A stretch of DNA of 64,000 nt from Clostridia bacterium (GTDB lineage: Bacteria; Bacillota; Clostridia; Oscillospirales; CAG-272). Positions within the stretch are counted from its first letter, which is position 1. The number at the start of each line of letters is the position of its first letter. This document shows positions 1 to 64,000 of this stretch, one piece after another. Below the pieces are notes generated by a model. That model was not told where the DNA came from. It saw only the letters and a list, made by a program, of their open reading frames with translations, and did no database searches. The DNA is taken from contig JAFUOH010000013.1 in the NCBI GenBank assembly GCA_017482055.1, positions 3,416 through 67,415 of the forward strand. The letters run 5' to 3'. The translations under genes and the position numbers were made by a program.

Positions 1-1056
1 CGCCACCTTCTTCTCGCCCAAGCTCTGCAAATCAAGCTCATCGGTAGATGTCAGCGTTGCAAGGCTTTCAAGGTTAAACTTTTCAAGTCTTGCCGCAAGA
101 GTGATCTGAATCGACTTTAAGGTTTTTGCGGAACCCGATCTGTACGCCTTGTAATACTTCAAGGCGATATGCGCAGGGTTATCTGTCTCAAGCATTCCAA
201 ACAGATCATCAAGTGCGCTGCCTGCGGCTTCATTCTCCTCGTCAATGTCACCCGCGCGCAGAAGCTCCATAACCATTGGGAAGTTCTGCTCCTCGGGCGG
301 TGCTTCATATCTCAAATAGAAGATTAGCGCAAGCAATAGCATTGAAGCCGCCGTATCCCAAAATGGGTCGTTGCTCTGACTTCCCTTGGGGGTGGTGGAC
401 TTGAACAGATTAGTTACAAGTCTCTGCACGTCGTTGTCACTCTCAATATACTTGAAAGGATTGTATCTGTCCGATCTTTCCATATTGATAAGGTCAAGCA
501 CACGGACTTCATATCCTTTTTCTTTGAGCAGACCGCCCGTGTCTCTCAAGATCTCACCCTTGGGGTCAAGCACCACAAACGAAGTGTTCGCTTGCATAAT
601 GTTCGGCTTGGCATAGAAGCGTGTTTTACCCGCACCACTACCACCGACCACCAACGTGTTGAAGTTGCGACGGTGAAGCTTGGCGTTATATCCAATGCTT
701 ACGTTTTGCGTTAAGACCTTATTGTTTTCCTCGGGAGCTTGGTGATACTTCTTGTTGATCTCCTTTGCTTCACCCCACTTAGCCGAACCGTGTTCTTCAC
801 GGCGGCGGTAGTTGGGTTTGGTATAGTGATAGACAATAAGGATCAAACCGTATATTGCGGTAAACACCACAATACAGGGCAAGGTCACATCACACCAAGT
901 AAAGCGAAAGGGATGCGAAAAAGCATCCCCCATCTTTGGAATCATTACCGGAAGTCCGCCACCGAGCGTCGGTGCGATCAGAACTGCAAGCCAAACGGGT
1001 ACAAGCAATCCCACCGCACCGACAATAAGCCATAGCTTTTTATTATCGTTCTTCAC
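1..1056 (-). CDS. Type IV secretion coupling protein (VirD4/TraG/TraD family), N-terminal 352 codons; continues beyond the left edge
   Basis: Not in the ORF track because it has no stop in the window. My minus-strand translation gives (V)KNDNKKLWLIVGAVGLLVPVWLAVLIAPTLGGGLPVMIPK...CIVVFTAIYGLILIVYHY (two TM helices). It continues ...RRNFNTLVVGGSGAGKTRFYAKPNIMQANTSFVVLDPKGE (Walker A at about 617-640). The frame stays open to position 1. The start is uncertain: GTG at 1056 or TTG at 1092. The ATG at 1033 is in a different frame that closes after 41 codons. Confidence 0.85.
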   Translation of the reverse strand, partial: MKNDNKKLWLIVGAVGLLVPVWLAVLIAPTLGGGLPVMIPKMGDAFSHPFRFTWCDVTLPCIVVFTAIYGLILIVYHYTKPNYRRREEHGSAKWGEAKEINKKYHQAPEENNKVLTQNVSIGYNAKLHRRNFNTLVVGGSGAGKTRFYAKPNIMQANTSFVVLDPKGEILRDTGGLLKEKGYEVRVLDLINMERSDRYNPFKYIESDNDVQRLVTNLFKSTTPKGSQSNDPFWDTAASMLLLALIFYLRYEAPPEEQNFPMVMELLRAGDIDEENEAAGSALDDLFGMLETDNPAHIALKYYKAYRSGSAKTLKSIQITLAARLEKFNLESLATLTSTDELDLQSLGEKKVA

Positions 1057-1228
1057 GGTCTCTCTTTTTGCTCTTTTTTGTAGGTGCGTCAATGACCTTC
1101 AAGAGCACTTCATTGACGTCCTCGGTAGGCTTATTCGCAGCGATAAAATCGTTCCGTCTGTCCGCGAGTGCCTCCATCATCACGCGATGCTGAAAATCAT
1201 CGACCTCGATCACTCTGCGCTCATTCAT
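1043..1228 (-). CDS. Small conjugative-element protein, 61 aa, function unknown
   Basis: ORF of 61 aa. Its start shares one base with the stop of the upstream gene (TGATG). Weakly similar to the 55-aa ORF at 38354-38521 (F..RV..EAL..R......L..DA). Ends in ...KKRDREER. Confidence 0.55.
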   Translation of the reverse strand: MNERRVIEVDDFQHRVMMEALADRRNDFIAANKPTEDVNEVLLKVIDAPTKKSKKRDREER

Positions 1229-2178
1229 CAGCGTTCCTCCCTATTTTTGCTCCCTTTGTTCGGATTCTGCTGCTCCTTGGTCTGAGTCTGCTCAAGAGAC
1301 TCAATCATTCGGGCGGTGATGGTCTTGACATTACTGTGAACGTCACCGAGCACCTTCTTTACGTCCTCTGCCTCCATCGTTTCAATATTCTGAGGAATAC
1401 CGTAAACGTCAACGGTGCGAGTATCGACACCGTATCTCTGAGAGATCACGTAAGCGGAACATCTTGCCGCAAACTCATGCTCACCGATGCGGTAGTTCTC
1501 CACGTCCTTTGCCATTTCCGCGTGGGCAAGAGCTTTTGCAAGCGCCGGGAAGATCGCATCGAACTCCAAGCCTGCCTTGAAGTAGACAACCTTGTTCTTA
1601 GCATCGTAGATCGCATTGTGTTCGCCAAGACTTTTCTCTGCCTTGCAAACGGGAACGGGAGCATCGTGAACAAGAGCCGCAACGAGCTGTTTCTGCTCAT
1701 AGGACTTCGGCTGAGGAAGTGCATCTTCGGGAGCTTCTACGTCGGCAATGTCAAAGACGTGTTTTGCATTATATCCTCTGTGCATCTTTCCGTCGTTTCC
1801 CTTATAGGGGGAAGGCTCCAAGATCATAATGCTCTTTGCACCTTTCTTGACGGAAATATCCTCCTTGTTCCAAGCAGCCAATTCCTTTAACTTAACCGCA
1901 TCGGGCTTCTGCTCAAAGATAAGCAACGCATTGTTCAGCGAATACTTATCGAAACGGCTCTGCACGTTGAGAAACTGACGCAGGCTCTCTATGCTCGATA
2001 CTGCATTGAGGCAAGCATCGTCGATCATAGCATAGCACTGATTTTTCTTCTCTGCCATGCGCTCGGCAAAGCTCTTTTTGCCCTCTCCCTCGTCGGCAAC
2101 TTCAACCGATTCGGGTGGGACATTATTGACTTCATTTTTCTTGTTGGCTTCATTGATTACGTTTTCAAATACGCTCAT
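1228..2178 (-). CDS. Hypothetical conjugative-element protein with a possible ArdC-N-like (ssDNA-binding) module
   Basis: 316-aa ORF. The segment RFDKYSLNNALLIFEQKPDAVKLKELAAWNKEDISVKKGAKSIMILEP follows the pattern I recall for the ArdC N-terminal domain (YS..N..L...Q ... W ... V.KG.K.I.I). It is related to the N-terminus of the giant ORF at 21009. The family call is recollection-based. Confidence 0.45.
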   Translation of the reverse strand: MSVFENVINEANKKNEVNNVPPESVEVADEGEGKKSFAERMAEKKNQCYAMIDDACLNAVSSIESLRQFLNVQSRFDKYSLNNALLIFEQKPDAVKLKELAAWNKEDISVKKGAKSIMILEPSPYKGNDGKMHRGYNAKHVFDIADVEAPEDALPQPKSYEQKQLVAALVHDAPVPVCKAEKSLGEHNAIYDAKNKVVYFKAGLEFDAIFPALAKALAHAEMAKDVENYRIGEHEFAARCSAYVISQRYGVDTRTVDVYGIPQNIETMEAEDVKKVLGDVHSNVKTITARMIESLEQTQTKEQQNPNKGSKNREER

Positions 2179-2189
2179 TCTGTTTTACC

Positions 2190-2990
2190 TTACCTTTCTT
2201 TCGGTTTACTTCCCTTGCTCTTGCCGAGTTCGGGAGTCTTGGTTGTTTCCTTGGGTCTCTCGCTTCTCTTGCGATTGATCTCCTCTAACTTTTTTCTTAC
2301 GGACGGCTTACGGTCTGACTTGCCCTCGCTCTTATCATCAGATCTTTCGGGATTTTTGGTAGCCGTCGAGGATGGCTCGGACGGAAGGTTTCTTTCGGGT
2401 TCCGTTCCCTCCGGCACCCTCGTAGTTTCCGTCCGAGCCGCAGTAGGGTTTTCCATTTCGTTCTCCTCCTTTTGGATAGGCTTGCCAAGGATCTCATCGG
2501 CAAGCTTCTCGTCGGCACTCTTTTCGGGTTTGTCGTTTTCGGGAACGTCGGTCTTTCCTTCGTCCTTTTCGATCTCCTCTTTTTCACGAATGATCTCTGC
2601 GCGAAGGTCAGCCGTATTGACTCTTGCAAGATTGAATCGCTCGGTAATTCGTGCGATCTTGCTCTCGTCCTCTGCTCTGACCATAACGTCAAAGACACCG
2701 CCCGTTTTGTCTTTTTCCTTCAGCACGGTGTAGAGGATACCGTACTGCTTGGCGACCTCTTTGAATTTCGGCAGGTCGCTATCCCTAAAGGTGTAAACCT
2801 TCAAGGGCTTTCCGCTTCGGAGCATACTTTCAAGTCTCGCGGCTCCCTTTGTTTTCTTTTGCTCACGAGCAATCGAATACAAAAGAACAGCGGCGTTCTT
2901 CGCACCGCTACCCGAGAGCTTGACAAGAACCTCCGCGCCGTTCAGCATCATCCTCATGACCTGATCAGCAGCTTCTCCGGATGTGTTCAT
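2190..2990 (-). CDS. pcfB: PcfB family protein (DUF3801-like)
   Basis: The N-terminal 130 aa (QVMRMMLNGAEVLVKLSGSGAKNAAVLLYSIAREQKKTKGAARLESMLRSGKPLKVYTF...YGILYTVLKEKD) match the PcfB pattern seen next to relaxases in Firmicutes elements. The C-terminal half is low-complexity and charged. There is a 4-nt ATGA overlap with the relaxase stop. Confidence 0.7.
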   Translation of the reverse strand: MNTSGEAADQVMRMMLNGAEVLVKLSGSGAKNAAVLLYSIAREQKKTKGAARLESMLRSGKPLKVYTFRDSDLPKFKEVAKQYGILYTVLKEKDKTGGVFDVMVRAEDESKIARITERFNLARVNTADLRAEIIREKEEIEKDEGKTDVPENDKPEKSADEKLADEILGKPIQKEENEMENPTAARTETTRVPEGTEPERNLPSEPSSTATKNPERSDDKSEGKSDRKPSVRKKLEEINRKRSERPKETTKTPELGKSKGSKPKER

Positions 2991-4321
2991 CTCTTGTCCT
3001 CTCTTTCGTTAGTTTTTGTTTTCGCATCGTTGGTATCTCTCCTTTGAAGATTCTTGTCGGGAATGTGAATCGTGTTGACCACCGCCTCAACAACACCGCT
3101 TCTTGCCGCAATGTCCTCGCAGAGTTTCATCTGCTTTCGTAGATCTGCCATCTGCGAAGATAACTCTGAGATCTCGTCCTTTATCGGTTGCATCGTCTCG
3201 GTATCGTGCATACGGCGAAGCTTGTTGCGGAGCTTGGCTCTCTTATATGCGAGTTCCTTAAACTTGTTGGATAACCCCTCGGTAAACAAAGAAAGCTCCT
3301 CGGCAGTATTGATGTTATACTTACCAAGAAGCTTTGCTTCCTCCGAATACATACGCGCACGTTTCACATCTTCCTTGATAACCGCGTATGCTTCACGATT
3401 ATTCGGTCTTTCTTTTGGCAGAGCACCAAGAAGATAACAATAATGGATATACAACGCATACAGACCTTTCGGTTTTTCTCTCGGCACATACGCCATATAC
3501 GGAATGACACGACGATTTCTCGCGTTATCTATGATTCGCTCCTTCACATCCTCCAAGGTGTATCCCTCTCCGAGCTTATCCATACGGAAGAACTTTTTAC
3601 TCGCGTCGGGACGTATGCGAAGATACTGCCCTCTCCACTCAAGCGTGTATCCGAGTGCTTGAAAAAGGTTCTCGAACATTCTGAAACTCGTACTGTGCTT
3701 GATTGCAATATCCATATCCCGACGTATGATTCCTCGCACGGTCGGTCTACCTTCTTGCTCGGCTTTGAGCTCACCGATGTGTCGGGTCTTTCCCCTCTGT
3801 GGGTTCTTGATTACGGATAGTCCGTGCTCTTGACACAATCGGTCGGAAACCTCGCGCATCCTGCGGTAGTTATCTCCGTCAGCATGAAATCTTCGTCCAT
3901 CAAAACCCGTCGCACATATCGCGTAGTGGTTATGAACGTGTCGGGTATTGAGGTGGGTTGTGACAAGCACCGGAAAGTTTTCTCCCCACATTTCTTTTGC
4001 GAAGGCGATACCGATAGCGTGTGCGGTTTTCGGATCGACTTCATCTTCCGCAAAGCTCTGATAGGCGTGATAGGCAACGCGATCCGAGTTGGTGGGATAG
4101 GTTGAAAGATTTTTGTTCATCACACTCAAAACATTTTCGGGTGTGCAACCTATTCCCGTAACGTACAACCTCTGCTCTGTTTTACTCTCATCGGCATCAT
4201 ACCAAATAAGATTTTTGAGAGCTTCGCTTGTTTCGTTCTCGGTGGTCTTATCGAGATCACAGACATACTCAATCAGTTGTCGGAGTCGTTCCTTGACCGC
4301 CCATATCTTCGTTGTAGCCAA
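2987..4321 (-). CDS. MOB relaxase (MobA/VirD2-type relaxase/mobilisation nuclease domain)
   Basis: N-terminal MATTKIWAVKERL..., then a YHAYQSF (catalytic Tyr region) and the His-rich metal motif THLNTRHVHNHYAI. The start codon is TTG at 4321, with GAGGTG 9 nt upstream. It overlaps the MobC 3' end by 53 nt. Confidence 0.85.
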   Translation of the reverse strand: MATTKIWAVKERLRQLIEYVCDLDKTTENETSEALKNLIWYDADESKTEQRLYVTGIGCTPENVLSVMNKNLSTYPTNSDRVAYHAYQSFAEDEVDPKTAHAIGIAFAKEMWGENFPVLVTTHLNTRHVHNHYAICATGFDGRRFHADGDNYRRMREVSDRLCQEHGLSVIKNPQRGKTRHIGELKAEQEGRPTVRGIIRRDMDIAIKHSTSFRMFENLFQALGYTLEWRGQYLRIRPDASKKFFRMDKLGEGYTLEDVKERIIDNARNRRVIPYMAYVPREKPKGLYALYIHYCYLLGALPKERPNNREAYAVIKEDVKRARMYSEEAKLLGKYNINTAEELSLFTEGLSNKFKELAYKRAKLRNKLRRMHDTETMQPIKDEISELSSQMADLRKQMKLCEDIAARSGVVEAVVNTIHIPDKNLQRRDTNDAKTKTNEREDKR

Positions 4322-4664
4322 ACTTCACACCACCTCTCACAAGCTGTTCCGAGAGACTTGCAACACAACGCCAAATCTTATCTGCGTTGGCTTGATACTC
4401 TCTGTCATCGACAAAGCCGAGCGAATGAGCCTTACTTGCAATCTGATTCATATTGACACCGATCTTTTGGAGTTCCCAAATCACTTGCGAATATTCTGCG
4501 GGAGGAAAAGCGACGGGGGTAAATCCGTTTATCAGTTCACGCAAGTAAGCATTCATCGTTCTTTTCGATGCTGATGACCATTCGCACAATCTCTGATACT
4601 CATCATCGTTAAGTCGAATGGTAATACGATGCTTGCGACTACGGTTTGCATCAAACTTATTCAT
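4269..4664 (-). CDS. mobC: MobC-family relaxosome accessory protein (ribbon-helix-helix)
   Basis: The sequence RKHRITIRLNDDEYQRLCEWSSASKRTMNAYLRELING...VIWELQKIGVNMNQIA is typical of plasmid mobilisation MobC proteins. It lies immediately upstream of the relaxase. Confidence 0.75.
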   Translation of the reverse strand: MNKFDANRSRKHRITIRLNDDEYQRLCEWSSASKRTMNAYLRELINGFTPVAFPPAEYSQVIWELQKIGVNMNQIASKAHSLGFVDDREYQANADKIWRCVASLSEQLVRGGVKFGYNEDMGGQGTTPTTD

Positions 4665-4777
4665 TCATTTTTGCGGCGGGGTCTTAGGGGCTGTCCCCTC
4701 ACAAGTAAGCGTTTGGGCGTCCAACCGCGATGCTTGCTAAGACTGAAAGACAGCTCCTCCCCGTCGCCGTCCTCCTT

Positions 4778-4975
4778 TCATCGCTCGTAAGACTCGCGTT
4801 TTCTTGCAGGTGATACTGCATTGAACTCTACGCCTTTGAAATCTTCCGCATCAAGAATATATTCGGAATTGTGCCAAGCATCTGACACGATCTGCTCCGC
4901 TTCGTCTCTGTCCTCTGCTTCGACTTCGACTACTTTTTCAAGAGTTTCGGTAATCTTTACCTTGTAGGTTTTCAT
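4778..4975 (-). CDS. DpnD/PcfM-like small protein
   Basis: 65 aa: MKTYKVKITETLEKVVEVEAEDRDEAEQIVSDAWHNSEYILDAEDFKGVEF. This is the beta-alpha-beta pattern I recall for DpnD/PcfM-like proteins of conjugative elements. Confidence 0.6.
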   Translation of the reverse strand: MKTYKVKITETLEKVVEVEAEDRDEAEQIVSDAWHNSEYILDAEDFKGVEFNAVSPARKRESYER

Positions 4976-4984
4976 TGATTCACC

Positions 4985-5509
4985 TCACTCTGCGTGTCTC
5001 AAGGAGTAGATTTCTTCGTCGAGCTCGTCCAAGAAATCTTCCGAATCAAGTACCATATCGGTGGGGATCTTCTTGCCGAGAGGATAGCGATAGATCATGC
5101 TTGCTTCGCTAATCGGATCACTCATCATACAGAAATAAGTGAACACGATACGCATATCGTCAAGCAACCACATCTCATACCCTTCGCAGAAATCATCATC
5201 GGCACAGCAACCTGCGATAACGAAATCATTGAGGAGAAACCCTTTGTTGCCAAACAGATTGTTGTGCTTCACGTTGAAGCTGAACTCCTCCATTCCTTCG
5301 ATCTCGCAACCACATACCGGGCGGAACTTCCAATCGAGCAACGGGTCAAAGTCCGCAAATCCATTGAGATAATCGTCAATGGTATCTGCGATAAACTTGT
5401 TCTCGTCTCTCTGCATCAGCACCTTGCGGAGCTTCTTCTTGAACTTCAAATGGTTCTTGGTATCCTTCGATACTTCATCTGTTTTGATCTGAATTTTCAC
5501 GGTTCTCAT
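4985..5509 (-). CDS. Hypothetical protein (174 aa), Cys-containing, function unknown
   Basis: Long ORF in an operon context. Its start is uncertain because it overlaps the upstream Toprim gene by 35 nt. I recognise no family. Confidence 0.5.
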   Translation of the reverse strand: MRTVKIQIKTDEVSKDTKNHLKFKKKLRKVLMQRDENKFIADTIDDYLNGFADFDPLLDWKFRPVCGCEIEGMEEFSFNVKHNNLFGNKGFLLNDFVIAGCCADDDFCEGYEMWLLDDMRIVFTYFCMMSDPISEASMIYRYPLGKKIPTDMVLDSEDFLDELDEEIYSLRHAE

Positions 5510-6452
5510 TCCTTTCGTTTTTGAAATTGATTTGTTTGGTTATCATTAGATAATCGTTGTAGTCCTTACCTTCGGGCGGAGGAATATATCGTACTTCGTA
5601 CTTTCCTCCGAGAATAACTTGCAGGGCATCAGCACCTCTCTGTCCCGCGAAATCGTTATCAAGATAAAGACAAATCTTCTTTGTGTTTGGGTGAGTTGCA
5701 AGATAATGTTCAAGCGGCATCGGTATCGTGGATTCTTCGATTTTCTTTTTCGGTAGATATATTCCCGAGAGAGATATGAGGTTTTCCGTTCGATAATCTT
5801 TTCCGATCTCCTTAAGCATCGTGGCGTATGACAGCAGATCTATCGCACTTTCAAAGACTCTGACCGTTAGATTTTCATCGTTGGATGCGATCTTGAAAGC
5901 GTATCTTTTGTCACTTCCCGCCATATCTTTTTTACCCGAGCTACCATCGGTCTCACGCGAACAGCAATGCTTGAGGTCTCCCTTTTCATCGAACCCAAGG
6001 AACAATACCGCACCACTTCTTGCGTGTTCGGTAATCATTCCTTGCTCGACACATTCATTGATGATCCCTTCATCAATGCCACGGGCAAGCAAATATTTCT
6101 TTGCTTGGTTGAGCATTGGAGTGTGTATCGGCATATAAACTCTTTCGTAAGTTTTCTTTGGTTTGGGCGAAATAAATGACGGTATTTCTACCGCCTTACC
6201 CATAACTGATTCAACTGCCGATAAGAAATCCATTCCTCGGACTTTGATAAGATAGTCAAGTGCAGATGCGCCGCCGATTCCCCTCGACCACCAAAACCAC
6301 TTACCGTTTGAGATCTTGAGTGAGTCGTGAGAACGAGTGCAGTATTCATTCCCGTCACACTTTACAAGTTCACTTGGATCGGTAGCTTTGAGATAAGAAA
6401 GAAGATCAACCTTTCGTGCTTCTGCAACTATCTCGGGTTGAATATACGCCAT
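5475..6452 (-). CDS. DUF3991 + Toprim domain protein (conjugative primase-like)
   Basis: The N-terminal VDLLSYL....C..HDSLKISNGKWFWWSRGIGGASALDYLIKVRGMDF is DUF3991-like. The C-terminal region has a Toprim-like acidic motif, ICLYLDNDFAGQRGADAL. Confidence 0.7.
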   Translation of the reverse strand: MAYIQPEIVAEARKVDLLSYLKATDPSELVKCDGNEYCTRSHDSLKISNGKWFWWSRGIGGASALDYLIKVRGMDFLSAVESVMGKAVEIPSFISPKPKKTYERVYMPIHTPMLNQAKKYLLARGIDEGIINECVEQGMITEHARSGAVLFLGFDEKGDLKHCCSRETDGSSGKKDMAGSDKRYAFKIASNDENLTVRVFESAIDLLSYATMLKEIGKDYRTENLISLSGIYLPKKKIEESTIPMPLEHYLATHPNTKKICLYLDNDFAGQRGADALQVILGGKYEVRYIPPPEGKDYNDYLMITKQINFKNERNENRENSDQNR

Positions 6453-6454
6453 AG

Positions 6455-6841
6455 TTACCTTTCGTCTCGCTCTCGCGCTTTTCTTTCTTGAACTTCTTTC
6501 TTGAACTCCTCGCGCGAGATCTCGTTTGCTTTACACTCGATTGCCCTTCTAACGGTGTCCATGTGATTCTTTTCAAAGTCCTCCCACTTGCCAAAGATCT
6601 CATCAAGTGCGTTCTCGGATTTCAAAAGAGCTTGCGCTTGTCTTGCGTGAATACTTCCACACTCAATAGCGATCACGATGTCTGAACGAACTGCATAGGC
6701 ATAAGCGTGTTCAAGCAACTGTTCGGGAGGCAGCATAAGCAAATTATTCTTGTACTCCTCAAACTCTGTGCTGACCTTTTCATAAAGTTCAGCATTAAGT
6801 TCTTCTGCTGTTTTCGGTCTTTCACCGAGCATTTTCATCAC
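6455..6841 (-). CDS. DUF3848-like conjugative-element protein
   Basis: LYEKVSTEFEEYKNNLLMLPPEQLLEHAYAYAVRSDIVIAIE matches my recollection of DUF3848 proteins. The annotated start at 6841 is GTG. The ATGs at 6838 and 6832 are alternative starts. Confidence 0.55.
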   Translation of the reverse strand: MMKMLGERPKTAEELNAELYEKVSTEFEEYKNNLLMLPPEQLLEHAYAYAVRSDIVIAIECGSIHARQAQALLKSENALDEIFGKWEDFEKNHMDTVRRAIECKANEISREEFKKEVQERKARERDER

Positions 6842-6850
6842 CTCGCTTTA

Positions 6851-7015
6851 TCAAAAATATCCTTCGATCTTGCACTCTTTCACTTCTGTTTCGTGATACA
6901 AGATACGTTCTTCCGACACGGCTTCAGCGGCTTTTGCCTTTGCTTCTTCTTCGCAATCGGCTTCAACTTCGATATATCCGGTCTGTACGATTGTAACGGC
7001 TACTCCATATTTCAT
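6851..7015 (-). CDS. Small DpnD/PcfM-like protein, 54 aa (below the ORF-track cutoff)
   Basis: My translation is MKYGVAVTIVQTGYIEVEADCEEEAKAKAAEAVSEERILYHETEVKECKIEGYF. The ATG at 7015 is preceded by GAGGAGGAAGGGGCG. It has the same fold-like pattern as the 4778-4975 protein. Confidence 0.55.
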   Translation of the reverse strand: MKYGVAVTIVQTGYIEVEADCEEEAKAKAAEAVSEERILYHETEVKECKIEGYF

Positions 7016-7044
7016 CGCCCCTTCCTCCTCTCTTGGAAATAAAA

Positions 7045-7111
7045 ATAGCCGAGAGAATTAAGGTGCTAATCCTCTCGGCTATGTAAAATGGGCGGTAGAC
7101 AAATACCGCCC
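7045..7111 (-). terminator. Two consecutive GC-rich hairpins ending the resistance operon
   Basis: Hairpin 1 is GGGCGGTA-6nt-TACCGCCC (7090-7111). Hairpin 2 is ATAGCCGAGAG-16nt-CTCTCGGCTAT (7045-7082). On the minus strand hairpin 2 is followed by TTTTATTT. Confidence 0.6.
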
Positions 7112-7155
7112 TTGACTATTCAATTTTAATAAACTGTTCGATAAATTGGAATTTG

Positions 7156-8028
7156 TCAATACCTATTACCATAAAGATATTTATTTGAAATTCTCTTTTG
7201 TGTTTCCAAATATTTTGTAACGTTTTCATCATAATCAGGATAATTATAACCAAGTGAATCTGCCACTTTTTTAGATATTTTTTTGAACAAACATAGACAC
7301 AAATCAAACGATTTCCACATTTCTTCATACGAACTCATTGAATATGTATTTAGTAAGTTATCCCACAATTCTTTTGAAATATGCTTATCTAAAAATTTAT
7401 AGTTTTTACCCAAACTGAAATTAAATCCTTTTTCAGTACCGACATACCAACTAATCATCCTAAGAAGCTCATGACGTAATACTTCATTCATATGGTCTAT
7501 TGCAAATAGTATTTCACCACGAAGTAAGCCCTTGGATACATATGTTGCAACATTCCAAAATTCGTTACAACAGTCATCAAACTTTCTTTCTGTTGGACAC
7601 TTAATGTAATAATCTTCATCTGTGGGAACTATTTCTGTTTTAATCATATTATCTTTATCTAACATGATTTTTACAAGTTTATCGCGAGTAAGATACTCCT
7701 CAAGCATTGAAACAGGTAACAAAGTTAAATCAATCTTTACACCATCATCAAAAAGCATTATATAAGAAAATCCTTTTTCTTCTGGAGGAAATAATTCCAT
7801 ATCTTCAGGTTTTTGCATCATAATTCTGTTACCAAAAACACTAAGCCAGTCATCGCTTTTCAAAAATTCTCCCATATCTATAACAAAAAAAGTAATATCA
7901 TAATCTTGAAGATTGTCTTTTGGTATATTAACATTAGTGCGAGACCCCTCAAGAGTTACAATTCTAATTCTCTCATCTTGAAAAGCAAAATTCAAAACTA
8001 AATCGTATATTTCTTTTTCAGTCCTCAT
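7156..8028 (-). CDS. ant(6): Aminoglycoside 6-nucleotidyltransferase ANT(6) (streptomycin resistance, AadE family)
   Basis: MRTEKEIYDLVLNFAFQDERIRIVTLEGSRTNVNIPKD..QDYDITFFV...IMMQKPEDMELFPPEEKGFSYIMLFDD..KIDLTLLP...DDCCNEFWNV...ILFAIDH...RHELLRMISW is near-colinear with ANT(6)-Ia as I recall it. The start is taken as the ATG at 8028, with GAGGTG 6 nt upstream. The track start at 8037 is GTG. Confidence 0.9.
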   Translation of the reverse strand: MRTEKEIYDLVLNFAFQDERIRIVTLEGSRTNVNIPKDNLQDYDITFFVIDMGEFLKSDDWLSVFGNRIMMQKPEDMELFPPEEKGFSYIMLFDDGVKIDLTLLPVSMLEEYLTRDKLVKIMLDKDNMIKTEIVPTDEDYYIKCPTERKFDDCCNEFWNVATYVSKGLLRGEILFAIDHMNEVLRHELLRMISWYVGTEKGFNFSLGKNYKFLDKHISKELWDNLLNTYSMSSYEEMWKSFDLCLCLFKKISKKVADSLGYNYPDYDENVTKYLETQKRISNKYLYGNRY

Positions 8029-8081
8029 TTCATTCACCTCAATAAAATTATATCACAAAAAAAGATTGATTCTAACTGTTC

Positions 8082-8849
8082 TTATAATTTGATAACCGCA
8101 TCAAGGCAGAGCGTAAGTGCATATTCGTATGCATTACCGCCCCAGTTTCTTTCGTCGTATTTGTCAACATCTGCAAGACTGTCTGCGGTATAAAGTATCA
8201 TACCCCAGGTTGCCCCTCTGAAATCAGCACAGGCCGCCAGAGCAGAACATTCCATTTCTACAACTGCACAGCCTTCACTTTTGCGATAAGCCACCTTTTC
8301 TTTGGTTTCACGGAAAAATCCATCCGTTGACCAGGTTATAACCTCCTGATATTTCATACTATGCTCAAGAATGGTTTCTTCAATTGCTTTTCTTGCCTTC
8401 TCGCTGATTTCCACAAATCGAGAAGGGGGCGCATAGTGATAAGATGTTCCCTCATCACGCAGAGCCTTGTTTGGTACGAGGAATGTACTTTCGGGGAACT
8501 TTTCCAGAGCACCGCAACTACCTGCCGAGATTACCTCTCTTACACCATAACCAATCAGCCAATCAAGTATCTGTGTGGCTGCTGCCGCACCAACGGGTGC
8601 TTGACAAAGCACAATGTCCTCACCCTTGTATTTGGTGATGTAAATGGGATAATGCTTCGTTGCACTCTCAAAAGTGGATACCTGTTTGGTATCACTTTTA
8701 CTGGCATATTCATCTATGTAAGCACCAAGAAATGCGAACACACATTTCTTGGGTAAGTTCAAACCAAGATTTTCATGAGTGGGATTAAGAACTGCTGTCT
8801 GCTCTGTATCAAACTCCAAAATCGGTATTTCGTTTTTAATAATAGCCAT
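8082..8849 (-). CDS. Nucleoside phosphorylase superfamily protein (PNP/UDP-1 fold, uridine-phosphorylase-like)
   Basis: 255 aa. The sequences ...VLCQAPVGAAAATQILDWLIGYGVREVISAGSCGAL... and ...AVVEMECSALAACA.. are typical of PNP_UDP_1 enzymes. The substrate is unknown. Confidence 0.65.
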   Translation of the reverse strand: MAIIKNEIPILEFDTEQTAVLNPTHENLGLNLPKKCVFAFLGAYIDEYASKSDTKQVSTFESATKHYPIYITKYKGEDIVLCQAPVGAAAATQILDWLIGYGVREVISAGSCGALEKFPESTFLVPNKALRDEGTSYHYAPPSRFVEISEKARKAIEETILEHSMKYQEVITWSTDGFFRETKEKVAYRKSEGCAVVEMECSALAACADFRGATWGMILYTADSLADVDKYDERNWGGNAYEYALTLCLDAVIKL

Positions 8850-8861
8850 ACTATCTCTCCG

Positions 8862-8904
8862 TCAAATTCTTATTTTCCTAACTGTTCGACCTATTGGAAT
8901 TTGT
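8862..8904. repeat. 43-bp cassette-junction repeat, copy 1
   Basis: TCAAATTCTTATTTTCCTAACTGTTCGACCTATTGGAATTTGT, identical (43/43) to 9980-10022. It lies between the stop of the MBL gene and the start of the phosphorylase gene. On the coding strand it has 7-bp terminal inverted repeats, CAAATTC...GAATTTG. Confidence 0.9.
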
Positions 8905-9492
8905 TTATTTCAATATTTTTTGATTTGCGTGAGCGTAATAAATCGCGGTTGGAGAATAACTTTTAATGCGTTCCCAATCGTTTTGTAAACTCTCATTAAG
9001 CTCATAACCATCGAGATATTCCATGGGTTCTAAATCGCCAACAAAGCATTCGCCGCTATCCAAGACTAAAGATACGCTATCTTGACTGTGACTTGGGGTA
9101 CTAACGATCTCACCGTTTAACCCGAGGCTCTTGAGGAAAGCTCTGCTTTCTTCGGTACGGATAACTGTTGCATTGTTTATATCAATCGGTTTGTAGTGCA
9201 GCCTTTTATCTCTTTTAAATATCCCGTCTGAAAAATGGACAAAAGACACTTGCGTGTCGATCAAAAGCAACTTGACGTTTTGACTCATAACCTCGCTTAT
9301 CAAGCCAATGTGATCGGGATGATAATGTGTAGCTAATACATAGGTTATATCGGAGAACCTAATATTCTGTTCTTTTATGGCTTTGTAAAAAGAAGATATC
9401 GTGCCTGCATAGTCTGTATCGACAAGCAAGCCGCCGTCTTTTCCACTAATGAAAAAAGTGTTCGTGTTGCCATATTTCAGTTTCGTAACCAT
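8905..9492 (-). CDS. MBL-fold metallo-hydrolase (195 aa)
   Basis: Contains the HxHxDH motif (ATHYHPDHIG). The start is taken at the ATG at 9492, with GGAGG 6 nt upstream. The longer track ORF (to 9609) would overlap the upstream gene. Confidence 0.7.
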   Translation of the reverse strand: MVTKLKYGNTNTFFISGKDGGLLVDTDYAGTISSFYKAIKEQNIRFSDITYVLATHYHPDHIGLISEVMSQNVKLLLIDTQVSFVHFSDGIFKRDKRLHYKPIDINNATVIRTEESRAFLKSLGLNGEIVSTPSHSQDSVSLVLDSGECFVGDLEPMEYLDGYELNESLQNDWERIKSYSPTAIYYAHANQKILK

Positions 9493-9532
9493 AACAAACC
9501 TCCATTCGTCAAATTGGAATTTGGAGAACTGT

Positions 9533-9967
9533 TTACAATCTTTTCTTGAAGCAGATGATACGATTTGCTTCATCAAATCCCATTGCCATATGGAATTTGA
9601 AACTATCAATATTGTCTATCTCACAATCACTGGCAAACTCGCTGCATCCAATTTCTTTTGCCCATATTTCACAAGCTAAAAGGAGCTCTTTTGCATATCC
9701 GTTCTTTCGGTATTCCTCTTTTACGAAAATACCTTCCAAGTAACCCACAGGAGAACTTTCTGTGCCTTCGACATAGTCAGTTCTCAAACCGCATTGCGCA
9801 AATCCTACGGGCAAATCATTTATATACTTGATAAAAAATGCAGATTGCTTGTCATTAAGTGTTTCAGCAAACTCTGCTTCTAATTCATCAACAGTATGAC
9901 TATCCCACATTTGAACAGCCATTTCTGCCAAAACACGACTGTCCCCATTTATTGCTATTCTAACCAT
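9533..9967 (-). CDS. aac(6'): Aminoglycoside 6'-N-acetyltransferase, AAC(6')-I type (GNAT)
   Basis: LRTDYVEGTESSPVGYLEGIFVKEEYRKNGYAKELLLACEIWAKEIGCSEFASDCEIDNIDSFKFHMAMGFDEANRIICFKKRL aligns closely with the AAC(6')-Iy/Ic subfamily as I recall it (IRHDYVNGCDSSPVVFLEGIFV...GCREMASDT..EN..S...H.ALGFEE.ERV..YRK). Confidence 0.85.
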   Translation of the reverse strand: MVRIAINGDSRVLAEMAVQMWDSHTVDELEAEFAETLNDKQSAFFIKYINDLPVGFAQCGLRTDYVEGTESSPVGYLEGIFVKEEYRKNGYAKELLLACEIWAKEIGCSEFASDCEIDNIDSFKFHMAMGFDEANRIICFKKRL

Positions 9968-9979
9968 TGAAACACCTCA

Positions 9980-10022
9980 TCAAATTCTTATTTTCCTAAC
10001 TGTTCGACCTATTGGAATTTGT
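9980..10022. repeat. 43-bp cassette-junction repeat, copy 2
   Basis: Identical to 8862-8904. It lies between the stop of the Lnu-like gene and the start of aac(6'). Degenerate or partial copies occur at 7132-7156 (22/25 over the right arm), 9493-9532, 8038-8081 and 10520-10550. Confidence 0.9.
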
Positions 10023-10024
10023 CG

Positions 10025-10519
10025 TTATCTATACTCATTTGGAACTTCGATATGAAATGTCTCACACAATAACTTCACATCATGTACATCATTTTCATCA
10101 AACTCGTATCCGAGATGGAACATTACTTGACTATATGGTTCAATACAGGAAACCTCTATCTCCTCAATTTTTCCTTTACCTGAAAAAATTTCTAACGGAA
10201 AGCAATCCCCCTCATAAAGAATTTCACCTTTGCCTGTATATTCAAAACAATGCAAATCAATAATTCTGTTTTTCGCATCTTCCCATACAGTATGATTCAA
10301 TGTTGTATATTCCATCTTAATTTCATAAAATCCATTAGCTTGTATTATCTCTATAAAATTCTGATAATCTTTCTTTTCTACAAAAATATCAATATCGTTA
10401 TGGCTTCTTGACTGATGTCCAAGAAGTGCATCTACACCCCAGCCGCCATCAAGAAAGACTTTAATCTCCGCATCTATTGCGAATTGAAGAATCTGTCTTA
10501 CATCTGTTATATTGACCAT
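10025..10519 (-). CDS. lnu: Lnu(A)/ANT(2'')-family nucleotidyltransferase, most like lincosamide nucleotidyltransferase Lnu(A)
   Basis: 164 aa. FLDGGWGVDALLGHQSRSHNDIDIFV matches the Lnu(A)/AadB nucleotidyltransferase motif (W.DGGWGVD.L.G.Q.R.H.DIDI). The C-terminal CIEPYSQVMFHLGYEFDENDVHDVKLL parallels Lnu(A). Confidence 0.75.
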   Translation of the reverse strand: MVNITDVRQILQFAIDAEIKVFLDGGWGVDALLGHQSRSHNDIDIFVEKKDYQNFIEIIQANGFYEIKMEYTTLNHTVWEDAKNRIIDLHCFEYTGKGEILYEGDCFPLEIFSGKGKIEEIEVSCIEPYSQVMFHLGYEFDENDVHDVKLLCETFHIEVPNEYR

Positions 10520-10557
10520 CTTATCATCCTCACAAATTCTTATTTATCGGTGAGTTT

Positions 10558-10586
10558 ATTATATCATAAAAATGTGAAATTTTCAA
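10558..10586 (-). promoter_or_regulatory. SigA-type promoter of the resistance operon
   Basis: The minus strand reads TTGAAA-17nt-TATAAT, about 35 nt upstream of the lnu-like ATG. Confidence 0.6.
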
Positions 10587-10629
10587 TCAGTTCTGAATTA
10601 TATCTTAACTTTCAATTTCTCTTATGTAA

Positions 10630-10653
10630 GGCAACAGTACAATGTCTGTTGCC
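10630..10653 (-). terminator. Hairpin downstream of the giant ORF (possible terminator)
   Basis: GGCAACAG-8nt-CTGTTGCC, 34 nt after the stop at 10687. The U-tract is weak. Confidence 0.4.
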
Positions 10654-10686
10654 CGCACGTCTTATTTTCACCGTGCAATCTGACCG

Positions 10687-13600
10687 TTATCTGTCGGTAC
10701 GATCAGATCTCGTTCTGCTGTTCTCGTCGCGCTCATCCTCGCTCTGCTCCTCTGCGCCGTCAACGATCTCGTTCTCTCGCTTATCCATATTCAGCTCAGC
10801 ATTGAGTTCTGCAAGTCGCTTGCATTTTTCCTCAAGCTCTGCTTCTCTTGCAAAGGGTTTAGCGATCTCCGCCTTCGCGTTCTCGACCTGCTTATGCAGT
10901 TCTTCAAGCTGAAGCTCACAGCCCTGCTTTCGCTTTTCAAAGGCTTCGATAGCATTGTCAAGACGGATAATGATACCGTTAGCATCTTGTCCGAGTGGAA
11001 CTTTGTGAAAGAGTTTTCCTCGCAAATTGATAAAGAACTCTCTACCAAAGGTATCAAATCCAATCTCCATTTTGAAACCACGATATTCACCAAGAGGTCT
11101 TTCGTCGGGCGAGTTGATGCGCTCACATACAGCGAGGATCGCCTTACCCGCTTCTGCCTTTTCGGTATAGGTCGTGCCCATAACTTCCATCGGGGAGAAT
11201 CCGTTTTCATTCGGGAACGTGGAGTTCTTTGCGGTTTCAATATCCTCGATCAAGCACTTAATTCTCTCCTCTTGGTCGGCAATATTCCTCGGGAACTTCT
11301 TGATAAGAGCGTCCTCAAGGCTGTACCTCTGACTCAAGTGATCTGCCTTTTGAAGCTTCAGTTTTGCAACGTCGGCATCAAGCTGCATCTTCTCCATAAT
11401 CTTCGGATTGCCGCTTGCAAGAGCCTTGATCTCCGCATAGGATAGGGCGGTCTCGTCCACGTCCTCTGCACTTCTTACCGGAGATTTACTCGTCATAATC
11501 TGCGAAATAAACTTCTGTTTGCTCTCAAGAAGCTGATAGGAATAGGCGTCGAAGGTTCCCTCCGTAACGTAACGGTAAAGGTCAACCTCGGGGTTGGAGT
11601 TTCCTTGTCGGACAATTCGACCTGCTCTCTGTTCAAGGTCAGCGGGTCTCCACGGAACGTCAAGGTCGTGAAGTGCAATGAGTCTCTGCTGCACGTTTGT
11701 GCCGGCTCCCATCTTGAAGGTTGAACCCATAAGCACTCTGACTTGTCCACGGCGAACCTTGGCAAAAAGTTCTTTCTTCTTTGTGTCGGTATCTGCCGCG
11801 TGAATGAAAGCGATCTCCTCGGGCGGTATTCCCCGCTCAATGAGTTTATTTCTGATGTCATCATAAACATTGAAGCTGCCGTCATCCTTCGGTGTGGAAA
11901 GGTCGCAGAACACAAGCTGTGCCGCCTTTTTATCCGCATACTTTTCCCAAATCTCGTAGATGTTCTGAACGCAAGTGTTGACCTTACTTCCATCATAATC
12001 TCCAAGACCAATATCGACAAGTCGCTGATCAAGTGCAGCCTTTCGTCCGTCGTTTGTGATGAGAAGCATATTGTCCTCTGTTGAGCTTACCATACGGTTG
12101 TGAACCCTTTCGGCTCTCTCCGCAAAGGACTCAACGAGTTCTTTCTGCTCCTCACTTGCTTCGACCTTGACGATGTGGTAGTGCGCTTCGGGTACGGGAA
12201 GTTTGAGCATATCTGCGGTCTGAATGTCCGCCGTCTGCTTAAACATTGCCATCAGCTCGGGGATGTTAAAGAACTTTGCAAAGCGTGTCTTTGCTCGGTA
12301 TCCGCTACCATCGGGTGCAAGCTCTATTGCCGTTACCGTCTCGCCAAAGGTCGATGCCCAAGCATCAAAATTGAGAAGTCCGCGCAACTGAAGCTCATCG
12401 TACTGAAGGTATTTCTGCATCGTGTAAAGCTCTACCATCGTATTGGAGATAGGCGTACCCGTTGCAAACACACAACCCTTTCCTCCTGTCAGTTCGTCAA
12501 GATAACGACACTTCATATAGAGGTCGGAGGATTTCTGTGCTTCGGTCTGTGAGATACCTGCTACGTTTCGCATCTTGGTATATGCCGCGAGGTTCTTATA
12601 GAAGTGTGCCTCGTCCACAAACAGACGGTCAACGCCAAGCTCCTCAAAGGTCACGACGTCATCCTTTCGGCTTTGGTCATTGAGCTTTGCAAGTTTTGTC
12701 TCGATCTGCTTTCTCGCTTTGGCGAGCTGCTTGACGGTTACTCTGTCTCCTCTTGATGCTTGGATCTCCTCAATACTTTGCAGTATTTGGTCACGCTCAT
12801 TGTTAAGCGTTTCGATCTGTCTCTCAAGGGACATCGGGATCTTCTCAAACTGTGAGTGACCGATGATAACAGCATCGTAGTCACCCGTAGCAATTCTTGC
12901 ACAGAACTTCTTACGGTTTTTGGTTTCAAAGTCTTTCTTGGTAGCGACAAGGATATTTGCGCTCGGATAGAGTTGCAGATATTCACTTGCCCACTGTTCA
13001 ATAAGATGGTTGGGAACAACAAACATACTCTTGTTACAGAGTCCGAGTCTCTTGCTCTCCTGCGCCGCCGCAACCATCGTAAAGGTCTTACCTGCACCGA
13101 CAACGTGTGCAAGGAGTGAGTTACCGCCGTACATAATTCTTGCCACGGCATCGCTCTGATGCTTTCTCAAGGTAATCTCGGGGTTCATACCAAAGAACTT
13201 GATGTGGCTACCGTCAAACTCACGGGGGCGAATACTGTTGAAACGCTCGTTATAGAGCTTACAAAGTCTCTCTCGCCTTGCCGGGTCTTTCCATATCCAC
13301 TCGTCAAACGCTCTCTTGATCTGCTCCTGCTTACCTTGTGCAATTGCAGTTTCCTTTTTGTTGAGGACTTGCTTTTTGTTTCCGTTCTCGTCAATCGGGT
13401 AATCAAAGATACGCACGTCCTTGAGGTTCAAGCTCTCCTCGATGATCTCATAACCGTTGATTCGATGAGTACCGTAAGCGTTTACCGCCTTGACATTTCC
13501 TCTGTCTCTTGTCTTATTGGTTATGACCCATTGTGAGGTCTGCGGAATGAATTTGACCTCGATAAGCCTTCTCATATAGAAAGGCGTTCCGAGCAATTCG

Positions 13601-16600
13601 TGGACGAAATCTTGAATATCCTCTTGCGGTATCCAAGTGGAACCGAGTCGTACACCGATCTCGGCAGCACTCAGATCTTCGGGCTGTACCTTCTCAAGTG
13701 CTTCTACGTTATCCGCAAATGCGGGGTCTGCTTCGGCTTTCCATTTGGCTTCCTTGAGCTTTTCTCGCACGTTACCCGAAAGGTATTCGTCAGCCATAAG
13801 GTAAGGTCTTGCGCCGATCTTTTCGCCGTGCTCGGGGTTGCGGAAGATAACGCCCTTGAGGTCGGAGAACAATTCCTCCTCGCTCTTGCCCGTCAGTTCG
13901 CTCATATACTCCATATCCACCATAGCTCGCTCACCCATAGAGAGTGCAAGAGCTTCGCTTGCCGTGTCCACTCGGTCAACCGTGACCTGCGGCTTGATGG
14001 TTCGCTTGGTGAACATATCCGCCTTTGCTTTGAGTTCCTTGTTTTCATCAAGTATCTCAAGAGAACAAAGGAGGAAATAGGAGTTATCGTCGCTGAACAC
14101 CATCGCGTTTCCTCGGCTATTGATAAGTCCATACTTTGCAGTAAACTCATCATACTGCTTATTGAGTTTCGCTTGGAGTTCTTTGATCTCGCTCTCGGGG
14201 TAATCCTCAAGCTGCGCTTCGATCAGAGCCTTCACCGTGTCTCGGATACCGATCATACCCTTGATACGGTTCTCGCCCGTTACCGAAGTCTCGACGGGGT
14301 TCATAACGCTGTTCTGTCGGTAGTACACCTTTCCGTCTACAATCGTAAAGGAAAAGTTCTTCACGGTCGGGTCTGCGGGAATGGATTTGTCCTCTGTTCC
14401 CTCTGTCAGTTCGTCAAGCTCAACCTCGCTGATCTCTGCGTGGATATTGCTGATTGCTTCTGTCAAAAGCTCTCCGAGATCTTCGTCCTCATAAGGCTTG
14501 CAGGTGGGTTCTGGTCCATAGGGACCGGAACGCATCACTACCTCACCGAGCACCATATCGGGGTGGTCGATAAAGTATTGGTTCATCTTGATTCCGTTTT
14601 CATCGGTTCCAAGGTGTACCCAATCCTCGTCTCTCTCGATAATTCGATCTCGCTTTTGGAGGAAGATAATATCCGACACGACCTTGTTCGCGCCTGCTCC
14701 GTCAAAGGTATTGTTGGGCAGACGGATAGCACCGAGGAAGTCGGCTCTCTGCGAGATATACTTTCTGACAGACGAGTTCTCTTTGTCAAGAGTACCCGAG
14801 CTTGTGATGAAAGCGATCACACCACCGGGGCGAACCTTATCCAAGGTTTTCGCAAAGAAATAGTCGTGAATGAGGAAGTTGTACTTGTCGTACTTCTTGT
14901 CAAGGAGCTTGAAATCATTGAACGGCACGTTACCGATTGCAACATCAAAGAAGCTATCGGGGAAATGAGTTTTCTCATATCCGTCGATGGTGATACCATT
15001 CTTCTGATAGAGCTGCCTTGCAATTCTACCCGAAAGGCTATCAAGCTCAACACCGTACATCTTGGCATCCATACTCTCTGGGATAAGACCCATAAAGTTA
15101 CCGACACCGCATGAAGGCTCAAGCACGTTTCCTCTCTTAAATCCCATATTCTCAAGAGCGCTATACATCGCCTTGATAACAACGGGCGGCGTATAAAAAG
15201 CCGTCAAAGTCGATTCTTTGGCGGCTTCATATTCTTCGGGAGAGAGTGTGGTGTAAAGCTCGGTAAACTCCGAGTGCCAATTATCTTTGGTCTCATCAAA
15301 GGCATCGGCAAGACCGCCCCAACCCGAATACTGTGCAAGTATCTCTTGCTCCTCGGGTGTTGCCAAACGGTTATCGAACTCAAGCTCGTGCAAGAGGTTG
15401 ATCGCCGCGATGTTCTTTCGGAACTTCTCTTTTGCTCCACCCATTCCGATCTCGTTATCGGTAATGCGGTAGTTGTGCTTTTCGCTATCGGGTATCTCAG
15501 GATGCGTGTTATACACGGGCAAAGTCTTTCTCGGCTTTTCCTTCTCGACAAGCTGCGGAATACCCATTCCGTATTTCTCATTGTACTGTTCAATAAGATC
15601 ATCCGAAACCGAAATCAGCGCATCAAACACAAGATTGTTCAGCTCGTATTCGATCAGATCGTGAAGTGAATCATATTTGCTTACCTCTACGATGTCATCG
15701 GCAAGGTATTTCTCAATCTTGAAATCCACAAGGTTTACGACAACTTGGATGGGAATTTCATCATCGGTAATAGTCGTATAACCGATACCGATGTTTGTCA
15801 GATCGGAAAAATCCACCGATTCGGAATTGTACTCCTCAGCACAATAATCCTCAATGAGCTTCTTTGCGACCTCAAGCTCGGTCGGTTCCCTACTCGGTAC
15901 TCGCTCGATGTGTGGCTCTGCTTTTTCGGCTCTGTCGGCTGCTCTTTCCTCGGGGGGTCTGTCATCGTTCAGTATCGGATATCTTGAGAACAGAAGGCTG
16001 ATATTGCCCTTATCCAAATACTTTTCAAACTCATAGCGATCCATACTGACCGCTTCTTGCCCGGGTTCACTCGGCATCGTATACCAAATGTCGTGCTCGT
16101 CTATGCGCTCGATCTCAAGGTGAACTCCGTCTTTTCCCTCAAAGGAGGCAAATAGCGTGTCACCCTCGTGGTACTCTTTACCGTTTTCGGTAGTAAAGAT
16201 ATTGGCTTCGGCAAAACCGTTAACCCTCTGAAAACCATTGAGATCTTTCAAAGCTTCGCTATGCTCGGCATAACGGAAGATCTGACCGTTACTTCCGATG
16301 AACTGTCCCGTGACATTATCAAAAATGCCTTGGATGCCACCTTCAAACGGCAGACGCCGGAGTGAGAAACGATGGGTAACCTCTCCCTTAAGACGAGGTT
16401 TCTCCACCTGCTCAAGTTCTTCCGCAATGGAGATAAGCTCCTCTCTTGCTTCTGTACCAAAGCCGTGGTAGTAATACTCATCCAATAAGAAACGCTTTGC
16501 AACATCATGGAAGTCCTCATCACCGACATCAACAAGTGTCTGCCTTGCTTCGGAACCGAGCTTATCAAAGAATACGCTGTAATCCTCATTCTCCTTGAGC

Positions 16601-19600
16601 GCGATGATCTGCTCAAAGGTGACTACGTTCTCAACAAACTGTCCACCTGCTGTGCTATCGGGATTAAAATAGAGCCAAGTTACCTCGCCCTTTTCTTCGT
16701 CCACATAGAAACGGTCATCGCTGAAGCGATACTCATACAAGCGCAGTATTTCTTTTCCATCAGCGGGTAAGATCTCCGCGATCTCCTCGTCGGTGTAGCT
16801 CTGATTGGCTTTCGGCTTTTCCTTGATTGCAAACTCCTTATCTTCCTCTGCGATAACCACCTTAAAGCCTTTATCTTGGAGCTTTTGCAGATACTTATCC
16901 AAGGTGTGATAAGGAAATCCGCACATAGGAACTCTTGTAGGTCTGTCGGGTACGCTTCTGCCCGTAAGTGTAAGCTCAAGGGCGTCGGATGCTTCTACTG
17001 CATCTTGGTCAAGAAGCTCATAGAAGTCTCCTACTCGGATAAGCGCCATTCGGTCGGGATAGTGAGTTTTCGTAATCGTAAATCTTTCCCAAACATCGGT
17101 CTTTGCGGGAATGGAAAGTTTTTCAACGTCGCTCTCCAAAAGGATTTCTTCTGCTTCTTCATCTTCATTCATAAGAGAAGCGAAAATCTCCTCGGTTCTC
17201 TGCTCGTGCTCGATCTGCGGCAAGATCTTTTCAATCTCACTCTTACAACGGTCAAAGCTATCAAGGTACTGATTTGCATTGCGGTGACGTCTCATATCAA
17301 TAAGTCTGTCATTCTCGATGGCAGACTCAAGACCCGTAACATACCCCAAGATATTCGGGATAGAGGTCTTTTTGAGTATCTTTTCGGGTATGCGCTTTGC
17401 CTGCTCTTTGCACCATTGGTAGGTCTCATTCGATTGATAGATCGCAAGTGCTACCTTTGCAGCTTCACGGATAAGATCTGCATTTGCCACAAAGTTTTGC
17501 GGCACTTCGGGCGGTATCTCGCGGTCGAAAATATCGGGGAGATTATCTTCTCCGACAAGCTCAAGAATCTGTCGGCGGTAAGATATGATATGGTTACGAA
17601 CCAAATTCATATTGACGCCATCTTCCCAAAAGGGATCGCCCGAACCTTCGGCTTTAATCTGATTCCACCTTGCGTAAGACTCCTCCATCTTTGCCACAAG
17701 TGCATCAACCGACGGCTCGTTCTTTTTACCCTTGCGCGTCTGCTTAGGCGGTGTTCCCGGCTTCGGCTTTTCCTCCTTAAACTCTACCTTTGGAGCAGGT
17801 CGGGGTTCTTTCAGAAGTCCGTCATTCAGCGGGTTTTCACGGATACGCTTAAGGAAGGTATCAAGCTCCATTTCAAGAGGAATGAGTGTACCGTCAAAGA
17901 GCTCCACCTTATCTCCTGCAAGTGACAAAATCTCATATTCGTCCTTGCCGATGTGTACGGTCACACCAAGGTGCAGATCGTACTCTGTGTCGGGTAATTC
18001 TTCGATGATAGGCTCGTTTACCTCTGCGACGGGTTCTTGCACTACTTCCTTCTTCTCGGGCGCAAAGGGCGTTTTCTTGCGGTAGGGAGAGCCGGGAAAC
18101 AGATTATATCTGCCCTCGGAATAATCCTTTACGGTATCAAGGGTTTGCTTATCTCGGTTATAACTTTCCGTGCCCGGGAACTGTTTGTCCAAGGCTTCTT
18201 GCATCATATCTATGATCTCAAGCAAGCGGTCTTTATTCTCGATCTGTTTTGCAATATCGTTGACAGCAATCCAAAAATCTGTCGTTTTATAAACGTCATA
18301 AGGATAACGCACGTCAAGCATCTTGTCCGAATAGAAGTTTTTGATCTTCCAACCAATATCCTTCCTTTCGTAGCTATCCATTTCGGCTTTGTCCTCATCG
18401 GACAGATATACGCCTTTACGGATAAGCTCGTCGATACGCTTTGCCACCTGCGACCATTTAAGGTGCATACCCGTGTTACCGCTACGAAGTCCACCGTAGA
18501 TCACCCAACCTTTAGGACTATGGTCATCCCCGATTCTACCGCCCGAGGAACCTCCCGTACCGAAACTGTCCGAAAGATGCTTGGCTCTTTTGGTGTTATC
18601 TTTCTCTCTCAAGAAGAAAGAATAATGCTTGAGTTTGGTATCCGTTCCTTTTTCAAGTAGCGCCGCATCGAACTTGTCTTGTGTGACAAACTGCTTGGGA
18701 GGGAGAATATACGGGTCTGCTTCGGGAAAATCGATAGGCTCTCTTAGGTGCATTTCCAAGTAAGACATATACTGCTCTGCGTTTTCCAAATAGCGAAAAC
18801 GCGGAGGATATTTTTCAAGCAAAGGCATTCTTGCTCTCAATTCTCTTACTTGCTGTGCTCCCTTTTCGGGATCGTTCAAATTCTTCGCAAATAACTCTCT
18901 CGCCTCGTAATACATCAAGTTCGGCTTAAGCCAAAACTTTTGCTCGTCGGGGATCTCTCCAAACACATCGCCAAGCAAGGTGCGAACCTTATCCGAGATA
19001 AGATCACACCATACCTCTTTTGCCTTTTCTGCTTCTTGCTGTGAGAGATATTGACCCAAGTTCATCAGTTCTCTGACTCGCTTGTCAACAATATCCCAAG
19101 GTATCAGCACGGAACTGTATTCCGATACTCTATCTCCGGTAGATATGCGGATACCCGCATCATCCCATTTAGCGGAATAGTTCTTATCGTTAACCGTAAT
19201 ACCAACACTATCGCTCTGATATTCGCGGCGCAGATAAGGAATCGTTTCTTCGCTGCCTTTGGCTCTGCGATAATACTCATAAATTCGCATATTGCTATTT
19301 CGGGTACAACCGCCAAGCCTTAACAGCTCGTCGATAACCTCCTGCGAGATACGCATCTGACTTGTGCTATCTGCTTTCTCTTGGGGAGTGCTTTCTGCTG
19401 CCGTCTGTACCTCGGGCATATCCATATCAAAGAGAGACATTTGGTGATCTTCCTTGACCACGGGCTTTTCAAGGTAATTCTTATCGGTGATAAGTGCCTC
19501 AACAAGTCTTGTGACAAATGCCCAATCCATACGGTTCTCCGCCGTTCTCGACGTGAAGCTACCCGTATAGAGAAGCAGGCTTTCATCATCGGCTCTGTAA

Positions 19601-21009
19601 CCGAGATGATCTTCTGTTCCCTGCTTGTAGAACTCCGCAAAAAGTAAAGGCGGGTATGCACTCTTTACATACTCCGCCTTTTCTGCGTCGCTCTTATCTG
19701 AAGTTAAAAAAGACACGATTTCTTCCTTGCTGTGTCGCAAGTAGTCACCGTGTCTTAAGATTTGGATGAGACTTTCGGGGTCGCTGATCTCGGGAAGTGT
19801 GCTGTCACTTATGCGTAGATTAGGGACGTCAACACTTCTTCCTCTGCTGAATTCTTGATCGAGTTCATCATCTGTACCCACTGCATCGGATTCTCTGCTT
19901 TCAGCTTCTCCGATACCCCAAGGCTCTGTGCCATCCGGGATATACTCTCCGAGATCTGTGCTTTCGCCGTCTCGTCGATCTCGTGAAGATAACTGTTCAG
20001 CCTGCCCTCGGTCAGTATCGTCGTGTACGTTCCCTTTCGGTGCTGTTTCAAGAAATTCAATCTCATCTGACCGTACTTCCCGATTGTGTGGTTCGTCTGC
20101 TCGGGCAGCTCCAAGTTCGGGATCTGTACTCCGTTCTGTGTCCTGTAAGTCAACGTCATTGATATTACCTCCGTTTCGATTTAGTGTTTCTGCTTTACCG
20201 CCATTATTATACTCGGTTTCACTTTTACCGTCAAATGTGCGATTTTCTCTTTGGATGCTTTTCTCAACACTCTTTACCGTCCTCTCGATCTCTCGCAGAC
20301 AAATCTCGGAAATATCGCTTGTAGCGGTTCCGAGAATGTTTACGGTCGCAGGGGTGTTAAACTCATGCACCCATTCAAAGCTCTCTGCACCAACAAACGG
20401 CTCTGCATTGAAGCCGAGACGGGTAAGCACCGTATAAGCAACACTCGCTTGCACGGTAACAAGAAATCTCACGCGGAGATTATCTTCGTCATACTCCTCA
20501 AGAAAGCTTCCCTCCTTTTCGTAGGAAAGCTCATGCAGATAATCCGTAATGTTATCCGCACCGAGATTGATTGCGGCGGCGATGACCGCATCACTGATCT
20601 TTTCTCTTTGCTTTTCATCGTCGATAAACCGATTCTGCAAAGCTTCGATAATATCTCCTTCGTATTCGGGTTTGATACCCCAAATATCGAAAGGCTTGTT
20701 ATCGCGGTCGTGTGTGTCGCTGACATCGAAAACGTACTTGAGGTAGTTCTTATCTCCTCGTCCGTCGATCAGAGCGATACCCGTTGCTCCTCGTTTCACC
20801 CACCGTCCAAAGTGTTGATTCCACAACTGCGTTTCCGCACACGCGGTCGCATAGGGTCTTTGTGCGTAGATAAGCACTTGGTCTGCAAACGGGTATTTGT
20901 ACTGATACGCTGCCGAGTGCAAAAAAGCTCTCCACGCCACCGAGTCCGATGTGATGTCTTTTATCGTCCGCTTATACAGTTCGGTAATCAAGTCTATTTT
21001 TCTCGGCAT
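10687..21009 (-). CDS. Giant polyvalent conjugative-element protein (3,440 aa): ArdC-N-like module, MutS-domain-I-like module, N6-adenine DNA methyltransferase, SNF2/DEAH helicase, coiled-coil C-terminus
   Basis: Single uninterrupted ORF with ATG at 21009 and AAGGAG 8 nt upstream. Motifs located on the DNA:
- RVGDFYELL (17011-17031, aa 1327).
- MTase motif I LEPSCGVGNF and motif IV NVPF (14920-14931, aa 2027).
- Helicase Walker A HVVGAGKTF (13081-13107).
- DEAH box LFVDEAHF (12601-12624).
- Motif VI QRAGRIVRQGN (11599-11631). Confidence 0.9.
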   Translation of the reverse strand: MPRKIDLITELYKRTIKDITSDSVAWRAFLHSAAYQYKYPFADQVLIYAQRPYATACAETQLWNQHFGRWVKRGATGIALIDGRGDKNYLKYVFDVSDTHDRDNKPFDIWGIKPEYEGDIIEALQNRFIDDEKQREKISDAVIAAAINLGADNITDYLHELSYEKEGSFLEEYDEDNLRVRFLVTVQASVAYTVLTRLGFNAEPFVGAESFEWVHEFNTPATVNILGTATSDISEICLREIERTVKSVEKSIQRENRTFDGKSETEYNNGGKAETLNRNGGNINDVDLQDTERSTDPELGAARADEPHNREVRSDEIEFLETAPKGNVHDDTDRGQAEQLSSRDRRDGESTDLGEYIPDGTEPWGIGEAESRESDAVGTDDELDQEFSRGRSVDVPNLRISDSTLPEISDPESLIQILRHGDYLRHSKEEIVSFLTSDKSDAEKAEYVKSAYPPLLFAEFYKQGTEDHLGYRADDESLLLYTGSFTSRTAENRMDWAFVTRLVEALITDKNYLEKPVVKEDHQMSLFDMDMPEVQTAAESTPQEKADSTSQMRISQEVIDELLRLGGCTRNSNMRIYEYYRRAKGSEETIPYLRREYQSDSVGITVNDKNYSAKWDDAGIRISTGDRVSEYSSVLIPWDIVDKRVRELMNLGQYLSQQEAEKAKEVWCDLISDKVRTLLGDVFGEIPDEQKFWLKPNLMYYEARELFAKNLNDPEKGAQQVRELRARMPLLEKYPPRFRYLENAEQYMSYLEMHLREPIDFPEADPYILPPKQFVTQDKFDAALLEKGTDTKLKHYSFFLREKDNTKRAKHLSDSFGTGGSSGGRIGDDHSPKGWVIYGGLRSGNTGMHLKWSQVAKRIDELIRKGVYLSDEDKAEMDSYERKDIGWKIKNFYSDKMLDVRYPYDVYKTTDFWIAVNDIAKQIENKDRLLEIIDMMQEALDKQFPGTESYNRDKQTLDTVKDYSEGRYNLFPGSPYRKKTPFAPEKKEVVQEPVAEVNEPIIEELPDTEYDLHLGVTVHIGKDEYEILSLAGDKVELFDGTLIPLEMELDTFLKRIRENPLNDGLLKEPRPAPKVEFKEEKPKPGTPPKQTRKGKKNEPSVDALVAKMEESYARWNQIKAEGSGDPFWEDGVNMNLVRNHIISYRRQILELVGEDNLPDIFDREIPPEVPQNFVANADLIREAAKVALAIYQSNETYQWCKEQAKRIPEKILKKTSIPNILGYVTGLESAIENDRLIDMRRHRNANQYLDSFDRCKSEIEKILPQIEHEQRTEEIFASLMNEDEEAEEILLESDVEKLSIPAKTDVWERFTITKTHYPDRMALIRVGDFYELLDQDAVEASDALELTLTGRSVPDRPTRVPMCGFPYHTLDKYLQKLQDKGFKVVIAEEDKEFAIKEKPKANQSYTDEEIAEILPADGKEILRLYEYRFSDDRFYVDEEKGEVTWLYFNPDSTAGGQFVENVVTFEQIIALKENEDYSVFFDKLGSEARQTLVDVGDEDFHDVAKRFLLDEYYYHGFGTEAREELISIAEELEQVEKPRLKGEVTHRFSLRRLPFEGGIQGIFDNVTGQFIGSNGQIFRYAEHSEALKDLNGFQRVNGFAEANIFTTENGKEYHEGDTLFASFEGKDGVHLEIERIDEHDIWYTMPSEPGQEAVSMDRYEFEKYLDKGNISLLFSRYPILNDDRPPEERAADRAEKAEPHIERVPSREPTELEVAKKLIEDYCAEEYNSESVDFSDLTNIGIGYTTITDDEIPIQVVVNLVDFKIEKYLADDIVEVSKYDSLHDLIEYELNNLVFDALISVSDDLIEQYNEKYGMGIPQLVEKEKPRKTLPVYNTHPEIPDSEKHNYRITDNEIGMGGAKEKFRKNIAAINLLHELEFDNRLATPEEQEILAQYSGWGGLADAFDETKDNWHSEFTELYTTLSPEEYEAAKESTLTAFYTPPVVIKAMYSALENMGFKRGNVLEPSCGVGNFMGLIPESMDAKMYGVELDSLSGRIARQLYQKNGITIDGYEKTHFPDSFFDVAIGNVPFNDFKLLDKKYDKYNFLIHDYFFAKTLDKVRPGGVIAFITSSGTLDKENSSVRKYISQRADFLGAIRLPNNTFDGAGANKVVSDIIFLQKRDRIIERDEDWVHLGTDENGIKMNQYFIDHPDMVLGEVVMRSGPYGPEPTCKPYEDEDLGELLTEAISNIHAEISEVELDELTEGTEDKSIPADPTVKNFSFTIVDGKVYYRQNSVMNPVETSVTGENRIKGMIGIRDTVKALIEAQLEDYPESEIKELQAKLNKQYDEFTAKYGLINSRGNAMVFSDDNSYFLLCSLEILDENKELKAKADMFTKRTIKPQVTVDRVDTASEALALSMGERAMVDMEYMSELTGKSEEELFSDLKGVIFRNPEHGEKIGARPYLMADEYLSGNVREKLKEAKWKAEADPAFADNVEALEKVQPEDLSAAEIGVRLGSTWIPQEDIQDFVHELLGTPFYMRRLIEVKFIPQTSQWVITNKTRDRGNVKAVNAYGTHRINGYEIIEESLNLKDVRIFDYPIDENGNKKQVLNKKETAIAQGKQEQIKRAFDEWIWKDPARRERLCKLYNERFNSIRPREFDGSHIKFFGMNPEITLRKHQSDAVARIMYGGNSLLAHVVGAGKTFTMVAAAQESKRLGLCNKSMFVVPNHLIEQWASEYLQLYPSANILVATKKDFETKNRKKFCARIATGDYDAVIIGHSQFEKIPMSLERQIETLNNERDQILQSIEEIQASRGDRVTVKQLAKARKQIETKLAKLNDQSRKDDVVTFEELGVDRLFVDEAHFYKNLAAYTKMRNVAGISQTEAQKSSDLYMKCRYLDELTGGKGCVFATGTPISNTMVELYTMQKYLQYDELQLRGLLNFDAWASTFGETVTAIELAPDGSGYRAKTRFAKFFNIPELMAMFKQTADIQTADMLKLPVPEAHYHIVKVEASEEQKELVESFAERAERVHNRMVSSTEDNMLLITNDGRKAALDQRLVDIGLGDYDGSKVNTCVQNIYEIWEKYADKKAAQLVFCDLSTPKDDGSFNVYDDIRNKLIERGIPPEEIAFIHAADTDTKKKELFAKVRRGQVRVLMGSTFKMGAGTNVQQRLIALHDLDVPWRPADLEQRAGRIVRQGNSNPEVDLYRYVTEGTFDAYSYQLLESKQKFISQIMTSKSPVRSAEDVDETALSYAEIKALASGNPKIMEKMQLDADVAKLKLQKADHLSQRYSLEDALIKKFPRNIADQEERIKCLIEDIETAKNSTFPNENGFSPMEVMGTTYTEKAEAGKAILAVCERINSPDERPLGEYRGFKMEIGFDTFGREFFINLRGKLFHKVPLGQDANGIIIRLDNAIEAFEKRKQGCELQLEELHKQVENAKAEIAKPFAREAELEEKCKRLAELNAELNMDKRENEIVDGAEEQSEDERDENSRTRSDRTDR
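19809..20159 (-). CDS. TnpV-like ORF (116 aa) embedded in the +1 frame of the giant ORF; expression unproven
   Basis: ATG at 20159 is preceded by GGAGGT with an 8-nt spacer. The translation is MTLTYRTQNGVQIPNLELPEQTNHTIGKYGQMRLNFLKQHRKGTYTTILTEGRLNSYLHEIDETAKAQISESISRMAQSLGVSEKLKAENPMQWVQMMNSIKNSAEEEVLTSLIYA. It follows the TnpV family pattern I recall (..Y....G.Y..P.L.LPE.....IGKYG..R..YLK.HR...Y..L...G.L..HL.E.D..A......M....GV.E.LKA...M.WV..MN.I...AEE.V...LIY). Confidence 0.5.
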   Translation of the reverse strand: MTLTYRTQNGVQIPNLELPEQTNHTIGKYGQMRLNFLKQHRKGTYTTILTEGRLNSYLHEIDETAKAQISESISRMAQSLGVSEKLKAENPMQWVQMMNSIKNSAEEEVLTSLIYA

Positions 21010-21031
21010 TGTTTTGCTCCTTCTTTAGATT

Positions 21032-21859
21032 TTATCGGGCGTCACGCGCTGACACCCGTTCTTTCTTTTCGGTTGGGAAATCCCAACCATATACTTGTGC
21101 GATAATCCCACCGAGCTTATCGGTCACACGGTCAATATCCTCCTGCGTGGCTTTGCCCTCATAGAACTTATCAAGGAAGTCCTCTTTATCGTCCGAAGAA
21201 AGTCCGTCCTTGAACTTGCGGTAATACAGATAGTTCGTTCCATCGTGGTGTATCTGTGTCGAGCACAGATCTCCGTCTCGGTCAACGTACCATTCAGCCA
21301 TATCGCAATCGGTATAAAGGCAATCCGCGATATTACCCGATTCGATAAGCTTATATCCGTGCGCTCTGCCGTTCCAACGACCGATATTGCCGAAAACGAT
21401 AATGTCGTTTCCGCATTGGATCTTCAAGTTGTAACGCTCGTCACTGAGATAATCGTTGTTGACCTCATACATTTCTTCGGTCAACTGCTCCTCGGTATAT
21501 TCGGGGTGTTCCTCTCTGAGTCCTTCCCAATCCTTGAGATCAAGGTCGATATTCGACCAAATCATGTGCTTCTCGGGGAAAGGATAAACGTGTGCTCCAC
21601 GTCTTTCCAAAACCTCAGCAAACTCGCAGATGTGGAAAGAGTTGTTGCCGACAAGAACGTGATAATCGTCGATATACTTGCAGGTGAAAGCCTTTACCTC
21701 TCCCGAAGGATAGGTCACAATGACTTGATCTCCATCGGGAATACGGAACTTCTCTTGATAGTCGGGATAGATAAATCGAATCTCTTTCGGCTCATTCATC
21801 GTCGCTCTGTCAAGAACGGCGGTGACTCCGTATCTGTTTTGAAAAACATAGTCGCTCAT
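21032..21859 (-). CDS. Hypothetical conjugative-element protein (275 aa)
   Basis: ORF tightly packed in the operon. Its start shares a base with the upstream stop (TAATG). I recognise no family. Confidence 0.55.
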   Translation of the reverse strand: MSDYVFQNRYGVTAVLDRATMNEPKEIRFIYPDYQEKFRIPDGDQVIVTYPSGEVKAFTCKYIDDYHVLVGNNSFHICEFAEVLERRGAHVYPFPEKHMIWSNIDLDLKDWEGLREEHPEYTEEQLTEEMYEVNNDYLSDERYNLKIQCGNDIIVFGNIGRWNGRAHGYKLIESGNIADCLYTDCDMAEWYVDRDGDLCSTQIHHDGTNYLYYRKFKDGLSSDDKEDFLDKFYEGKATQEDIDRVTDKLGGIIAQVYGWDFPTEKKERVSARDAR

Positions 21860-22281
21860 TATCGTTCCTCCCTATCTTTTACCTTTTTCTGTTTGGGTTC
21901 GGGTGCAATATGATTCTGCTCTGTTGCCTTACGCGCTTCTACCGCTTTCAAATAATCGTCCTTGTGCCAAGTGGTGATCACATCGTCGATAATCGCGCTG
22001 TACTCACCCTCCTTATAATACTGATTGACGGGTGCTTTCATAAGGCCCTTGTCAAGCAGTTCACGGATAGCAACGGGAGAATCGCAATCCTCCTCAAAGC
22101 AGAGATAACGACCTTCAACAAAGCCTACTGCTTGAGCTTCTTTGGAAAGGTATTCATCGGCAAGCTCACGAAGTATCATTACACCGCCGTGTCTTGCGGT
22201 CTGAACCTCAAAGGCTCCGTAGCAGAGCATCTTGCAATGATCTACCGTTCCCCAAGGAGAATACATAGGTTCTACCATCAT
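21859..22281 (-). CDS. Hypothetical conjugative-element protein (140 aa)
   Basis: N-terminal YSPWGTVDHCKMLCYGAFEVQTARHGGVMI resembles a recurrent ICE-associated domain that I cannot name. It has an ATGA overlap with the upstream gene. Confidence 0.55.
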   Translation of the reverse strand: MMVEPMYSPWGTVDHCKMLCYGAFEVQTARHGGVMILRELADEYLSKEAQAVGFVEGRYLCFEEDCDSPVAIRELLDKGLMKAPVNQYYKEGEYSAIIDDVITTWHKDDYLKAVEARKATEQNHIAPEPKQKKVKDREER

Positions 22282-22982
22282 CGTTCCTCCCTGCTATCCT
22301 TTTTTCTGATTGCTTTTCCGTTCTCATCGTAGTTTTTCGGGTCGGCACCGGGTACGTTCCAACCGAACATTGAGCCAACCTTCATAGCCTCCGCTTGCGC
22401 GGGAGATATGCCAAGTTCACGGTTCATTTCGTTTGCGGCTCTGCCGTTCCCTTGCTTACGAATGGGGGTGTATCCGCTTTGAGCAATATCTATGCGAATC
22501 TCCTCCTGCGTAGTAGGAAGATAGGCATAAGAATACAAAGGAAGTCCTTTGTCCTTAGCGAGCTTATTCATCACCATATCCTTGTCATAGCAAAAGACAT
22601 AGAAATTGTAGTCACCCGGAGTAGGAATACAACGGAGATAAAGGGCGTAGTCCTGCGTGAGAATACGGAATCCCCACTGCTCACCAAAGGGATGGGAGAC
22701 CTTACATTGAGGTTGAGTACGACAATAAGCTCTCATACTTTCGCGGTCAGAAAGAACGCCACACGGCTCTCGCATCTTGTTTATAAGGGCATCAAAGATA
22801 ACCTTGAACTTTTCATCGTTCAGTTCGGGGAAATTATGAGGAAACCAAGTCGTCCAAAACTCTTTACCGCCTCCACCGAAATCCCCTCGCAAATATCCAA
22901 TGCAGCCAAGCTCCTTTTCTTCATCCTTATTGAAAAAGAAAAGGTCTTTTTCTTCTTTCATTTTGATAGCTTCAAGCACCAT
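22278..22982 (-). CDS. Hypothetical conjugative-element protein, paralog A (234 aa from the ATG at 22982)
   Basis: Paralogous to 22984-23700: GYLRGDF / GWLKGNF, EQWGFRILTQDYALYL / ECWGFRVLTEDYAWYI, LAKDKGLP in both, and FGWNVPGADPKNYDENG / FGWDTPVANPKNYDENG. The start is moved from 23039 to 22982 because AGGAGG lies 7 nt upstream and this start removes the overlap. Confidence 0.6.
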   Translation of the reverse strand: MVLEAIKMKEEKDLFFFNKDEEKELGCIGYLRGDFGGGGKEFWTTWFPHNFPELNDEKFKVIFDALINKMREPCGVLSDRESMRAYCRTQPQCKVSHPFGEQWGFRILTQDYALYLRCIPTPGDYNFYVFCYDKDMVMNKLAKDKGLPLYSYAYLPTTQEEIRIDIAQSGYTPIRKQGNGRAANEMNRELGISPAQAEAMKVGSMFGWNVPGADPKNYDENGKAIRKKDSREER

Positions 22983-22983
22983 C

Positions 22984-23700
22984 TTATCTCCTCCTCTCTT
23001 TGGGTTCTTCCACGGGAACGTAGAAGTGACCGTTTTCATCGTAGTTCTTGGGATTAGCCACGGGAGTATCCCAACCGAAGATCACACCGTTCTCCATTGC
23101 CGCAACCTGCTCGATAGTGAGGTTAAGAGCTTCATTCTGCTCATTGGCATAAGCGCGGTTCTCAACCATATTGCCACCGTACTGAGGGAAGCTGTCGTAC
23201 AGATCTTCGCCATAACGGATAAGGATGCGCTCACCTGTATATTTCAGAACACCGTAGCAGGTTTCGGGAAGTCCTTTATCTTTGGCAAGTACGGTCATAA
23301 GTGCTTTGCGGTTATAGCAATAGATCGTTACGTGCCGCACGGGGTTCCAAGGGGTAAGAGCGATATACCAAGCATAGTCCTCGGTCAGCACTCTGAATCC
23401 CCAACACTCGCGGTTGAAGGAATACGGAACGTGGTCGTGTACCTTGTCCCGACAAAAGGCATTGAGATCTGAAAGAGTGCGGAGCATATACCCCGCACTC
23501 TCGCTTGCAAGAAAAATACAAAGCGACTCAAGCTCATAACGAATCATATAGTCGTTATCTCCCGTCATTTCCATATCCGAGAGCACGAGTCTATCCTCAT
23601 TGAAATTACCCTTGAGCCACCCGATAAATCCCTTGTCCGTCTCGCCCTGCTCGGTGAAAAGATACTTTTCATCCCATAATGCAAGGCGTTCAAGCTTCAT
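22984..23700 (-). CDS. Hypothetical conjugative-element protein, paralog B (238 aa)
   Basis: See paralog A. ATG at 23700 with AAGGAG 8 nt upstream. Confidence 0.6.
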   Translation of the reverse strand: MKLERLALWDEKYLFTEQGETDKGFIGWLKGNFNEDRLVLSDMEMTGDNDYMIRYELESLCIFLASESAGYMLRTLSDLNAFCRDKVHDHVPYSFNRECWGFRVLTEDYAWYIALTPWNPVRHVTIYCYNRKALMTVLAKDKGLPETCYGVLKYTGERILIRYGEDLYDSFPQYGGNMVENRAYANEQNEALNLTIEQVAAMENGVIFGWDTPVANPKNYDENGHFYVPVEEPKERRR

Positions 23701-23950
23701 CGTCTACACTCTCCTTGCCTTCGGTTTCCTCCTTAACTTCCTTGGCTTCGGGTTTTGCCAAGAAAGCCAAGATACCGACCGATTTGATCTCGTCCTGCAA
23801 CTCGCAGAGAGCCGTAAGCTCCGGCTTTGTGATATTCGGGATAGAAAGGATGTCCTTGAGCTTGAGCGCCATGATCTGCTTCTCCGACGTGATGCCAGAC
23901 TCAATGAGACGAGTAACCAATCGGAGATTTGTCTTGTTTACTTCTGCCAT
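23690..23950 (-). CDS. Hypothetical protein (86 aa)
   Basis: ORF whose start shares a base with the upstream stop, with AGGGAGGAG upstream. No family recognised. Confidence 0.5.
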   Translation of the reverse strand: MAEVNKTNLRLVTRLIESGITSEKQIMALKLKDILSIPNITKPELTALCELQDEIKSVGILAFLAKPEAKEVKEETEGKESVDDEA

Positions 23951-24240
23951 TATCTCTCCTCCCTATCTCTGTTTGTCTTTTTCTTGGGTTCATTCTCTTT
24001 GGGATATTCGCCAATGCTTCGCTTAAAAGCGACCTCGGCTTCTACGCGGTCATACAAGTCCTTGTTTGCCGCTTCTTTGTCCGTAAAGTAATGACCCCAA
24101 AAATAGTTATTGCCCCCGGTACATTCCCAAGTAACATACCGAGCGCGGTCGTGGATATTCTCACCAAGCACAAACTCCGTATTTCCTACGGGAAAAGACT
24201 TGATGATCTCATATCCTGCATTGATTCTCTTATCTTGCAT
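23950..24240 (-). CDS. Hypothetical protein (96 aa)
   Basis: ORF in the operon, with AAGGAGGA upstream. Ends in ...NRDREER. Confidence 0.5.
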   Translation of the reverse strand: MQDKRINAGYEIIKSFPVGNTEFVLGENIHDRARYVTWECTGGNNYFWGHYFTDKEAANKDLYDRVEAEVAFKRSIGEYPKENEPKKKTNRDREER

Positions 24241-24832
24241 CTTTGTCCTCCTTTTTCAGCTCAAGCTTCACTTTCTCAAGTGTTCTCTTGGCAAATTCGG
24301 GAACCTTTTCATGGGGTACAATCCCCAAAACATTCGGGCGCTCAATTCTGCACTTCTCTCCGGTATAAAGATCCCAACCGTAGCAAGCTCTGCCACGGCT
24401 TTTAGGCTCTACACCAAAACCGCTGTTTACATAGTAAAGCTGATGTGCAATATCTCGGAAACCGTGAAGCATTGTCTGCTCCTTAACTGCAACGACTTTG
24501 CCCTTGATGCTTTCCTCCCAAGACACCGAGATTACATCTTCTGCCGTCAAGCAAGAAGGATCGTCAACACCGACAATGGCGGCGCGACGATCCTCAAGCT
24601 CTTTTGCACACTCGTTGATCTTGTTCGCAAATGCGTGGAGTGCTTCGGGGTAGTTGTCGAAACAATGGAGCTTATCGCACACGGGAAACATATATCCCTC
24701 GGACTCGTAAACGCACATCATATACGGATATTCGGTTTTCTGATCTTCGGCAATACCAAAGCAAACCCTCTTGTGACCTATCCACATTGCGACGTCGATA
24801 ACGTATCCGTTCAATACTTCTTTCTCGTCCAT
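24230..24832 (-). CDS. Hypothetical protein (200 aa)
   Basis: ORF in the operon, with AAGGTGAG upstream. No family recognised. Confidence 0.5.
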   Translation of the reverse strand: MDEKEVLNGYVIDVAMWIGHKRVCFGIAEDQKTEYPYMMCVYESEGYMFPVCDKLHCFDNYPEALHAFANKINECAKELEDRRAAIVGVDDPSCLTAEDVISVSWEESIKGKVVAVKEQTMLHGFRDIAHQLYYVNSGFGVEPKSRGRACYGWDLYTGEKCRIERPNVLGIVPHEKVPEFAKRTLEKVKLELKKEDKDAR

Positions 24833-24841
24833 GTGCTCACC

Positions 24842-27800
24842 TTAACCTTGATACCAATCGTCATAGATTGTTCCGTCGATTACAACCTTCACATTACGAA
24901 CCGCCGAGATCATACCTGCGGGAGTCCAAATATGGGTTGCAGTTGCGGAAACGGTGTAATTTCCGTCCTCAACGTAAACGGGAATAAAGTGTACTCTTGC
25001 ATTTCCGTCAGCATCAGAGTTCTGCACGAACTGATAATATCCGCCTACCTGCTCAAGCGTTCTGTACTTATAGCTTGCCGTTGAGTAAGCATACTCGGGG
25101 AAAGTCGCAAACACGCTTTGCGCGGCAGTATAAGCATTGGAACTCGGCATCGTATATCCCGACTTGGCTACAAGCTTGGGATTCCAACTGATCGTTATAC
25201 CATATCCCGACTTCATCTTCCAAGTGTTACCTACCTTTTCTGCGGTAAGACAAGCGGAGCTCGGGAGCAGATCGGGGTCAGCAGAGGTCACACTTACACC
25301 ATACTGCTTCAAAACGATAGAGCCGTTCTCATATACCCACATATTCCAAGTTGCACTTCCCGACTTTGCGGTAGGTGCTGTAATAGAGGGGTTATAGCTT
25401 GAGGGCGCACTCGACTCAAAGTGAGTGTTAGCGGTCTGAGAGCTACCGATACTCTGTGCGAGAACGGCATATTCGGTGGTGTTATTCGCACCGTTTGTCT
25501 CGTTAGCCATTCTGCCGGGATTGATCGTACCCTTACAGAAGTAGGTCGTACCTGCACTTCCTGCGGGGACTCGCCACTTGAAATACACAAGGTTTCTACC
25601 ACCTGCGGGAATGACTACACTCTCCCAAGTCTGCTGACTTACAACATTCGTTGAGCTGCCATTCATCGAATAAACAACGAAATCGAAGGATACAGCGTCG
25701 CTCGGGATAATATCACTTGCAGCTTCGTTGGTCACATAGAAGCTCGAAATGACCTCAAAGCCTTCGACATAATCACCGTTGACCGTTACGCTTTCGGTAG
25801 AAGTTTCAATGAGCTTCTTCACGGTAAAGGTGGTGCTTACACTGTTGTTGGTGGTTCGTGTCTCATTTTCGTGATCTGCCCAATTGATTCGTGCAACAAG
25901 GGTCTGCTGACCGAGAAGTGCGCCTACGTTAATATCAAAGGAGAAGTTTTGCACTCCATACTTGATAAAGTCAACGGTGGTGGAATAGATAACAGAGCCA
26001 TTCAAGAGAACCTCAACGGGAATATCATCGTAAGGCAGATTTCTGTCCCAAGAGTCAGTTCTGAACATAATACTGATCTTCTCGTACTGATAAACCTCAC
26101 CGGGAGTGGTTGAGAAATTAGAAACCGAGAAGTCATAGTTGCGCTCGATCCATACCGCATACAAGGTTACAGAAGCATCTGCATAGTAGGTCTCACCGCC
26201 GTAATACTCGGGTGTGGTTGCCGTGCTCGACGTTGCCCACCCCATAAAGGCGTGGTTTGTTCTTGTAGGCTGAACCGTGGAGATCGTTACCGTCTGCCCG
26301 ATGGTCTTTGTCTGAGAAGCAGGTGCTCCGCTACCTCCGTTTGCGTTATACGATACGGTGAAGATCGTCTTTTGCCATACCGCATAGAGCGTTACGTTTG
26401 CATTGGAGGTATAACTACTGCCTGCTGCATAGGTCGCACTCGTCGCGGAACTTGAGGTTGCCCATCCCTTGAAATCATAACCTTCTCTTGTAGGCTTCGC
26501 GGAGGTAAGTGTCAAGGTCTCACCGTGGATCTTCGTCTGACTTGAGGGAGGATTGATACCGCCGTTTGCGTTAAAAGTTACGGAGTAGGTTTTCTTCACG
26601 GAATAGGAATATCCACACTCGGAGCAGGTATAGATAATGTTTCCGTTACTCTCGGTAGAGGTAAAGGAATGTGCTTCGGTATTGGAGTTACCAACCATAC
26701 TGTCACACTCGGAGCAATAAGAGTAATACTTATGCTGAGATGCGGTGTACTGCTCAAACTTGGTTTCAAGTGAATGACCTTGGTACTGTGCTTCGGAATA
26801 GTCACCGTAGTTACAGTTCTTGTATCTGAGGTGCTGACTTGTGGAATAATACTCCCACGCCGAATACGTGTATGGGCCGTGGGTAGTTCCTGTTGAAAGG
26901 ATAGTGCCGCAAGTATTACATACTCTCTGCCAATCGCAACCCGTTACATAGCTCTGTGTTGCTGAAGAATGAGGGCAGTTCCAAATCGCGTAGAGTGTGA
27001 TCGACGCATTATTGGAATAGTTTGCTCCCGCCAAATAAGACGGAGAGGTAGAAGCACTCGATGTTCCCCAACCCTTAAACTCATAGCCGGTTCGGGTAGG
27101 AACTACCGAAGAAAGAGTAAGCGTTACACCATAGGTCTTTGTCTGACTTGCGGGCGCACCGCTACCGCCGTTTGCATTGTAGCTGACGGTAAAGGTCTGC
27201 ACGGTCTCTTTGGTATAGCCGCAATCGTTACAAACCGATACGGTCTTACCGCCCGAGGTAGTGCTTGTGAAGTCGTGTGCTTCATAGCTCGCACTACCGA
27301 TCATAGAAGCACAAGTGGAGCAATAAGAATAATACTTATGCTGAGTGCTGCTATATCTCTCATACTCGGTAGTTTTAGAGTGAGAACCATATTCATAGGT
27401 GGAATAGTCACCGTAGTCACAATCCTTTGTTCTGCGGTGCTGACTTGTAGAATAATAGACCCAATCGCTGTAGCTATACGGTCCGTGGGTCGTACCTGTT
27501 GAAGTCACAGCTCCGCAGTTATTGCAAATCAGTTCCCAGTCGCATCCGGTCACATAGTCTCTGTAAGTCGATGAATGGCTACAAGACCAAACCGCATACA
27601 TCGTACAAGATGCGTTGGTAGTATAAGAACCACCCGCGCTATACGATGCTGTCTTTGCAGAGCTTGAGGTAGACCAACCGAGGAATGAATATCCGCTTCG
27701 GGTAGGCTTCGTAGAGGAAAGAGTCAGCGTGACTCCGTGTGTCTTTGTCTGACTTGCAGGTGCGCCCGAGCCACCGTTTGCGTTATAACTTACGGTATAC

Positions 27801-28792
27801 GTTGTTGGAGCATTACTCTCCCAAACTGCATACAAGGTTGCAGACGAATTAGAAGTGTACTTGCCGCCCGGCTGATAAGACGCGGTAGTCGAAGAACTTG
27901 ATGTTCCCCACCCCTTAAAGGTATATCCGCTTCTTGTCGGTTTCGTTGAGGACAGCGTAAGATCAAGACCGTAAGTTTTGGTCTGACTTGAGGGAGCACC
28001 GCTACCACCGTTTGCGTTAAAGGAAATGGTATATTTGTTCTTTGCCCATACCGCATACAAAGTTGTGTTTGCATTGGTGGAGAATGTTCCACCTGCGCTA
28101 TACGATGCACTTGTAGCACTGCTTGAAGTGCTCCATCCTTGGAAGGTATAACCTGTGCGGGTCGGCTTTGTTGAAGAAAGAGTAAGATTTGTGGTGTATT
28201 TCTTAGTCTGACTTGAAGGCGCTCCGCTACCTCCGTTTGCGTTATAAGATACCGTGTAGGTTTTCTCATAGTAGGTTACAACGTGTGAACCGCTACCGTA
28301 AGTTCCCGACACCGAGGATTTATTAGGAGTATAGCCCGTAATAGTAGGGGAAGTTACCGTAAAACTTGCTCCCTGCTTGCCCGTTACTGTCTTTGTAGCA
28401 GATGCGGTTCCACCACTTGAATAATTGTAATAGATGGTGGAGCTTGCCGCTTTGACATAATATACAGTATAGGTTGCCGAACCTTGGCGAACATAGTGAG
28501 ATGCAGGAAAACTCTTATCCATCATCGCGTAGGTTACATAGGAATCGCTACTGTTTTTAAGCACATAACCCGACACAGTAGGCGAATAATACTTCGTCTG
28601 CTGTGCATTGGTATCTGCCGCGTTCATTGAGAATGTCTTGGTGGTCGCTACCTGCTTACCGCTTTCATCCTTGTAATAGATGGAACAGCTCATAGGATAA
28701 CTGCCTGCAGCAGAAGCAGGTACGGCAAAGGTCGCAACAAGTGTTACGAGCACCAATACCATTGCGAGAACTCTTGAAAAATGTTTCTTCAT
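24842..28792 (-). CDS. Secreted 1,316-aa repeat adhesin-like protein (signal peptide, MucBP-like modules, six Listeria-Bacteroides-type repeats, two Cys/His-rich modules, large C-terminal beta-rich region)
   Basis: Signal peptide MKKHFSRVLAMVLVLVTLVATFAVPASA. Repeats have the form YTVSYNANGGSGAPxSQTKxxGxxLTLSSxKPTRxGYxFxGWxTSSxAxxxxYxxGxxYxxNAxxTLYAVW. No LPXTG motif or C-terminal TM helix is seen. Confidence 0.8.
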   Translation of the reverse strand: MKKHFSRVLAMVLVLVTLVATFAVPASAAGSYPMSCSIYYKDESGKQVATTKTFSMNAADTNAQQTKYYSPTVSGYVLKNSSDSYVTYAMMDKSFPASHYVRQGSATYTVYYVKAASSTIYYNYSSGGTASATKTVTGKQGASFTVTSPTITGYTPNKSSVSGTYGSGSHVVTYYEKTYTVSYNANGGSGAPSSQTKKYTTNLTLSSTKPTRTGYTFQGWSTSSSATSASYSAGGTFSTNANTTLYAVWAKNKYTISFNANGGSGAPSSQTKTYGLDLTLSSTKPTRSGYTFKGWGTSSSSTTASYQPGGKYTSNSSATLYAVWESNAPTTYTVSYNANGGSGAPASQTKTHGVTLTLSSTKPTRSGYSFLGWSTSSSAKTASYSAGGSYTTNASCTMYAVWSCSHSSTYRDYVTGCDWELICNNCGAVTSTGTTHGPYSYSDWVYYSTSQHRRTKDCDYGDYSTYEYGSHSKTTEYERYSSTQHKYYSYCSTCASMIGSASYEAHDFTSTTSGGKTVSVCNDCGYTKETVQTFTVSYNANGGSGAPASQTKTYGVTLTLSSVVPTRTGYEFKGWGTSSASTSPSYLAGANYSNNASITLYAIWNCPHSSATQSYVTGCDWQRVCNTCGTILSTGTTHGPYTYSAWEYYSTSQHLRYKNCNYGDYSEAQYQGHSLETKFEQYTASQHKYYSYCSECDSMVGNSNTEAHSFTSTESNGNIIYTCSECGYSYSVKKTYSVTFNANGGINPPSSQTKIHGETLTLTSAKPTREGYDFKGWATSSSATSATYAAGSSYTSNANVTLYAVWQKTIFTVSYNANGGSGAPASQTKTIGQTVTISTVQPTRTNHAFMGWATSSTATTPEYYGGETYYADASVTLYAVWIERNYDFSVSNFSTTPGEVYQYEKISIMFRTDSWDRNLPYDDIPVEVLLNGSVIYSTTVDFIKYGVQNFSFDINVGALLGQQTLVARINWADHENETRTTNNSVSTTFTVKKLIETSTESVTVNGDYVEGFEVISSFYVTNEAASDIIPSDAVSFDFVVYSMNGSSTNVVSQQTWESVVIPAGGRNLVYFKWRVPAGSAGTTYFCKGTINPGRMANETNGANNTTEYAVLAQSIGSSQTANTHFESSAPSSYNPSITAPTAKSGSATWNMWVYENGSIVLKQYGVSVTSADPDLLPSSACLTAEKVGNTWKMKSGYGITISWNPKLVAKSGYTMPSSNAYTAAQSVFATFPEYAYSTASYKYRTLEQVGGYYQFVQNSDADGNARVHFIPVYVEDGNYTVSATATHIWTPAGMISAVRNVKVVIDGTIYDDWYQG
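26150..28261 (-). repeat. Intragenic tandem repeat region of the adhesin (arrangement LB-LB-LB / Cys module / LB / Cys module / LB-LB)
   Basis: Listeria-Bacteroides-type repeats lie at aa 178-402, 533-604 and 735-881. Duplicated Cys/His-rich modules of about 128 aa lie at aa 403-530 (nt 27203-27586) and aa 605-733 (nt 26594-26980). Confidence 0.8.
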
Positions 28793-29142
28793 TCATTCTC
28801 TCCTTTCACACCTTGAATAATAACCACTTCACCGTCAACGGCAGGCTCGTCCTTTCTTTCGTTGGTCTCGTCACCGTCCAAAATGTCGATGGTTGCATCG
28901 CCGGGGTTCACGGGTTTCTGATCGTTGTCTCCCTTATCATCGGGTTCGATGTCGGGAATGTTAGGAATTGTGGTGTCTGTACCGCTATCCTCGGGTTCTG
29001 TCGTATCTGTGATGGGAGGCTGTGTTTCATCGGGAGGATTATCATTACCGTTGCGAATCGCACCGTAAATGATAGCGCCGATAACAGCCAAAATTACGAC
29101 AAGGCAGATAACGATACAAACAATGTTTGCTTTTCTGCTCAT
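28789..29142 (-). CDS. Small membrane-anchored Pro/Asp/Thr-rich protein (117 aa)
   Basis: N-terminal TM helix IVCIVICLVVILAVIGAIIYGAI, then a low-complexity acidic ectodomain. It has an ATGA overlap with the adhesin start. Confidence 0.55.
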   Translation of the reverse strand: MSRKANIVCIVICLVVILAVIGAIIYGAIRNGNDNPPDETQPPITDTTEPEDSGTDTTIPNIPDIEPDDKGDNDQKPVNPGDATIDILDGDETNERKDEPAVDGEVVIIQGVKGENE

Positions 29143-29154
29143 TTCATTTCTCCT

Positions 29155-29634
29155 TTACTTTTGTTTGAATTGGGATACGATTGTGATGGGAACTACAATA
29201 TCCGTAATCTTCCGATTGAACAGTTCAAACGGGATCGAGATCTCATATTCCACATAAACACCAAACGCATCTCCTGCCATCGCATAGATCGTAGGTCTTG
29301 ACATAACGTACTTGCCATCCACCGCCACGGGTTCACGGTACTCAAGTGTGATGATACGCGGAAAGCCGAGCAAGGTATATGCTCCGTCCACAAGATCATT
29401 GCGGTCGATATAATCGTCCCACGGCTCACCCTGCTTCAAGGCATCGTATTTGCTCACGGCATAGCGCGTCACATAACTGTCGAGCTTGAGCTGCGTTTCG
29501 TTCTGCTGTTCCCTTGCAACGTGATATACAAAAGCGTATTGCAAAGCAACCGCAACAAGCATCATCACTACAAGGATGCAGACACAAGTGAGAACGTAGC
29601 TGAATCCCTTATTGTTTTTCAAAGGATTTCTCAC
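29155..29634 (-). CDS. Putative pseudopilin / TadE-like minor pilin (159 aa)
   Basis: The N-terminus MRNPLKNNKG|FSYVLTCVCILVVMMLVAVAL has a short basic leader ending in Gly, followed by a hydrophobic helix. This resembles a prepilin-type signal. It lies in the pilus operon. Confidence 0.45.
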   Translation of the reverse strand: MRNPLKNNKGFSYVLTCVCILVVMMLVAVALQYAFVYHVAREQQNETQLKLDSYVTRYAVSKYDALKQGEPWDDYIDRNDLVDGAYTLLGFPRIITLEYREPVAVDGKYVMSRPTIYAMAGDAFGVYVEYEISIPFELFNRKITDIVVPITIVSQFKQK

Positions 29635-29645
29635 TCGCCCTCACC

Positions 29646-30056
29646 TCACTTCCAATACATTCGGGAGAGACCCGATTGTGTCACGGAAACATCGAAAGGC
29701 AATTCAAAGCCACCGAATCCCGGCAAGATCATTTCGGTCGTGAGTGTTACGGATATAACATCACCAAGCTGAACCTTGCCCGTGGCATAGTCAAAGTAGG
29801 TTGCCGAAAATTGTACCGTTGGTGTGAAACCCGATTCGGCACAAAGCTCTGCAAACCTCGCTTCTACCTCGGGACCAATTCGTCCCGTTACGGTCGCTAC
29901 CTCCAACAGTTCGTTACACATATACGTCATATCCTGCTTGAGCGTGACCATTGACCAAATGCTGATAATTAAGACTAATACAAGAGCGATGACGAGAACC
30001 GCCACCGCTACGTCGATATAGCCTTCTGCTTTTTTGTTTTTGAGTGTTTTTAACAC
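29646..30056 (-). CDS. DUF4320-like protein, putative minor pilin of the Tad-like system (136 aa)
   Basis: N-terminal MLKTLKNKKAEGYIDVAVAVLVIALVLVLI and C-terminal ...SGLSRMYWK match my recollection of DUF4320 proteins. It shares the AEG|YID motif with the four small pilins. Confidence 0.55.
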   Translation of the reverse strand: MLKTLKNKKAEGYIDVAVAVLVIALVLVLIISIWSMVTLKQDMTYMCNELLEVATVTGRIGPEVEARFAELCAESGFTPTVQFSATYFDYATGKVQLGDVISVTLTTEMILPGFGGFELPFDVSVTQSGLSRMYWK

Positions 30057-30068
30057 GGTTGCACCTCC

Positions 30069-30941
30069 TTAAAAGAGCGTTCCCATCGAAGTCAGAAGCA
30101 CCTGTCCGAGCACCGCCACATAGATAAGGATAAAGCAGAAAAGAAGTGCCATTGAGAGCTTACGCACCTTGCGAGGTACTGCGTTTGCCTGCGCCTTGAG
30201 CTGTTCTCGCTGATAGTCAGCAAACTTCAATGCGGTAGTTCCCCAATACACTTCCATATCGTCACCACGAACAACACCGATCAGACCTCTTGTGACGTCA
30301 CTCATCATCGTAGAGCCAACGCGAGACTCCAAACGTGTCAATGCAACTTCCTCGTTGCCGGAGCGCATATCCGCGATTGTGATCTCAAGCTCCTCCTTGA
30401 GTTCGGGGCAAGTGGTATCCTTAAAGGACTCAAGAGCATACACAGCTCCCTTTTTGTGCTTGATCGTCTTTTCGATAGAGCCGACAAGTCGGGGCAATTC
30501 GTACTCGATCTTCTTTCTCTTTGCTGCGATCATCTTGGTTACTTTCTTGGTTTCCGAGAAGTACATCACTACCGCCACAAAAGCGATAAAGAGTCCGAGC
30601 AACTTGAAAATGAGGAAAGCCGGGATAGCGAGAAGTCCGATAGCCACCGATTTCACGATAGCATTGGAAACGTACATTTCGGGGGAAATATCCATACCCG
30701 CCGTTCTGAGGTCTGCTTCAAGCTGTGCCTTCTTGTACTCGTTGAGCTTGATCTTCTCGGAGAGCTTTGTCGCAAACTCCTTGAGGTAGATCTCAATGAT
30801 ACTCGTTTTCTTGTCGCCCTTCTTACCGAGGTTGTTTGCCGCTTTGGATGCTTTCATCGTGGGAACCTTCATCAAGTCCGCAAGAATACAGCCGATACCC
30901 ACCGCCGCAAAGAGACCGATTAGTATTTGTAAAAATATCAT
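30069..30941 (-). CDS. tadC: Type II secretion system F-family membrane protein (TadC-like)
   Basis: 290 aa with an N-terminal TM helix, a cytoplasmic helical domain and C-terminal TM helices. It sits next to a TadB-like paralog and the CpaF ATPase. Confidence 0.6.
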   Translation of the reverse strand: MIFLQILIGLFAAVGIGCILADLMKVPTMKASKAANNLGKKGDKKTSIIEIYLKEFATKLSEKIKLNEYKKAQLEADLRTAGMDISPEMYVSNAIVKSVAIGLLAIPAFLIFKLLGLFIAFVAVVMYFSETKKVTKMIAAKRKKIEYELPRLVGSIEKTIKHKKGAVYALESFKDTTCPELKEELEITIADMRSGNEEVALTRLESRVGSTMMSDVTRGLIGVVRGDDMEVYWGTTALKFADYQREQLKAQANAVPRKVRKLSMALLFCFILIYVAVLGQVLLTSMGTLF

Positions 30942-30953
30942 ACCGTTTCCTCC

Positions 30954-31880
30954 TTATCTCTTATATTCAATGGGTTTCGTGATCTTGTTCATACGAATCG
31001 CGGTAATGATAATGACTACGCCACTTATGGCAAGAACGATCTTACCAAACACCGTATTCATCAGCGCATCGTACCAATCTCGGTTGAGACAGTACAAAAG
31101 CGGAACGTTGCCGACAACCATCAGCACCATCATCCAATACTCACGTCTTGTTTCCGCAAGCATCGTCTTGAGGGAGTTATTGACAAGTCTTACGTCGGTC
31201 AGCTTTGATACTACGGGCATCAAGGTGTCCTTGAGGGTTCTGTCGTTCTGACACGCGATAAGGGTATCACACCATTCCTCATAGATGCTGTTCTTAACCT
31301 TATCTTTGAGATTGTGGATAGCACCGCGAATGTCGGGTGAAATGATCGTTGCTTCTGCGATAAACTCCTCAAAAATGCCCTTGATAGGCGGCTTGAGATA
31401 GGAAAGGTTCTCCTGCACCGCACTTACAAGGTTGTCGCTTCGGATATATGAGGTGGTGATAATAGAAAGAGCCGTTTCAAGCTCTTGTCTGACCTGCGTT
31501 TCATAGATAGCAATCGCTTTGGTGAGGTAGGCAAAAGGAATCAGAGCGAAAGCAATCGCAAGAACGGGAATAAGGAACATATTATCGATGGCGATTGCTA
31601 CGATACAACCCACTACCATAAGGAGCAGCGCCGCCGTACACGCCAACGAAAACTGCTTTTCCTTGCCCGTTTCCTGCAAGGCTCGTCTGATACGTTCAAG
31701 CTCAAGAATGAGTCTGTTCTTTCTTTTCTTACCTCGTGCCATAAGTGCTTGGTCTTTGAGGGTCTGCTGTTTGTTGAACAGTTCGTTTATATCCTTATTG
31801 ATCTGTTCGGGTGTCAGCTTCAAGAGCGCAATCGTCGCAACGACAAGCAAAATAAAGCTGATAATATAGAGTGCTGTCAT
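30954..31880 (-). CDS. tadB: Type II secretion system F-family membrane protein (TadB-like)
   Basis: 308 aa with the same topology as TadC-like. It has an ATGA overlap with the upstream ATPase gene. Confidence 0.6.
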   Translation of the reverse strand: MTALYIISFILLVVATIALLKLTPEQINKDINELFNKQQTLKDQALMARGKKRKNRLILELERIRRALQETGKEKQFSLACTAALLLMVVGCIVAIAIDNMFLIPVLAIAFALIPFAYLTKAIAIYETQVRQELETALSIITTSYIRSDNLVSAVQENLSYLKPPIKGIFEEFIAEATIISPDIRGAIHNLKDKVKNSIYEEWCDTLIACQNDRTLKDTLMPVVSKLTDVRLVNNSLKTMLAETRREYWMMVLMVVGNVPLLYCLNRDWYDALMNTVFGKIVLAISGVVIIITAIRMNKITKPIEYKR

Positions 31881-33187
31881 ACGCTTCCCTCCTCTCTTTC
31901 AAATCTTTTAAGAAGCTCGTGCGGGATACCGCCGCGCAAAAGCTTTGAGCGCAGATACTCCGATGGGCTGTTTTCTTGGATAAACTCACCTACAATGTGG
32001 AACTGACCGTCCACGTACTCGTTACTGTGGATCTTGTAGCGGTAGAGCGTTCTGTACTCAAGCTCTCCGTCATCGTGAACGATGCACTCGGAAATGTCCA
32101 TTACCTTACGGGTGTTGTCCTCAAGCTTGTGTGCAAACACAACTACGGGGAAAGCAAGTGCCGCCTGCTGCATAGAGATCTTCATGTCGATAGGAAATCT
32201 TCTCTGCGAAAGGAAGGCAATACGACGATGAGCATATCTTCCACCGCCACCGTGAACAGTCGTTACAACGGTGTGGTCGGTGGAGCTTGCTTCTACTGCG
32301 GAATGAGCCTCCGCGTCTCTCATCTCACCTACACAGATCACGTCGGGGTCAAAACGGAGGGCTGCCATTACCAAGTCCTCTTGGGTAATGTCGTAGATGT
32401 CCTTATCCGATGGGCGAGACAGGGTATGCACCACGTTATTTATGACTCTGCCCTGCTCGTCTCTCTTAACAAGGGATAACTCTCTCGCACCGCTTTCAAT
32501 CGTATAGATACGTTTACTGTCGGGGATAGAACCGAGGAGAGAGTTCAGAAGCGTTGTCTTACCGGAGCTTGTTCTACCTGCAACAACGAAGGACACACCG
32601 TAACGTAAGCAAGTCTCAAGAAAGGCAAGCATATCGTCGGTGAGTGATTCTGTGTCGATGAGGTTTTCCCTATCTACTCTCTGCGGATGAAGCATACGGA
32701 TAGAGACCGCAATACCTCTGTCTGCATCTACAATAGGTTCTTTCAAAGCCGTAACACGAGTGTTATTCGGCAAATGTCCTTGCGCGATGGGAGCCGCATT
32801 GTCGATAATCATACCCGAATGGTGAAGCAGCTTCTTTACGATGTCGATGGCGTGCCCGGGAGAGAAGAAATGCTCCTCTGCCTTTTCAATACGACCATCA
32901 AGGTGTGTCAAAGCCACGTCATCCCAACCGTTGATATTGATCTCCTCAAGGTCGGGGTCTGCAAGGTACTTAGTGAGGATCGAATACTCCGCCATTTCGG
33001 TGAAAAGGCGTTCTACCAAGCCTTTGGTGTCATACCCCGCTACCGAATAACCCGTATCATAAAGATACTTTCCGATATACGCTTTCAGCTCGGCGGTCTT
33101 GCTTTTGTCGATAAGTGCTGCCGCGTAATTCTTCGCAATATAGCTCTGTGTGAGTCCTACAAGCGAAGATAATTCGATCTGTGCCAT
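31877..33187 (-). CDS. tadA: CpaF/TadA-family secretion ATPase (T2SS-E / VirB11-like)
   Basis: Walker A VVAGRTSSGKTTLLNSLLG, an Asp box and Walker B ...DPDVICVGEMRDAEA, and a His box TVVTTVHG. Confidence 0.85.
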   Translation of the reverse strand: MAQIELSSLVGLTQSYIAKNYAAALIDKSKTAELKAYIGKYLYDTGYSVAGYDTKGLVERLFTEMAEYSILTKYLADPDLEEININGWDDVALTHLDGRIEKAEEHFFSPGHAIDIVKKLLHHSGMIIDNAAPIAQGHLPNNTRVTALKEPIVDADRGIAVSIRMLHPQRVDRENLIDTESLTDDMLAFLETCLRYGVSFVVAGRTSSGKTTLLNSLLGSIPDSKRIYTIESGARELSLVKRDEQGRVINNVVHTLSRPSDKDIYDITQEDLVMAALRFDPDVICVGEMRDAEAHSAVEASSTDHTVVTTVHGGGGRYAHRRIAFLSQRRFPIDMKISMQQAALAFPVVVFAHKLEDNTRKVMDISECIVHDDGELEYRTLYRYKIHSNEYVDGQFHIVGEFIQENSPSEYLRSKLLRGGIPHELLKRFEREEGSV

Positions 33188-33190
33188 AAC

Positions 33191-33931
33191 TTACACCACC
33201 CTTTCCGCGATTGCTCGAATCGTCTGCATGAACTTCTTATCCTTCAACGGTTCATACAGATTTCCCTCCATATACTGTTCTGTCAGTGTGGAGCAGTAAG
33301 GAACCGTAAAGGCGATCTTTCCAAGATGAAGTCTCGCATCAGCGGCGGCAAGATTAAATTCCTCGCGGGGAATGTTCATCACCGCCACATCGTTTTCGCG
33401 GAGATAACCGTGAGAAGCAAAGATCTTCTGCTGAGACATCTGAAAGCTCAAGCACTTGAGATCGGGCGTAGACAGACGAATGACCTGCTCCGCTTTTTCA
33501 AGCGCTACGCTTGTAAGAAAGTTGGAGTCGGGGAGAGACATACAATCCACGATCACATAGTCCGCAATTCCTACAAGCACATCATAGAGATACTTTGCTT
33601 TTTCTTCCGTATAATCGGGAAAGGAGTGTTTGTTCTCGCTGTCCTTATATCCGAGATACCCGAGGTTCATTCTGTCCTTTGTCATTACCATATTGGAAAC
33701 AACGTCGTCAGCGAAAAAGTCGGGTTTGGTAAGGATAGTTCCCACCGAGAATACATCCTCGGAACGGAAGTTGGGAAAGATCACGGGAATGGTAGGTGTC
33801 ACAATATCGGTAAACACGACGATAACAGCACTTTTGCCACGGGAGCGATTGTAAAGAGCTTCCGCGAGTTTTACCGAAAAGGTGGTCTTGCCACTATCCG
33901 GCGAACCCCATACTGCTATCAATTTACCCAT
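33191..33931 (-). CDS. ParA/MinD-like P-loop ATPase (TadZ/CpaE analogue)
   Basis: N-terminal KLIAVWGSPDSGKTTFSVKLAEAL. It lies between the CpaB-like and CpaF-like genes, as in Tad loci. Confidence 0.55.
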   Translation of the reverse strand: MGKLIAVWGSPDSGKTTFSVKLAEALYNRSRGKSAVIVVFTDIVTPTIPVIFPNFRSEDVFSVGTILTKPDFFADDVVSNMVMTKDRMNLGYLGYKDSENKHSFPDYTEEKAKYLYDVLVGIADYVIVDCMSLPDSNFLTSVALEKAEQVIRLSTPDLKCLSFQMSQQKIFASHGYLRENDVAVMNIPREEFNLAAADARLHLGKIAFTVPYCSTLTEQYMEGNLYEPLKDKKFMQTIRAIAERVV

Positions 33932-34736
33932 TGTTCTCCTCCTCCGTTTCCTTCGGTGTGTTGTCGATGGGGTTATTCTTCAGATAATCGTCCTGCACCT
34001 TGATATATGCGTCTGCCTTATCCGTTTCCCCTCTGTAAACAAGCGTAAAGTGAATGGTAGTCACAGAATTGTAGTGTGCCAAAAGCTCTGCCTGCTCGGG
34101 TGTAACAAGTACCGTAACAGTAGCGGCTTTACCGCCCTCAACGATCTCGTCCTTATCCACACCTTCGTTTGTGGTTGTGGTAATGACCTTAACGTATTTC
34201 AGCTCTGCGGGGATATATGAGGTATACATATCCTTGTCGTAAATGATTACAGACACAATATCTCCGTTTTCAAGCTTATCTGAGAGACCTGCTGCAAAGT
34301 TTGCCACATTCACGGAAACTGCTACCTTTTCCCCGCCAAGTCCGAGAAGCACATCGTCCGCGCTCTTGTTATCGGTGGAGAGTTTGTTTGCGAAAAGATA
34401 ATCTCCCGTGTAAAGATCTGTCGCGGCATATTTACCCACAACGGCTTTACCGTCTTTGATCACGTTATTCGGGAGATTGTAGGAACCGACGTTGACGATT
34501 TCAAGGTGGTCTGCGGTGATGATCTGACCTCTCGGCACATCTGCTTTGAGTCTGACAATATCCACCTTCTGATCGGTAAATCTGTTCACCAAGGGAGCAA
34601 CGCCAAAGGTGATAAGAAGTGCGAGTACGATACAGATAACTCCGATGACCGTTCTTGAAGAAAATGGCTTCTTACCGGGAGCTTTAGGTGCTTTGGGTGT
34701 TTTCATAGGCTTGGAGCCAAAATTTCCAAAACTCAT
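33924..34736 (-). CDS. cpaB: Flp pilus assembly protein CpaB/RcpC-like (SAF domain)
   Basis: N-terminal TM anchor, then a SAF-like segment VDIVRLKADVPRGQIITADHLEIVNV and a beta-rich C-terminal domain. Confidence 0.65.
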   Translation of the reverse strand: MSFGNFGSKPMKTPKAPKAPGKKPFSSRTVIGVICIVLALLITFGVAPLVNRFTDQKVDIVRLKADVPRGQIITADHLEIVNVGSYNLPNNVIKDGKAVVGKYAATDLYTGDYLFANKLSTDNKSADDVLLGLGGEKVAVSVNVANFAAGLSDKLENGDIVSVIIYDKDMYTSYIPAELKYVKVITTTTNEGVDKDEIVEGGKAATVTVLVTPEQAELLAHYNSVTTIHFTLVYRGETDKADAYIKVQDDYLKNNPIDNTPKETEEENNG

Positions 34737-34756
34737 TTTTCTTTTTCCTCCTTAAA

Positions 34757-35350
34757 TTAAATGAAATATCCGATCATCAGACCGGTAGATAAAAACGGCA
34801 ACAGCGGAAAGGCTTCTTTGTTAGATTGCTTCTTGACCTTGTTGTAGATCGTTTGAAATACGATTGCAAAGACAAGACCGATCATATAGCCGATCACACC
34901 GCCGTAAAAACCGAGGCACAAAGCGGCAGCAGTTGAGAATTTGAAATCTGCTCCGCCTTGCCCTTTCGTTTTGAAAAACATTACTACTATAAACTGCGGC
35001 AAGAATACACCGAGAGCACCGAATAGCATTGAGGTTACACCTACTTCTTTGTAATTTACAAGAGCAAGTATCAGCAGCATAACCCAAAGGAACTCATCGG
35101 CTTTGCGCTCTGACAAATCCTGCACAGAAGCACGTAGCAATATGAGAGCCAACACGATACCTTTCACCGTCCACATCGAAAAGCCGCCTACAAAGTAAAG
35201 CGCACCGACGATTGCGGGGAGCAAAAGGTATGTGAGGTAGGGATTAAAGGCTAAGCCGCGTTGATCCATATAATAGTTCATCAGCCCGCCCACGATAACC
35301 GTCAGAAAGACGAGAGCCGCAAAAGGGATTGCGAATGATATAAATTCCAT
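34757..35350 (-). CDS. A24-family prepilin peptidase (TadV/CpaA-like)
   Basis: Polytopic membrane protein with the two aspartyl motifs, ...SVQDLSERK... and ...GQGGADFKF... (GxGD-type). Confidence 0.75.
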   Translation of the reverse strand: MEFISFAIPFAALVFLTVIVGGLMNYYMDQRGLAFNPYLTYLLLPAIVGALYFVGGFSMWTVKGIVLALILLRASVQDLSERKADEFLWVMLLILALVNYKEVGVTSMLFGALGVFLPQFIVVMFFKTKGQGGADFKFSTAAALCLGFYGGVIGYMIGLVFAIVFQTIYNKVKKQSNKEAFPLLPFLSTGLMIGYFI

Positions 35351-35414
35351 TTGTCCTCCTTATAAATTAGGAGGACGGTTGGCTCCGTCCTCCGTAGATT
35401 ACTTCACGCAGCTC

Positions 35415-35645
35415 TTATCCTGCGTAATTGAACATTTCCAAGATCTCGGTGTTGAGACGAGGAATGATCACGGTGTTGAAAAGCGCGTAGAGACCGCCGA
35501 GGATAACCGCACCGACAACAACGCCGATGATGATCTTCACGCCCGTGTCGATATAACCCTCTGCCTTTGCGTTGGCAAGAGTGGTCTTTGCGGAAACCGC
35601 GAGGGAGTTTGCCTTGTTCTTGATCTTATCAAAAAACTTCTTCAT
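35415..35645 (-). CDS. Small pilin-like protein, copy 4 of 4 (76 aa)
   Basis: MKKFFDKIKNKANSLAVSAKTTLANAKAEG|YIDTGVKIIIGVVVGAVILGGLYALFNTVIIPRLNTEILEMFNYAG. It has a basic leader, a Gly, then a hydrophobic helix. Confidence 0.65.
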   Translation of the reverse strand: MKKFFDKIKNKANSLAVSAKTTLANAKAEGYIDTGVKIIIGVVVGAVILGGLYALFNTVIIPRLNTEILEMFNYAG

Positions 35646-35665
35646 TCTGATTCACCTCCCTTCAA

Positions 35666-35896
35666 TTACGCAGTATAGTTGAACATCTCACCGATCTCGG
35701 TGTTGAGACGGGGGAGGATGACGCCGTTAAAGAGCGCGTAGAGACCGCCGAGGATAACTGCACCGACTACGACACCGATGATGATCTTCACGCCCGTGTC
35801 GATATAGCCTTCTGCTCTTGCGTTGTCGATGGTGGATTTAGCGCGGATAGCGAGAGAGTTTGCCTTTGCCTTGATCTTGTTCATAAAGTTCTTCAT
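35666..35896 (-). CDS. Small pilin-like protein, copy 3 of 4 (76 aa)
   Basis: The core EGYIDTGVKIIIGVVVGAVILGGLYALF is identical to that of copies 2 and 4. Confidence 0.65.
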   Translation of the reverse strand: MKNFMNKIKAKANSLAIRAKSTIDNARAEGYIDTGVKIIIGVVVGAVILGGLYALFNGVILPRLNTEIGEMFNYTA

Positions 35897-35947
35897 TGTT
35901 TGATTACCTCATTCTTTCTGTTTTTTGATTGTGGATTGGTTTACGGA

Positions 35948-36178
35948 TTAACCCGCGTAATCGAACATACCGTCGATACGGGTCTCAAGGGTGGGGAGAA
36001 TTACGTTGTCAAAGAGAGCGTAGAGACCGCCGAGGATAACTGCACCGACTACAACGCCGATGATGATCTTCACGCCCGTGTCGATATAGCCCTCTGCCTT
36101 TGCGTTGTCGAGAGTGGTCTTAGCTCTGATAACGAGCGCGTTTGCCTTGTTCTGCATCTTGTTGAAAAACTTCTTCAT
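35948..36178 (-). CDS. Small pilin-like protein, copy 2 of 4 (76 aa)
   Basis: Same architecture, with divergent leader and C-terminal residues. Confidence 0.65.
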   Translation of the reverse strand: MKKFFNKMQNKANALVIRAKTTLDNAKAEGYIDTGVKIIIGVVVGAVILGGLYALFDNVILPTLETRIDGMFDYAG

Positions 36179-36247
36179 AGTTGAATTACCTCATTCTTTC
36201 ATTTTTAGATTTGATTTTTGATTTGGATTTTGTTTGCGGTTGTTAGA

Positions 36248-36487
36248 TTAGAGAAGGATGATGCCACCGCCGCCACCATCGTTTCCACCTCCACCGGGAG
36301 AACCGAACATATCTTGGATACGCTCTGCAAGCCCCGGCAGGATCAATGTGTTGAAGATATAATAGAGACCGCCGAGAAGCAGCGCACCGATCACTACGGC
36401 AATAATCATCTTGACCGCAGTATCCACGTAGCCTTCTCCGCCCTTATCTTCAAGCACGGCTCTTGCTCTTGCGAAAAACTTCTTCAC
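36248..36487 (-). CDS. Small pilin-like protein, copy 1 of 4 (79 aa, divergent, Gly-rich C-terminus)
   Basis: GTG start with AAGGAGG 6 nt upstream. The sequence is ...DKGGEG|YVDTAVKMIIAVVIGALLLGGLYYIF...GSPGGGGNDGGGGGIILL. Confidence 0.6.
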   Translation of the reverse strand: MKKFFARARAVLEDKGGEGYVDTAVKMIIAVVIGALLLGGLYYIFNTLILPGLAERIQDMFGSPGGGGNDGGGGGIILL

Positions 36488-36572
36488 TGTTTACCTCCTT
36501 GTTCTGTGATCTTTCGCTTGGGGGTCAACGCAACACAATCATAAGCACCACCTCTTTTCTGTTTTTGGGCAT

Positions 36573-36621
36573 AAAAAAACGGGGTAAAGTTTAGATGATA
36601 ATTTCATCCTCTTTACCCCGT
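36573..36621 (-). terminator. Rho-independent terminator downstream of parB
   Basis: The minus strand reads ACGGGGTAAAG-20nt-CTTTACCCCGT followed by TTTTTTT. Confidence 0.7.
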
Positions 36622-36641
36622 GATTTCGGTATTAAATTGTT

Positions 36642-37541
36642 TCATCGTGCGTCTCGGTTCTCCTTCTGCCGCTGACGGTACAAAGCAAGAGCTTTGATAA
36701 TGGTCTCCTCTATCTTCTGCTCCGAAGTACCTACGGGAAAGTATTTCTCAATCTTTTCCATAGGAATCTTGATTCGCGCCTTTTGGTTTGGCTTTTCTTC
36801 ATTCATAATGGTGTTGATAGCATCGGTGTCGAGTTTCCCTTCTTTACTCAATGCTCTCATTCTTATGGTTTGGGCGTGAGACGGGAACGTTCCCTCGGTG
36901 TCGATATAATCAACCAAGTCTCGCATTTCGTCCTCCTGCAAGTAAGAAAGCTCCACCGCAGGTCTCATACCGATTTTACCCTCATCGACAAATTCAAGTA
37001 GCTCAGGAGTCAATTCTGTCAATCTAACGTATCTACGAATCTGCTCACTGCTATCGGGACTATCCGCCGCCAACATATCTCTTGTGGTCTTGCCAAAATT
37101 CTGCTCCAGTGGGGCAGAATTTTCTTTACTTGGTCTACCTGCCTTTCTTTTCATCGCGTCCATCTTCATTTTATATGCCCGAGCCTTTTCCGAAGGTAAG
37201 ATGCACTCTCTTTGAAGATTGGAATCAACCATTTCGATGATGGCATCTTCACGACTCAATTCACGGACGATAGAGGGTATGAGCTTTATATCCAACTTAC
37301 GACAAGCGTATTTTCGTCTGTGTCCTGCGATGATCTCATATCGCTCTCCTTCTTTTTTGCGAAGAATAACGGGATTGAGAACGCCGTTCATTTCTATACT
37401 GCTTACAAGCTGCGCCATGCTTTCATCATCCTTTACTTGGAAAGGGTGCTCGGGGAAATCGTCGATAAGCTCAATGGAAATTATTCGCACCTTCTCGCGC
37501 TTTGGTTCATTCCCCTTTAACTCGTCAATGGATTCACTCAT
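36642..37541 (-). CDS. parB: ParB/Spo0J-like nuclease-domain protein
   Basis: IISIELIDDFPEHPFQV....M..LV.SIEMNGVLNPVILRKKEGERYEIIAGHRRKYACRKL (ParB box GHRR). The start is taken at the ATG at 37541, with AAGGAGAA upstream. The track start at 37640 adds 33 unlikely residues. Confidence 0.85.
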   Translation of the reverse strand: MSESIDELKGNEPKREKVRIISIELIDDFPEHPFQVKDDESMAQLVSSIEMNGVLNPVILRKKEGERYEIIAGHRRKYACRKLDIKLIPSIVRELSREDAIIEMVDSNLQRECILPSEKARAYKMKMDAMKRKAGRPSKENSAPLEQNFGKTTRDMLAADSPDSSEQIRRYVRLTELTPELLEFVDEGKIGMRPAVELSYLQEDEMRDLVDYIDTEGTFPSHAQTIRMRALSKEGKLDTDAINTIMNEEKPNQKARIKIPMEKIEKYFPVGTSEQKIEETIIKALALYRQRQKENRDAR

Positions 37542-38253
37542 TTGTTCTTTCTCCTTTCCTCTTGTGCTTATATTTCTTCGCTCTCTGCTTTTCGCTGACT
37601 CTGATAGCATCAAGACCGTATGCGCTGATAGCCACCGCATAACAGATCATTCGGAACACATCAAAGTCCACAACTTCATCATCGGAGAGGTCGAGCAGGT
37701 CTGAGTGTGCCGAACCGTATTCAAGATCTATCGCGGTTGTAAAGAGATTGTGCGGATTTACGTCAATGCCCTTGATAGAGATTTCAAGAGCCGAGTAAAC
37801 AACACAGTTCCTTTCAAGTACCTTTTTGGCTTCAACCCACAAGCTCTCATAAGCGGAAAGCAAGAAGATCTGAGCAATAAGGTTATTACTTGCCTTTCTT
37901 GTATAGGCAAGACCTTCATAGAAACGTTTGCGGTGTCCTGCATCCAAAAAGCAGCTTTTCAGTTCTGCTTCACGCTCAATAGCGATACGCAGACAGAAAT
38001 GAAACACGTTATCTCCGATGCCCGAGAAACAATATCTCATCATTTCCCCGAAAGTACAGGTATGAGCGCGGATGCGTTCATCCATACAGCAGCACTCCTT
38101 CAGAGCGCACTTGCCTTTGGTCGAATACAGACAATTACTGCATCGACAAACAAAGCTTTTATACGGAAACCCGGTATTTCCTCCTCCCCTGCGCTGAACC
38201 AAAGCAATGAGGTCTGAAACATCAAGACCCGTCTTTTTCATTTCAATATACAT
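37534..38253 (-). CDS. Hypothetical Cys-rich protein (239 aa)
   Basis: First long gene of the unidirectional array. Contains the Cys cluster FVCRCSNCLYSTKGKCALKECCCMDERIRAHTC. No family recognised. Confidence 0.5.
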   Translation of the reverse strand: MYIEMKKTGLDVSDLIALVQRRGGGNTGFPYKSFVCRCSNCLYSTKGKCALKECCCMDERIRAHTCTFGEMMRYCFSGIGDNVFHFCLRIAIEREAELKSCFLDAGHRKRFYEGLAYTRKASNNLIAQIFLLSAYESLWVEAKKVLERNCVVYSALEISIKGIDVNPHNLFTTAIDLEYGSAHSDLLDLSDDEVVDFDVFRMICYAVAISAYGLDAIRVSEKQRAKKYKHKRKGERTNE

Positions 38254-38281
38254 TTTTTCCTCCTGTCGGTTGTTTTTTCGG

Positions 38282-38335
38282 AAAACAAAAAAGCCGACCT
38301 TATTTCCACTTCGTTAGTGGTCATAAAGTCGGCTT
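38282..38335 (-). terminator. Rho-independent terminator between the 55-aa ORF and the long gene array
   Basis: The minus strand reads AAGCCGAC-(29 nt containing the inner hairpin CCACT-5nt-AGTGG)-GTCGGCTT followed by TTTTTGTTTT. Confidence 0.6.
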
Positions 38336-38353
38336 CATGTTAACCGTATGTAA

Positions 38354-38521
38354 TTATGCTTCAAGTGCATCAAGCAGGTGGAGTATGAGATTGGAGGTTG
38401 CTCTGTTGTCGATCCCGTTTGCCTTCTGTTTAAGTCTCTTTGCATTGAGAGCTTCGATAGCAACTCGGAGTTCAAAGGGGGTGAGTTTAAGTCTGCGAAC
38501 CATCGTGTATCCGTTTTTCAT
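38354..38521 (-). CDS. Small ORF, 55 aa (below the track cutoff), outermost gene of the element
   Basis: My translation is MKNGYTMVRRLKLTPFELRVAIEALNAKRLKQKANGIDNRATSNLILHLLDALEA. GAGGA lies 7 nt upstream of the ATG at 38521. It is weakly similar to the 61-aa protein at 1043-1228. Confidence 0.5.
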   Translation of the reverse strand: MKNGYTMVRRLKLTPFELRVAIEALNAKRLKQKANGIDNRATSNLILHLLDALEA

Positions 38522-38554
38522 CTGTAAATCCTCGCTTTCCTTCTTTCTGTCTAT

Positions 38555-38583
38555 ATTATATCAGAAAAGCAGAGATTTCTCAA
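38555..38583 (-). promoter_or_regulatory. SigA-type promoter driving the 55-aa ORF
   Basis: The minus strand reads TTGAGA-17nt-TATAAT, about 30 nt upstream of the ATG. Confidence 0.55.
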
Positions 38584-38672
38584 ATGTGCGATTATCCCGT
38601 AGGTTCAAGACCTGTATAAACGAAAAATCGAGCATTTTTCAGCAAAAATTTTCGACACTGAAAAAAGCCCTT

Positions 38673-38708
38673 AAAAACACGAAAAGTCCTTGAAAATCAA
38701 GGACTTTT
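38673..38708 (-). terminator. Rho-independent terminator of the tRNA operon
   Basis: The minus strand reads AAAAGTCCTTGA-3nt-TCAAGGACTTTT followed by CGTGTTTTT. It lies 30 nt downstream of the tRNA-Cys 3' end. Confidence 0.7.
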
Positions 38709-38738
38709 GTGTGTAGTAGTCTTTTCGTACTACATAGA

Positions 38739-38813
<75 letters not shown>

Positions 38814-38848
38814 AAAGCTCATCCTTTTGGGATGAGTAGAGAAAAAAA

Positions 38849-38924
38849 TGGAGCGGATTACGGGGCTCGAACCCGCCACCTCGACCTTGGCAAGGTCGCG
38901 CTCTACCAAATGAGCTAAATCCGC
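38849..38924 (-). tRNA. tRNA-Gly (GCC)
   Basis: The reverse complement is GCGGATTTAGCTCATTTGGTAGAGCGCGACCTTGCCAAGGTCGAGGTGGCGGGTTCGAGCCCCGTAATCCGCTCCA. The anticodon loop is TTGCCAA, and CCA is encoded. Confidence 0.9.
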
Positions 38925-38950
38925 TTATTGCTTCGGCTATTGCCGAAGCT

Positions 38951-39026
38951 TGGTGCCTCCGGTCGGAATCGAACCAACGACACGGGGATTTTCAGTCCCC
39001 TGCTCTACCAACTGAGCTACAGAGGC
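38951..39026 (-). tRNA. tRNA-Phe (GAA)
   Basis: The reverse complement is GCCTCTGTAGCTCAGTTGGTAGAGCAGGGGACTGAAAATCCCCGTGTCGTTGGTTCGATTCCGACCGGAGGCACCA. The anticodon loop is CTGAAAA. Confidence 0.92.
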
Positions 39027-39029
39027 ATA

Positions 39030-39106
39030 TGGCGACCGAGATGGGGTTCGAACCCACGACCTCTAGCGTGACAGGCTAGCGTTCTAACCAGCTGAACTAC
39101 CCGGCC
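39030..39106 (-). tRNA. tRNA-Asp (GTC)
   Basis: The reverse complement is GGCCGGGTAGTTCAGCTGGTTAGAACGCTAGCCTGTCACGCTAGAGGTCGTGGGTTCGAACCCCATCTCGGTCGCCA. The anticodon loop is CTGTCAC. Confidence 0.9.
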
Positions 39107-39128
39107 ATAAGCGGTCTTTACAGACCGC

Positions 39129-39204
39129 TGGTGGAAGCTACAGGGCTCGAACCTGTGACCCTCTGCTTGTAAGGCAGATGCTCTCCCAGCTGAGCTAAGC
39201 TTCC
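39129..39204 (-). tRNA. tRNA-Val (TAC)
   Basis: The reverse complement is GGAAGCTTAGCTCAGCTGGGAGAGCATCTGCCTTACAAGCAGAGGGTCACAGGTTCGAGCCCTGTAGCTTCCACCA. The anticodon loop is CTTACAA. Confidence 0.92.
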
Positions 39205-39237
39205 ATGTCTTAGGAACTTGTTCCCTGCGACTTTTAT

Positions 39238-39266
39238 ATTATATCATACTCTTTTCGGTTTGTCAA
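39238..39266 (-). promoter_or_regulatory. Consensus SigA promoter of the tRNA operon
   Basis: The minus strand reads TTGACA-17nt-TATAAT, with an A/T-rich UP-like tract upstream. It lies about 35 nt upstream of tRNA-Val. Confidence 0.75.
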
Positions 39267-39412
39267 TAGGTTTTTGAAATTTTTCAAAAATATTTTTCCG
39301 GAAGCTTTTGTCACATATACCGCTCGACAAGGGACGGATCACAGCCGTTATCCGCCCTTCGATCGGTTATGGTAGATCTTATATTAAAGTATACGCTCCG
39401 AGCAGACAAATG

Positions 39413-40330
39413 TTACTCACCGAATGCGCCGATATCCACATCTCCCCAAAGCTCCTCATAGTCATCGCCGAGAAAGCAAGCAAAGGAAGCGATAACCTCG
39501 AAGCCAAGTCGGCAGTAAAAATCAAGGTCGCCTCGGATCAGCTCATTGTTTGCCTTAAACTGCTTAGGCGGCTTCTTCCACTTAGAGAAAAGCGAATTGT
39601 CATACCAATATTCCAACACTTTGGAGTTTTGCGTCCCGAACACTGCAAGCAGCTCACGCACATTGTCAAGCTCCGCGCCCTCCGATGCGGGACGGTTCAT
39701 GTCGCGCTTGATAGGAGCAAATTCAAGGAAGATACCGTCTGCAGGCTTTACGGTTTTCGGCGGTACGATGAAATTCTGATAAGCAAGATACGCAAGCGTC
39801 GCACTCGGGTCATCACGGCGCAAGCGCGTGACTATGGCATTCATCACTTTAAGTTGAGCATCCGATGGGGAAATAGCACGACACAGCTCGCAGCCGCACG
39901 GCTTTGAATTGTCGTCAAGCCAGAAATAGTAGCGCGGCGCACTGCGATACAGCCTTTTTGCAAGCGCCGCGGCATTTTCGGCAATAACGTCTATGGCTTC
40001 AGTATTCGATAAACAGAAATCTATCTCCCGCACACGCTCACCGTTCTCGTCCATGCGGAAATATTCGGGATGGGTATCAAACAGCTCACGGGACAACAGC
40101 CATCCTGCGGCATGAAACTCGTATTCTATTTCCAGCCCACGAACGTCAATGGCATAGTCAATAAGCGCGCGGTATTCTTCTGTTTCAAGCAGGCGCAGCA
40201 GATTATTTAATGAATCAATGGCTTGCTTGCCGCCTTCGGGGTGCAGTCCAAGCACCCTTACGCCTGCGTCTGCCATGCGGTCTATCCATTTTTTAGTAAG
40301 CTCACCGGGATGTATCAAAAGTCCGTGCAT
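39413..40330 (-). CDS. Hypothetical protein, possibly a DUF4838/GH20-like barrel (305 aa)
   Basis: Long ORF with chromosomal composition. The family call is a weak recollection only. Confidence 0.35.
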   Translation of the reverse strand: MHGLLIHPGELTKKWIDRMADAGVRVLGLHPEGGKQAIDSLNNLLRLLETEEYRALIDYAIDVRGLEIEYEFHAAGWLLSRELFDTHPEYFRMDENGERVREIDFCLSNTEAIDVIAENAAALAKRLYRSAPRYYFWLDDNSKPCGCELCRAISPSDAQLKVMNAIVTRLRRDDPSATLAYLAYQNFIVPPKTVKPADGIFLEFAPIKRDMNRPASEGAELDNVRELLAVFGTQNSKVLEYWYDNSLFSKWKKPPKQFKANNELIRGDLDFYCRLGFEVIASFACFLGDDYEELWGDVDIGAFGE

Positions 40331-40442
40331 AATATCCTCCGCTTTGATTTTTGTTTGGATTCTATTATTATACCATTGAATCCGAAGCGTGTCAACATTA
40401 ATTCAAGACAAATAATACTGTGGCATGTCTCTTTTTAATATA

Positions 40443-41339
40443 CTATTTTTTGAACATCTTCTCGGTGTCCGCCCTCGTGAAGAGATACTTCTTATCGCAG
40501 AAATGGCACTCGATCTGTATCTCCTCGGGCTTGCCCTCATTACGGCACTCCGCAAATATGCCCTCGACCTCGTCCCTGCCAATGCTGATAAGCGCACGTC
40601 CGCAGCGCTCACGGGAGCAGTCGCAAGCGTATCCCGCCTCGATCTCATCGAAAATATCATATTCGATACCCTCGAGCACGATATCCATGACCTGCTCGCA
40701 GGACAGTCCCTCGTCAAAAAGGCGGGAGATGTTTGAAAGCTTCTCGGCATTCTTTTCAAGCTGAGCTATGGTCTCCTCCGCGGCGAATGGGAGCAATGAC
40801 ACAAGCACGCCGCCTGCCGCCTTACAGGTATAGTCGCGGTCGATAAGCACACCAAGCGCACACAGGCTCGGCGTCTGCTCGCTTGCCGCGAAGTACTGAG
40901 TGATATCCTCCGCGATCTCGCCGCTGACTAAATTTATCATACCCGAATAGGGCTCCTTAAGTCCGATATCCTTGACAACCGACAGCGTGCCGTGACCGAT
41001 GGCGCCCGACACATCTAACTTGCCGTTTGACTTTTTCGGGATGTCGATATTGGGCTCGGCGATATATCCCTTGACATTGCCCGCATAGTCGGACACTGCG
41101 ATAACGTTTTTAGCGGGACCGTCGCCGCGAATGTTGAGGGTCAGAGTGTTGCCCTTATCTTTTAGCAGTGTACCCATCATGGAAGCCGCGGTCAGCGTTC
41201 TGCCGAGCAGTGCCGACGCGGTGGGGGTGGTGTGGTGATAGCCGATAGCGGAATTTACGATATCGGTGGAGTTTATCACAAACGCGCGTGCGCTGCCGTC
41301 TCTGGTCATCGCACGCAGTATAGTTGAATTTTTTTGCAT
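40443..41339 (-). CDS. hslO: Hsp33 redox-regulated chaperone
   Basis: MTRDGSARAFVINSTDIV...TAASMMGTLLK...LTLNIRGDGP, with the C-terminal zinc centre CDCSRERC ... CHFCDKKY. The start is taken at the ATG at 41339 (AAGGA upstream) rather than 41390. Confidence 0.88.
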   Translation of the reverse strand: MQKNSTILRAMTRDGSARAFVINSTDIVNSAIGYHHTTPTASALLGRTLTAASMMGTLLKDKGNTLTLNIRGDGPAKNVIAVSDYAGNVKGYIAEPNIDIPKKSNGKLDVSGAIGHGTLSVVKDIGLKEPYSGMINLVSGEIAEDITQYFAASEQTPSLCALGVLIDRDYTCKAAGGVLVSLLPFAAEETIAQLEKNAEKLSNISRLFDEGLSCEQVMDIVLEGIEYDIFDEIEAGYACDCSRERCGRALISIGRDEVEGIFAECRNEGKPEEIQIECHFCDKKYLFTRADTEKMFKK

Positions 41340-41359
41340 GTTGTTTAATCCTTTATAGC

Positions 41360-42133
41360 TTACTTCTTCGCCCGTGCGGTGAAATACCAACGCTCGGTGT
41401 CCTCGTTGACCTCACTGCCGTCAAAACCCGCACTCAATGAGCATAATTCAAAGCCGCACTCTGAGAGCAGCTTCTTCACAGTACGCAGACTGTAGCATCT
41501 CTCTCGCTGAATCTCGTCATAGCGCTGCCATGTGCCGTTTTCATTCTCCGTGAAGATGGAAAGATAGAAATCGCACAGCTTTGTCTTAGCATTATAATCA
41601 TTCTGCCATGCGCAAAGCACACCATCATCCTCGAGGATATATGAATTCTGACCGTACACTCTGCAAAACTTCGCAGGAGCGTTCATGTCGAAAACAAACA
41701 GCCCGTCAGGCTCAAGATAGTTGTGCACATGCAGAAGCGTACGCCGCAGATCGTCGATCTTCGTGAGATAATTAAGGCTGTCAAGGCAGCACACAATGGC
41801 ATCTACGGTGCCATACAGCTCAAACTCCGACATATCCTGTCTGATAAGCAGCACCGAATGCGAAAAACGCTCGCGGTCGCACCTGTCGCGCGCGACGGCG
41901 AGCATATCCTCGGACAAGTCGATACCCGTCATATCGTAGCCGCGGCGGGCGAGGATGACTGTCATCGCGCCCGTACCGCAGGCAAGGTCAAGTACCGATT
42001 CTGGCTGTTTTTTTGCATATGACCTGAACTGAGCCTCTATATGATCTGCCCATCCCTCATAGTCGATCTCGGAATTAAGGCGGTCATATACGGGCGCCAG
42101 TGAGGTATACGCATCTGACCCATGTGACGCCAT
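41360..42133 (-). CDS. Class I SAM-dependent methyltransferase
   Basis: Motif I VLDLACGTGAMTVILARRGYDMTGIDLSEDML. Confidence 0.75.
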   Translation of the reverse strand: MASHGSDAYTSLAPVYDRLNSEIDYEGWADHIEAQFRSYAKKQPESVLDLACGTGAMTVILARRGYDMTGIDLSEDMLAVARDRCDRERFSHSVLLIRQDMSEFELYGTVDAIVCCLDSLNYLTKIDDLRRTLLHVHNYLEPDGLFVFDMNAPAKFCRVYGQNSYILEDDGVLCAWQNDYNAKTKLCDFYLSIFTENENGTWQRYDEIQRERCYSLRTVKKLLSECGFELCSLSAGFDGSEVNEDTERWYFTARAKK

Positions 42134-42423
42134 TATTTCATGCGTTCCATGCGCTCAAGCACGGTAATATAGCCGTCACTGCCATACTTTAAGCAACGAT
42201 TAACGCGGCTGATGGTGGCGGTAGAGAGACCCGTACGCTCGGCGATCTCGGTATAGATATAATTATCCTTTAACATCTTTGCCGCAAGCAGACGCTTGGA
42301 CATTTCCTGAAGCTCCGCTACCGTGCAAAGATCCTCAAAGAAGCTGTAGCATTCCGCTACGTTCTCAAGTGTAAGTATTCCCTTAAATAAGAAGTCGATT
42401 TTTTCGTCATGCAGCTTGTTCAT
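42133..42423 (-). CDS. yerC: YerC/YecD-family TrpR-like protein
   Basis: LFKGILTLENVAECYSFFEDLCTVAELQEMSKRLLAAKML...YTEIAERTGLSTATISRVNRCLKYGSDGY. The start is taken at 42423, with AAAGGAA 8 nt upstream. Confidence 0.75.
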   Translation of the reverse strand: MNKLHDEKIDFLFKGILTLENVAECYSFFEDLCTVAELQEMSKRLLAAKMLKDNYIYTEIAERTGLSTATISRVNRCLKYGSDGYITVLERMERMK

Positions 42424-42587
42424 AATAATGATTCCTTTCATCTTGAAGTATTTTCAGAGAAAAAGCAGATTTGTTATTAAGGTTGTGACCTTTAAACTTC
42501 TACTATACTAATATTTTAATATATTTTGCTGTAAAAGTAATGAACAAACTGTTAACTCATCGTCAACATTTATAAAACAGTGAAAAA

Positions 42588-43607
42588 TTACAGTAACAAA
42601 GCAAGAAGGCTCGCTGCATCCGCCCCTGAGATATATTCACCAACCTCTGTACCGTCAAGTTGTTTTGTGATGCCCTCGCGTGTATACTGCACGCCGCGAA
42701 GTATTCCTGCCAGCTCCGATACATCGCGAACACCGAAGAAATCTCCGCCAAATGCAATATTGTCAATGACACCGTCTCTCACGGTGAGTGCCACTTCGAG
42801 AGAGCCGAATGCAAAGCGCTTGCGGCTGGTCTTGTCAAAGCTGCCGAAGCGGCGAAGGTTCCATTCGTCCGTGGAATATTTGGCTTTCGCCAGCGCTTCT
42901 ATTCCACCGCTCACACTCTGTGTGAAGCTCTCCGCGCTCACGGAAAAGTCGTACTCAAGCCGCTTTGCAAGGCGATTCATAAACAGCTCGGCGCTCTCAA
43001 GCTCCGCCGAAGGCGGCAGCAGATCGCGAATATTTGCAACACGGCTTCGCACGCTGGCAATGCCCTTGGTTTTGAGCTTTTCGGGATCTACGGTAAGAGC
43101 CCCCTGCATACGTGAGAGTTCAGCCGAAAAAAGCAGTGTGCCGTGATGCATGGTGGTACCGTCAATCACGCACTGCGCATTGCCCGAGATCTTGCGCTCA
43201 CCGTCTGCTGTAGGTACAACAATGTCATTCCGCCCCGAAAGCTCGGCTTTAATTCCCATATCACCGAGCGCGGCAATAATCGGACGGGTAAAATGAGCAA
43301 AATCCAATCCGCCCGCGCGCATTCCCTCCGCAAGCTGTCCGCCTGCGGGAGAAATAAACGTAAAATTGACATTTCCGGGATCATGGAACACCGCTCCGCC
43401 TCCCGTCAAACGACGTACGACTTTGATACCGTTCACGCGACAAAATTCCAAGTCGATCTCAGCAAAAGCGTTCTGATTTTTTCCGATGATGACAGACCTG
43501 TCATTGCGCCAAAGCATGATTATATCCTCGCGGGTGTGGGTAATAAGATACTCCTCGGCTGCAAGGTTAAAATATGGGTCGAGATTTGGGTTTAGGTAAA
43601 GTTTCAT
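42588..43607 (-). CDS. lplA: Lipoate-protein ligase (LplA/LplJ family)
   Basis: MKLYLNPNLDPYFNLAAEEYL...WRNDRSVIIGKNQNAFAEID.....NGIKVVRRLTGGGAVFHDPGN.NFTF...ISGNAQ. The start is the ATG at 43607, with AGGAG 6 nt upstream. Confidence 0.85.
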   Translation of the reverse strand: MKLYLNPNLDPYFNLAAEEYLITHTREDIIMLWRNDRSVIIGKNQNAFAEIDLEFCRVNGIKVVRRLTGGGAVFHDPGNVNFTFISPAGGQLAEGMRAGGLDFAHFTRPIIAALGDMGIKAELSGRNDIVVPTADGERKISGNAQCVIDGTTMHHGTLLFSAELSRMQGALTVDPEKLKTKGIASVRSRVANIRDLLPPSAELESAELFMNRLAKRLEYDFSVSAESFTQSVSGGIEALAKAKYSTDEWNLRRFGSFDKTSRKRFAFGSLEVALTVRDGVIDNIAFGGDFFGVRDVSELAGILRGVQYTREGITKQLDGTEVGEYISGADAASLLALLL

Positions 43608-43651
43608 AATAGGCTCCTGCATCAAATACGCCGCTCAGTATTATTTTTGCG

Positions 43652-43901
43652 AATTATCGTTTAGCGTCGTGGGGCGGCTGCCCCACACCCCGCGTTTCGT
43701 GCCGTCCTTCGGGCGGCGCGGGCAGAGGGGGAACCATCTGCTCTCAAACGCCGATCCGAAGGGTTCCCCAGCAGGTCGGCAAAGCCGACCTGCTTCGGAG
43801 TTCGCCTTTGGCGAACTCTATGCAGTTGCTTTGCAACTGCTGCACTCCCCCTCCTCGGCTCGGCTACCGGCACCTCTACAATGTGACGATAAACGATAAT
43901 T
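43652..43901. repeat. 250-bp GC-rich hairpin-cluster element bounded by 17-bp inverted repeats (MITE-like or structured RNA)
   Basis: The termini are AATTATCGTTTAGCGTC (43652-43668) and GACGATAAACGATAATT (43885-43901), complementary at 16 of 17 positions. Internal perfect hairpins are GTGGGGC-GGCT-GCCCCAC, CAGGTCGGC-AAA-GCCGACCTG, GAGTTCGCC-TTT-GGCGAACTC and GCAGTTGC-TTT-GCAACTGC. GGGGAACC...GGTTCCCC also pairs. Confidence 0.7.
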
Positions 43902-43917
43902 TATCTTATAAAACCCT

Positions 43918-43947
43918 CAGGGCTGTCAAAAGACAGCCCTGTTTTTT
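43918..43947. terminator. Hairpin terminator just downstream of the E1 gene (bidirectional shape)
   Basis: CAGGGCTGTC-AAAA-GACAGCCCTG, flanked by an A-run on one side and TTTTTT on the other. On the minus strand it follows the E1 stop by 8 nt. Confidence 0.55.
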
Positions 43948-43954
43948 GTAGGAA

Positions 43955-46441
43955 TTAAAGACCCTTCTTGCTTCTTTCCATGCGCTCAACGTCGCTGCAG
44001 TTGGTCTTGGTAACATAACCCGGAATGGGCATGAGCTTTTCATGGATGATATCAATGATACCGTCAGCCTGCGGGAAGAATTCAGCATCAAGCTCATAGC
44101 AAGGAGTGATCCAGTTACGGGAGCCCAGTGCTACAGGAGGAGCATCAAGATAATCGAATGCAAATTCGGTGATGTTCGCAGCCATATCCTTCATTACGGA
44201 GTTGCGCTCGCAAGCGTCGCCGACGATAACGATCTTACCGGTCTTCTTAACAGACTCGATAACCTTGGTGTAGTCGAAGGGAACGATAGTGCGTGCGTCG
44301 ATGATCTCTGCGGAAATGCCGTACTTCTCCTCAAGAGTCTTAGCGGCATCCATTGCGCGGTAAAGGGTAGCACCGATGGTGAGAATGGTAACGTCCTTAC
44401 CCTCGCGCTTGATGTCGGGATCGCCGAGAGTGATCTCGTAGCGACCTTCCGGAACGCCGTCCTTCATGAACTGCTCGCCGATACCGTAAATTCTCTGAGA
44501 CTCGAAGCATACAACAGGGTCGGTGCCCTCGAGAGCCGCAGTCATGAGACCCTTTGCGTCTGCGGGTGTGTTCGGGAAGATCACCTTCAGACCGGGGATG
44601 TGAGCGGTGAGCGCGGTCCAGTCCTGAGAGTGCTGTGCGCCATACTTGGAGCCGACGGAAACACGAAGAACGATAGGCATTTTGAGAATGCCCGCGGACA
44701 TCGCCTGCCACTTAGCCATCTGGTTGAAGATCTCGTCACCTGCACAGCCGATGAAGTCAGCGTACATGAGCTCAACGATAGCGCGGCCGCCGCACATTGC
44801 GTAACCTACTGCGGAGCCAACGATAGCGGACTCGGAGATAGGAGAGTTGAAGAATCTGTGATAAGGAATAGCTTCGGTCATCTTCTTGTATACACCGAAC
44901 GCGCCGCCCCAGTCACGGTTGTCTTCACCGTATGCGATAAGGGTGGGATCCTCGTAGAACTTGTCGATGATCGGCTCAAAGAGACCGTCGGTGAGGTTGT
45001 ACATCTTCATCTTGGAAACGGGCTTGCCGTCCTTGTCGGTAGCGGTGCGAACCTTGCCTGCGATCTCCTTAACTCTGGGGCACTCTTCCTTGGGCATGAG
45101 TACATCAGCCTCACGGGTGGGATCCATGCTTGCAACCTTCTGATTGGAGAACATGATGGAAGCGATAGCATCGGGATCCTTCTTGAGATCCATACGGGGC
45201 GAGATTTCGTCGTTGATAGCCAGCTTCATGACCTCGGTCATGCGGTTTGTGATCTGCTCGTGCATTACGGCAAACTCTTCCTCGGTTGCGATCTTGCCCT
45301 TGATAAGCTTGTTCTTAAACGCAACGATCGGATCTGCTTCCTTCCAAGCCTCGATCTCTTCCTGAGTTCTGTAGGTGGAGGAGTCGGACGGGGAGTGACC
45401 GGATACACGGTAGGTAACAACGTCGAGAAGTGCGGGGCCCTTGCCCTCGAGGAGGAGCTGCTTCTTGCGGGTTACAGCGTCGATAACTGCGAGGGGATCG
45501 TAGCCGTTTACGCGCTCAGCGTGCATCTGGGTAGGATTGAAGCCGGCGCCGAGTCTTGCGACCATATCGAAGCCCATGGTCTCGCCGCGGGTCTGACCGC
45601 CCATGCCGTAGTGGTTGTTGAATACATTGAAGAGGATCGGCATACCATCGGAGCTGTATTTGCCTTCCATACCCCAGAGCTTTGTGATCTGATCCATGGA
45701 AGCAAAGTTGAGAGCTTCGAGAACGGGACCGCGTCCGGTTGCACCGTCACCGCAGTTGGAGATGACGATACCGGGCTTGTGGTTGGATCTCTTATAAAGC
45801 GCCGCACCGAGAGCGATAGGAGCGGATGCACCTACGATCGCGTTGTTGGGCATAAGACCGAAAGGAATGAAGAATGCGTGCATGGAGCCGCCGAGACCGC
45901 GGTTGAAGCCGGTCTGACGAGCGAAGATCTCAGCAAGTGCGCCGTAGAGCAGGAAGTTGATAGCAAGCTCCTTAATGTTGCCGCCTGCGTTCATGTGCTT
46001 TTCAACTACGTTAAGAACTGCACCGTCAAGAAATTCCTTCATAATATCATAGAGCTCGGTGTCGTCAAGCTTCTGGATGGAGGAAAGACCCTTTGCCAAA
46101 ATTTCGCCGTGGCTTCTGTGAGAGCCGAAGGAGAAGTCGTTGATATCGAGGCAGTAAGCTTCGCCGACTGCGGATGCTTCCTGACCGATAGAAAGGTGAG
46201 CAGGGCCGGGGTTGTTGTACTGAACGCCGTTGTACTCACTCTTAACCTTAACTTCGTTAAGCATGGTCTCAAACTCGCGGATGATAGCCATATCGCGGTA
46301 GATTCTCATGAAATCTTCCTTGGTATAAAGCTTTTTCTCCTCAGAGAGAGTTTTCTTGTACTGGCAGACCGGAATATCCTCAAAATGGATATAACCCGGC
46401 TCAAATGCTTTCGCGGGATCTACATATTGACTCTTAGGCAT
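43955..46441 (-). CDS. 2-oxoacid dehydrogenase E1 component, fused alpha-beta subunits (TPP-dependent)
   Basis: 828 aa. The N-terminal half is E1-alpha-like (..HLSIGQEA...GSHRSHGE..., TPP motif GDGATGRGPVLEALNFA). The C-terminal half is E1-beta/transketolase-like (..AYGEDNRDWGGAFGV...SESAIVG.AVG.A..G...). Confidence 0.85.
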   Translation of the reverse strand: MPKSQYVDPAKAFEPGYIHFEDIPVCQYKKTLSEEKKLYTKEDFMRIYRDMAIIREFETMLNEVKVKSEYNGVQYNNPGPAHLSIGQEASAVGEAYCLDINDFSFGSHRSHGEILAKGLSSIQKLDDTELYDIMKEFLDGAVLNVVEKHMNAGGNIKELAINFLLYGALAEIFARQTGFNRGLGGSMHAFFIPFGLMPNNAIVGASAPIALGAALYKRSNHKPGIVISNCGDGATGRGPVLEALNFASMDQITKLWGMEGKYSSDGMPILFNVFNNHYGMGGQTRGETMGFDMVARLGAGFNPTQMHAERVNGYDPLAVIDAVTRKKQLLLEGKGPALLDVVTYRVSGHSPSDSSTYRTQEEIEAWKEADPIVAFKNKLIKGKIATEEEFAVMHEQITNRMTEVMKLAINDEISPRMDLKKDPDAIASIMFSNQKVASMDPTREADVLMPKEECPRVKEIAGKVRTATDKDGKPVSKMKMYNLTDGLFEPIIDKFYEDPTLIAYGEDNRDWGGAFGVYKKMTEAIPYHRFFNSPISESAIVGSAVGYAMCGGRAIVELMYADFIGCAGDEIFNQMAKWQAMSAGILKMPIVLRVSVGSKYGAQHSQDWTALTAHIPGLKVIFPNTPADAKGLMTAALEGTDPVVCFESQRIYGIGEQFMKDGVPEGRYEITLGDPDIKREGKDVTILTIGATLYRAMDAAKTLEEKYGISAEIIDARTIVPFDYTKVIESVKKTGKIVIVGDACERNSVMKDMAANITEFAFDYLDAPPVALGSRNWITPCYELDAEFFPQADGIIDIIHEKLMPIPGYVTKTNCSDVERMERSKKGL

Positions 46442-46481
46442 GATTTTTATCTCCTTTTTTAGTTTTTGTAAATTATCTATC

Positions 46482-46567
46482 GTAGGGGCGATTCACATAG
46501 CAGACGAAGTCTGCTTCGCCCGTCCAAAACATCGGTGATCTGCGGGCGATTCGTGAATCGCCCCTAC
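46482..46567. repeat. REP-like palindromic intergenic element
   Basis: The arms are GTAGGGGCGATTCAC (46482-46496) and GTGAATCGCCCCTAC (46553-46567), with an inner hairpin AGCAGAC-GAA-GTCTGCT. Its left flank, AATTATCTATCGTAGGGGCG, resembles the left end of the 43652 element (AATTATCGTTTAGCGTCGTGGGGCG). Confidence 0.65.
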
Positions 46568-46593
46568 AGGATCCCGTTTATTTTTTGTAATGA

Positions 46594-47955
46594 TCAAATA
46601 CCGAACATACCCTCGCGGATAACCTCGCAGACGGTAGGATGCGGGAATACGAAGTTTCTTACATCTTCGACTCTCATCTGCTTTTCCACCATCATAGCGG
46701 CACCGTAGATGATCTCGGATGCATAGGTACCGATCATGTGTACACCGAGCACACGTCTGTGTGCCTTGTCGATGATAATCTTAACGATACCATCGCCACC
46801 CTCGTTTTCGGCAACATATCTGCCGCTGTAGCGGAGAGTGAAGGATTCGACCTTGGCATCGAGTCCCTTTGCCTTAACGGTGTCGGAGGTCTCGCCTACG
46901 GATGCGACCTCGGGGTTGGTGTAGATAACAGCAGGAATCGCGTCATAATTGACAGCATCCTTCTTGCCGATCATATCGTTTACAGCCGCTTCGCCTTCAC
47001 GGTATGCGGTGTGAGCCAGCATGGACTTGCCGTTTACGTCGCCTGCCGCCCAAACGCCGCCGATGTTGGTGCGTCCGCACTCGTTTGTAACGATCGCGCC
47101 ACGCTCGGTGAGTACATTAATGTTTTCAAGACCGATGCCTGCAGTGTTCGCACGGCGTCCTACCGCGCAAAGCACACAGTCAGCGGAAACTTCAACGGTC
47201 TTGCCCTCATACTCGCAGGTAACGGAATTTGTACCGACGCCGGTAACCTTTGCGCCGAGCATGAAGTTTACGCCCTTCTTCCTGTAGTTCTTGAGAAGGA
47301 TAGCCGCAATCTCACTGTCGGTGGGACCACCGATGTGGTCCATCATCTCGATTACGGTGACCTTTGAACCGATGGAGTTGAAGTAGGAAGCCATCTCCAT
47401 ACCGATGACGCCGCCGCCGATGACTGCCAGCTCCTTCGGAACGGTGGTCATGTCGAGGATCTCACGGTTGGTCTTAACAAAACCGGAGGTTACACCCTCG
47501 CGAAGTCCGGGGATCGGAGGAACAGCCGCCGAGGAACCCGTGCAGATGAGAAGTCTGCGCCCCTCATAGGTCTCGTCGCCCGCCTTGACGGTGAACACAT
47601 CTCCGTTTCTGCCTTGAATTTCCGCGTGAGCGTTCACAACAGTGATGCCGCCGTGCTTCATCTTCATGCCGATACCGCCCACAAGCTGCTTTACGACCTT
47701 ATCCTTGCGTGCTACAACTGCCGCATGGTCGATAGAAGCATTCGGGAGCTTTACGCCGTAATCTTCACTGTGCTTCGCATAGTCGAAGATCTTAGCGGAG
47801 TAGAGCAGGGTCTTGGTGGGGATGCAGCCTTCGTTTAGGCAGACACCGCCGAGAGCACGCTCTTCGATAACAAGGGTGGAAAGTCCGCCCGCCGCGGCAC
47901 GTTCAGCCGCATTATAGCCGGCGGGGCCGCCGCCGAGGATTATAAGCTCGTACAT
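46594..47955 (-). CDS. lpdA: Dihydrolipoyl dehydrogenase (E3)
   Basis: FAD motif ILGGGPAGYNAAERAA, redox-active disulfide GGVCLNEGCIPTK, NAD motif AVIGGGVIGMEMA. Confidence 0.92.
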   Translation of the reverse strand: MYELIILGGGPAGYNAAERAAAGGLSTLVIEERALGGVCLNEGCIPTKTLLYSAKIFDYAKHSEDYGVKLPNASIDHAAVVARKDKVVKQLVGGIGMKMKHGGITVVNAHAEIQGRNGDVFTVKAGDETYEGRRLLICTGSSAAVPPIPGLREGVTSGFVKTNREILDMTTVPKELAVIGGGVIGMEMASYFNSIGSKVTVIEMMDHIGGPTDSEIAAILLKNYRKKGVNFMLGAKVTGVGTNSVTCEYEGKTVEVSADCVLCAVGRRANTAGIGLENINVLTERGAIVTNECGRTNIGGVWAAGDVNGKSMLAHTAYREGEAAVNDMIGKKDAVNYDAIPAVIYTNPEVASVGETSDTVKAKGLDAKVESFTLRYSGRYVAENEGGDGIVKIIIDKAHRRVLGVHMIGTYASEIIYGAAMMVEKQMRVEDVRNFVFPHPTVCEVIREGMFGI

Positions 47956-47970
47956 TTATGTATCCTCCTC

Positions 47971-49287
47971 TTATTTAGCGAGTAAGAGCGAGAAATGCTC
48001 CAGGTTAGCGCAGAGCTCCTTTAAGAAGCGAGCCGCGGGAGCACCATCCAGTGCGCGGTGATCGAAGGTAAGCGACAGTCCCATTGCGGGATATACATCG
48101 CCATCCTCGTTTACGCGCTGGGTGATAGCGCAGACGCCGAGAATTGCCACCTGCGGAGGATTAATAACGGGAGTGAAGCTCTCAACGCCGAGGGAGCCCA
48201 GATTGGTAACGGTGAATGTACCGCCCGAGAGCTTGTCGGGAGAAATGGAACCGCCCTGAGTCTCCTTGATAAGGGACTTCGCATTTGCGGACAGCCCGGA
48301 GAGAGACATAGTGTCAGCCGCCATAAGGGTGGGAACCATAAGTCCGCGCTCGGTGTCAACGGCGATTCCGAGGTTAACGTTGTCGAAGATACGTACAACG
48401 TCGTCGAGCCAGTGTGCGTTGAGATCCTTGTGATTCTTGAGAGTCTTTGCAGCGGCATAAAGCACGATGTCGTTAAGGGTGATATTACCCATACCGAGAG
48501 CCTCGCCGTTTGCCTTGAGATTCTTTCTGAATGCCATAACCTCGGTTGCATCAAAGGATGCGTTGAGGGTGAGCTGTGCCATATTGGACAGCGACGCATG
48601 CATGGACTTCGCGATAACCTTTCTGATGTTGGTGATCTTGACGTCGGTGTAGCCGCCGGTGGTGGGAGCTGCGGGTGCTGCTGCAGGTGCTGCTTCCACT
48701 GCGGGAGCCTCTTCAATAACCGCGCGCTCGCCTGCGAGATAACGTTCAACAGCTTCGATGGTAGTGGTCTTACCTGCATCAAGAAGCGCGTTTACATCAC
48801 GCTCGATGATTCTGCCCATAGGGCCGGTAGCGACGACCTTGGAGAGGTCTGCGCCTGCAGTGAGAGCCAGCTTCTTAGCTCTGGGAGAGATGCGGAGAAT
48901 GTCATCCGATGCTGTTGCTTCAGCGGGCGCTGCTTCCACTGCGGGAGCCGCTTCGGCAGCGGGAGCGGGTGCAGCTTCTGCGGCTGCGGCAGGAGCTGCG
49001 GGAGCTTCTGCTTCCTCCTTCTTCGGGATGAGTGCGGAGATATCCTCGCCTGCGTCACCGATGATGCATACTACCTCAAGGCAGGGTACATCGTCGCCCT
49101 CTGCGGCGAACACCTCAAGAAGGGTACCTGCGACCTCGGACTTTTCGTCAAAGCTCGACTTGTCAGTCTCATAGGAGAAGAGCACGTCGCCGACTGCTAC
49201 CGTGTCGCCTTTTTTCTTGGCCCACTCGGTGATGATGCAGCTTTCAACGCTCTGTCCCTGACGAGGCATAATAACTGCGGTTGCCAT
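47971..49287 (-). CDS. Dihydrolipoamide acyltransferase (E2) with one lipoyl domain
   Basis: Lipoyl attachment motif SYETDKSSFD, Ala/Pro linkers, a peripheral subunit-binding domain and the catalytic LTFDHRALDGAPAARFL. Confidence 0.9.
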   Translation of the reverse strand: MATAVIMPRQGQSVESCIITEWAKKKGDTVAVGDVLFSYETDKSSFDEKSEVAGTLLEVFAAEGDDVPCLEVVCIIGDAGEDISALIPKKEEAEAPAAPAAAAEAAPAPAAEAAPAVEAAPAEATASDDILRISPRAKKLALTAGADLSKVVATGPMGRIIERDVNALLDAGKTTTIEAVERYLAGERAVIEEAPAVEAAPAAAPAAPTTGGYTDVKITNIRKVIAKSMHASLSNMAQLTLNASFDATEVMAFRKNLKANGEALGMGNITLNDIVLYAAAKTLKNHKDLNAHWLDDVVRIFDNVNLGIAVDTERGLMVPTLMAADTMSLSGLSANAKSLIKETQGGSISPDKLSGGTFTVTNLGSLGVESFTPVINPPQVAILGVCAITQRVNEDGDVYPAMGLSLTFDHRALDGAPAARFLKELCANLEHFSLLLAK

Positions 49288-49329
49288 GTGTAAATCTTCC
49301 TTTCAACTGAATTTTTATGTGAATATTGT

Positions 49330-50097
49330 TTATTCCGTAACTATAATTTCCACACCTGCCGCTGCGGCAGCACGTGTGATTTCATCGGGCAGAGGTTTGT
49401 CCGCCACGATGGTATGTACCTTTTCAAGCGAGCAGAATGTGAAGGGCAATGAGCGATCGAGCTTGGACGTATCCATAAGCACGACCACGCGGCGCGCCTT
49501 TTCCACAACCATGCGCTTGAGCTCGCATTCGGGGTAGTTTCCGCTGGTAAAGCCATCTTTCAAGGACAGTCCCGACGGAACTATGAAAGCAATGTCGATG
49601 TTGATGTCGTCAAGAAATCTGAGAGCCTGGTTACCCGAGATGGAAATGTTGTCACGGTTCACCATGCCGCCCACCAGGTTTACGATGGGCTGATTCTTTT
49701 TTATCAGCTCCAGCGCAATATTGGGTCCTGTGGTAATGATGGTGTGCCGCTCGTCGGGGAGCAGAGACGCCAGAGTCAGCACCGTGGTACCCGAATCGAG
49801 GAACAGTGAACGTCCCGTTTCGATAAGCTCGATGGCACGTCGCGCGATCTTTTCCTTGGCGCTCATATTCTCGCCAAGCCTCTGATGGAAGGAATCCTCC
49901 ATTGAAGTGGTGATAAATTTCATGGAGCGTGCGCCTCCGCGCACCTTTATCGCCTCACCCTGCTTTTCAAAATACTCGATGTCGCGGCGAAGGGTCATAC
50001 TCGACACTTCCGGGAATATTACTTCAAGCTCTTTTAAGGAGATGAACGGTTTTTCGTGGAGCAGATCCTTTATGACCGCTCTGCGTGAGGTATTCAT
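49330..50097 (-). CDS. DeoR/GlpR-family transcriptional regulator
   Basis: HTH region RRAVIKDLLHEKPFISLKELEVIFPEVSSMTLRRDIEYFEKQG, followed by a sugar-binding domain. The start is at 50097, with AAGGAGG 9 nt upstream. Confidence 0.85.
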   Translation of the reverse strand: MNTSRRAVIKDLLHEKPFISLKELEVIFPEVSSMTLRRDIEYFEKQGEAIKVRGGARSMKFITTSMEDSFHQRLGENMSAKEKIARRAIELIETGRSLFLDSGTTVLTLASLLPDERHTIITTGPNIALELIKKNQPIVNLVGGMVNRDNISISGNQALRFLDDINIDIAFIVPSGLSLKDGFTSGNYPECELKRMVVEKARRVVVLMDTSKLDRSLPFTFCSLEKVHTIVADKPLPDEITRAAAAAGVEIIVTE

Positions 50098-50280
50098 GCC
50101 GATTTGCCTCCTTTCGGTGTATGGTAGCGGTTTATGCAACTACAATGTTAACTTTCGACGCAAATTCACACACTGCGAGTTCAAATTAACATTTCGCATA
50201 CATATTGTAACACAAAGATGCGCGTTTGTCAATGCGTTTTTCGACCAATTCAGAGGGCTTTTTTTGACCAAAACAGCGAA

Positions 50281-50306
50281 CATGCCCAAAACAAGTTTTG
50301 GGCATG
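50281..50306 (-). terminator. Hairpin downstream of folD
   Basis: CATGCCCAAA-6nt-TTTGGGCATG, 12 nt after the folD stop. The U-tract is moderate. Confidence 0.5.
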
Positions 50307-50317
50307 TTAATACAGGG

Positions 50318-51166
50318 TTATTTTAACGTTTTCTTAGCCGCGGTTAGGGTATTGCGCAGCAGCATGGTGATGGTCATGGGACCGACTCCGCCGGGAACGG
50401 GAGTGATATAGGATGCCTTCGGCTCGACCGTGGCAAAATCCACATCGCCCGTAAGCTTGCCATCGACTTTTCGGTTCATGCCCACATCAATGACAACAGC
50501 ACCTTCCTTGACCATGTCGCCGGTAACGAAATCCGCCTTGCCGATGGCAACGACGAGAATGTCCGCACGGCGTGTGACCTCTGCGAGATCCTTAGTACGG
50601 GAATGGCATACGGTCACGGTGCCGTTAGCATGCAGAAGCAGCATCGCCTGGGGCTTGCCCACTATGTTGGAGCGCCCTACCACAACGCATTCCTTGCCGC
50701 AAACGTCGATCCCGCTCTTTTCAAGCAGCACCATAACGCCCGCGGGAGTACAGGGCAGGAAATCGTAATTACCGATCATTATTTTGCCGACATTGATCTC
50801 ATGGAAAGCGTCAACATCCTTTTTCGGATCGATGTTCTGAATAATGATCTCATCGTTAAGATGCTTCGGCAGGGGGAGCTGTACGAGAATGCCGTGGATA
50901 GCCTCGTCGCGGTTAAGCTTATGTACAAGGGCGAGAAGCTCCTCCTCAGTGGTCGCCTCGGGAAGCTCATAGACCTCGGAGTGGAAGCCCACCTCCTCGC
51001 AGCCCTTCTTCTTGTTGCGTACGTATACCTTAGATGCGGGATCCTCGCCTACAATGATGACCGCAAGACCTGGAGTTACGCCCTTCGCTTTAAGCTCAGC
51101 ACACTCTGCCGCGATCTCCGCTCTTACCTCGGCTGCAATTTTCTTTCCGTCAATAATATTTGCCAT
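50318..51166 (-). CDS. folD: Bifunctional methylenetetrahydrofolate dehydrogenase/cyclohydrolase
   Basis: [19 protein letters not shown]...[23 protein letters not shown]...[10 protein letters not shown]...DVDAFH..N.G....PCTP.G...LL......[16 protein letters not shown]...LL...ATVT.CHS.T. Confidence 0.95.
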
Positions 51167-51168
51167 TA

Positions 51169-52203
51169 TCAGTTCTCCTTGTTATTCTCTTGGTTTTCGG
51201 TATTGTCGGTTGTATCAGTTTCGACGATATCCCCAGTCTCGTTCGACTCGGACACTTCGCCGTCGTTCTTTATGTCATACGCAGGCGCAGCTCCTGCTGT
51301 GAGCGTATCTTTGTTTGAGGTATAGACCTCATCGTACGCTTCCTCATCGAGAGAACGTTGCTTGGCTCGTACAAGCCCCACGATGGTCAAGACAACTCCG
51401 CCGATAACGCACAGGAGCGACACAAGCTGCGAAATACGTACAGTTTCGCCAAATATATTTTCGAGCAGGTACAGACTGTCTGTGCGCAGACCCTCGATAA
51501 AGTATCGACCAACGCCATACCATATGAGGTAGAAAAGCGTGTTGTGACCGTCGAACTTCTTCTTTTTATAGAAGCACATTATGAGAATGAAGCCCAGCAG
51601 ATTCCACAGAGATTCATAAAGAAAGGTGGGGTGGTAATACTCCATGGTACCGAAGCCGCCCTGCATAATGCCCATGCGCCAGGGAAGATCGGTGACCGTT
51701 CCGTGTGCCTCAGCGTTGAAGAAGTTGCCCCAGCGTCCGATAGCCTGACCGATTATAAGTCCGGGCACGGCAACATCAAGCAGCTTTGCAGTTTTGATCT
51801 TTTTAATACGGGAATACACGATTATCGTAAGCGCGCCCGCGATAATACCGCCGTAGATCGCAAGTCCGCCGTTCCAAATAGCGATAACATCGTAGAAGGA
51901 ATCATATTCGCCCGGCTTTGAGAGCACGTAATAGAGTCTCGCACCGATCATGCAGAAAATGATAAGGTATATGGCAAGATCGAACATATCGTCGGTCTTG
52001 ATACCTTCATATTTCGCTTTGCGAAGCGATACCGCAAAGCCTACTATCATCGCAAGTGTGATGATGATGCCGTACCACATGATACTGTGACTTTCTCCGT
52101 CCGTCCAGGGCAGGGGGATACGAAACGCCACAGGATCGAGTGTGAAATTCCCGATACCGAGTCCCGGGAAGGAGATGATATTTGACAGAAGTGCGCCTAT
52201 CAT
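51169..52203 (-). CDS. lgt: Prolipoprotein diacylglyceryl transferase with an acidic C-terminal extension
   Basis: Motifs ...MIGARLYYV..., [14 protein letters not shown] and [14 protein letters not shown]. The last 65 aa or so are Asp/Glu/Asn/Thr-rich. Confidence 0.9.
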
Positions 52204-53508
52204 TTATTTCACCTCCGTGTCGAGAGGCTTGACGATGGCTAAAGAATAAAATTCCTCTTTGAATGCGTTGTGAAGAAGCGCGGTCACATCCTCGTATGTC
52301 ACGCCGCCGAGAATATCGGCATAGTCAAGCAGATCTCCGTCATCCAGCTTAAATTGAAGGAAGTTGTTTGCGATATCGTCGGTGCTGTCGAACCACTTGA
52401 TCATCGCCGCATAAAGTGCGCGCTTGGAGCGCTCAAAGTCCTCACGGCACAGTCCATTCTTCTTGGCATCCTCCACACACGCCTTAAAGCGTGCAAACAC
52501 CTCGTCCGGGTCGGAGGATTCGCCGAACATTGCGTTATAGGCAAAGCTCTTACATATGCTGTAGCCCGCATCGAGCGACCCCGAAATGAGGCCTTCCTCG
52601 TAGAGCTTATTGAAGAAGTCGCCTGCTTTACCGAACAGCACATCATTAAGAATATCGGCAGTGGCTGATTTTTTCATACGCATATAGGGATCGTCGGAGA
52701 TATCCACGTCCTTCACTCCGATGGCAAACAGCGGCTTTGCCACCTGCATGGCGTATTCGTCTCGCTTCTTATAGACTTCCGCCTTTTCCTCGGGATACTC
52801 GCGGATGATGGAGGCGGGTGCTTGCTCTTTCAATACCTTGTCGCAGACCTCATTCACCTCATCCACCGTCACATCTCCGCAGACGATGAGCATCATATTG
52901 GACAAATTGTAGAATACTCGGTAGCATTCATAGAGTATGTCGGCGGTGATATGGGAGATGGATTCCACCGTACCCGCCACGTTGATGCGGACATTATGCT
53001 TTTCGTACATCGCTTCGAGCATCATGTGATAAAGCCTGCGGAAGGGATGGTCGTCGTACATCCGTATCTCCTGCGCGATGATGCCCTGCTCCTTTTCCAC
53101 CGTTTCGGGGGTGAAATACGGAGTGCTCACAAAGTCAAGCAGAATTTCAAGAGATTCCTTGAAATTCGAGGTGCAGGAAAACAGGTACGCGGTCATGGTA
53201 TTGCCCGTGTATGCGTTGGCACTGGCGCCGTATTTCGCATAGCGGGAAAAAGTATCCTCACCGTTGGGGTTCTCGAAAAGCTTGTGCTCGAGATAATGTG
53301 CGATACCGTCGGGCACAACCGTAAAATCCTTGTCGCCTTCCAGCTTGAATTTTGAGTCAATGGAGCCGTAGCGCGTGGCAAACAGCGCATAGGTGGTGGA
53401 GAGCTGTTTGGGGAATACATACACGGGAAGCCCGCTCTTATGTGTGTAGCTGTAATATTCCTCCTTCAAAAATTCGCTTCTTTTGGTGGTTACATTAAGC
53501 ATCTTCAC
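52204..53508 (-). CDS. M16-family (pitrilysin/insulinase-like) zinc peptidase, active-site subunit
   Basis: Contains the inverted zinc motif HxxEH (GIAHYLEHKLFEN). Confidence 0.8.
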   Translation of the reverse strand: MKMLNVTTKRSEFLKEEYYSYTHKSGLPVYVFPKQLSTTYALFATRYGSIDSKFKLEGDKDFTVVPDGIAHYLEHKLFENPNGEDTFSRYAKYGASANAYTGNTMTAYLFSCTSNFKESLEILLDFVSTPYFTPETVEKEQGIIAQEIRMYDDHPFRRLYHMMLEAMYEKHNVRINVAGTVESISHITADILYECYRVFYNLSNMMLIVCGDVTVDEVNEVCDKVLKEQAPASIIREYPEEKAEVYKKRDEYAMQVAKPLFAIGVKDVDISDDPYMRMKKSATADILNDVLFGKAGDFFNKLYEEGLISGSLDAGYSICKSFAYNAMFGESSDPDEVFARFKACVEDAKKNGLCREDFERSKRALYAAMIKWFDSTDDIANNFLQFKLDDGDLLDYADILGGVTYEDVTALLHNAFKEEFYSLAIVKPLDTEVK

Positions 53509-54784
53509 CCTCTCCTTTCAGAGTTCCGTTTAAAAAGTATACCGTGTCCAGTGACACTCTGTTTGCGGCGGTGATGATCTCGTCGCGGGTTACCCTTTCG
53601 ATGGATGCCGCCACACTGTCGGGATCGCCCGGAACGCCGTTAAGGAGCCGTCCGAGATACCACATTTCCAGTCCGCGCGCACTGTCCGCAAGCTCTCGGT
53701 AGCTGTTTATAAGTCCCAGCTTTGCGCTCTCATACTCTTCCTCATTGAAATCACCGCGCTTCACCGCGTCGAGCTGATCGAATATAGCCTTCTCCGCGAT
53801 CTCGCGGTTTGCGACCTCGATGCCGCTTGATACGATGATAAGCCCCTTCGGCGCGTCGGGCGCACTGGAGCAGTAGTAGCAGAGACTCATCTTCTCACGG
53901 ACATTCATAAACAGCTTGGAGGTAACGCCGCCTCCGAAGATCTCGTTGAACATCATCACCGCGGGATAATCCGCATCCTTGATGGAAGCCCCCGCACGGA
54001 ATCCGATATTCAGCTTACCCTGGTTCACGGGCATATCCTCATCAATACGCTTTACCGCCTCTGCCTTCTTTATGATCTCGGTCTCGGCAATAGCCATGGG
54101 AGTACGAGCGATACTGTCGAACAGCGAGGTGAGCTTGTCAGCGAGCGCGTCTATATCACAGCTTCCCACAAAGAATATCTCCACAGGATAGTTTTTGAGC
54201 GCATACTTATACTGCGCGTATACCGTCTCGGCGGTACATGCGGCAACTTCTTCCGGCGTACCTGTCTCGGATATGCCGTAGCGCTCATTTTTGCACATTT
54301 CTTCAATGCAGCGCATACGGGCATAGTACGCCTTGTTGTTTATTTTGGCGTTGATGGCGTCTATAAGATTGGTTTTTTCGCTCTCGGTATACGCCGCATT
54401 AAAGGCTTCACCGTCCGTCACGGGGCAGAACAGGATATCCGCAAGCATATCCGTGACCTCAAGCGGCAGATTTTCGCCGTCTATGGTGTAGGCGGGGTCG
54501 ATCATTGAAGCGGTCAGACCGAATATCTGTATCTCTCCGCGCTTTTCGCATCTTGACGAAAGACTTGCAGCATAAAGATAGTCGAGCTTTTTGTTGATCT
54601 GTGCCATATTCGGGTATTTCACCGAGCCGCGCAGGAGTATGCTCGGTATCAGCGCATTTTTCGCCGCCGTGGCGGAGTCAAGCGGAGCTATAAAGTTAAC
54701 GGACATATATCCCGTCTTGAATTTGTCTGTTTCGAGGTAATTAAGACTTACCCCATCGGCGATCTTCTTTTTAATGAGTGCCAT
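53495..54784 (-). CDS. M16-family peptidase-like protein lacking the HxxEH motif (probable non-catalytic partner)
   Basis: Same size and fold-like pattern as its neighbour, with no HxxEH. It overlaps the partner gene by 14 nt. Confidence 0.7.
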   Translation of the reverse strand: MALIKKKIADGVSLNYLETDKFKTGYMSVNFIAPLDSATAAKNALIPSILLRGSVKYPNMAQINKKLDYLYAASLSSRCEKRGEIQIFGLTASMIDPAYTIDGENLPLEVTDMLADILFCPVTDGEAFNAAYTESEKTNLIDAINAKINNKAYYARMRCIEEMCKNERYGISETGTPEEVAACTAETVYAQYKYALKNYPVEIFFVGSCDIDALADKLTSLFDSIARTPMAIAETEIIKKAEAVKRIDEDMPVNQGKLNIGFRAGASIKDADYPAVMMFNEIFGGGVTSKLFMNVREKMSLCYYCSSAPDAPKGLIIVSSGIEVANREIAEKAIFDQLDAVKRGDFNEEEYESAKLGLINSYRELADSARGLEMWYLGRLLNGVPGDPDSVAASIERVTRDEIITAANRVSLDTVYFLNGTLKGEGEDA

Positions 54785-54896
54785 ATGCTTCTCACTTTCC
54801 CTCCCACAAGAGGAGTTTTATTATTATCTATCATTTTACACCCTTTAGAGAAAAATTGCAACAAATACGCTGTGAATTTTCAAAAATGTTACGGAT

Positions 54897-57191
54897 TCAG
54901 GATGAGAAGTCGATACAGACAGGCTCCTCGCACATGATCACACCCGAAAATCCGTCGAGCCAATCCGCAAATTCCGCAAGTCTTTCCTTCGACGAAACAG
55001 CGATGTATTCCAGGCTTTCGTCTGCGGTTCCCGACGGCGGAGTCTTGAAATTTGGACCGTTGACACCGAGTATCAGATATTTTGCTCCCTCGGAACAGCT
55101 CCATACATAATCGCTTTCCCACGCCGCCGAGCCCGCGTATGTCAGCTTCGAGTCTGCGCAGGTGAAATTGATCAGTACAAGCGGCTGAACCGAGCGGTCA
55201 ATATAGGTACGGCCGGGCATGGACAGCGTTACATCTCCAAAGCTCATCACAGTCTCACGGTGCGGCGAGTACATGACTGTCTCGGTACCGTACTCCTCCG
55301 TCACGCGGTAAAGCTCCGCAAGCAAATGCGAATCGTAATCATCGCTCGGCGTGGGAACGAGCAGACGGCGTACTCTGCGATACCGCAAAAGCTCACGCAC
55401 GGCATTTACGTGCCGCCTGTCCACGTTTGTCAGCATCAGCGTGTCCGCCTCGGTGAGATAACGCTCGGCAAGCAAATCGTTAATATTCCCCATCAGCACA
55501 CCGGAGCCGTCAGTCGCATCTATTATCATCGCTTGGCGCTCGGATACCAGAAGAAAGGCATCGTGCTTTCCGTAACTTGTGTAGTTGAGTGTAGAGGTAT
55601 CAAAATGTGCGCGGTCGTAAAAATGCACGCCTGTGAGGAATATTGCGCTTGCCGCCGCAAAAGGTATCAGCGCATACAGCCAGCTCGGAAAGTTTTCCGC
55701 CATCATCCATATGATCACGCACACAAGACATACAATTATCGGAAGTGCGAAGGGGTATTCAAGAGATATAAGCCTTGCGTGCTCCGACAGCGCCTCGGCA
55801 GTCTGCGAGCATATTTTACACAGCGCCGATATGAGCCAACCTAACCGTCCGCATATAAAGTGCCAGCCCATAAGAGCACAGACAAGGTAAGGCATAAGCA
55901 ACAGCAGCAGTCCCTCGCACAAATACGACATTATGACCGTTGCGGGCACCGACAGCGTGGATATCTCCCCGAAATACAACCATTGGAGCGGCAGAACAAA
56001 CAGCGTGGCTCCAACGGATGCGGCAACGCTTCCGAGAAAGCTGCGTATTTTTCCGAGTATCGGTCTGACAGCTTTATTTTCGCTGTCGAGTCGTATTGTC
56101 TTACGTTTCGCCGCATCGGTCATGAGCAGTACGCCGAGTGTTGCACAAAACGAGAGCTGCAGGCTGACATCGAACAGCGCGGCGGGACTCACAAAGGTAA
56201 TGACCCATACCGCGATAAACAGAGCTGTGACCTTGTCGCTTTCCGTATCGAAAAAAGATGCCGCGAAGGTGAGCATGAGCATGACCGCCGCACGGACCAC
56301 CGACATCAAAAATCCGGTCAGCGCCACGTAAAACAGCATGATGAGCATCACAAGAACATATCTCAGCCGCCGTCCGAGTCCGAGCCTTATGAACAGCCGC
56401 TCAAGTCCGCCGCACATGACTGACAGATGAAGTCCGCTGAGCGCAAGTATGTGAATTACGCCGATATAGTTAAAATCCCGCCGTATCCTGCCAAGTCCGT
56501 CGCGGTCACCGAGCAGCAGCGCATCCGCAAGAGCCGTACTGTCACCATCAAGATACAGTGACATTTTAGCGGAAAACATTTCACGCAGCTTCTCAAGCCG
56601 AATCTCGATCCCGTTTGACTTACCCACGGCATCCACTTGTCCCGCGGCATCGCAGACAAACACATATCCGTCCGCAAGCATTGTGAGACGCGACACATCG
56701 TAAAAATCGTAAAACTCCTCAAGCGGAGAAAACACTACCGCCGCTTCGACGACGTCACCTACGGCAAATGTATCGGAGCTTTCGGTGTATACAAGTCCCA
56801 AAGCACCGGCGCGCTCTCCGTCAAGCGACTGAAGCCTTACCTCGTAAACCGCATTGTATGCAGTGTGACTTTTCACCTCGGTCACAGCGGCACGTATGGT
56901 ACCTTTGGTGAGGGATTCATATTTTGCCGCATATACGTTAAAATATGCAAAGGATGTAAGCAGCATGCAGAGTGTGATCGCTGCCGTAATAAAAACAAAA
57001 ACCGTCGGAGCGAGGTTACAGATGCGTACAGTACCGCGCCGACGAAGAATTAATATGGCAATCGGAACCGCCAAAATAACGGCGGCGATGAGAATAAGCT
57101 TCGGCAGAGCCGTGAGAAAAGCTGCCGCCGCAGACACGGCTATGCACAGGCTTATGGCTGCGGCAAGCGGTCTGCGGCGATAGAAATTCAT
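54897..57191 (-). CDS. comEC: ComEC/Rec2-family DNA internalisation channel protein
   Basis: Polytopic membrane protein with the competence-domain motif LLLGDRDGL......F..IGVIHILALSGLHLSVM and a C-terminal MBL-like domain. Confidence 0.85.
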   Translation of the reverse strand: MNFYRRRPLAAAISLCIAVSAAAAFLTALPKLILIAAVILAVPIAILILRRRGTVRICNLAPTVFVFITAAITLCMLLTSFAYFNVYAAKYESLTKGTIRAAVTEVKSHTAYNAVYEVRLQSLDGERAGALGLVYTESSDTFAVGDVVEAAVVFSPLEEFYDFYDVSRLTMLADGYVFVCDAAGQVDAVGKSNGIEIRLEKLREMFSAKMSLYLDGDSTALADALLLGDRDGLGRIRRDFNYIGVIHILALSGLHLSVMCGGLERLFIRLGLGRRLRYVLVMLIMLFYVALTGFLMSVVRAAVMLMLTFAASFFDTESDKVTALFIAVWVITFVSPAALFDVSLQLSFCATLGVLLMTDAAKRKTIRLDSENKAVRPILGKIRSFLGSVAASVGATLFVLPLQWLYFGEISTLSVPATVIMSYLCEGLLLLLMPYLVCALMGWHFICGRLGWLISALCKICSQTAEALSEHARLISLEYPFALPIIVCLVCVIIWMMAENFPSWLYALIPFAAASAIFLTGVHFYDRAHFDTSTLNYTSYGKHDAFLLVSERQAMIIDATDGSGVLMGNINDLLAERYLTEADTLMLTNVDRRHVNAVRELLRYRRVRRLLVPTPSDDYDSHLLAELYRVTEEYGTETVMYSPHRETVMSFGDVTLSMPGRTYIDRSVQPLVLINFTCADSKLTYAGSAAWESDYVWSCSEGAKYLILGVNGPNFKTPPSGTADESLEYIAVSSKERLAEFADWLDGFSGVIMCEEPVCIDFSS

Positions 57192-57213
57192 AACTTACTC
57201 CTTAGTTTCTTGA

Positions 57214-59307
57214 TTATTTTAATGCGACATGTCGGTCGCCAAGCGGCAGCTCTGCCGTGTAAAGCTTTCCGTTTACGGCGGGCTTATAGCTACCGCTCTC
57301 GGTGGTGACAGTGTACTCCTTGCCGTCGGTTACAACGAATGACAGCTTGCCGCCCTCATAAAGCGACCATACACCGTTGAATTGATAGTCAACCGCCAGC
57401 GGAGAATTATACTTGTCTGTAAGTCCCAGCATAGCGATCCCGTTTTCCACGGGTACGATCGTATAGAGTCGGAAGTCGTCGTGATCTTTCAGCATGATGT
57501 CGAGCACCTCGTCGCCGTGGAGCACAGTCACATCACCGGTAAAGTGCTCGTATACAACGTACTCATCGTACTTTTTGCCGATATCTGCCGCGCTGACGGT
57601 GCCTGTGACCGGCTTTTCATCAGCACTGAGGTTATACGCCGCCACCACGCCGCCAACCTTGTAGGTGTTGAATATCTTCATGGGCTTTCCGGAATCGGAA
57701 GGATCGGCGATGAGACAGTCAACGGTAGGAAGCGCGGGGGCTTCACAGCGCAGGAGACGTCCGTCGCTGTAGCAGAGGGGCTTTACGATATCCGCACAAC
57801 TGCGTCCGAGCTTGTCGGAAATATAAATGGGTCCGCCCGAAATGGCGCGCAGAACGGAGTTTTTCTTCGCCTGACCGTCATCCGTCCACCACATATCCCA
57901 GTCCGACCAGTAAAACAGTCCCTGAATGACCGAGTTGTATGCACACTGCCGTAAGTGCTTTATAAACCATTCGCGGTTTTCGGGCTGGAAATCGTCCGAG
58001 CATCGGGAGATGGCGCCTACGGGACGGTTGAACATATTTTCGTTACCCATGCCCATGCAGTTGATTATGGCATTGTCAAAGTTTGCGCCCACCGAGCAGT
58101 CTATGGCTCTTTGCTGTGCGCGCGCCGCTTTGCCTATCGGGTATCTGTTGGTCGCATAAGCGGGGATGGAGCTTTGATTATCGATCTTTACAAATTCAAC
58201 ACCGCACTGCTTCATGAAGAAATGCCAGTCATTGTAGAAGCGGAACATGGAGCCCACCTCGTATTTCGGAACGATACAATCGATCACGACCCCTTTTCTG
58301 AGACGCGGCACCGTCTCAAATTCATTCTCGTATACCTTTGCAAGCTCGCCCTCGGGATCAAGTCCTGCCCAATATCCCGTTGTGGGATGCCACATACCGA
58401 CCTTAACGCCGTATTCGTTCATTGACTTAACGCAGTGCGCAAGACCGTTCGGAAAACGCTTCGGATCAGCCTCGAACGAGCGGAGCTTTGAGGTGTGCAT
58501 GACCTCAAACATGGTGCCGTTAAAGCGGTCAAGACTGTCGGGAATGTCGCGCAGCTTGTCGCACTCTGCCCACATATCGTCGATAATGCCCCATTTGACG
58601 GGTATGTCTTTTTCTTTAAATTCCTTGCATTTTTCCACAAGTCCCGCTTCGCTTACTCGTATTTCCATCGCATCCCAGGAACACCAGCCAAGGTATTCAA
58701 ATATCTCGGGATAGCGGCGCTCCTCACGTACGGAACAACCGTTGTTTAAAAGCTTCATGGCGTACCTTGCGCAATCACGCATCAGCTTGTAGGGCTCGTC
58801 ACCCTCTCCGCAGACAAAGGAAAGCTGATCCTTGACCTGGTTAAGTCTGTAGTAAGCAGTCATACCCGCCGACACACCGCCCTCGGTACCGACCATGTTG
58901 GTCTTGTATGTATCGTCAACGGTAGGGAGAATGAAGCCCCAGTTGCCGTTTTTATAACGGAACAGCAAGCCCTGGGTACGCTCGTGCACCTTGGTTAGAT
59001 CGGTGTCAAAATGCGAATTGCACCAGAACGGACTGTTGCGGAAGTTGGCAAAGTAGCCCTCGATATCTCCGAGAGTCGCCATCTCAAGACCTACGGCAAA
59101 GTAATCCGAAAATTCCGCCCCCTCTATCCCGGAGTCCACATAAACACCCATTAACCCGCCCTCACTGACCGTGCGTGTCTTAAGCGCGACCTTGACCTCG
59201 CCCTCATTGTAGACATACTGACCGCGGCAGCAATCATTATTCATATAATAGCGTTTCTCATCGTTCGCCTTCATAAACCACGGTTTAAAAGTCTCACTGA
59301 GATTCAT
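57214..59307 (-). CDS. Glycoside hydrolase family 36-like enzyme (raffinose-synthase/Sip1-type alpha-galactosidase family)
   Basis: LGWCSWDAMEIRVSEAGLVEKCKEFKEKDIPVKWGIIDDMW and ...FVKIDNQS... match the Sip1/raffinose synthase pattern of GH36. Confidence 0.7.
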   Translation of the reverse strand: MNLSETFKPWFMKANDEKRYYMNNDCCRGQYVYNEGEVKVALKTRTVSEGGLMGVYVDSGIEGAEFSDYFAVGLEMATLGDIEGYFANFRNSPFWCNSHFDTDLTKVHERTQGLLFRYKNGNWGFILPTVDDTYKTNMVGTEGGVSAGMTAYYRLNQVKDQLSFVCGEGDEPYKLMRDCARYAMKLLNNGCSVREERRYPEIFEYLGWCSWDAMEIRVSEAGLVEKCKEFKEKDIPVKWGIIDDMWAECDKLRDIPDSLDRFNGTMFEVMHTSKLRSFEADPKRFPNGLAHCVKSMNEYGVKVGMWHPTTGYWAGLDPEGELAKVYENEFETVPRLRKGVVIDCIVPKYEVGSMFRFYNDWHFFMKQCGVEFVKIDNQSSIPAYATNRYPIGKAARAQQRAIDCSVGANFDNAIINCMGMGNENMFNRPVGAISRCSDDFQPENREWFIKHLRQCAYNSVIQGLFYWSDWDMWWTDDGQAKKNSVLRAISGGPIYISDKLGRSCADIVKPLCYSDGRLLRCEAPALPTVDCLIADPSDSGKPMKIFNTYKVGGVVAAYNLSADEKPVTGTVSAADIGKKYDEYVVYEHFTGDVTVLHGDEVLDIMLKDHDDFRLYTIVPVENGIAMLGLTDKYNSPLAVDYQFNGVWSLYEGGKLSFVVTDGKEYTVTTESGSYKPAVNGKLYTAELPLGDRHVALK

Positions 59308-59332
59308 ATCTAAGTACCATCCTTATTAAGAA

Positions 59333-60148
59333 TTAAGCCTTTAATTTGGCGTTTTTGAATATAGTAAGATCCACGTGAGCATTTTCACCGCCATCAAGGG
59401 TATATATCTTCCCGACGCCCTCATATTTTGCCCCGGCAAAGGGATTGTATGGCAGCAGCTCCACGGGCGAGTCTCCGATAAGCTCGGAGATCGCAAAAAG
59501 ATTTTCCCGCGTATCGGTGATATTCGGTATCAACGGCACACGAATGATGTGCGGCTTGCCGCTTTTTTTTAGCCGCTCGAGGTTTGCGAGAATCGGCTCA
59601 TTCGAAACACCGCACCACTTTTTATGGAGTGCGGGATCGGCAAGCTTTACATCCATCATCACAAGCTCCACACGGTCGAGTATCCGAAGAAATTTATCGC
59701 TGCCGCAGAAGCCGCAGGTTTCAACGGCGCGGTGAACGCCCGAAAGCCTGTCAAAAAGCTCGCACACGAAGTCCGCCTGCATGGTAGGCTCGCCGCCCGA
59801 CACCGTAACGCCACCGCCCGAGGTCTCCATGAAATCGGCGTTTTCGAGCAGCTTTTTTGCAAGCTCATCCGAGTCCCATACCTTGCCCACCACCGACACA
59901 AGTCCGTCGGGGCAAGCGTGCAGACAGCGCTCATAAGGCTTGCAGTCCACGTGGCTGCAGTGAGCTTTACAAAGCCCGCAGTGACGGCATCTTGCCGTGC
60001 GCACCATTATCTCGGGTGTTGGAGAAAGCCCCTCGGGGTTGTGGCACCACTTACAGGAAAGCGGACAGCCCTTCATAAATACCGTGGTGCGCACTCCCGG
60101 CCCGTCGTGGACGGAAAATTCCTTTATATCAAAAACGATCCCCGTCAT
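59333..60148 (-). CDS. Glycyl-radical enzyme activating protein (radical SAM)
   Basis: MTGIVFDIKEFSVHDGPGVRTTVFMKGCPLSCKWCHNPE, plus two ferredoxin-like Cys clusters (CRHCGLCKAHC, CLHACP). The start is taken at the ATG at 60148. Confidence 0.88.
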   Translation of the reverse strand: MTGIVFDIKEFSVHDGPGVRTTVFMKGCPLSCKWCHNPEGLSPTPEIMVRTARCRHCGLCKAHCSHVDCKPYERCLHACPDGLVSVVGKVWDSDELAKKLLENADFMETSGGGVTVSGGEPTMQADFVCELFDRLSGVHRAVETCGFCGSDKFLRILDRVELVMMDVKLADPALHKKWCGVSNEPILANLERLKKSGKPHIIRVPLIPNITDTRENLFAISELIGDSPVELLPYNPFAGAKYEGVGKIYTLDGGENAHVDLTIFKNAKLKA

Positions 60149-60276
60149 TTTATAATCACAACTTTTGCGTATCGAAAGTTTCCTTTCTGTGGAATTGTAA
60201 CCGGTTTTGCGCCGGCAAAATCGCTGATGCAAAGCAGCGTAAGTTACAAAACACTGCGTGAAAATTTATTTCCACG

Positions 60277-62247
60277 CTATACGGTATATTCCTGCCGCGC
60301 AATAACGTGATCCTGATACTCGCGGTCAAGCTCCACAAAGTATGCGCTCCAGCCCCAGATACGTACAACAAGGCGCTGATAGTTCTCGGGATGTGCCTGT
60401 GCATCCTTCATGGTCTCAAGATTCACGGCGTTTAACTGAAGCTGATGACCGCCGCGGTCAATGAAGTATTTTACGATGGATGCCACCTTGGAAATAGCAT
60501 CCTCGCCGCGGAACACACTGTTGTGGAATTCAAGCGTCAGCGGGCCGCCGTTGATGGCACGTTCAAAATGCTGCTTGGTGAATGATTTCACTACGGAAAC
60601 GGGTCCCGCTATCTTGGCAAACAGACTCGCCGAAAAGTTTGTACCGAAAGGCTCACCCTTTCTTCTTCCGTCGGGAGATGCACCTATATCGTTTGCATGC
60701 CACAGATAGAACATAGCCGAGCCTGTGCCCGCGCGCCATACGCCTCCCTCGCAGTTGGTCTTACCATCAAGCGCATCTGCGAACATATCGAGAAGCGCCA
60801 CGGATACAGAGTCTGCCGCGTCGTCGTTATTGCCCATCTTGGGCGCCTCGTTTCTCAGCTTGTCAAGCAGCTCCGGAGTGTTTTCAAAGTTGTCATCCAC
60901 AGCCTTGACAAACTCCTCGGAGGTAATGTACTTTTCATCATATACATATTTCTTTATCGCCGCCAGCGAGTCGGATGCGGTGGCGATGCCCGTACCGTGC
61001 ATACCGAAGTTCTTGTATTTGCGCTCGGTAAGCATCACGTTCATGAACGGCGACGGAACGAACCAAAGATTCTTGATGCTCTCTGTCACCCTATCGCATT
61101 CTGCGGTGATCTCACGCTTTACCGCCGCCATCACGTCGTCAAAGCTCTCGCAGGATGCAAGATCCTTGTGCAGAACATTATCGACCATCTTTGGGAAGGA
61201 AAGCGCGGCGATGTTTGCCACGTCAAAGCCGCATTTCGGGATTATAAATTCCCAGCATGCCGCCACCACATAGTTTGCGGCATCCTCGGGGGCGTAGCCC
61301 TTCTTTATAAGCGCGGGAATAACTATATCGTCGTTTGAATACTGCGGGAAGCCAAGTCCCGCCTTGGTAAGCTCGGTACCCAGCATATACTGCTCAATGG
61401 GCGTGTTTTTCGAAACACGGAGATTTATCTTGGGGTCGATCATTTTAAGGTTGCGGCTTGCGATGAGGCAGAGCTTTGACAGTTCGGAGAAGCAGTCATT
61501 TCCGTTCTCGTCGATACCGCCGAGTACCATTGACTGACCGTTGTCGCCCTGCTGTACGCCCACATACAGGTCGCTGTCCTTGTTGAAGGAGAGGAAGAAA
61601 TCCTCGATAAGCGCAAGCGCGGTCTCGGGAGTATAAATGCCTGCATCCATGTCCGCCTTGAAGTAGGGGTACATGTATTTGTCGAATCTTCCAACGGTAT
61701 TGTGGTAGTTGCCCTCAAGCCAAAGCGAGAAGTGCAGGATGCGGAAGAATTGGAGTGCTTCGCGGAAGCTTGTTGCGCCGTAACGCGGCACACGGGTAAG
61801 CACGGCGGCGATATCCGCACGCCCCACACGCTCAGCCTCCGCCTTGTAACGATCTGCAAGAGCGATTATATTGTCAATAGCGCGCTTTGAATATTCGTCG
61901 GCGCTCTCGCGGCAGGCGAGAAGTCCCTTTGCGATAACATCCTCGTAATTCGGAGAAAGGTTTGAGATGTAGCCGAGCTCGTGAATAAAGTGTTCGGACT
62001 TTATTTCTGACCATTCCGCTTCGGTGAAGCAGTCGGGAATCTGACGTGTGGTGCGCACATAACAGATCTGCTCCTCGGGCAGGATGTGCGGCACCTGCGC
62101 AAGACAAAGTCGCTCGAATCGGTCTGCCATACGCTCCTCGGGAGAAAATCCTTTTTTGCTGTATTCCTCGGCGAGGTTTTCTGTATAGTCAACACGGAAT
62201 TCGTGGTGCTTTTTTTCAAGTATGTAGTTAAGAAGCTTTTCGGACAT
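60277..62247 (-). CDS. Glycyl radical enzyme, PFL2/glycerol-dehydratase-like family, unusually short (656 aa)
   Basis: C-terminal glycyl-radical motif GGHQLQLNAVNLETMKDAQAHPENYQRLVVRIWGWSAYF. The candidate thiyl loop is VVAACWEF. The start is taken at the ATG at 62247, with AGGAGG upstream. Confidence 0.8.
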   Translation of the reverse strand: MSEKLLNYILEKKHHEFRVDYTENLAEEYSKKGFSPEERMADRFERLCLAQVPHILPEEQICYVRTTRQIPDCFTEAEWSEIKSEHFIHELGYISNLSPNYEDVIAKGLLACRESADEYSKRAIDNIIALADRYKAEAERVGRADIAAVLTRVPRYGATSFREALQFFRILHFSLWLEGNYHNTVGRFDKYMYPYFKADMDAGIYTPETALALIEDFFLSFNKDSDLYVGVQQGDNGQSMVLGGIDENGNDCFSELSKLCLIASRNLKMIDPKINLRVSKNTPIEQYMLGTELTKAGLGFPQYSNDDIVIPALIKKGYAPEDAANYVVAACWEFIIPKCGFDVANIAALSFPKMVDNVLHKDLASCESFDDVMAAVKREITAECDRVTESIKNLWFVPSPFMNVMLTERKYKNFGMHGTGIATASDSLAAIKKYVYDEKYITSEEFVKAVDDNFENTPELLDKLRNEAPKMGNNDDAADSVSVALLDMFADALDGKTNCEGGVWRAGTGSAMFYLWHANDIGASPDGRRKGEPFGTNFSASLFAKIAGPVSVVKSFTKQHFERAINGGPLTLEFHNSVFRGEDAISKVASIVKYFIDRGGHQLQLNAVNLETMKDAQAHPENYQRLVVRIWGWSAYFVELDREYQDHVIARQEYTV

Positions 62248-62320
62248 AAGCGTACCTCCTGAGATTATGTTGAACAACGGCACCGTCGGTGCCGAAGAAT
62301 TATAATACCTTACATTTTCT

Positions 62321-62348
62321 ATTATACCGATAATTTTTCCAATGTCAA
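62321..62348 (-). promoter_or_regulatory. SigA-type promoter for the glycyl-radical enzyme operon
   Basis: The minus strand reads TTGACA-16nt-TATAAT. The 5' UTR of about 75 nt contains the hairpin GGCACCG-AC-GGTGCC. Confidence 0.55.
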
Positions 62349-62451
62349 TAGACTGGACAAAAAATGTGTAAAACAGACGGCATTTCATAAAAAATGTCCT
62401 GCACTGCGGCATGCGGAAATAAACATAAAAAATGTACGGATACCGACAATA

Positions 62452-62480
62452 TTGACATCCGACACGATCTGTGCTATACT
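62452..62480 (+). promoter_or_regulatory. SigA-type promoter for the LtaS-family gene
   Basis: TTGACA-17nt-TATACT, 38 nt upstream of the TTG start. Confidence 0.55.
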
Positions 62481-62517
62481 TATGTTGTATAACGCTTTAT
62501 TTTAAGGAGTTTTTGCT

Positions 62518-64000
62518 TTGTCACAGAAAAAGAACGGAGCACGGTTAAGGCTCGATAGGACCGTACTTCTCGGTATAGTTTTCGGTGTGCTGTTTTTGCT
62601 CGGCGTCGCCGCTTTTGTTATCTGTATATGGTATATGAATACCTATGATCTTGAATTCAAGGAGCTGCTTTATACGATAGTCTCACCGCTCAAGGGTACG
62701 GGCGAGAGCACCATTGCGCTTATTGTTTCCTCCTGCCTGCCGTGGGTTCTCGCAGCGGCGGCTGTTTACATTGCGGCAGCGGTTTTTCTTATAAGAAAAA
62801 AGGACAGGTTCCGCCTGCTTCGCCGCATCGGCGCTGCATTCTGTGCCGCGGTGTTTGTAAGCTCGCTGATTTTCGCAGTCTACGCACTGCGCCTGCCGGG
62901 TTACATTGAGACGATCAGTCAAAAGACCACGCTGTATGAGGACTACTATGTGGATCCCGATACGGTTTCGATCACCGCCGACGGTGAGACAAAAAATCTC
63001 ATCTATATATACATGGAAAGCATGGAGACCACCTATGCCTCGGAGGAGGTAGGCGGTGCTCAGCCCGAGAACAACTATCTTCCGAACCTCACCGAGATGG
63101 CAAAAGAGGGCATCTCCTTCACCGATAAGGCAGAAGGCTTGCTCGGTGGATTCCATACGCCAAACGGCACCACCTGGACAATGGCGGCACTGCTCGCCAC
63201 CACCTCGGGCATACCGTTCTCCTTCCCAATCGGAGGAGACGGTCAAAACTACATGTCAAAGCACGAGTATTTTGCTCCCGGGCTTACTGCCCTCGGCGAC
63301 ATTTTAGAGGAAAAGGGCTACACTCAGGAATTTCTCTGCGGATCCAACGCCACCTTCGGCGGAAGAAGAAATTATTTCACCCAGCACGGAAATTACGCCA
63401 TCTTCGACCTCTACACCGCCCGTGAAACGGGGTATGTGGCGGAGGATTATCATGACGGCTGGTGGGGATATGAGGATATGTATCTCTACGAGATCGCCAA
63501 GGACAGGCTCACCGAGCTTGCCGCGGGAGATCAGCCGTTCAACTTCACCATGCTGACCGTCGACACCCACCATGTGGACGGCAACCGCTGTGATATCTGC
63601 AAATGGGAGTACAGCACACGCCTTGAAAACGTGGTAAGCTGTGCTGACAGGCAGGTGGCGGAGTTCGTTGATTGGTGTATGGAGCAGGATTTTTATGAGG
63701 ACAGCGTAATAATCGTATCCGGCGACCATCCGCGAATGGACACGCGGCTTGTGAGTGAGGTGGACTACTACGACCGCACCATCTACAACTGCTTCTTCAA
63801 CTCCGCCGCAGAGCCCGAGGGTAAGACCACCGAGCGCATATTCACAAGCATGGACATGTTCCCCACTATTCTCTCTGCCATGGGCTTTCTTATTGAGGGA
63901 GAACGCCTCGGACTTGGTGTAAACATGTTCTCGGGAGATGCCACCCTCGCCGAAACACTGGGCTACGACTATCTGAACGGTGAGATAGCCAAGCATTCGG
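62518..64000 (+). CDS. LTA synthase (LtaS)/sulfatase-family membrane protein, partial (continues past the right edge)
   Basis: Not in the track because it has no stop in the window. The start is TTG, with AAGGAG 8 nt upstream. My translation is LSQKKNGARLRLDRTVLLGIVFGVLFLLGVAAFVICIW...NLIYIYMESMETTYAS...GTTWTMAALLATTSG...FNFTMLTVDTHH...VIIVSGDHPRM. It has N-terminal TM helices and a sulfatase-type ectodomain. Confidence 0.8.
   Translation, partial: MSQKKNGARLRLDRTVLLGIVFGVLFLLGVAAFVICIWYMNTYDLEFKELLYTIVSPLKGTGESTIALIVSSCLPWVLAAAAVYIAAAVFLIRKKDRFRLLRRIGAAFCAAVFVSSLIFAVYALRLPGYIETISQKTTLYEDYYVDPDTVSITADGETKNLIYIYMESMETTYASEEVGGAQPENNYLPNLTEMAKEGISFTDKAEGLLGGFHTPNGTTWTMAALLATTSGIPFSFPIGGDGQNYMSKHEYFAPGLTALGDILEEKGYTQEFLCGSNATFGGRRNYFTQHGNYAIFDLYTARETGYVAEDYHDGWWGYEDMYLYEIAKDRLTELAAGDQPFNFTMLTVDTHHVDGNRCDICKWEYSTRLENVVSCADRQVAEFVDWCMEQDFYEDSVIIVSGDHPRMDTRLVSEVDYYDRTIYNCFFNSAAEPEGKTTERIFTSMDMFPTILSAMGFLIEGERLGLGVNMFSGDATLAETLGYDYLNGEIAKHS

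Follow-up and report, generated by a model that had tools for sequence, protein, structure and literature searches.

A 10.3-kb gene in an integrative conjugative element of gut Clostridia (Oscillospiraceae/Eubacteriales type) was found to encode, in one uninterrupted frame, a polyvalent protein of 3440 amino acids. It carries an ArdC-N-like head, a MutS domain I (MutS-I) and, at its C-terminal end, an LPD36-N6-adenine methyltransferase (MTase)-SWI2/SNF2 block related to the DarB protein of phage P1, and it probably methylates entering DNA as a protection against restriction. Judged by its sequence, the protein is a typical member of its class and not an oddity, as the class has already been described and thousands of relatives were found. 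The gene and its modules, of which at least ten are separable within the ORF, are given below with their positions in the window (the whole 64,000-nucleotide stretch of DNA that was analysed) and the evidence for each in brackets.

10687..21009, minus strand: whole gene of the polyvalent protein, 3440 aa plus stop at 10687-10689 (ORF calling, RBS, identical public copies, full-length relatives)
20260..21009, minus strand: ArdC-like N-terminal module, aa 1-250 (AF2, Foldseek, relative P0223, BLASTP to a neighbouring ORF)
19780..20259, minus strand: acidic Gly/Ser/Pro-rich linker, aa 251-410 (composition; 28 D/E per 100 aa in aa 301-400)
19465..19779, minus strand: triplicated unnamed domain of ~100 aa, copy 1, aa 411-515 (hhalign against copy 2, 92.7%, and against copy 3, 97.3%; AF2)
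19015..19377, minus strand: triplicated domain, copy 2, aa 545-665 (phrog_38613, unknown function, E 7.6e-13; hhalign against copy 3, 99.0%, E 1e-17; AF2)
18355..18702, minus strand: triplicated domain, copy 3, aa 770-885 (hhalign, AF2)
17815..17982, minus strand: small, strongly conserved, unnamed beta domain plus helix, aa 1010-1065 (AF2 strands at fragment residues 607-638; invariant columns L604...N652 in alignment A2)
17110..17799, minus strand: variable helical cassette, aa 1071-1300 (in about 30 of 120 relatives; mostly stand-alone proteins of ~190 aa)
16822..17100, minus strand: MutS domain I with Phe-X-Glu motif (GDFYE, aa 1327-1331), aa 1304-1396 (Pfam E 1.1e-18; PDB MutS E 3e-14)
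15910..16812, minus strand: second variable cassette, unnamed, aa 1400-1700 (in about 30-50 of 120 relatives; few matching fragments)
15520..15894, minus strand: recurrent unnamed module, aa 1706-1830 (sequence searches; weak phrog_30550 match)
15220..15477, minus strand: LPD36-like helical domain before the MTase, aa ~1845-1930, with G(W/F)GG at aa 1896-1899 (motif conservation; feature as defined in PMC5512222)
14680..15219, minus strand: gamma-class N6-adenine MTase core, aa 1931-2110, with FYTPP 'TP' helix cap (1938), motif I EPSCGVGNF (1964) and motif IV GNVPF (2026) (Pfam Eco57I-type match, motifs)
13210..14700, minus strand: conserved DarB-like region from MTase to helicase, aa 2104-2600 (phrog_10089 E 1.9e-110; newer Pfam WH_1 PF28553 and DUF8437 PF28554, precomputed names)
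11488..13185, minus strand: SWI2/SNF2-type SF2 ATPase, aa 2609-3174, with GAGKT (2638), DEAH (2799) and QRAGRIVRQG (3127) (Pfam SNF2-rel_dom, ResIII and Helicase_C; motifs)
10690..11487, minus strand: conserved DarB-like C-terminal region with a helical charged tail at its end, aa 3175-3440 (phrog_10089 E 6e-29; in about 105 of 120 relatives)

The unusual length of the ORF was the sole point in favour of its being a mis-assembly, or several genes fused by sequencing errors, and we give this reading practically no chance of being right. The uninterrupted frame reported by the first-pass annotation was confirmed over all 3440 codons, with its ATG start 8 nt 3' of GAAGGAG, a good RBS, and 12 ENA metagenome contigs, each from a separate assembly, carried the identical 3440-aa protein. 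Full-length, collinear relatives of 3427-3440 aa were also found (70-96% identity), and the probability of 3440 codons without a stop at the local base composition is ~1e-76. The frame is therefore no assembly or frameshift artefact, that possibility being already refuted by the 12 identical contigs and the full-length relatives, and the ORF represents one genuine gene.

At least 3834 database proteins were related to the 3440-aa protein (E<=1e-10), and GTDB species representatives held 111 related loci, mostly in Oscillospiraceae/Eubacteriales. The relatives analysed in detail were the best 120 of these at least 3834 proteins; they measured 2234-3617 aa, which places 3440 aa near the upper size end of the subfamily. 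In nearly all of these 120 the N-terminal module and MTase-helicase block were present and arranged in this order, and most of them (about 85-93) had MutS-I as well. The modules listed in the first-pass annotation were found in its order and at about its positions within a polyvalent single-ORF protein, but its view that this domain order and size are unusual did not survive the comparison with so many relatives, nor with the literature. The architecture has already been described, together with a proposed role, as that of conjugative-element polyvalent proteins (Iyer, Burroughs, Anand, de Souza and Aravind 2017, J Bacteriol; PMC5512222), in which 2-15 functionally disparate domains share one polypeptide and of which Tn1549-like and Tn5253-like elements of Firmicutes provide examples. 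In that study, ArdC-N stood at the N-terminus in 93% of conjugative-element members, MutS-I co-occurred with ArdC-N in ~80% of cases (Firmicutes/Bacteroidetes), and the LPD36-MTase-SWI2/SNF2 dyad was described (PMC5512222).

The present protein, from a Firmicutes lineage, similarly joins several disparate domains in a conjugative-element setting, with ArdC-N (remotely supported) at its very N-terminus, MutS-I midway, the LPD36-MTase-SNF2 block at the C-terminal end, interchangeable uncharacterised 'LPD'-type modules, and relaxase and type IV secretion system (T4SS)-related genes beside the gene. It differs from the described polyvalent proteins in that the zincin metallopeptidase is missing, in that ~1300 unassigned residues match none of the Pfam LPD models, and in its middle part, where an unnamed domain occurs in triplicate together with two cassettes that only about one in four close relatives has.

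The first-pass annotation had placed the gene on a conjugative element, and the genes nearby bear this out. The giant gene is flanked on one side by a Tad-like pilus/adhesin block, with a Tad-type ATPase, CpaB and prepilin peptidase, and on the other by a block of primase, relaxase and coupling-protein genes, from which the following were delimited.

1..1242, minus strand: 5' part of a VirD4/TraG-type coupling-protein gene, running off the left end of the window (two TM segments, GGSGAGKT; PDB Cag5 E 1.4e-4)
2987..4321, minus strand: MobA/VirD2-type relaxase
4269-4664: NikA-like accessory gene

Other conjugation-linked neighbours encoded DUF3801, Toprim/DUF3991 and DUF3848, and the relaxase, NikA-like, DUF3801, Toprim and coupling-protein genes all lay within 11 kb; in its full 614-aa form, on contig L078, the coupling-protein gene matched T4SS-DNA_transf, TrwB_AAD_bind and TraG-D_C. 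No VirB4-type genes were seen inside the window. Related loci shared the same gene order, and the element adjoined a tRNA cluster and chromosomal housekeeping genes. Near-identical DNA was not found among PLSDB plasmids, and the only 'phage' DNA matches, to human-faecal contigs that lack annotation and bear the label 'Bacteriophage sp.', probably represent pieces of conjugative elements of a similar kind. An aminoglycoside-resistance cargo directly adjoins the giant gene. In a Gram-positive conjugative element, darB genes are located in leading-region anti-defence islands (PMC11541004), and we conjecture that the giant gene lies in the leading region of its element.

The MTase-SNF2 dyad was the best-conserved, universal part of the family, and by sequence all its catalytic motifs are intact and conserved among relatives. 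Directly upstream of the TP helix of the MTase, the LPD36-like site read GWGG or GFGG in 119 of the 120 relatives and GWGS in the remaining one, so that the LPD36 signature GxGU fitted all 120; no LPD36 model in the local Pfam library matched. The gamma-class N6-adenine MTase proposed earlier was recovered as an Eco57I-type match (aa 2015-2089), and the motif order FYTPP, EPSCGVGNF, GNVPF, with motifs I and IV 62 aa apart, is that of EcoKI/TaqI-like gamma-class enzymes. GNVPF was kept in 117/120 relatives, NVPF in place of NPPF thus being the family norm, FYTPP in 109/120, and EPSCG-G-F in 114/120 (EPACG-G-F in the other six). The SNF2/DEAH helicase was likewise upheld (SNF2/ResIII, aa 2612-2809; Helicase_C, aa 3059-3136), with motifs I, II and VI intact; GAGKT was found in 115/120 relatives, DEAH in 104/120, and the QR-GR core of motif VI in the ~105 relatives aligning there (exact QRAGRIVRQG in 38). 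What had been called a coiled-coil tail (aa 3171-3440) proved to be a conserved DarB-like C-terminal part, coiled-coil-type Pfam noise being weak and limited to ~aa 3346-3425.

The kinship with known anti-restriction MTase-helicase fusions that had been suspected was substantiated. DarB of phages P1 and P7 is a virion-packaged MTase-helicase that defends against restriction, and the dyad, together with the conserved regions on either side of it, is homologous to P1 DarB and to phage DarB-like proteins (PHROG 10089), with the same catalytic motifs. An LPD36 site, a gamma-class MTase and a fused C-terminal SF2 ATPase are thus combined with homology to P1 DarB. Phage 'DarB-like antirestriction' proteins shared 39-41% identity over 97-99% of the dyad, whereas P1 DarB itself matched by tblastn (E 5e-21) at only ~27% identity (26.7%), over about half of the dyad; phmmer of the dyad against the PDB returned no solved relative. 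DarB also differs in lacking an ArdC-N-like head and MutS-I and in being delivered in the capsid, as a virion protein and not a T4SS substrate, rather than by conjugation. We infer the anti-restriction role of the conjugative protein by extrapolation from P1 DarB, the one protein of the two for which this activity has been shown.

The MTase-helicase block could also suggest a defence or exclusion enzyme of benefit to the host or the element, namely an MTase-helicase resembling those of BREX, DISARM or type ISP that labels DNA as self and keeps out phages or rival elements, and PADLOC and NCBIfam searches indeed gave matches to DrmD, BrxH, DpdE and PLD-helicase models, with partial matches of PADLOC orphan and type II MTase models to the MTase core. 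These matches, however, spanned just ~60-190 residues of the helicase lobes and MTase core and scored at most 43 bits in PADLOC and at best 67 bits in NCBIfam, against a cut-off of 1100 bits (other cut-offs, 500-1200). Pfam found no nuclease domain in the protein, the neighbours are conjugation and cargo genes with no partner defence genes among them, and an ArdC-like head and a conjugation-gene setting are typical of transferred effectors; we consider a defence function very improbable. No partner restriction nuclease was found among the scanned neighbours, in keeping with the first-pass designation of the MTase as an orphan.

Evidence from sequence and modelling converges on a remote ArdC-N-like identity for the head (aa 1-250). 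The AF2 model (pLDDT 93.8) showed a core alpha+beta ArdC-N-like part (aa ~20-100) followed by a helical domain, and the best Foldseek match in the PDB was ArdC of R388 (6sna_A; prob 0.96, E 0.063, TM 0.43), the next matches having prob <=0.14. Relative P0223 scored above the Pfam ArdcN cut-off at residues homologous to the module, and by BLASTP the module matched the neighbouring ORF 1231-2178 (E 1e-8), which itself matched ArdcN (E 3.4e-4). The ArdC-N-like N-terminus of the first-pass annotation thus has three remote lines in its favour, but no Pfam match on the protein itself: 250-500-aa tiles searched at E<=10 gave nothing credible in aa 1-1300, 1394-1850 or 3171-3440. Pfam ArdcN was matched by only 1 of 30 N-terminal relatives, and a profile built from these 30 found no ArdC among PDB sequences, just a chance fumarate-lyase match (E 1.6). 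The long charged linker behind the head was as described, aa 301-400 being the most acidic 100-aa block.

ArdC of pSa/R388 (PDB 6SNA) is an anti-restriction protein that binds ssDNA and carries a metalloprotease at its C-terminus. It has in common with the head a helix-plus-beta-hairpin core and an N-terminal position, whereas the sequence similarity of the 3440-aa protein lies under Pfam detection, the module heads a giant protein where ArdC stands alone, and the C-terminal zincin of full-length ArdC, with its HExxH, is missing. Neither HExxH nor HxxEH occurred anywhere in the 3440 residues, and among the 30 relatives the module's helical half showed no conserved His or Glu; the module is therefore not an active zincin. 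A zincin metallopeptidase is present in about 70% of ArdC-N-bearing polyvalent proteins (PMC5512222). Release by autoproteolysis, as proposed for many polyvalent proteins, is inapplicable here, since the peptidase is absent.

MutS-I, placed by the first-pass annotation at 16843-17088 (aa 1307-1389), was matched by Pfam at aa 1310-1396 and aligned to residues 8-102 of E. coli MutS with an identical GDFYEL Phe-X-Glu motif. GDFYE or GDFFE was kept in 91 of the 93 relatives aligning there. Unlike the MutS mismatch-repair ATPase, the protein has no connector, core, clamp or ABC ATPase (domains II-V), and NCBIfam MutS models (793 and 840 positions) matched only at positions 2-88, with 68-78 bits against cut-offs of 480-642. 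This exact mismatch-contacting motif has no obvious part in anti-restriction and could instead point to an establishment, replication or repair-interference factor that loads on the entering strand, with MutS-I keeping host MutS and recombination away from hairpins or mismatches, the SNF2 motor stripping host proteins or aiding complementary-strand synthesis, and methylation serving strand discrimination or regulation of element genes. The Toprim primase about 4 kb from the gene, the several modules that have no anti-restriction precedent, and the proposed recognition by MutS-I of short ssDNA segments in the replicating element (PMC5512222) speak in the same direction. Yet the part of the family that is universal and best conserved is the MTase-SNF2 dyad; P1 DarB, the one relative of it that has been studied by experiment, acts against restriction, and the two roles can coexist. 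We regard establishment in place of anti-restriction as unlikely, and protection of the entering DNA by methylation as the preferred reading.

For the first-pass statement that a third of the protein belongs to no recognisable family, the result was divided: it is true for Pfam, but the stretches concerned are conserved, recurrent modules and not unique sequence. Profile and structure scans of tiles had been suggested there; Pfam gave no credible match for the N-terminal and middle stretches outside MutS-I, and AF2 and profile comparison gave the ArdC-like head and the triplicated domain. Each copy of the latter was modelled as three helices, four strands and one helix (alpha3-beta4-alpha), and the triplication was visible only by profile-profile comparison, with no internal repeats found by BLASTP self-comparison. 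The AF2 model of aa 411-1070 had no significant fold match in the PDB (best, beta-clamp and PUR-repeat, prob <=0.44, E >=0.047), and in BFVD all matches had E >=0.025, the few at prob 0.95-0.98 being to small phage proteins that are unnamed or uncharacterised.

The cassette at aa 1071-1300 had 814 representatives at E<=1e-3, mostly of 160-230 aa. In 10 sampled proteins the module gave no Pfam match, and in two of the 10 it was fused to other domains (one with YodL and DUF6908, the other with NrS-1 polymerase HBD). A word-indexed search with aa 1400-1830 gave at least 19 matches, and the module at aa 1706-1830 adjoined LPD25 in other proteins or lay between DUF3848 and DUF3849. LPD11, present in some relatives (P0108), had no counterpart in the 3440-aa protein (BLAST E 1.9). 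The ~1300 residues without a curated family are made up of the three paralogous copies, the small beta domain, the aa 1071-1300 cassette and the aa 1706-1830 module. As a tentative suggestion with less than even prospects, they might be no passive spacers but new effector domains that bind nucleic acid or target the host, for example with the triplicated beta4-alpha units as a PUR/Whirly-like ssDNA-binding array coating the entering strand. Owing to the weak fold matches of aa 411-1070, the PUR/Whirly-like idea is only a lead. If the unassigned modules are effectors, gut Clostridia would hold in this family a supply of new anti-defence activities that is so far untapped.

Building on Iyer et al. 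(2017), P1 DarB and ArdC, the protein would act as the element enters a new cell, where the ArdC-like head and MutS-I may anchor it to the incoming DNA, which is single-stranded or partly duplex. It would either travel with the DNA via the type IV secretion channel, a translocation that is pure inference, or be made early from the leading region. After synthesis of the complementary strand, the SNF2 motor could track along the duplex while the fused MTase methylates adenines in cis, and the methylated element would then be treated as self by resident restriction systems. The triplicated domain and the two parts at aa 1071-1300 (cassette) and aa 1706-1830 (module) probably serve as extra DNA-binding or host-targeting effectors, which would be swapped in and out among relatives.

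The locus adds a well-delimited example and a domain map to a known class, and no new principle; for the conjugative branch, a clean study of function in any one member would be useful. Few genes are as widespread as those of such giant proteins on conjugative elements of gut Firmicutes. Should the protein indeed protect entering DNA against restriction, it would help to determine which hosts are open to resistance-carrying elements in the gut microbiome.

The giant gene (10687..21009, minus strand) is a single open reading frame of 3440 aa in the window. Its ATG start follows GAAGGAG by 8 nt, and the probability of so long a frame without a stop arising by chance is about 1e-76 at this base composition. 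An identical 3440-aa protein was found, by look-up of the exact sequence, on 12 ENA metagenome contigs, each assembled independently, and collinear relatives of 3427-3440 aa share 70-96% identity with it. The single uninterrupted frame described in the first-pass annotation is therefore real; its splitting into several genes upon resequencing, named there as what would overturn it, has already been answered by these copies and relatives, which also refute the reading of the ORF as an artefact.

Searches of the whole protein with curated domain models gave four matches, and all hallmarks listed by Iyer et al. 2017 (PMC5512222) for the dyad, the block of LPD36-N6-adenine methyltransferase (MTase) and SWI2/SNF2 ATPase, were found in it and are conserved among its 120 best relatives.

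Curated domain matches and dyad motifs of the giant protein (counts refer to the 120 best relatives)
aa 1310-1396, MutS_I, curated match, E 1e-18
aa 1896, G(W/F)GG, the LPD36 GxGU motif, in 119/120; the remaining one has GWGS, which also fits GxGU
aa 1938, FYTPP, in 109/120
aa 1964, EPSCGVGNF (motif I), conserved
aa 2015-2089, Eco57I-type MTase, curated match
aa 2026, GNVPF (motif IV), in 117/120
aa 2612-2809, SNF2-related/ResIII, curated match
aa 2638, GAGKT, in 115/120
aa 2799, DEAH, in 104/120
aa 3059-3136, Helicase_C, curated match
aa 3127, QRAGRIVRQG, QR-GR core retained in the approximately 105 that align there

The NVPF form of motif IV is thus the norm of the family. Motif I lies 62 residues ahead of motif IV with no target-recognition domain between them, an order and spacing that, as judged from the motifs, fits the gamma class. 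PHROG 10089, "DarB-like antirestriction", matched aa 2104-2600 between MTase and helicase (E 1.9e-110) and also the C-terminal 270 aa (E 6e-29), so that the tail previously described as a coiled coil is present but is rather the conserved C-terminal region of the DarB-like unit. In a tblastn comparison, phage proteins with a DarB-like annotation were 39-41% identical to the dyad across 97-99% of its length, and DarB of phage P1 was 26.7% identical (E 5e-21). The MTase and SNF2 ATPase pair is intact, conserved and homologous to DarB.

The match of NCBIfam MutS models to the giant protein was confined to their first ~90 positions, and residues 8-102 of E. coli MutS aligned to the same segment (E 3e-14) with identity throughout the mismatch-contacting GDFYEL. 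This intact Phe-X-Glu motif is better accounted for if the protein serves in establishment or in interference with repair, a plausible reading that is compatible with an anti-restriction role. That the protein is instead a defence enzyme is unlikely, as its PADLOC matches were short and partial (43 bits at most), as were those to NCBIfam (best 67 bits, cut-off 1100), and neither a nuclease domain in the protein nor partner genes among the neighbours scanned were found.

An ArdC-N-like N-terminus had also been proposed. Direct searches were negative, with Pfam ArdcN not detected on the giant protein even at E<=10 and ArdC not found when a profile of 30 relatives of the head was compared with PDB sequences, but three indirect lines concur. 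For the AlphaFold2 model of aa 1-250 (pLDDT 93.8), the best fold match in the PDB was ArdC from plasmid R388 (6sna_A; Foldseek probability 0.96, E 0.063, TM 0.43), the remaining PDB matches having probabilities of 0.14 or less; the database relative P0223 passed the Pfam ArdcN threshold at residues homologous to the head; and a separate 316-aa ORF of the element (1228-2178, minus strand) was 31% identical to residues 25-99 (E 1e-8) and fell narrowly short of the Pfam ArdcN cut-off (E 3.4e-4). ArdC-N-like is accepted as the best, though remote, reading of the head, and by the similarity of the 316-aa ORF the element would carry two ArdC-N-type modules. The stand-alone protein is encoded between DUF3801 and the coupling-protein gene. 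The HExxH motif was absent from the whole giant protein, which thus has neither the protease of ArdC nor the zincin peptidase commonly carried by polyvalent proteins.

The 250-aa head was also found as shorter proteins of ~250-440 aa, many on short contigs and possibly truncated. In proteins of ~390 aa (P0135, P0148 and others) it is fused to a TnpV (transposon-encoded protein TnpV) domain, and such fusions occur on Monoglobus and Cohnella plasmids too (matches H29 and H30). To our knowledge TnpV has no known function; the fusion may point to an involvement in DNA entry.

The architecture is that of the published conjugative-element polyvalent proteins, in which ArdC-N occurs in 93%, typically N-terminally, MutS-I is found only in Firmicutes and Bacteroidetes members with ~80% co-occurrence with ArdC-N, and the LPD36-MTase-SNF2 module is the third commonest component (PMC5512222). 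With at least 3834 database relatives, the 120 best of which span 2234-3617 aa, neither the domain order nor the size is unusual, contrary to the first-pass annotation. What is particular to this subfamily is the lack of a peptidase, a triplicated unnamed domain and two optional cassettes.

When the 120 best relatives were mapped to the giant protein, almost all of them shared two stretches, one from aa 1 to ~660-1070 and the other at aa ~1820-3440. MutS-I aligned in ~85-93, and aa 1071-1300 and aa ~1400-1700 were cassettes found in roughly a quarter. The AlphaFold2 model of aa 411-1070 (pLDDT 81.6) comprises three units, each of three helices, four strands and one helix, and profile-profile comparison confirmed these as paralogues (copies 2 and 3, 99.0%, E 1e-17; copies 1 and 3, 97.3%; copies 1 and 2, 92.7%). 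Copy 2 matched PHROG 38613, of unknown function. The model had no significant fold match in PDB or BFVD, and its faint likeness to a beta-clamp or PUR repeat is no more than a lead. For the cassette at aa 1071-1300, 814 relatives were found among 1.84 billion representatives, mostly proteins of 160-230 aa that stand alone; in 10 sampled, no Pfam family fell on the module, and two were fused, one to YodL and DUF6908 and another to an NrS-1-polymerase helical domain. The aa 1706-1830 module occurs in other proteins beside LPD25 or between DUF3848 and DUF3849. The third of the protein reported to lack a recognisable family does lack a curated one, but these stretches are recurrent shuffled modules, as expected of the polyvalent class.

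All genes in the first ~38.3 kb of the window are encoded on the minus strand and are part of a conjugative element, confirming the location proposed earlier, with relaxase, NikA-like, coupling protein, primase and Tad-type genes on the same strand as the giant gene.

Features around the giant gene, in window order (all minus strand)
1-1242, VirD4/TraG-type coupling protein, 5' part with two TM segments and a GGSGAGKT Walker A, cut by the left window edge
next, ArdC-N-like ORF, DUF3801, MobA/VirD2 relaxase, NikA-like, DpnD/PcfM-like, Toprim/DUF3991 primase, DUF3848
7156-10519, cargo islet, GC 0.38-0.40, directly downstream of the giant gene, comprising:
7156-8037, ant(6)-type streptomycin adenylyltransferase
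8082-8849, PNP/UDP phosphorylase
8905-9609, MBL-fold protein
9533-9967, GNAT acetyltransferase
10025-10519, ANT(2'')-like nucleotidyltransferase
after the giant gene, DUF7007 and several unnamed small genes
24842-28792, 1316-aa surface protein, six Listeria-Bacteroides repeats and a MucBP domain
29646-30056, DUF4320
31877-33187, Tad-type T2SSE-family ATPase
33924-34736, CpaB/RcpC
34757-35350, A24 prepilin peptidase
with these pilus genes, ParB
38739-39204, five tRNA genes (Cys, Gly, Phe, Asp, Val), at the change from element to chromosome

The rest of the T4SS presumably lies outside the window. The element contains a Tad/Flp-type pilus block with the surface protein adjoining (24842-35350), which together may be a mating-pair adhesion apparatus. 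Beyond the tRNA cluster GC rises to 0.50-0.55 and housekeeping genes follow from 39.4 to 64 kb (Hsp33, lipoate ligase, 2-oxoacid dehydrogenase E1/E2/E3, Lgt, M16 peptidases, ComEC and PFL); the element is thus integrated in a chromosome, with the cluster as its likely boundary. No integrase was identified within the 64-kb window.

Relatives were found at 111 loci in GTDB species representatives, mostly Oscillospiraceae, Eubacteriales or Clostridia gut genomes and including Pseudoflavonifractor, Flavonifractor, Dysosmobacter and Anaerofustis isolates. MTase-helicase homologues with 59-75% protein identity were also seen on three unannotated human-faecal contigs filed as "Bacteriophage sp." (MT835766.1, MT835870.1 and MT839535.1; 71% DNA identity for MT835766.1), which may be conjugative-element fragments misfiled as phage or may carry genuine phage DarB-like genes.

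Gene order around the giant gene is kept in related loci, with the cargo islet missing or varied. At locus L001 the Toprim gene lies only ~2.2 kb downstream, a gap too short for the full islet, and at L079, which has an identical giant gene, MerR/TipAS, GNAT and methyltransferase genes replace the phosphorylase and ant(6). The site looks like a cargo hot spot. On L078, identical to the window locus, the MBL-fold protein had a weak precomputed match to Anti-Pycsar Apyc1 (PF23023); by this similarity it could be a cyclic-nucleotide-degrading anti-defence enzyme instead of a resistance gene.

The giant protein has two DNA-binding-type modules and is encoded in a conjugation-gene setting. By analogy with P1 DarB, ArdC and the proposals of Iyer et al. 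2017 (PMC5512222), it would be active during entry into a new host, where the ArdC-like head and MutS-I would tether it to the transferred strand and the SNF2 motor would carry the MTase fused to it along the freshly synthesised duplex, so that the element would be methylated in cis ahead of cutting by resident restriction enzymes. Plasmid leading regions are enriched for darB genes and orphan MTases (Samuel et al. 2024, PMC11541004). The giant gene is located 6-16 kb away from the accessory gene of the relaxase, in the direction leading away from the relaxase itself, which, provided that the arrangement is the usual one, would be the leading side. It offers a clean, well-delimited example of an abundant protein class, beside resistance cargo.

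Follow-up and report, generated by a model that had tools for sequence, protein, structure and literature searches.

Background

The closest described relatives of the protein analyzed here are polyvalent proteins of Firmicutes and Bacteroidetes, in which MutS-I domains were reported by Iyer, Burroughs, Anand, de Souza, and Aravind (2017, J Bacteriol 199:e00245-17; PMC5512222). As set out in the parts of that work that concern these domains, about 80% of the MutS-I carriers have ArdC-N, the MutS-I domain is predicted to be DNA-binding, and polyvalent proteins hold many domains of unknown role. A literature search found no experiment on any polyvalent-protein MutS-I module. In E. coli MutS, the canonical domain I comprises amino acids 2–115 and contacts the mismatch through F36 and E38, while in the MSH2–MSH6 heterodimer the motif is kept only by MSH6; MutS–DNA contacts in general are treated in the same source (PMC3848065). 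Two further systems bear on the protein described here, namely the phage P1 virion protein DarB, a methyltransferase–helicase antirestriction protein for which protection of incoming DNA in cis has been proposed, and ArdC of R388/pSa, an ssDNA-binding antirestriction protein.

The window, a 64,000-nucleotide stretch of DNA from a gut Clostridia bacterium, encodes a 3440-aa polyvalent protein (10687..21009, minus strand, from the ORF list and its translation) with an isolated MutS domain I. Compared with the MutS-I proteins as described in those parts of PMC5512222, it differs in nothing essential: the setting is again a giant protein of a Firmicutes conjugative element, and the domain again occurs together with a DarB-like methylase–SNF2 dyad and a putative ArdC-N-type header, although the window protein itself is not named there. 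The architecture type was already published in 2017 from computational analysis, and the window protein adds another member, so that the value of the present analysis lies in confirmation and a few added details rather than in discovery. Relative to the same parts of that work, these details are the figures on how often the motif is retained, the absence of the C-terminal segment, the multiple and degenerate copies, the resemblance to the MutS of the host phylum, and a solo gene.

Results

Minus-strand translation of 16843–17088 gives exactly the peptide, residues 1308–1389, in which an earlier note on this DNA had recognized an isolated mismatch-recognition domain; a plus-strand reading of the same interval gives a meaningless translation and was discarded. 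The module as delimited by Pfam MutS_I, the envelope of a custom HMM, PDB alignment, and fold match comprises residues 1305–1392 (16834..17097, minus strand). When the whole protein was searched, Pfam MutS_I (PF01624) matched residues 1310–1396 at E = 1.1e-18 and 68 bits, covering profile positions 7–92 of 113, and the excised segment scored 73 bits; the gathering cutoff of the family is 20.6 bits. A phmmer search of the PDB aligned the module with residues 8–103 of E. coli MutS (E = 5.6e-14). Its AlphaFold2 model had block-mean pLDDT values of 86–97 across most of the module, and the best PDB fold matches found with Foldseek were all MutS domain I at a probability of 1.00, with an rmsd of 1.3–3.1 Å over 79–85 columns to the solved domains. 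The module shares this fold and 36–38% identity with domain I of bacterial MutS1 (PDB 1E3M, 7AI6), and identity to Clostridia MutS is only 35–39%. The profile match and the superposition establish residues 1305–1392 as a MutS1-type mismatch-recognition domain, specifically the core of domain I, and confirm the original observation of an isolated domain I with a Phe-X-Glu motif inside a polyvalent protein. It is present as a single copy, as a search of the window protein with the custom HMM for a further, degenerate MutS-I copy found none at E ≤ 1.

No Pfam match to MutS_II, III, IV, or V (connector, core/lever, clamp, and ABC ATPase) was obtained anywhere in the 3440 residues at E ≤ 1, which bears out the claim that no further MutS domains are present. 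The 421 residues that follow the module had no Pfam match at E ≤ 0.1, and the NCBIfam MutS equivalogs were matched only at model positions 2–88 of 793, with scores far below their cutoffs. Unlike bacterial MutS, therefore, the module is without connector, core, clamp, ATPase, and HTH, which leaves no sliding clamp, ATP switch, or MutL recruitment, and it is presumably a monomer within the larger protein. The proposed colinearity with domain I held for the core, including GDFYE, and failed at the C-terminal end, where the note had overlooked that roughly the last 20 residues of the canonical domain are missing and that a disordered linker is present instead. The model is disordered with low pLDDT beyond residue ~1392, conservation among the modules internal to polyvalent proteins collapses after E. 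coli position ~94, where model confidence also ends, and the canonical tail KGxVxRxVxRxxTPG is kept in 0 of 43 internal modules. In the window protein, the linker carries the acidic peptide D1407-EEIAEIL-1414 (16768..16791, minus strand) in place of this tail. Peptides of the related form D-E-E-T-G-E-[IV]-L were found after 9 of the 43 internal modules, as opposed to 1 of 92 modules classed as canonical or ambiguous, so the peptide was rejected as a general feature of internal modules and represents a subfamily signature.

The mismatch-contact motif, G1327-D-F1329-Y-E1331 (17017..17031, minus strand), aligns with G34-D35-F36-Y37-E38 (GDFYE) of E. coli MutS, F1329-Y-E1331 falling on F36-Y37-E38, and is intact as had been reported. 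In the model of the module, G-D forms a turn and F-Y-E opens the second strand of a β-hairpin. Among 45 internal modules, only 28–74% identical to that of the window, the motif positions were kept at 96% (G34), 89% (D35), 87% (F36), 91% (Y37), and 93% (E38), ranking all five among the most conserved columns, and R58, P67, M68, G70, and P72 were also well conserved. An intact F-x-E occurred in at least one module copy in all 31 of these polyvalent proteins, a figure to be read with the caveat that the sequences were picked by similarity to a motif-containing query, which inflates conservation in the best copies; unselected extra copies kept F-x-E in only 8 of 14 cases. Degenerate extra copies (LDSYE, GDKYE, DDGYE, GMYYN) nonetheless score as MutS-I, which suggests that folding is independent of the motif. 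That divergent polyvalent modules so largely retain Phe-X-Glu is consistent with a putative functional constraint on the DNA-contact motif and with the DNA-targeting role suggested in the earlier note.

The 3440-aa protein consists of an ArdC-N-like header, an uncharacterized middle region, the MutS-I module, and a DarB-like methyltransferase–SNF2 dyad, and this very large polypeptide with several unrelated domains, encoded beside transfer genes, is a polyvalent protein. A resemblance to phage P1 DarB is seen in the C-terminal 1600 residues, which match a DarB-like PHROG, with phrog_10089 ('DarB-like antirestriction') giving E = 0 over residues 1845–3435. An N6-adenine DNA methyltransferase domain was assigned at residues ~1845–2160 (14530..15477, minus strand) from phrog_10089, Pfam Eco57I, and its motifs (motif I, LEPSCGVGNF, at 1962; motif IV, NVPF, at 2027). 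A SNF2-type helicase/translocase was assigned at residues ~2612–3221 (11347..13176, minus strand) from Pfam SNF2-rel_dom, ResIII, and Helicase_C, with GAGKT at 2638, DEAH at 2799, and motif VI at 3127, and the same region gave partial NCBIfam matches to DrmD-like SNF2 helicases. Judged by these motifs, a DarB-like adenine methyltransferase–SNF2 dyad with intact catalytic motifs is present, in accord with the methyltransferase and translocase proposed from the sequence.

A putative N-terminal ArdC-N-like domain (residues ~1–130; 20620..21009, minus strand) was proposed from its AlphaFold model (pLDDT 86.9) and fold matches. The top three PDB matches were ArdC of R388 (6i89/6sna) with probabilities of 0.87–0.95, at weak E-values of 0.03–0.06 and TM scores of 0.34–0.43, and Rad4 was also among the matches. 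BLASTP aligned this region at E = 6e-9 with part of the ORF at 1228–2178, which has a weak Pfam ArdcN match. At the N-terminus itself, no ArdC-N HMM match was obtained from Pfam on fragments, from a scan of 31 homologues, or from a profile search against PDB sequences. From the modeled fold, this domain is probably an ssDNA-binding header. The window protein differs from ArdC in having neither an HExxH metalloprotease domain, the motif for which was sought throughout, nor a significant ArdcN profile match; a search for internal repeats in the protein also returned none.

The gene belongs to a conjugative element integrated in the genome of an uncultured Clostridia bacterium. The same element carries a MobA/VirD2-type relaxase (2987..4321, minus strand; Pfam Relaxase, E = 9.5e-34), T4CP, primase-like, and pilus genes, and a partition (ParB) gene; on identical contigs, NikA-like, DUF3801, and T4CP genes adjoin the relaxase. 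No integrase was found inside the window. The identical 3440-aa protein occurs on 12 metagenome contigs, each time among the same conjugation genes, and clustering at 90% identity places it in a group of 124 members.

For the comparison with other carriers, long proteins for the architecture census were taken from an exhaustive HMMER search. A word-indexed homologue search with the module returned only five short fragments, and a profile search returned mostly short N-terminal fragments of true MutS; both supplied alignment rows, not architectures. Module position varies among the polyvalent proteins, which carry one to three copies, and 13 of the 31 carriers have two or three, the extra copies often being degenerate. 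In homologues of 71–76% identity (P0006), the module lies at the same position. It is located upstream of the methyltransferase–SNF2 dyad in most relatives (P0017, P0045, P0097, and P0123, as in the window protein), the order is reversed in P0055, and no dyad match was found in P0015, P0032, P0035, or P0106. P0156 is a solo 181-aa MutS-I gene beside a PcfJ-like conjugation gene, with no methyltransferase attached. Taken together, the varied positions, the range of one to three copies, and the solo gene suggest that the module is autonomous. Among the small MutS_I-only ORFs on long contigs that were considered as stand-alone genes, P0178 was rejected because it is a split mutS, with MutS_II–V and mutL directly following. 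The modules resemble the MutS of their own host phylum, being Bacteroidota-like or Clostridia-like. In PLSDB plasmids, tblastn with the module found no polyvalent version, the matches being only ordinary mutS genes of <50% identity on records resembling chromosomal pieces, and a genome scan yielded three short MAG contigs of Eubacteriales and nothing else.

Discussion

In the role that we consider most likely, the module would anchor the anti-restriction machinery by reading distortions in DNA, a prediction from sequence to which we assign a probability of roughly 0.55. The module would be a non-catalytic DNA reader whose Phe wedge and Glu contact engage bases that are mismatched, unpaired, or only weakly stacked; candidate sites are hairpins and ss/ds junctions of the transferred strand, as well as intermediates of early replication. 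Such contacts would help to keep the methyltransferase–translocase bound, within the recipient, to DNA of the element itself, and this DNA could thereby be shielded from restriction in cis, by analogy with P1 DNA and DarB, although DarB is a virion protein and the window protein belongs to a conjugative element. That the protein reaches the recipient is an assumption modeled on ArdC, DarB, and TraC1. The module would be unable to signal in mismatch repair, as it has no ATPase or MutL-interacting region. The anchor role agrees with the published inference, as given in section 27 and the methylase–helicase dyad section of PMC5512222. The suggestion of the earlier note that the module may target the protein to unusual DNA structures of the incoming element is plausible and in essence repeats this inference. 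The DNA affinity of intact MutS comes mostly from its clamp domains and dimerization. With neither of these, and with its C-terminus truncated, a lone domain I may have little affinity for DNA, which counts against the anchor role.

The frequent placement of the module upstream of the dyad, together with intact methyltransferase and helicase motifs, would also fit a substrate selector, in which the wedge senses a destabilized or flipped base and couples methylation by the adjacent adenine methyltransferase, during SNF2 translocation, to particular states of the DNA, for instance when it is nascent or hemimethylated. Against this role stand the ~450 residues without a recognized domain that separate the module from the methyltransferase, the reversed order in P0055, the four carriers without a dyad match, and the solo gene P0156. 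We consider this role unlikely.

A somewhat less likely idea is that a domain captured from MutS has been reduced to a folded linker or interaction surface and reads no DNA. Polyvalent proteins do hold many domains without an assigned role, Phe-X-Glu has been lost in some extra copies, and the C-terminal part of domain I is absent. On the other hand, every one of the 31 carriers has F-x-E intact in one copy or more, the motif residues are highly conserved even though the degenerate copies suggest that the fold does not need them, and R58, P67, M68, G70, and P72 are well kept too, all of which counts against this idea.

A broader proposal, of which we are just as skeptical, is that MutS-I modules of mobile elements form a functional class of their own. 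Members of this class would read mismatches or bulges in a minimal, ATP-independent manner, having been captured repeatedly from local host-phylum MutS and sometimes duplicated, with one intact and one degenerate copy mimicking the asymmetry of the MutS dimer. They might recognize specific imperfect hairpins of the transferred strand (such as single-strand promoters or origins) or shield such structures from host MutS, which would tie mismatch recognition to the way in which conjugative DNA becomes established. The likeness to MSH2–MSH6 is that two-module relatives keep Phe-X-Glu in one copy while the other is sometimes degenerate; it goes no further than resemblance, as both modules of such relatives belong to the same polypeptide and the window protein has just one module.

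The earlier note also suggested that the module could be a decoy for host mismatch repair, for which nothing was found in support and which we regard as unlikely. By occupying mismatches or heteroduplex in the recipient, or by otherwise competing with host MutS, a decoy would dampen MMR-dependent anti-recombination or keep the incoming element from mismatch-provoked processing. Retention of the motif for mismatch specificity suits this idea, and the resemblance to host-phylum MutS could reflect mimicry of the host protein, although local capture of a gene fragment explains that resemblance equally well. To our knowledge, none of the MutL- and clamp-binding determinants of MutS lies in domain I, which leaves only competition for mismatch sites, and a monomeric domain without a clamp should compete poorly with dimeric MutS. 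Nor is there an evident need for homeologous recombination in an element with ParB and conjugation genes, of a kind that usually integrates site-specifically, and the constant company of the module is anti-restriction machinery, not recombination genes.

Finally, an artefact in which a real mutS fragment was joined to a large ORF by misassembly or pseudogene fusion is refuted, as, even though split mutS genes such as P0178 do yield short MutS_I-only ORFs in metagenomes, the identical ORF recurs on 12 independent contigs within the 124-member cluster, the P0006 homologues hold the module at the same position, its identity to Clostridia MutS is low, and the sequence on either side of it holds no remnants of mutS.

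A MutS domain I that stands alone represents a textbook sensor of DNA damage in a naturally minimal form. If it binds distorted DNA by itself, it would reveal how conjugative elements find and protect their DNA upon entry, and would provide a compact reagent for binding mismatches or bulges. Establishment functions of this element also bear on the spread of resistance, since aminoglycoside resistance genes are part of the element and it circulates across metagenomes.

A truncated MutS domain I within the polyvalent protein

The peptide reported in the earlier note is the exact minus-strand translation of window 16843-17088, corresponding to residues 1308-1389 of the 3440-aa open-reading frame at 10687-21009 (-), while the plus-strand reading of this interval produced a meaningless translation. 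The Pfam MutS_I profile (PF01624) matched residues 1310-1396 over profile positions 7-92 of 113 (E = 1.1e-18) at 68 bits, compared to a curated cutoff of 20.6 bits, and phmmer against PDB sequences aligned the segment with residues 8-103 of E. coli MutS (E = 5.6e-14), placing the G-D-F-Y-E of the module on G34-D35-F36-Y37-E38. As judged from these alignments, the resemblance to MutS far exceeds what chance would give. In MutS, F36 makes a stacking contact and E38 a hydrogen bond with the mismatched base, with specific binding abolished in F36A and discrimination abolished in E38Q (review PMC3848065). An AlphaFold2 model of the module, built with 102 sequences as input, had block-mean pLDDT values of 86-97 across most of its length, and its top PDB fold matches in Foldseek were exclusively MutS domain I (probability 1.00, rmsd 1.3-3.1 Å over 79-85 columns, 36-38% identity). 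Profile, alignment and superposition thus confirm the presence of a MutS domain I with an intact Phe-X-Glu motif in the polyvalent protein.

The rest of MutS is missing, as the earlier note had claimed: no match to MutS_II, III, IV or V was found at E ≤ 1 anywhere in the 3440-aa protein, the 421 residues C-terminal of the module had no Pfam match, and only the first ~88 positions of the NCBIfam MutS equivalog models were covered. The module also falls short of the full canonical domain I (aa 2-115; PMC3848065), with the profile match stopping at position 92 of 113 and the model disordered beyond residue ~1392. Across modules from mobile elements, conservation by column collapses past E. coli position ~94, and the canonical KGxVxRxVxRxxTPG tail is kept in none of 43 internal modules.

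The protein's remaining domains and the surrounding element

The fusion to a methyltransferase and a translocase, also described in the earlier note, is borne out by a match of the C-terminal 1600 residues to the 'DarB-like antirestriction' PHROG (E = 0) and by intact motifs of both enzymes, namely methyltransferase motifs I (LEPSCGVGNF, 1962) and IV (NVPF, 2027) and helicase motifs GAGKT (2638), DEAH (2799) and QRAGRIVRQG (3127). Neither an HExxH motif nor internal repeats were found in the protein. The N-terminal 140 residues had no HMM match; for an AlphaFold model of this domain (pLDDT 86.9), the three top fold matches were all to ArdC from plasmid R388 (probability 0.87-0.95, E 0.03-0.06), with Rad4 lower in the list. 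Residues 25-99 align (E = 6e-9) with the weak ArdcN part of a second, separate ArdC-N-like ORF of 316 aa at 1228-2178 (-), which adjoins the DUF3801 and relaxase genes and matches Pfam ArdcN below the cutoff (E = 3.4e-4). An ArdC-N-like header of the polyvalent protein is, from model and alignment, probable, not proven.

The genes near the polyvalent gene include a MobA/VirD2 relaxase, DUF3801, a Toprim/DUF3991 primase-like gene and ParB (36642-37640), and NikA-like and T4CP genes are present on identical metagenome contigs. A Tad/Flp-like pilus set occupies 24842-35350 (-), with a T2SSE ATPase (31877-33187), a CpaB-like protein (33924-34736), a prepilin peptidase (34757-35350) and a 1316-aa surface protein, an adhesin, containing six Listeria-Bacteroides repeats and a MucBP domain; many neighboring ORFs of this region have no family match. 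Between the polyvalent and primase-like genes, a cargo block at 7156-10519 (-), corresponding to 20491-24451 of loci L004 and L005, encodes aminoglycoside nucleotidyltransferases of the ANT(2'')-like and ant(6) types, a GNAT protein, a PNP/UDP phosphorylase and a protein with a metallo-beta-lactamase fold. The last of these may be an anti-defence protein, since it has a weak precomputed match to the anti-Pycsar Apyc1 family. On another contig with an identical polyvalent gene, MerR, GNAT and methyltransferase genes replace part of this block.

From ~39 kb on, the window is chromosomal (Hsp33, lipoate ligase, 2-oxoacid dehydrogenase complex, FolD, Lgt, ComEC and PFL), with proteins of the type found in uncultured Clostridia MAGs. 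A cluster of five tRNAs (Cys, Gly, Phe, Asp, Val) at 38739-39204 (-), between the ParB gene and the housekeeping genes, is the probable right-hand boundary of the integrated element. No integrase was found within the window. Close relatives of the polyvalent gene are found in Eubacteriales MAGs.

Copies, motif retention and origin of the module

Searched exhaustively with HMMER, the module returned 8772 matches, mostly true MutS, and the best 150 included about 25 proteins that carry it far inside long polypeptides, the largest of 6471 aa. Copies were mapped with a custom HMM in 31 proteins having internal or multiple modules. Two or three copies, in tandem or thousands of residues apart, were present in 13 of the 31, and a single copy in the window protein. 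Residues G34, D35, F36, Y37 and E38 were retained in 96, 89, 87, 91 and 93% of 45 internal modules, a 25-module subset of which was merely 28-74% identical to the module of the window. F-x-E was present in the best copy of 30/31 proteins, a figure biased upward because the query itself carries the motif, and in 8/14 of the extra copies, for which rank played no part in selection; all 31 proteins had at least one intact copy. Degenerate copies (LDSYE, GDKYE, DDGYE, GMYYN) were still recognizable as MutS-I, suggesting that folding is possible without the motif, and motif retention therefore points to selection on DNA contact. GETYQ was also seen among the extra copies.

Many multi-copy relatives were noted among P0007, P0009, P0010, P0011, P0013, P0015, P0016, P0017, P0023, P0032, P0035, P0045, P0055, P0097 and P0106, in which one copy has Phe-X-Glu and the extra copy is often degenerate. 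This pairing recalls the asymmetry of MSH2/MSH6; the window protein is single-copy.

When compared with loci L008-L011, the modules of P0009, P0055, P0032 and P0106 were nearer to Bacteroides/Parabacteroides MutS (best-copy identity 43-66%), while most remaining modules were nearer to Clostridia MutS, that of the window being 39% identical to Geosporobacter MutS. By sequence, then, the modules resemble MutS of the likely host phylum, which, over the 87 residues compared, tentatively suggests more than one capture from host-type mutS and not a single origin.

Solo and split forms

A stand-alone 181-aa MutS-I gene, P0156 (L012 8001-8546; P0157 is another), is present on 8 contigs. Its product is made up of an acidic tail at the N-terminus, a module carrying GDFYE and the peptide 'DMQTGEIL'. 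The stop codon of the gene overlaps a PcfJ-like gene's start, indicating translational coupling, and a serine recombinase is nearby; it appears to be a solo, mobile-element version of the module. Peptides of the D-E-E-T-G-E-[IV]-L type follow 9/43 internal modules, compared to 1/92 canonical or ambiguous MutS N-termini, and a related peptide follows the module in both solo proteins. In the window protein, the acidic peptide DEEIAEIL (residues 1407-1414, window 16768-16791 (-)) lies ~15 residues past the module.

P0178 was rejected as a stand-alone gene, as it is just the opening part of a broken mutS-mutL locus (L014 8001-10582), where a 133-aa MutS_I ORF and a 715-aa MutS_II-V ORF lie directly upstream of mutL as the result of a frameshift or assembly error. 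Many short 'MutS_I only' proteins of metagenome catalogues are likely split mutS or contig-end fragments. Numerous mutS-bearing PLSDB "plasmids" (e.g., NZ_OY725927.1, NZ_OY725741.1), with ordinary mutS, housekeeping neighbors and a non-mobilizable typing, resemble chromosomal fragments that were deposited as plasmids.

Possible role of the module

The window protein joins a kind already described, since the architecture was published in 2017. In Iyer et al. 2017 (PMC5512222), MutS-I is reported in Bacteroidetes and Firmicutes polyvalent proteins, its sole occurrence outside MutS, as probably derived from classical MutS, with ArdC-N in about 80% of these proteins; MutS-I is proposed to recognize short single-stranded stretches of the element soon after entry, and a DarB-like methylase-SNF2 dyad to protect incoming DNA in cis. 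The consulted sections of the paper make no mention of a solo form. Searches of later literature turned up only a brief remark from 2018 and no experimental work. The details added here include the multi-copy, degenerate-copy and solo-gene variants. The targeting role suggested in the earlier note coincides with the published prediction, and its interpretation is partly supported.

An established MutS domain I with an intact motif, free of ATPase and clamp and in anti-restriction and conjugative company, may act as a non-catalytic DNA reader that holds the methyltransferase-translocase on element DNA, a reading to which we assign a probability of roughly 0.55. The Phe wedge would insert where bases are unpaired or weakly stacked, with transferred-strand hairpins, ss/ds junctions or early replication intermediates as candidate sites, and the module together with the ArdC-N-like header would keep the methyltransferase-translocase there, giving cis protection. 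Against this, the module is an isolated, truncated domain I without the clamp domains, which are the source of most of the DNA affinity of MutS, and that the protein enters the recipient is an assumption drawn from analogy.

That the module instead selects substrates for the methyltransferase is unlikely, given the ~450 residues between the two, the carriers without a dyad match and the existence of a solo gene. A purely structural or protein-binding role is somewhat less probable still and is disfavored by motif retention. The decoy against host mismatch repair, also raised in the earlier note, is slightly more doubtful again, as nothing in this analysis supports it and domain I is not known to contain any of the partner-binding sites of MutS. 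An assembly artefact is refuted, because the identical 3440-aa protein recurs on 12 contigs and belongs to a 90%-identity cluster of 124 members.
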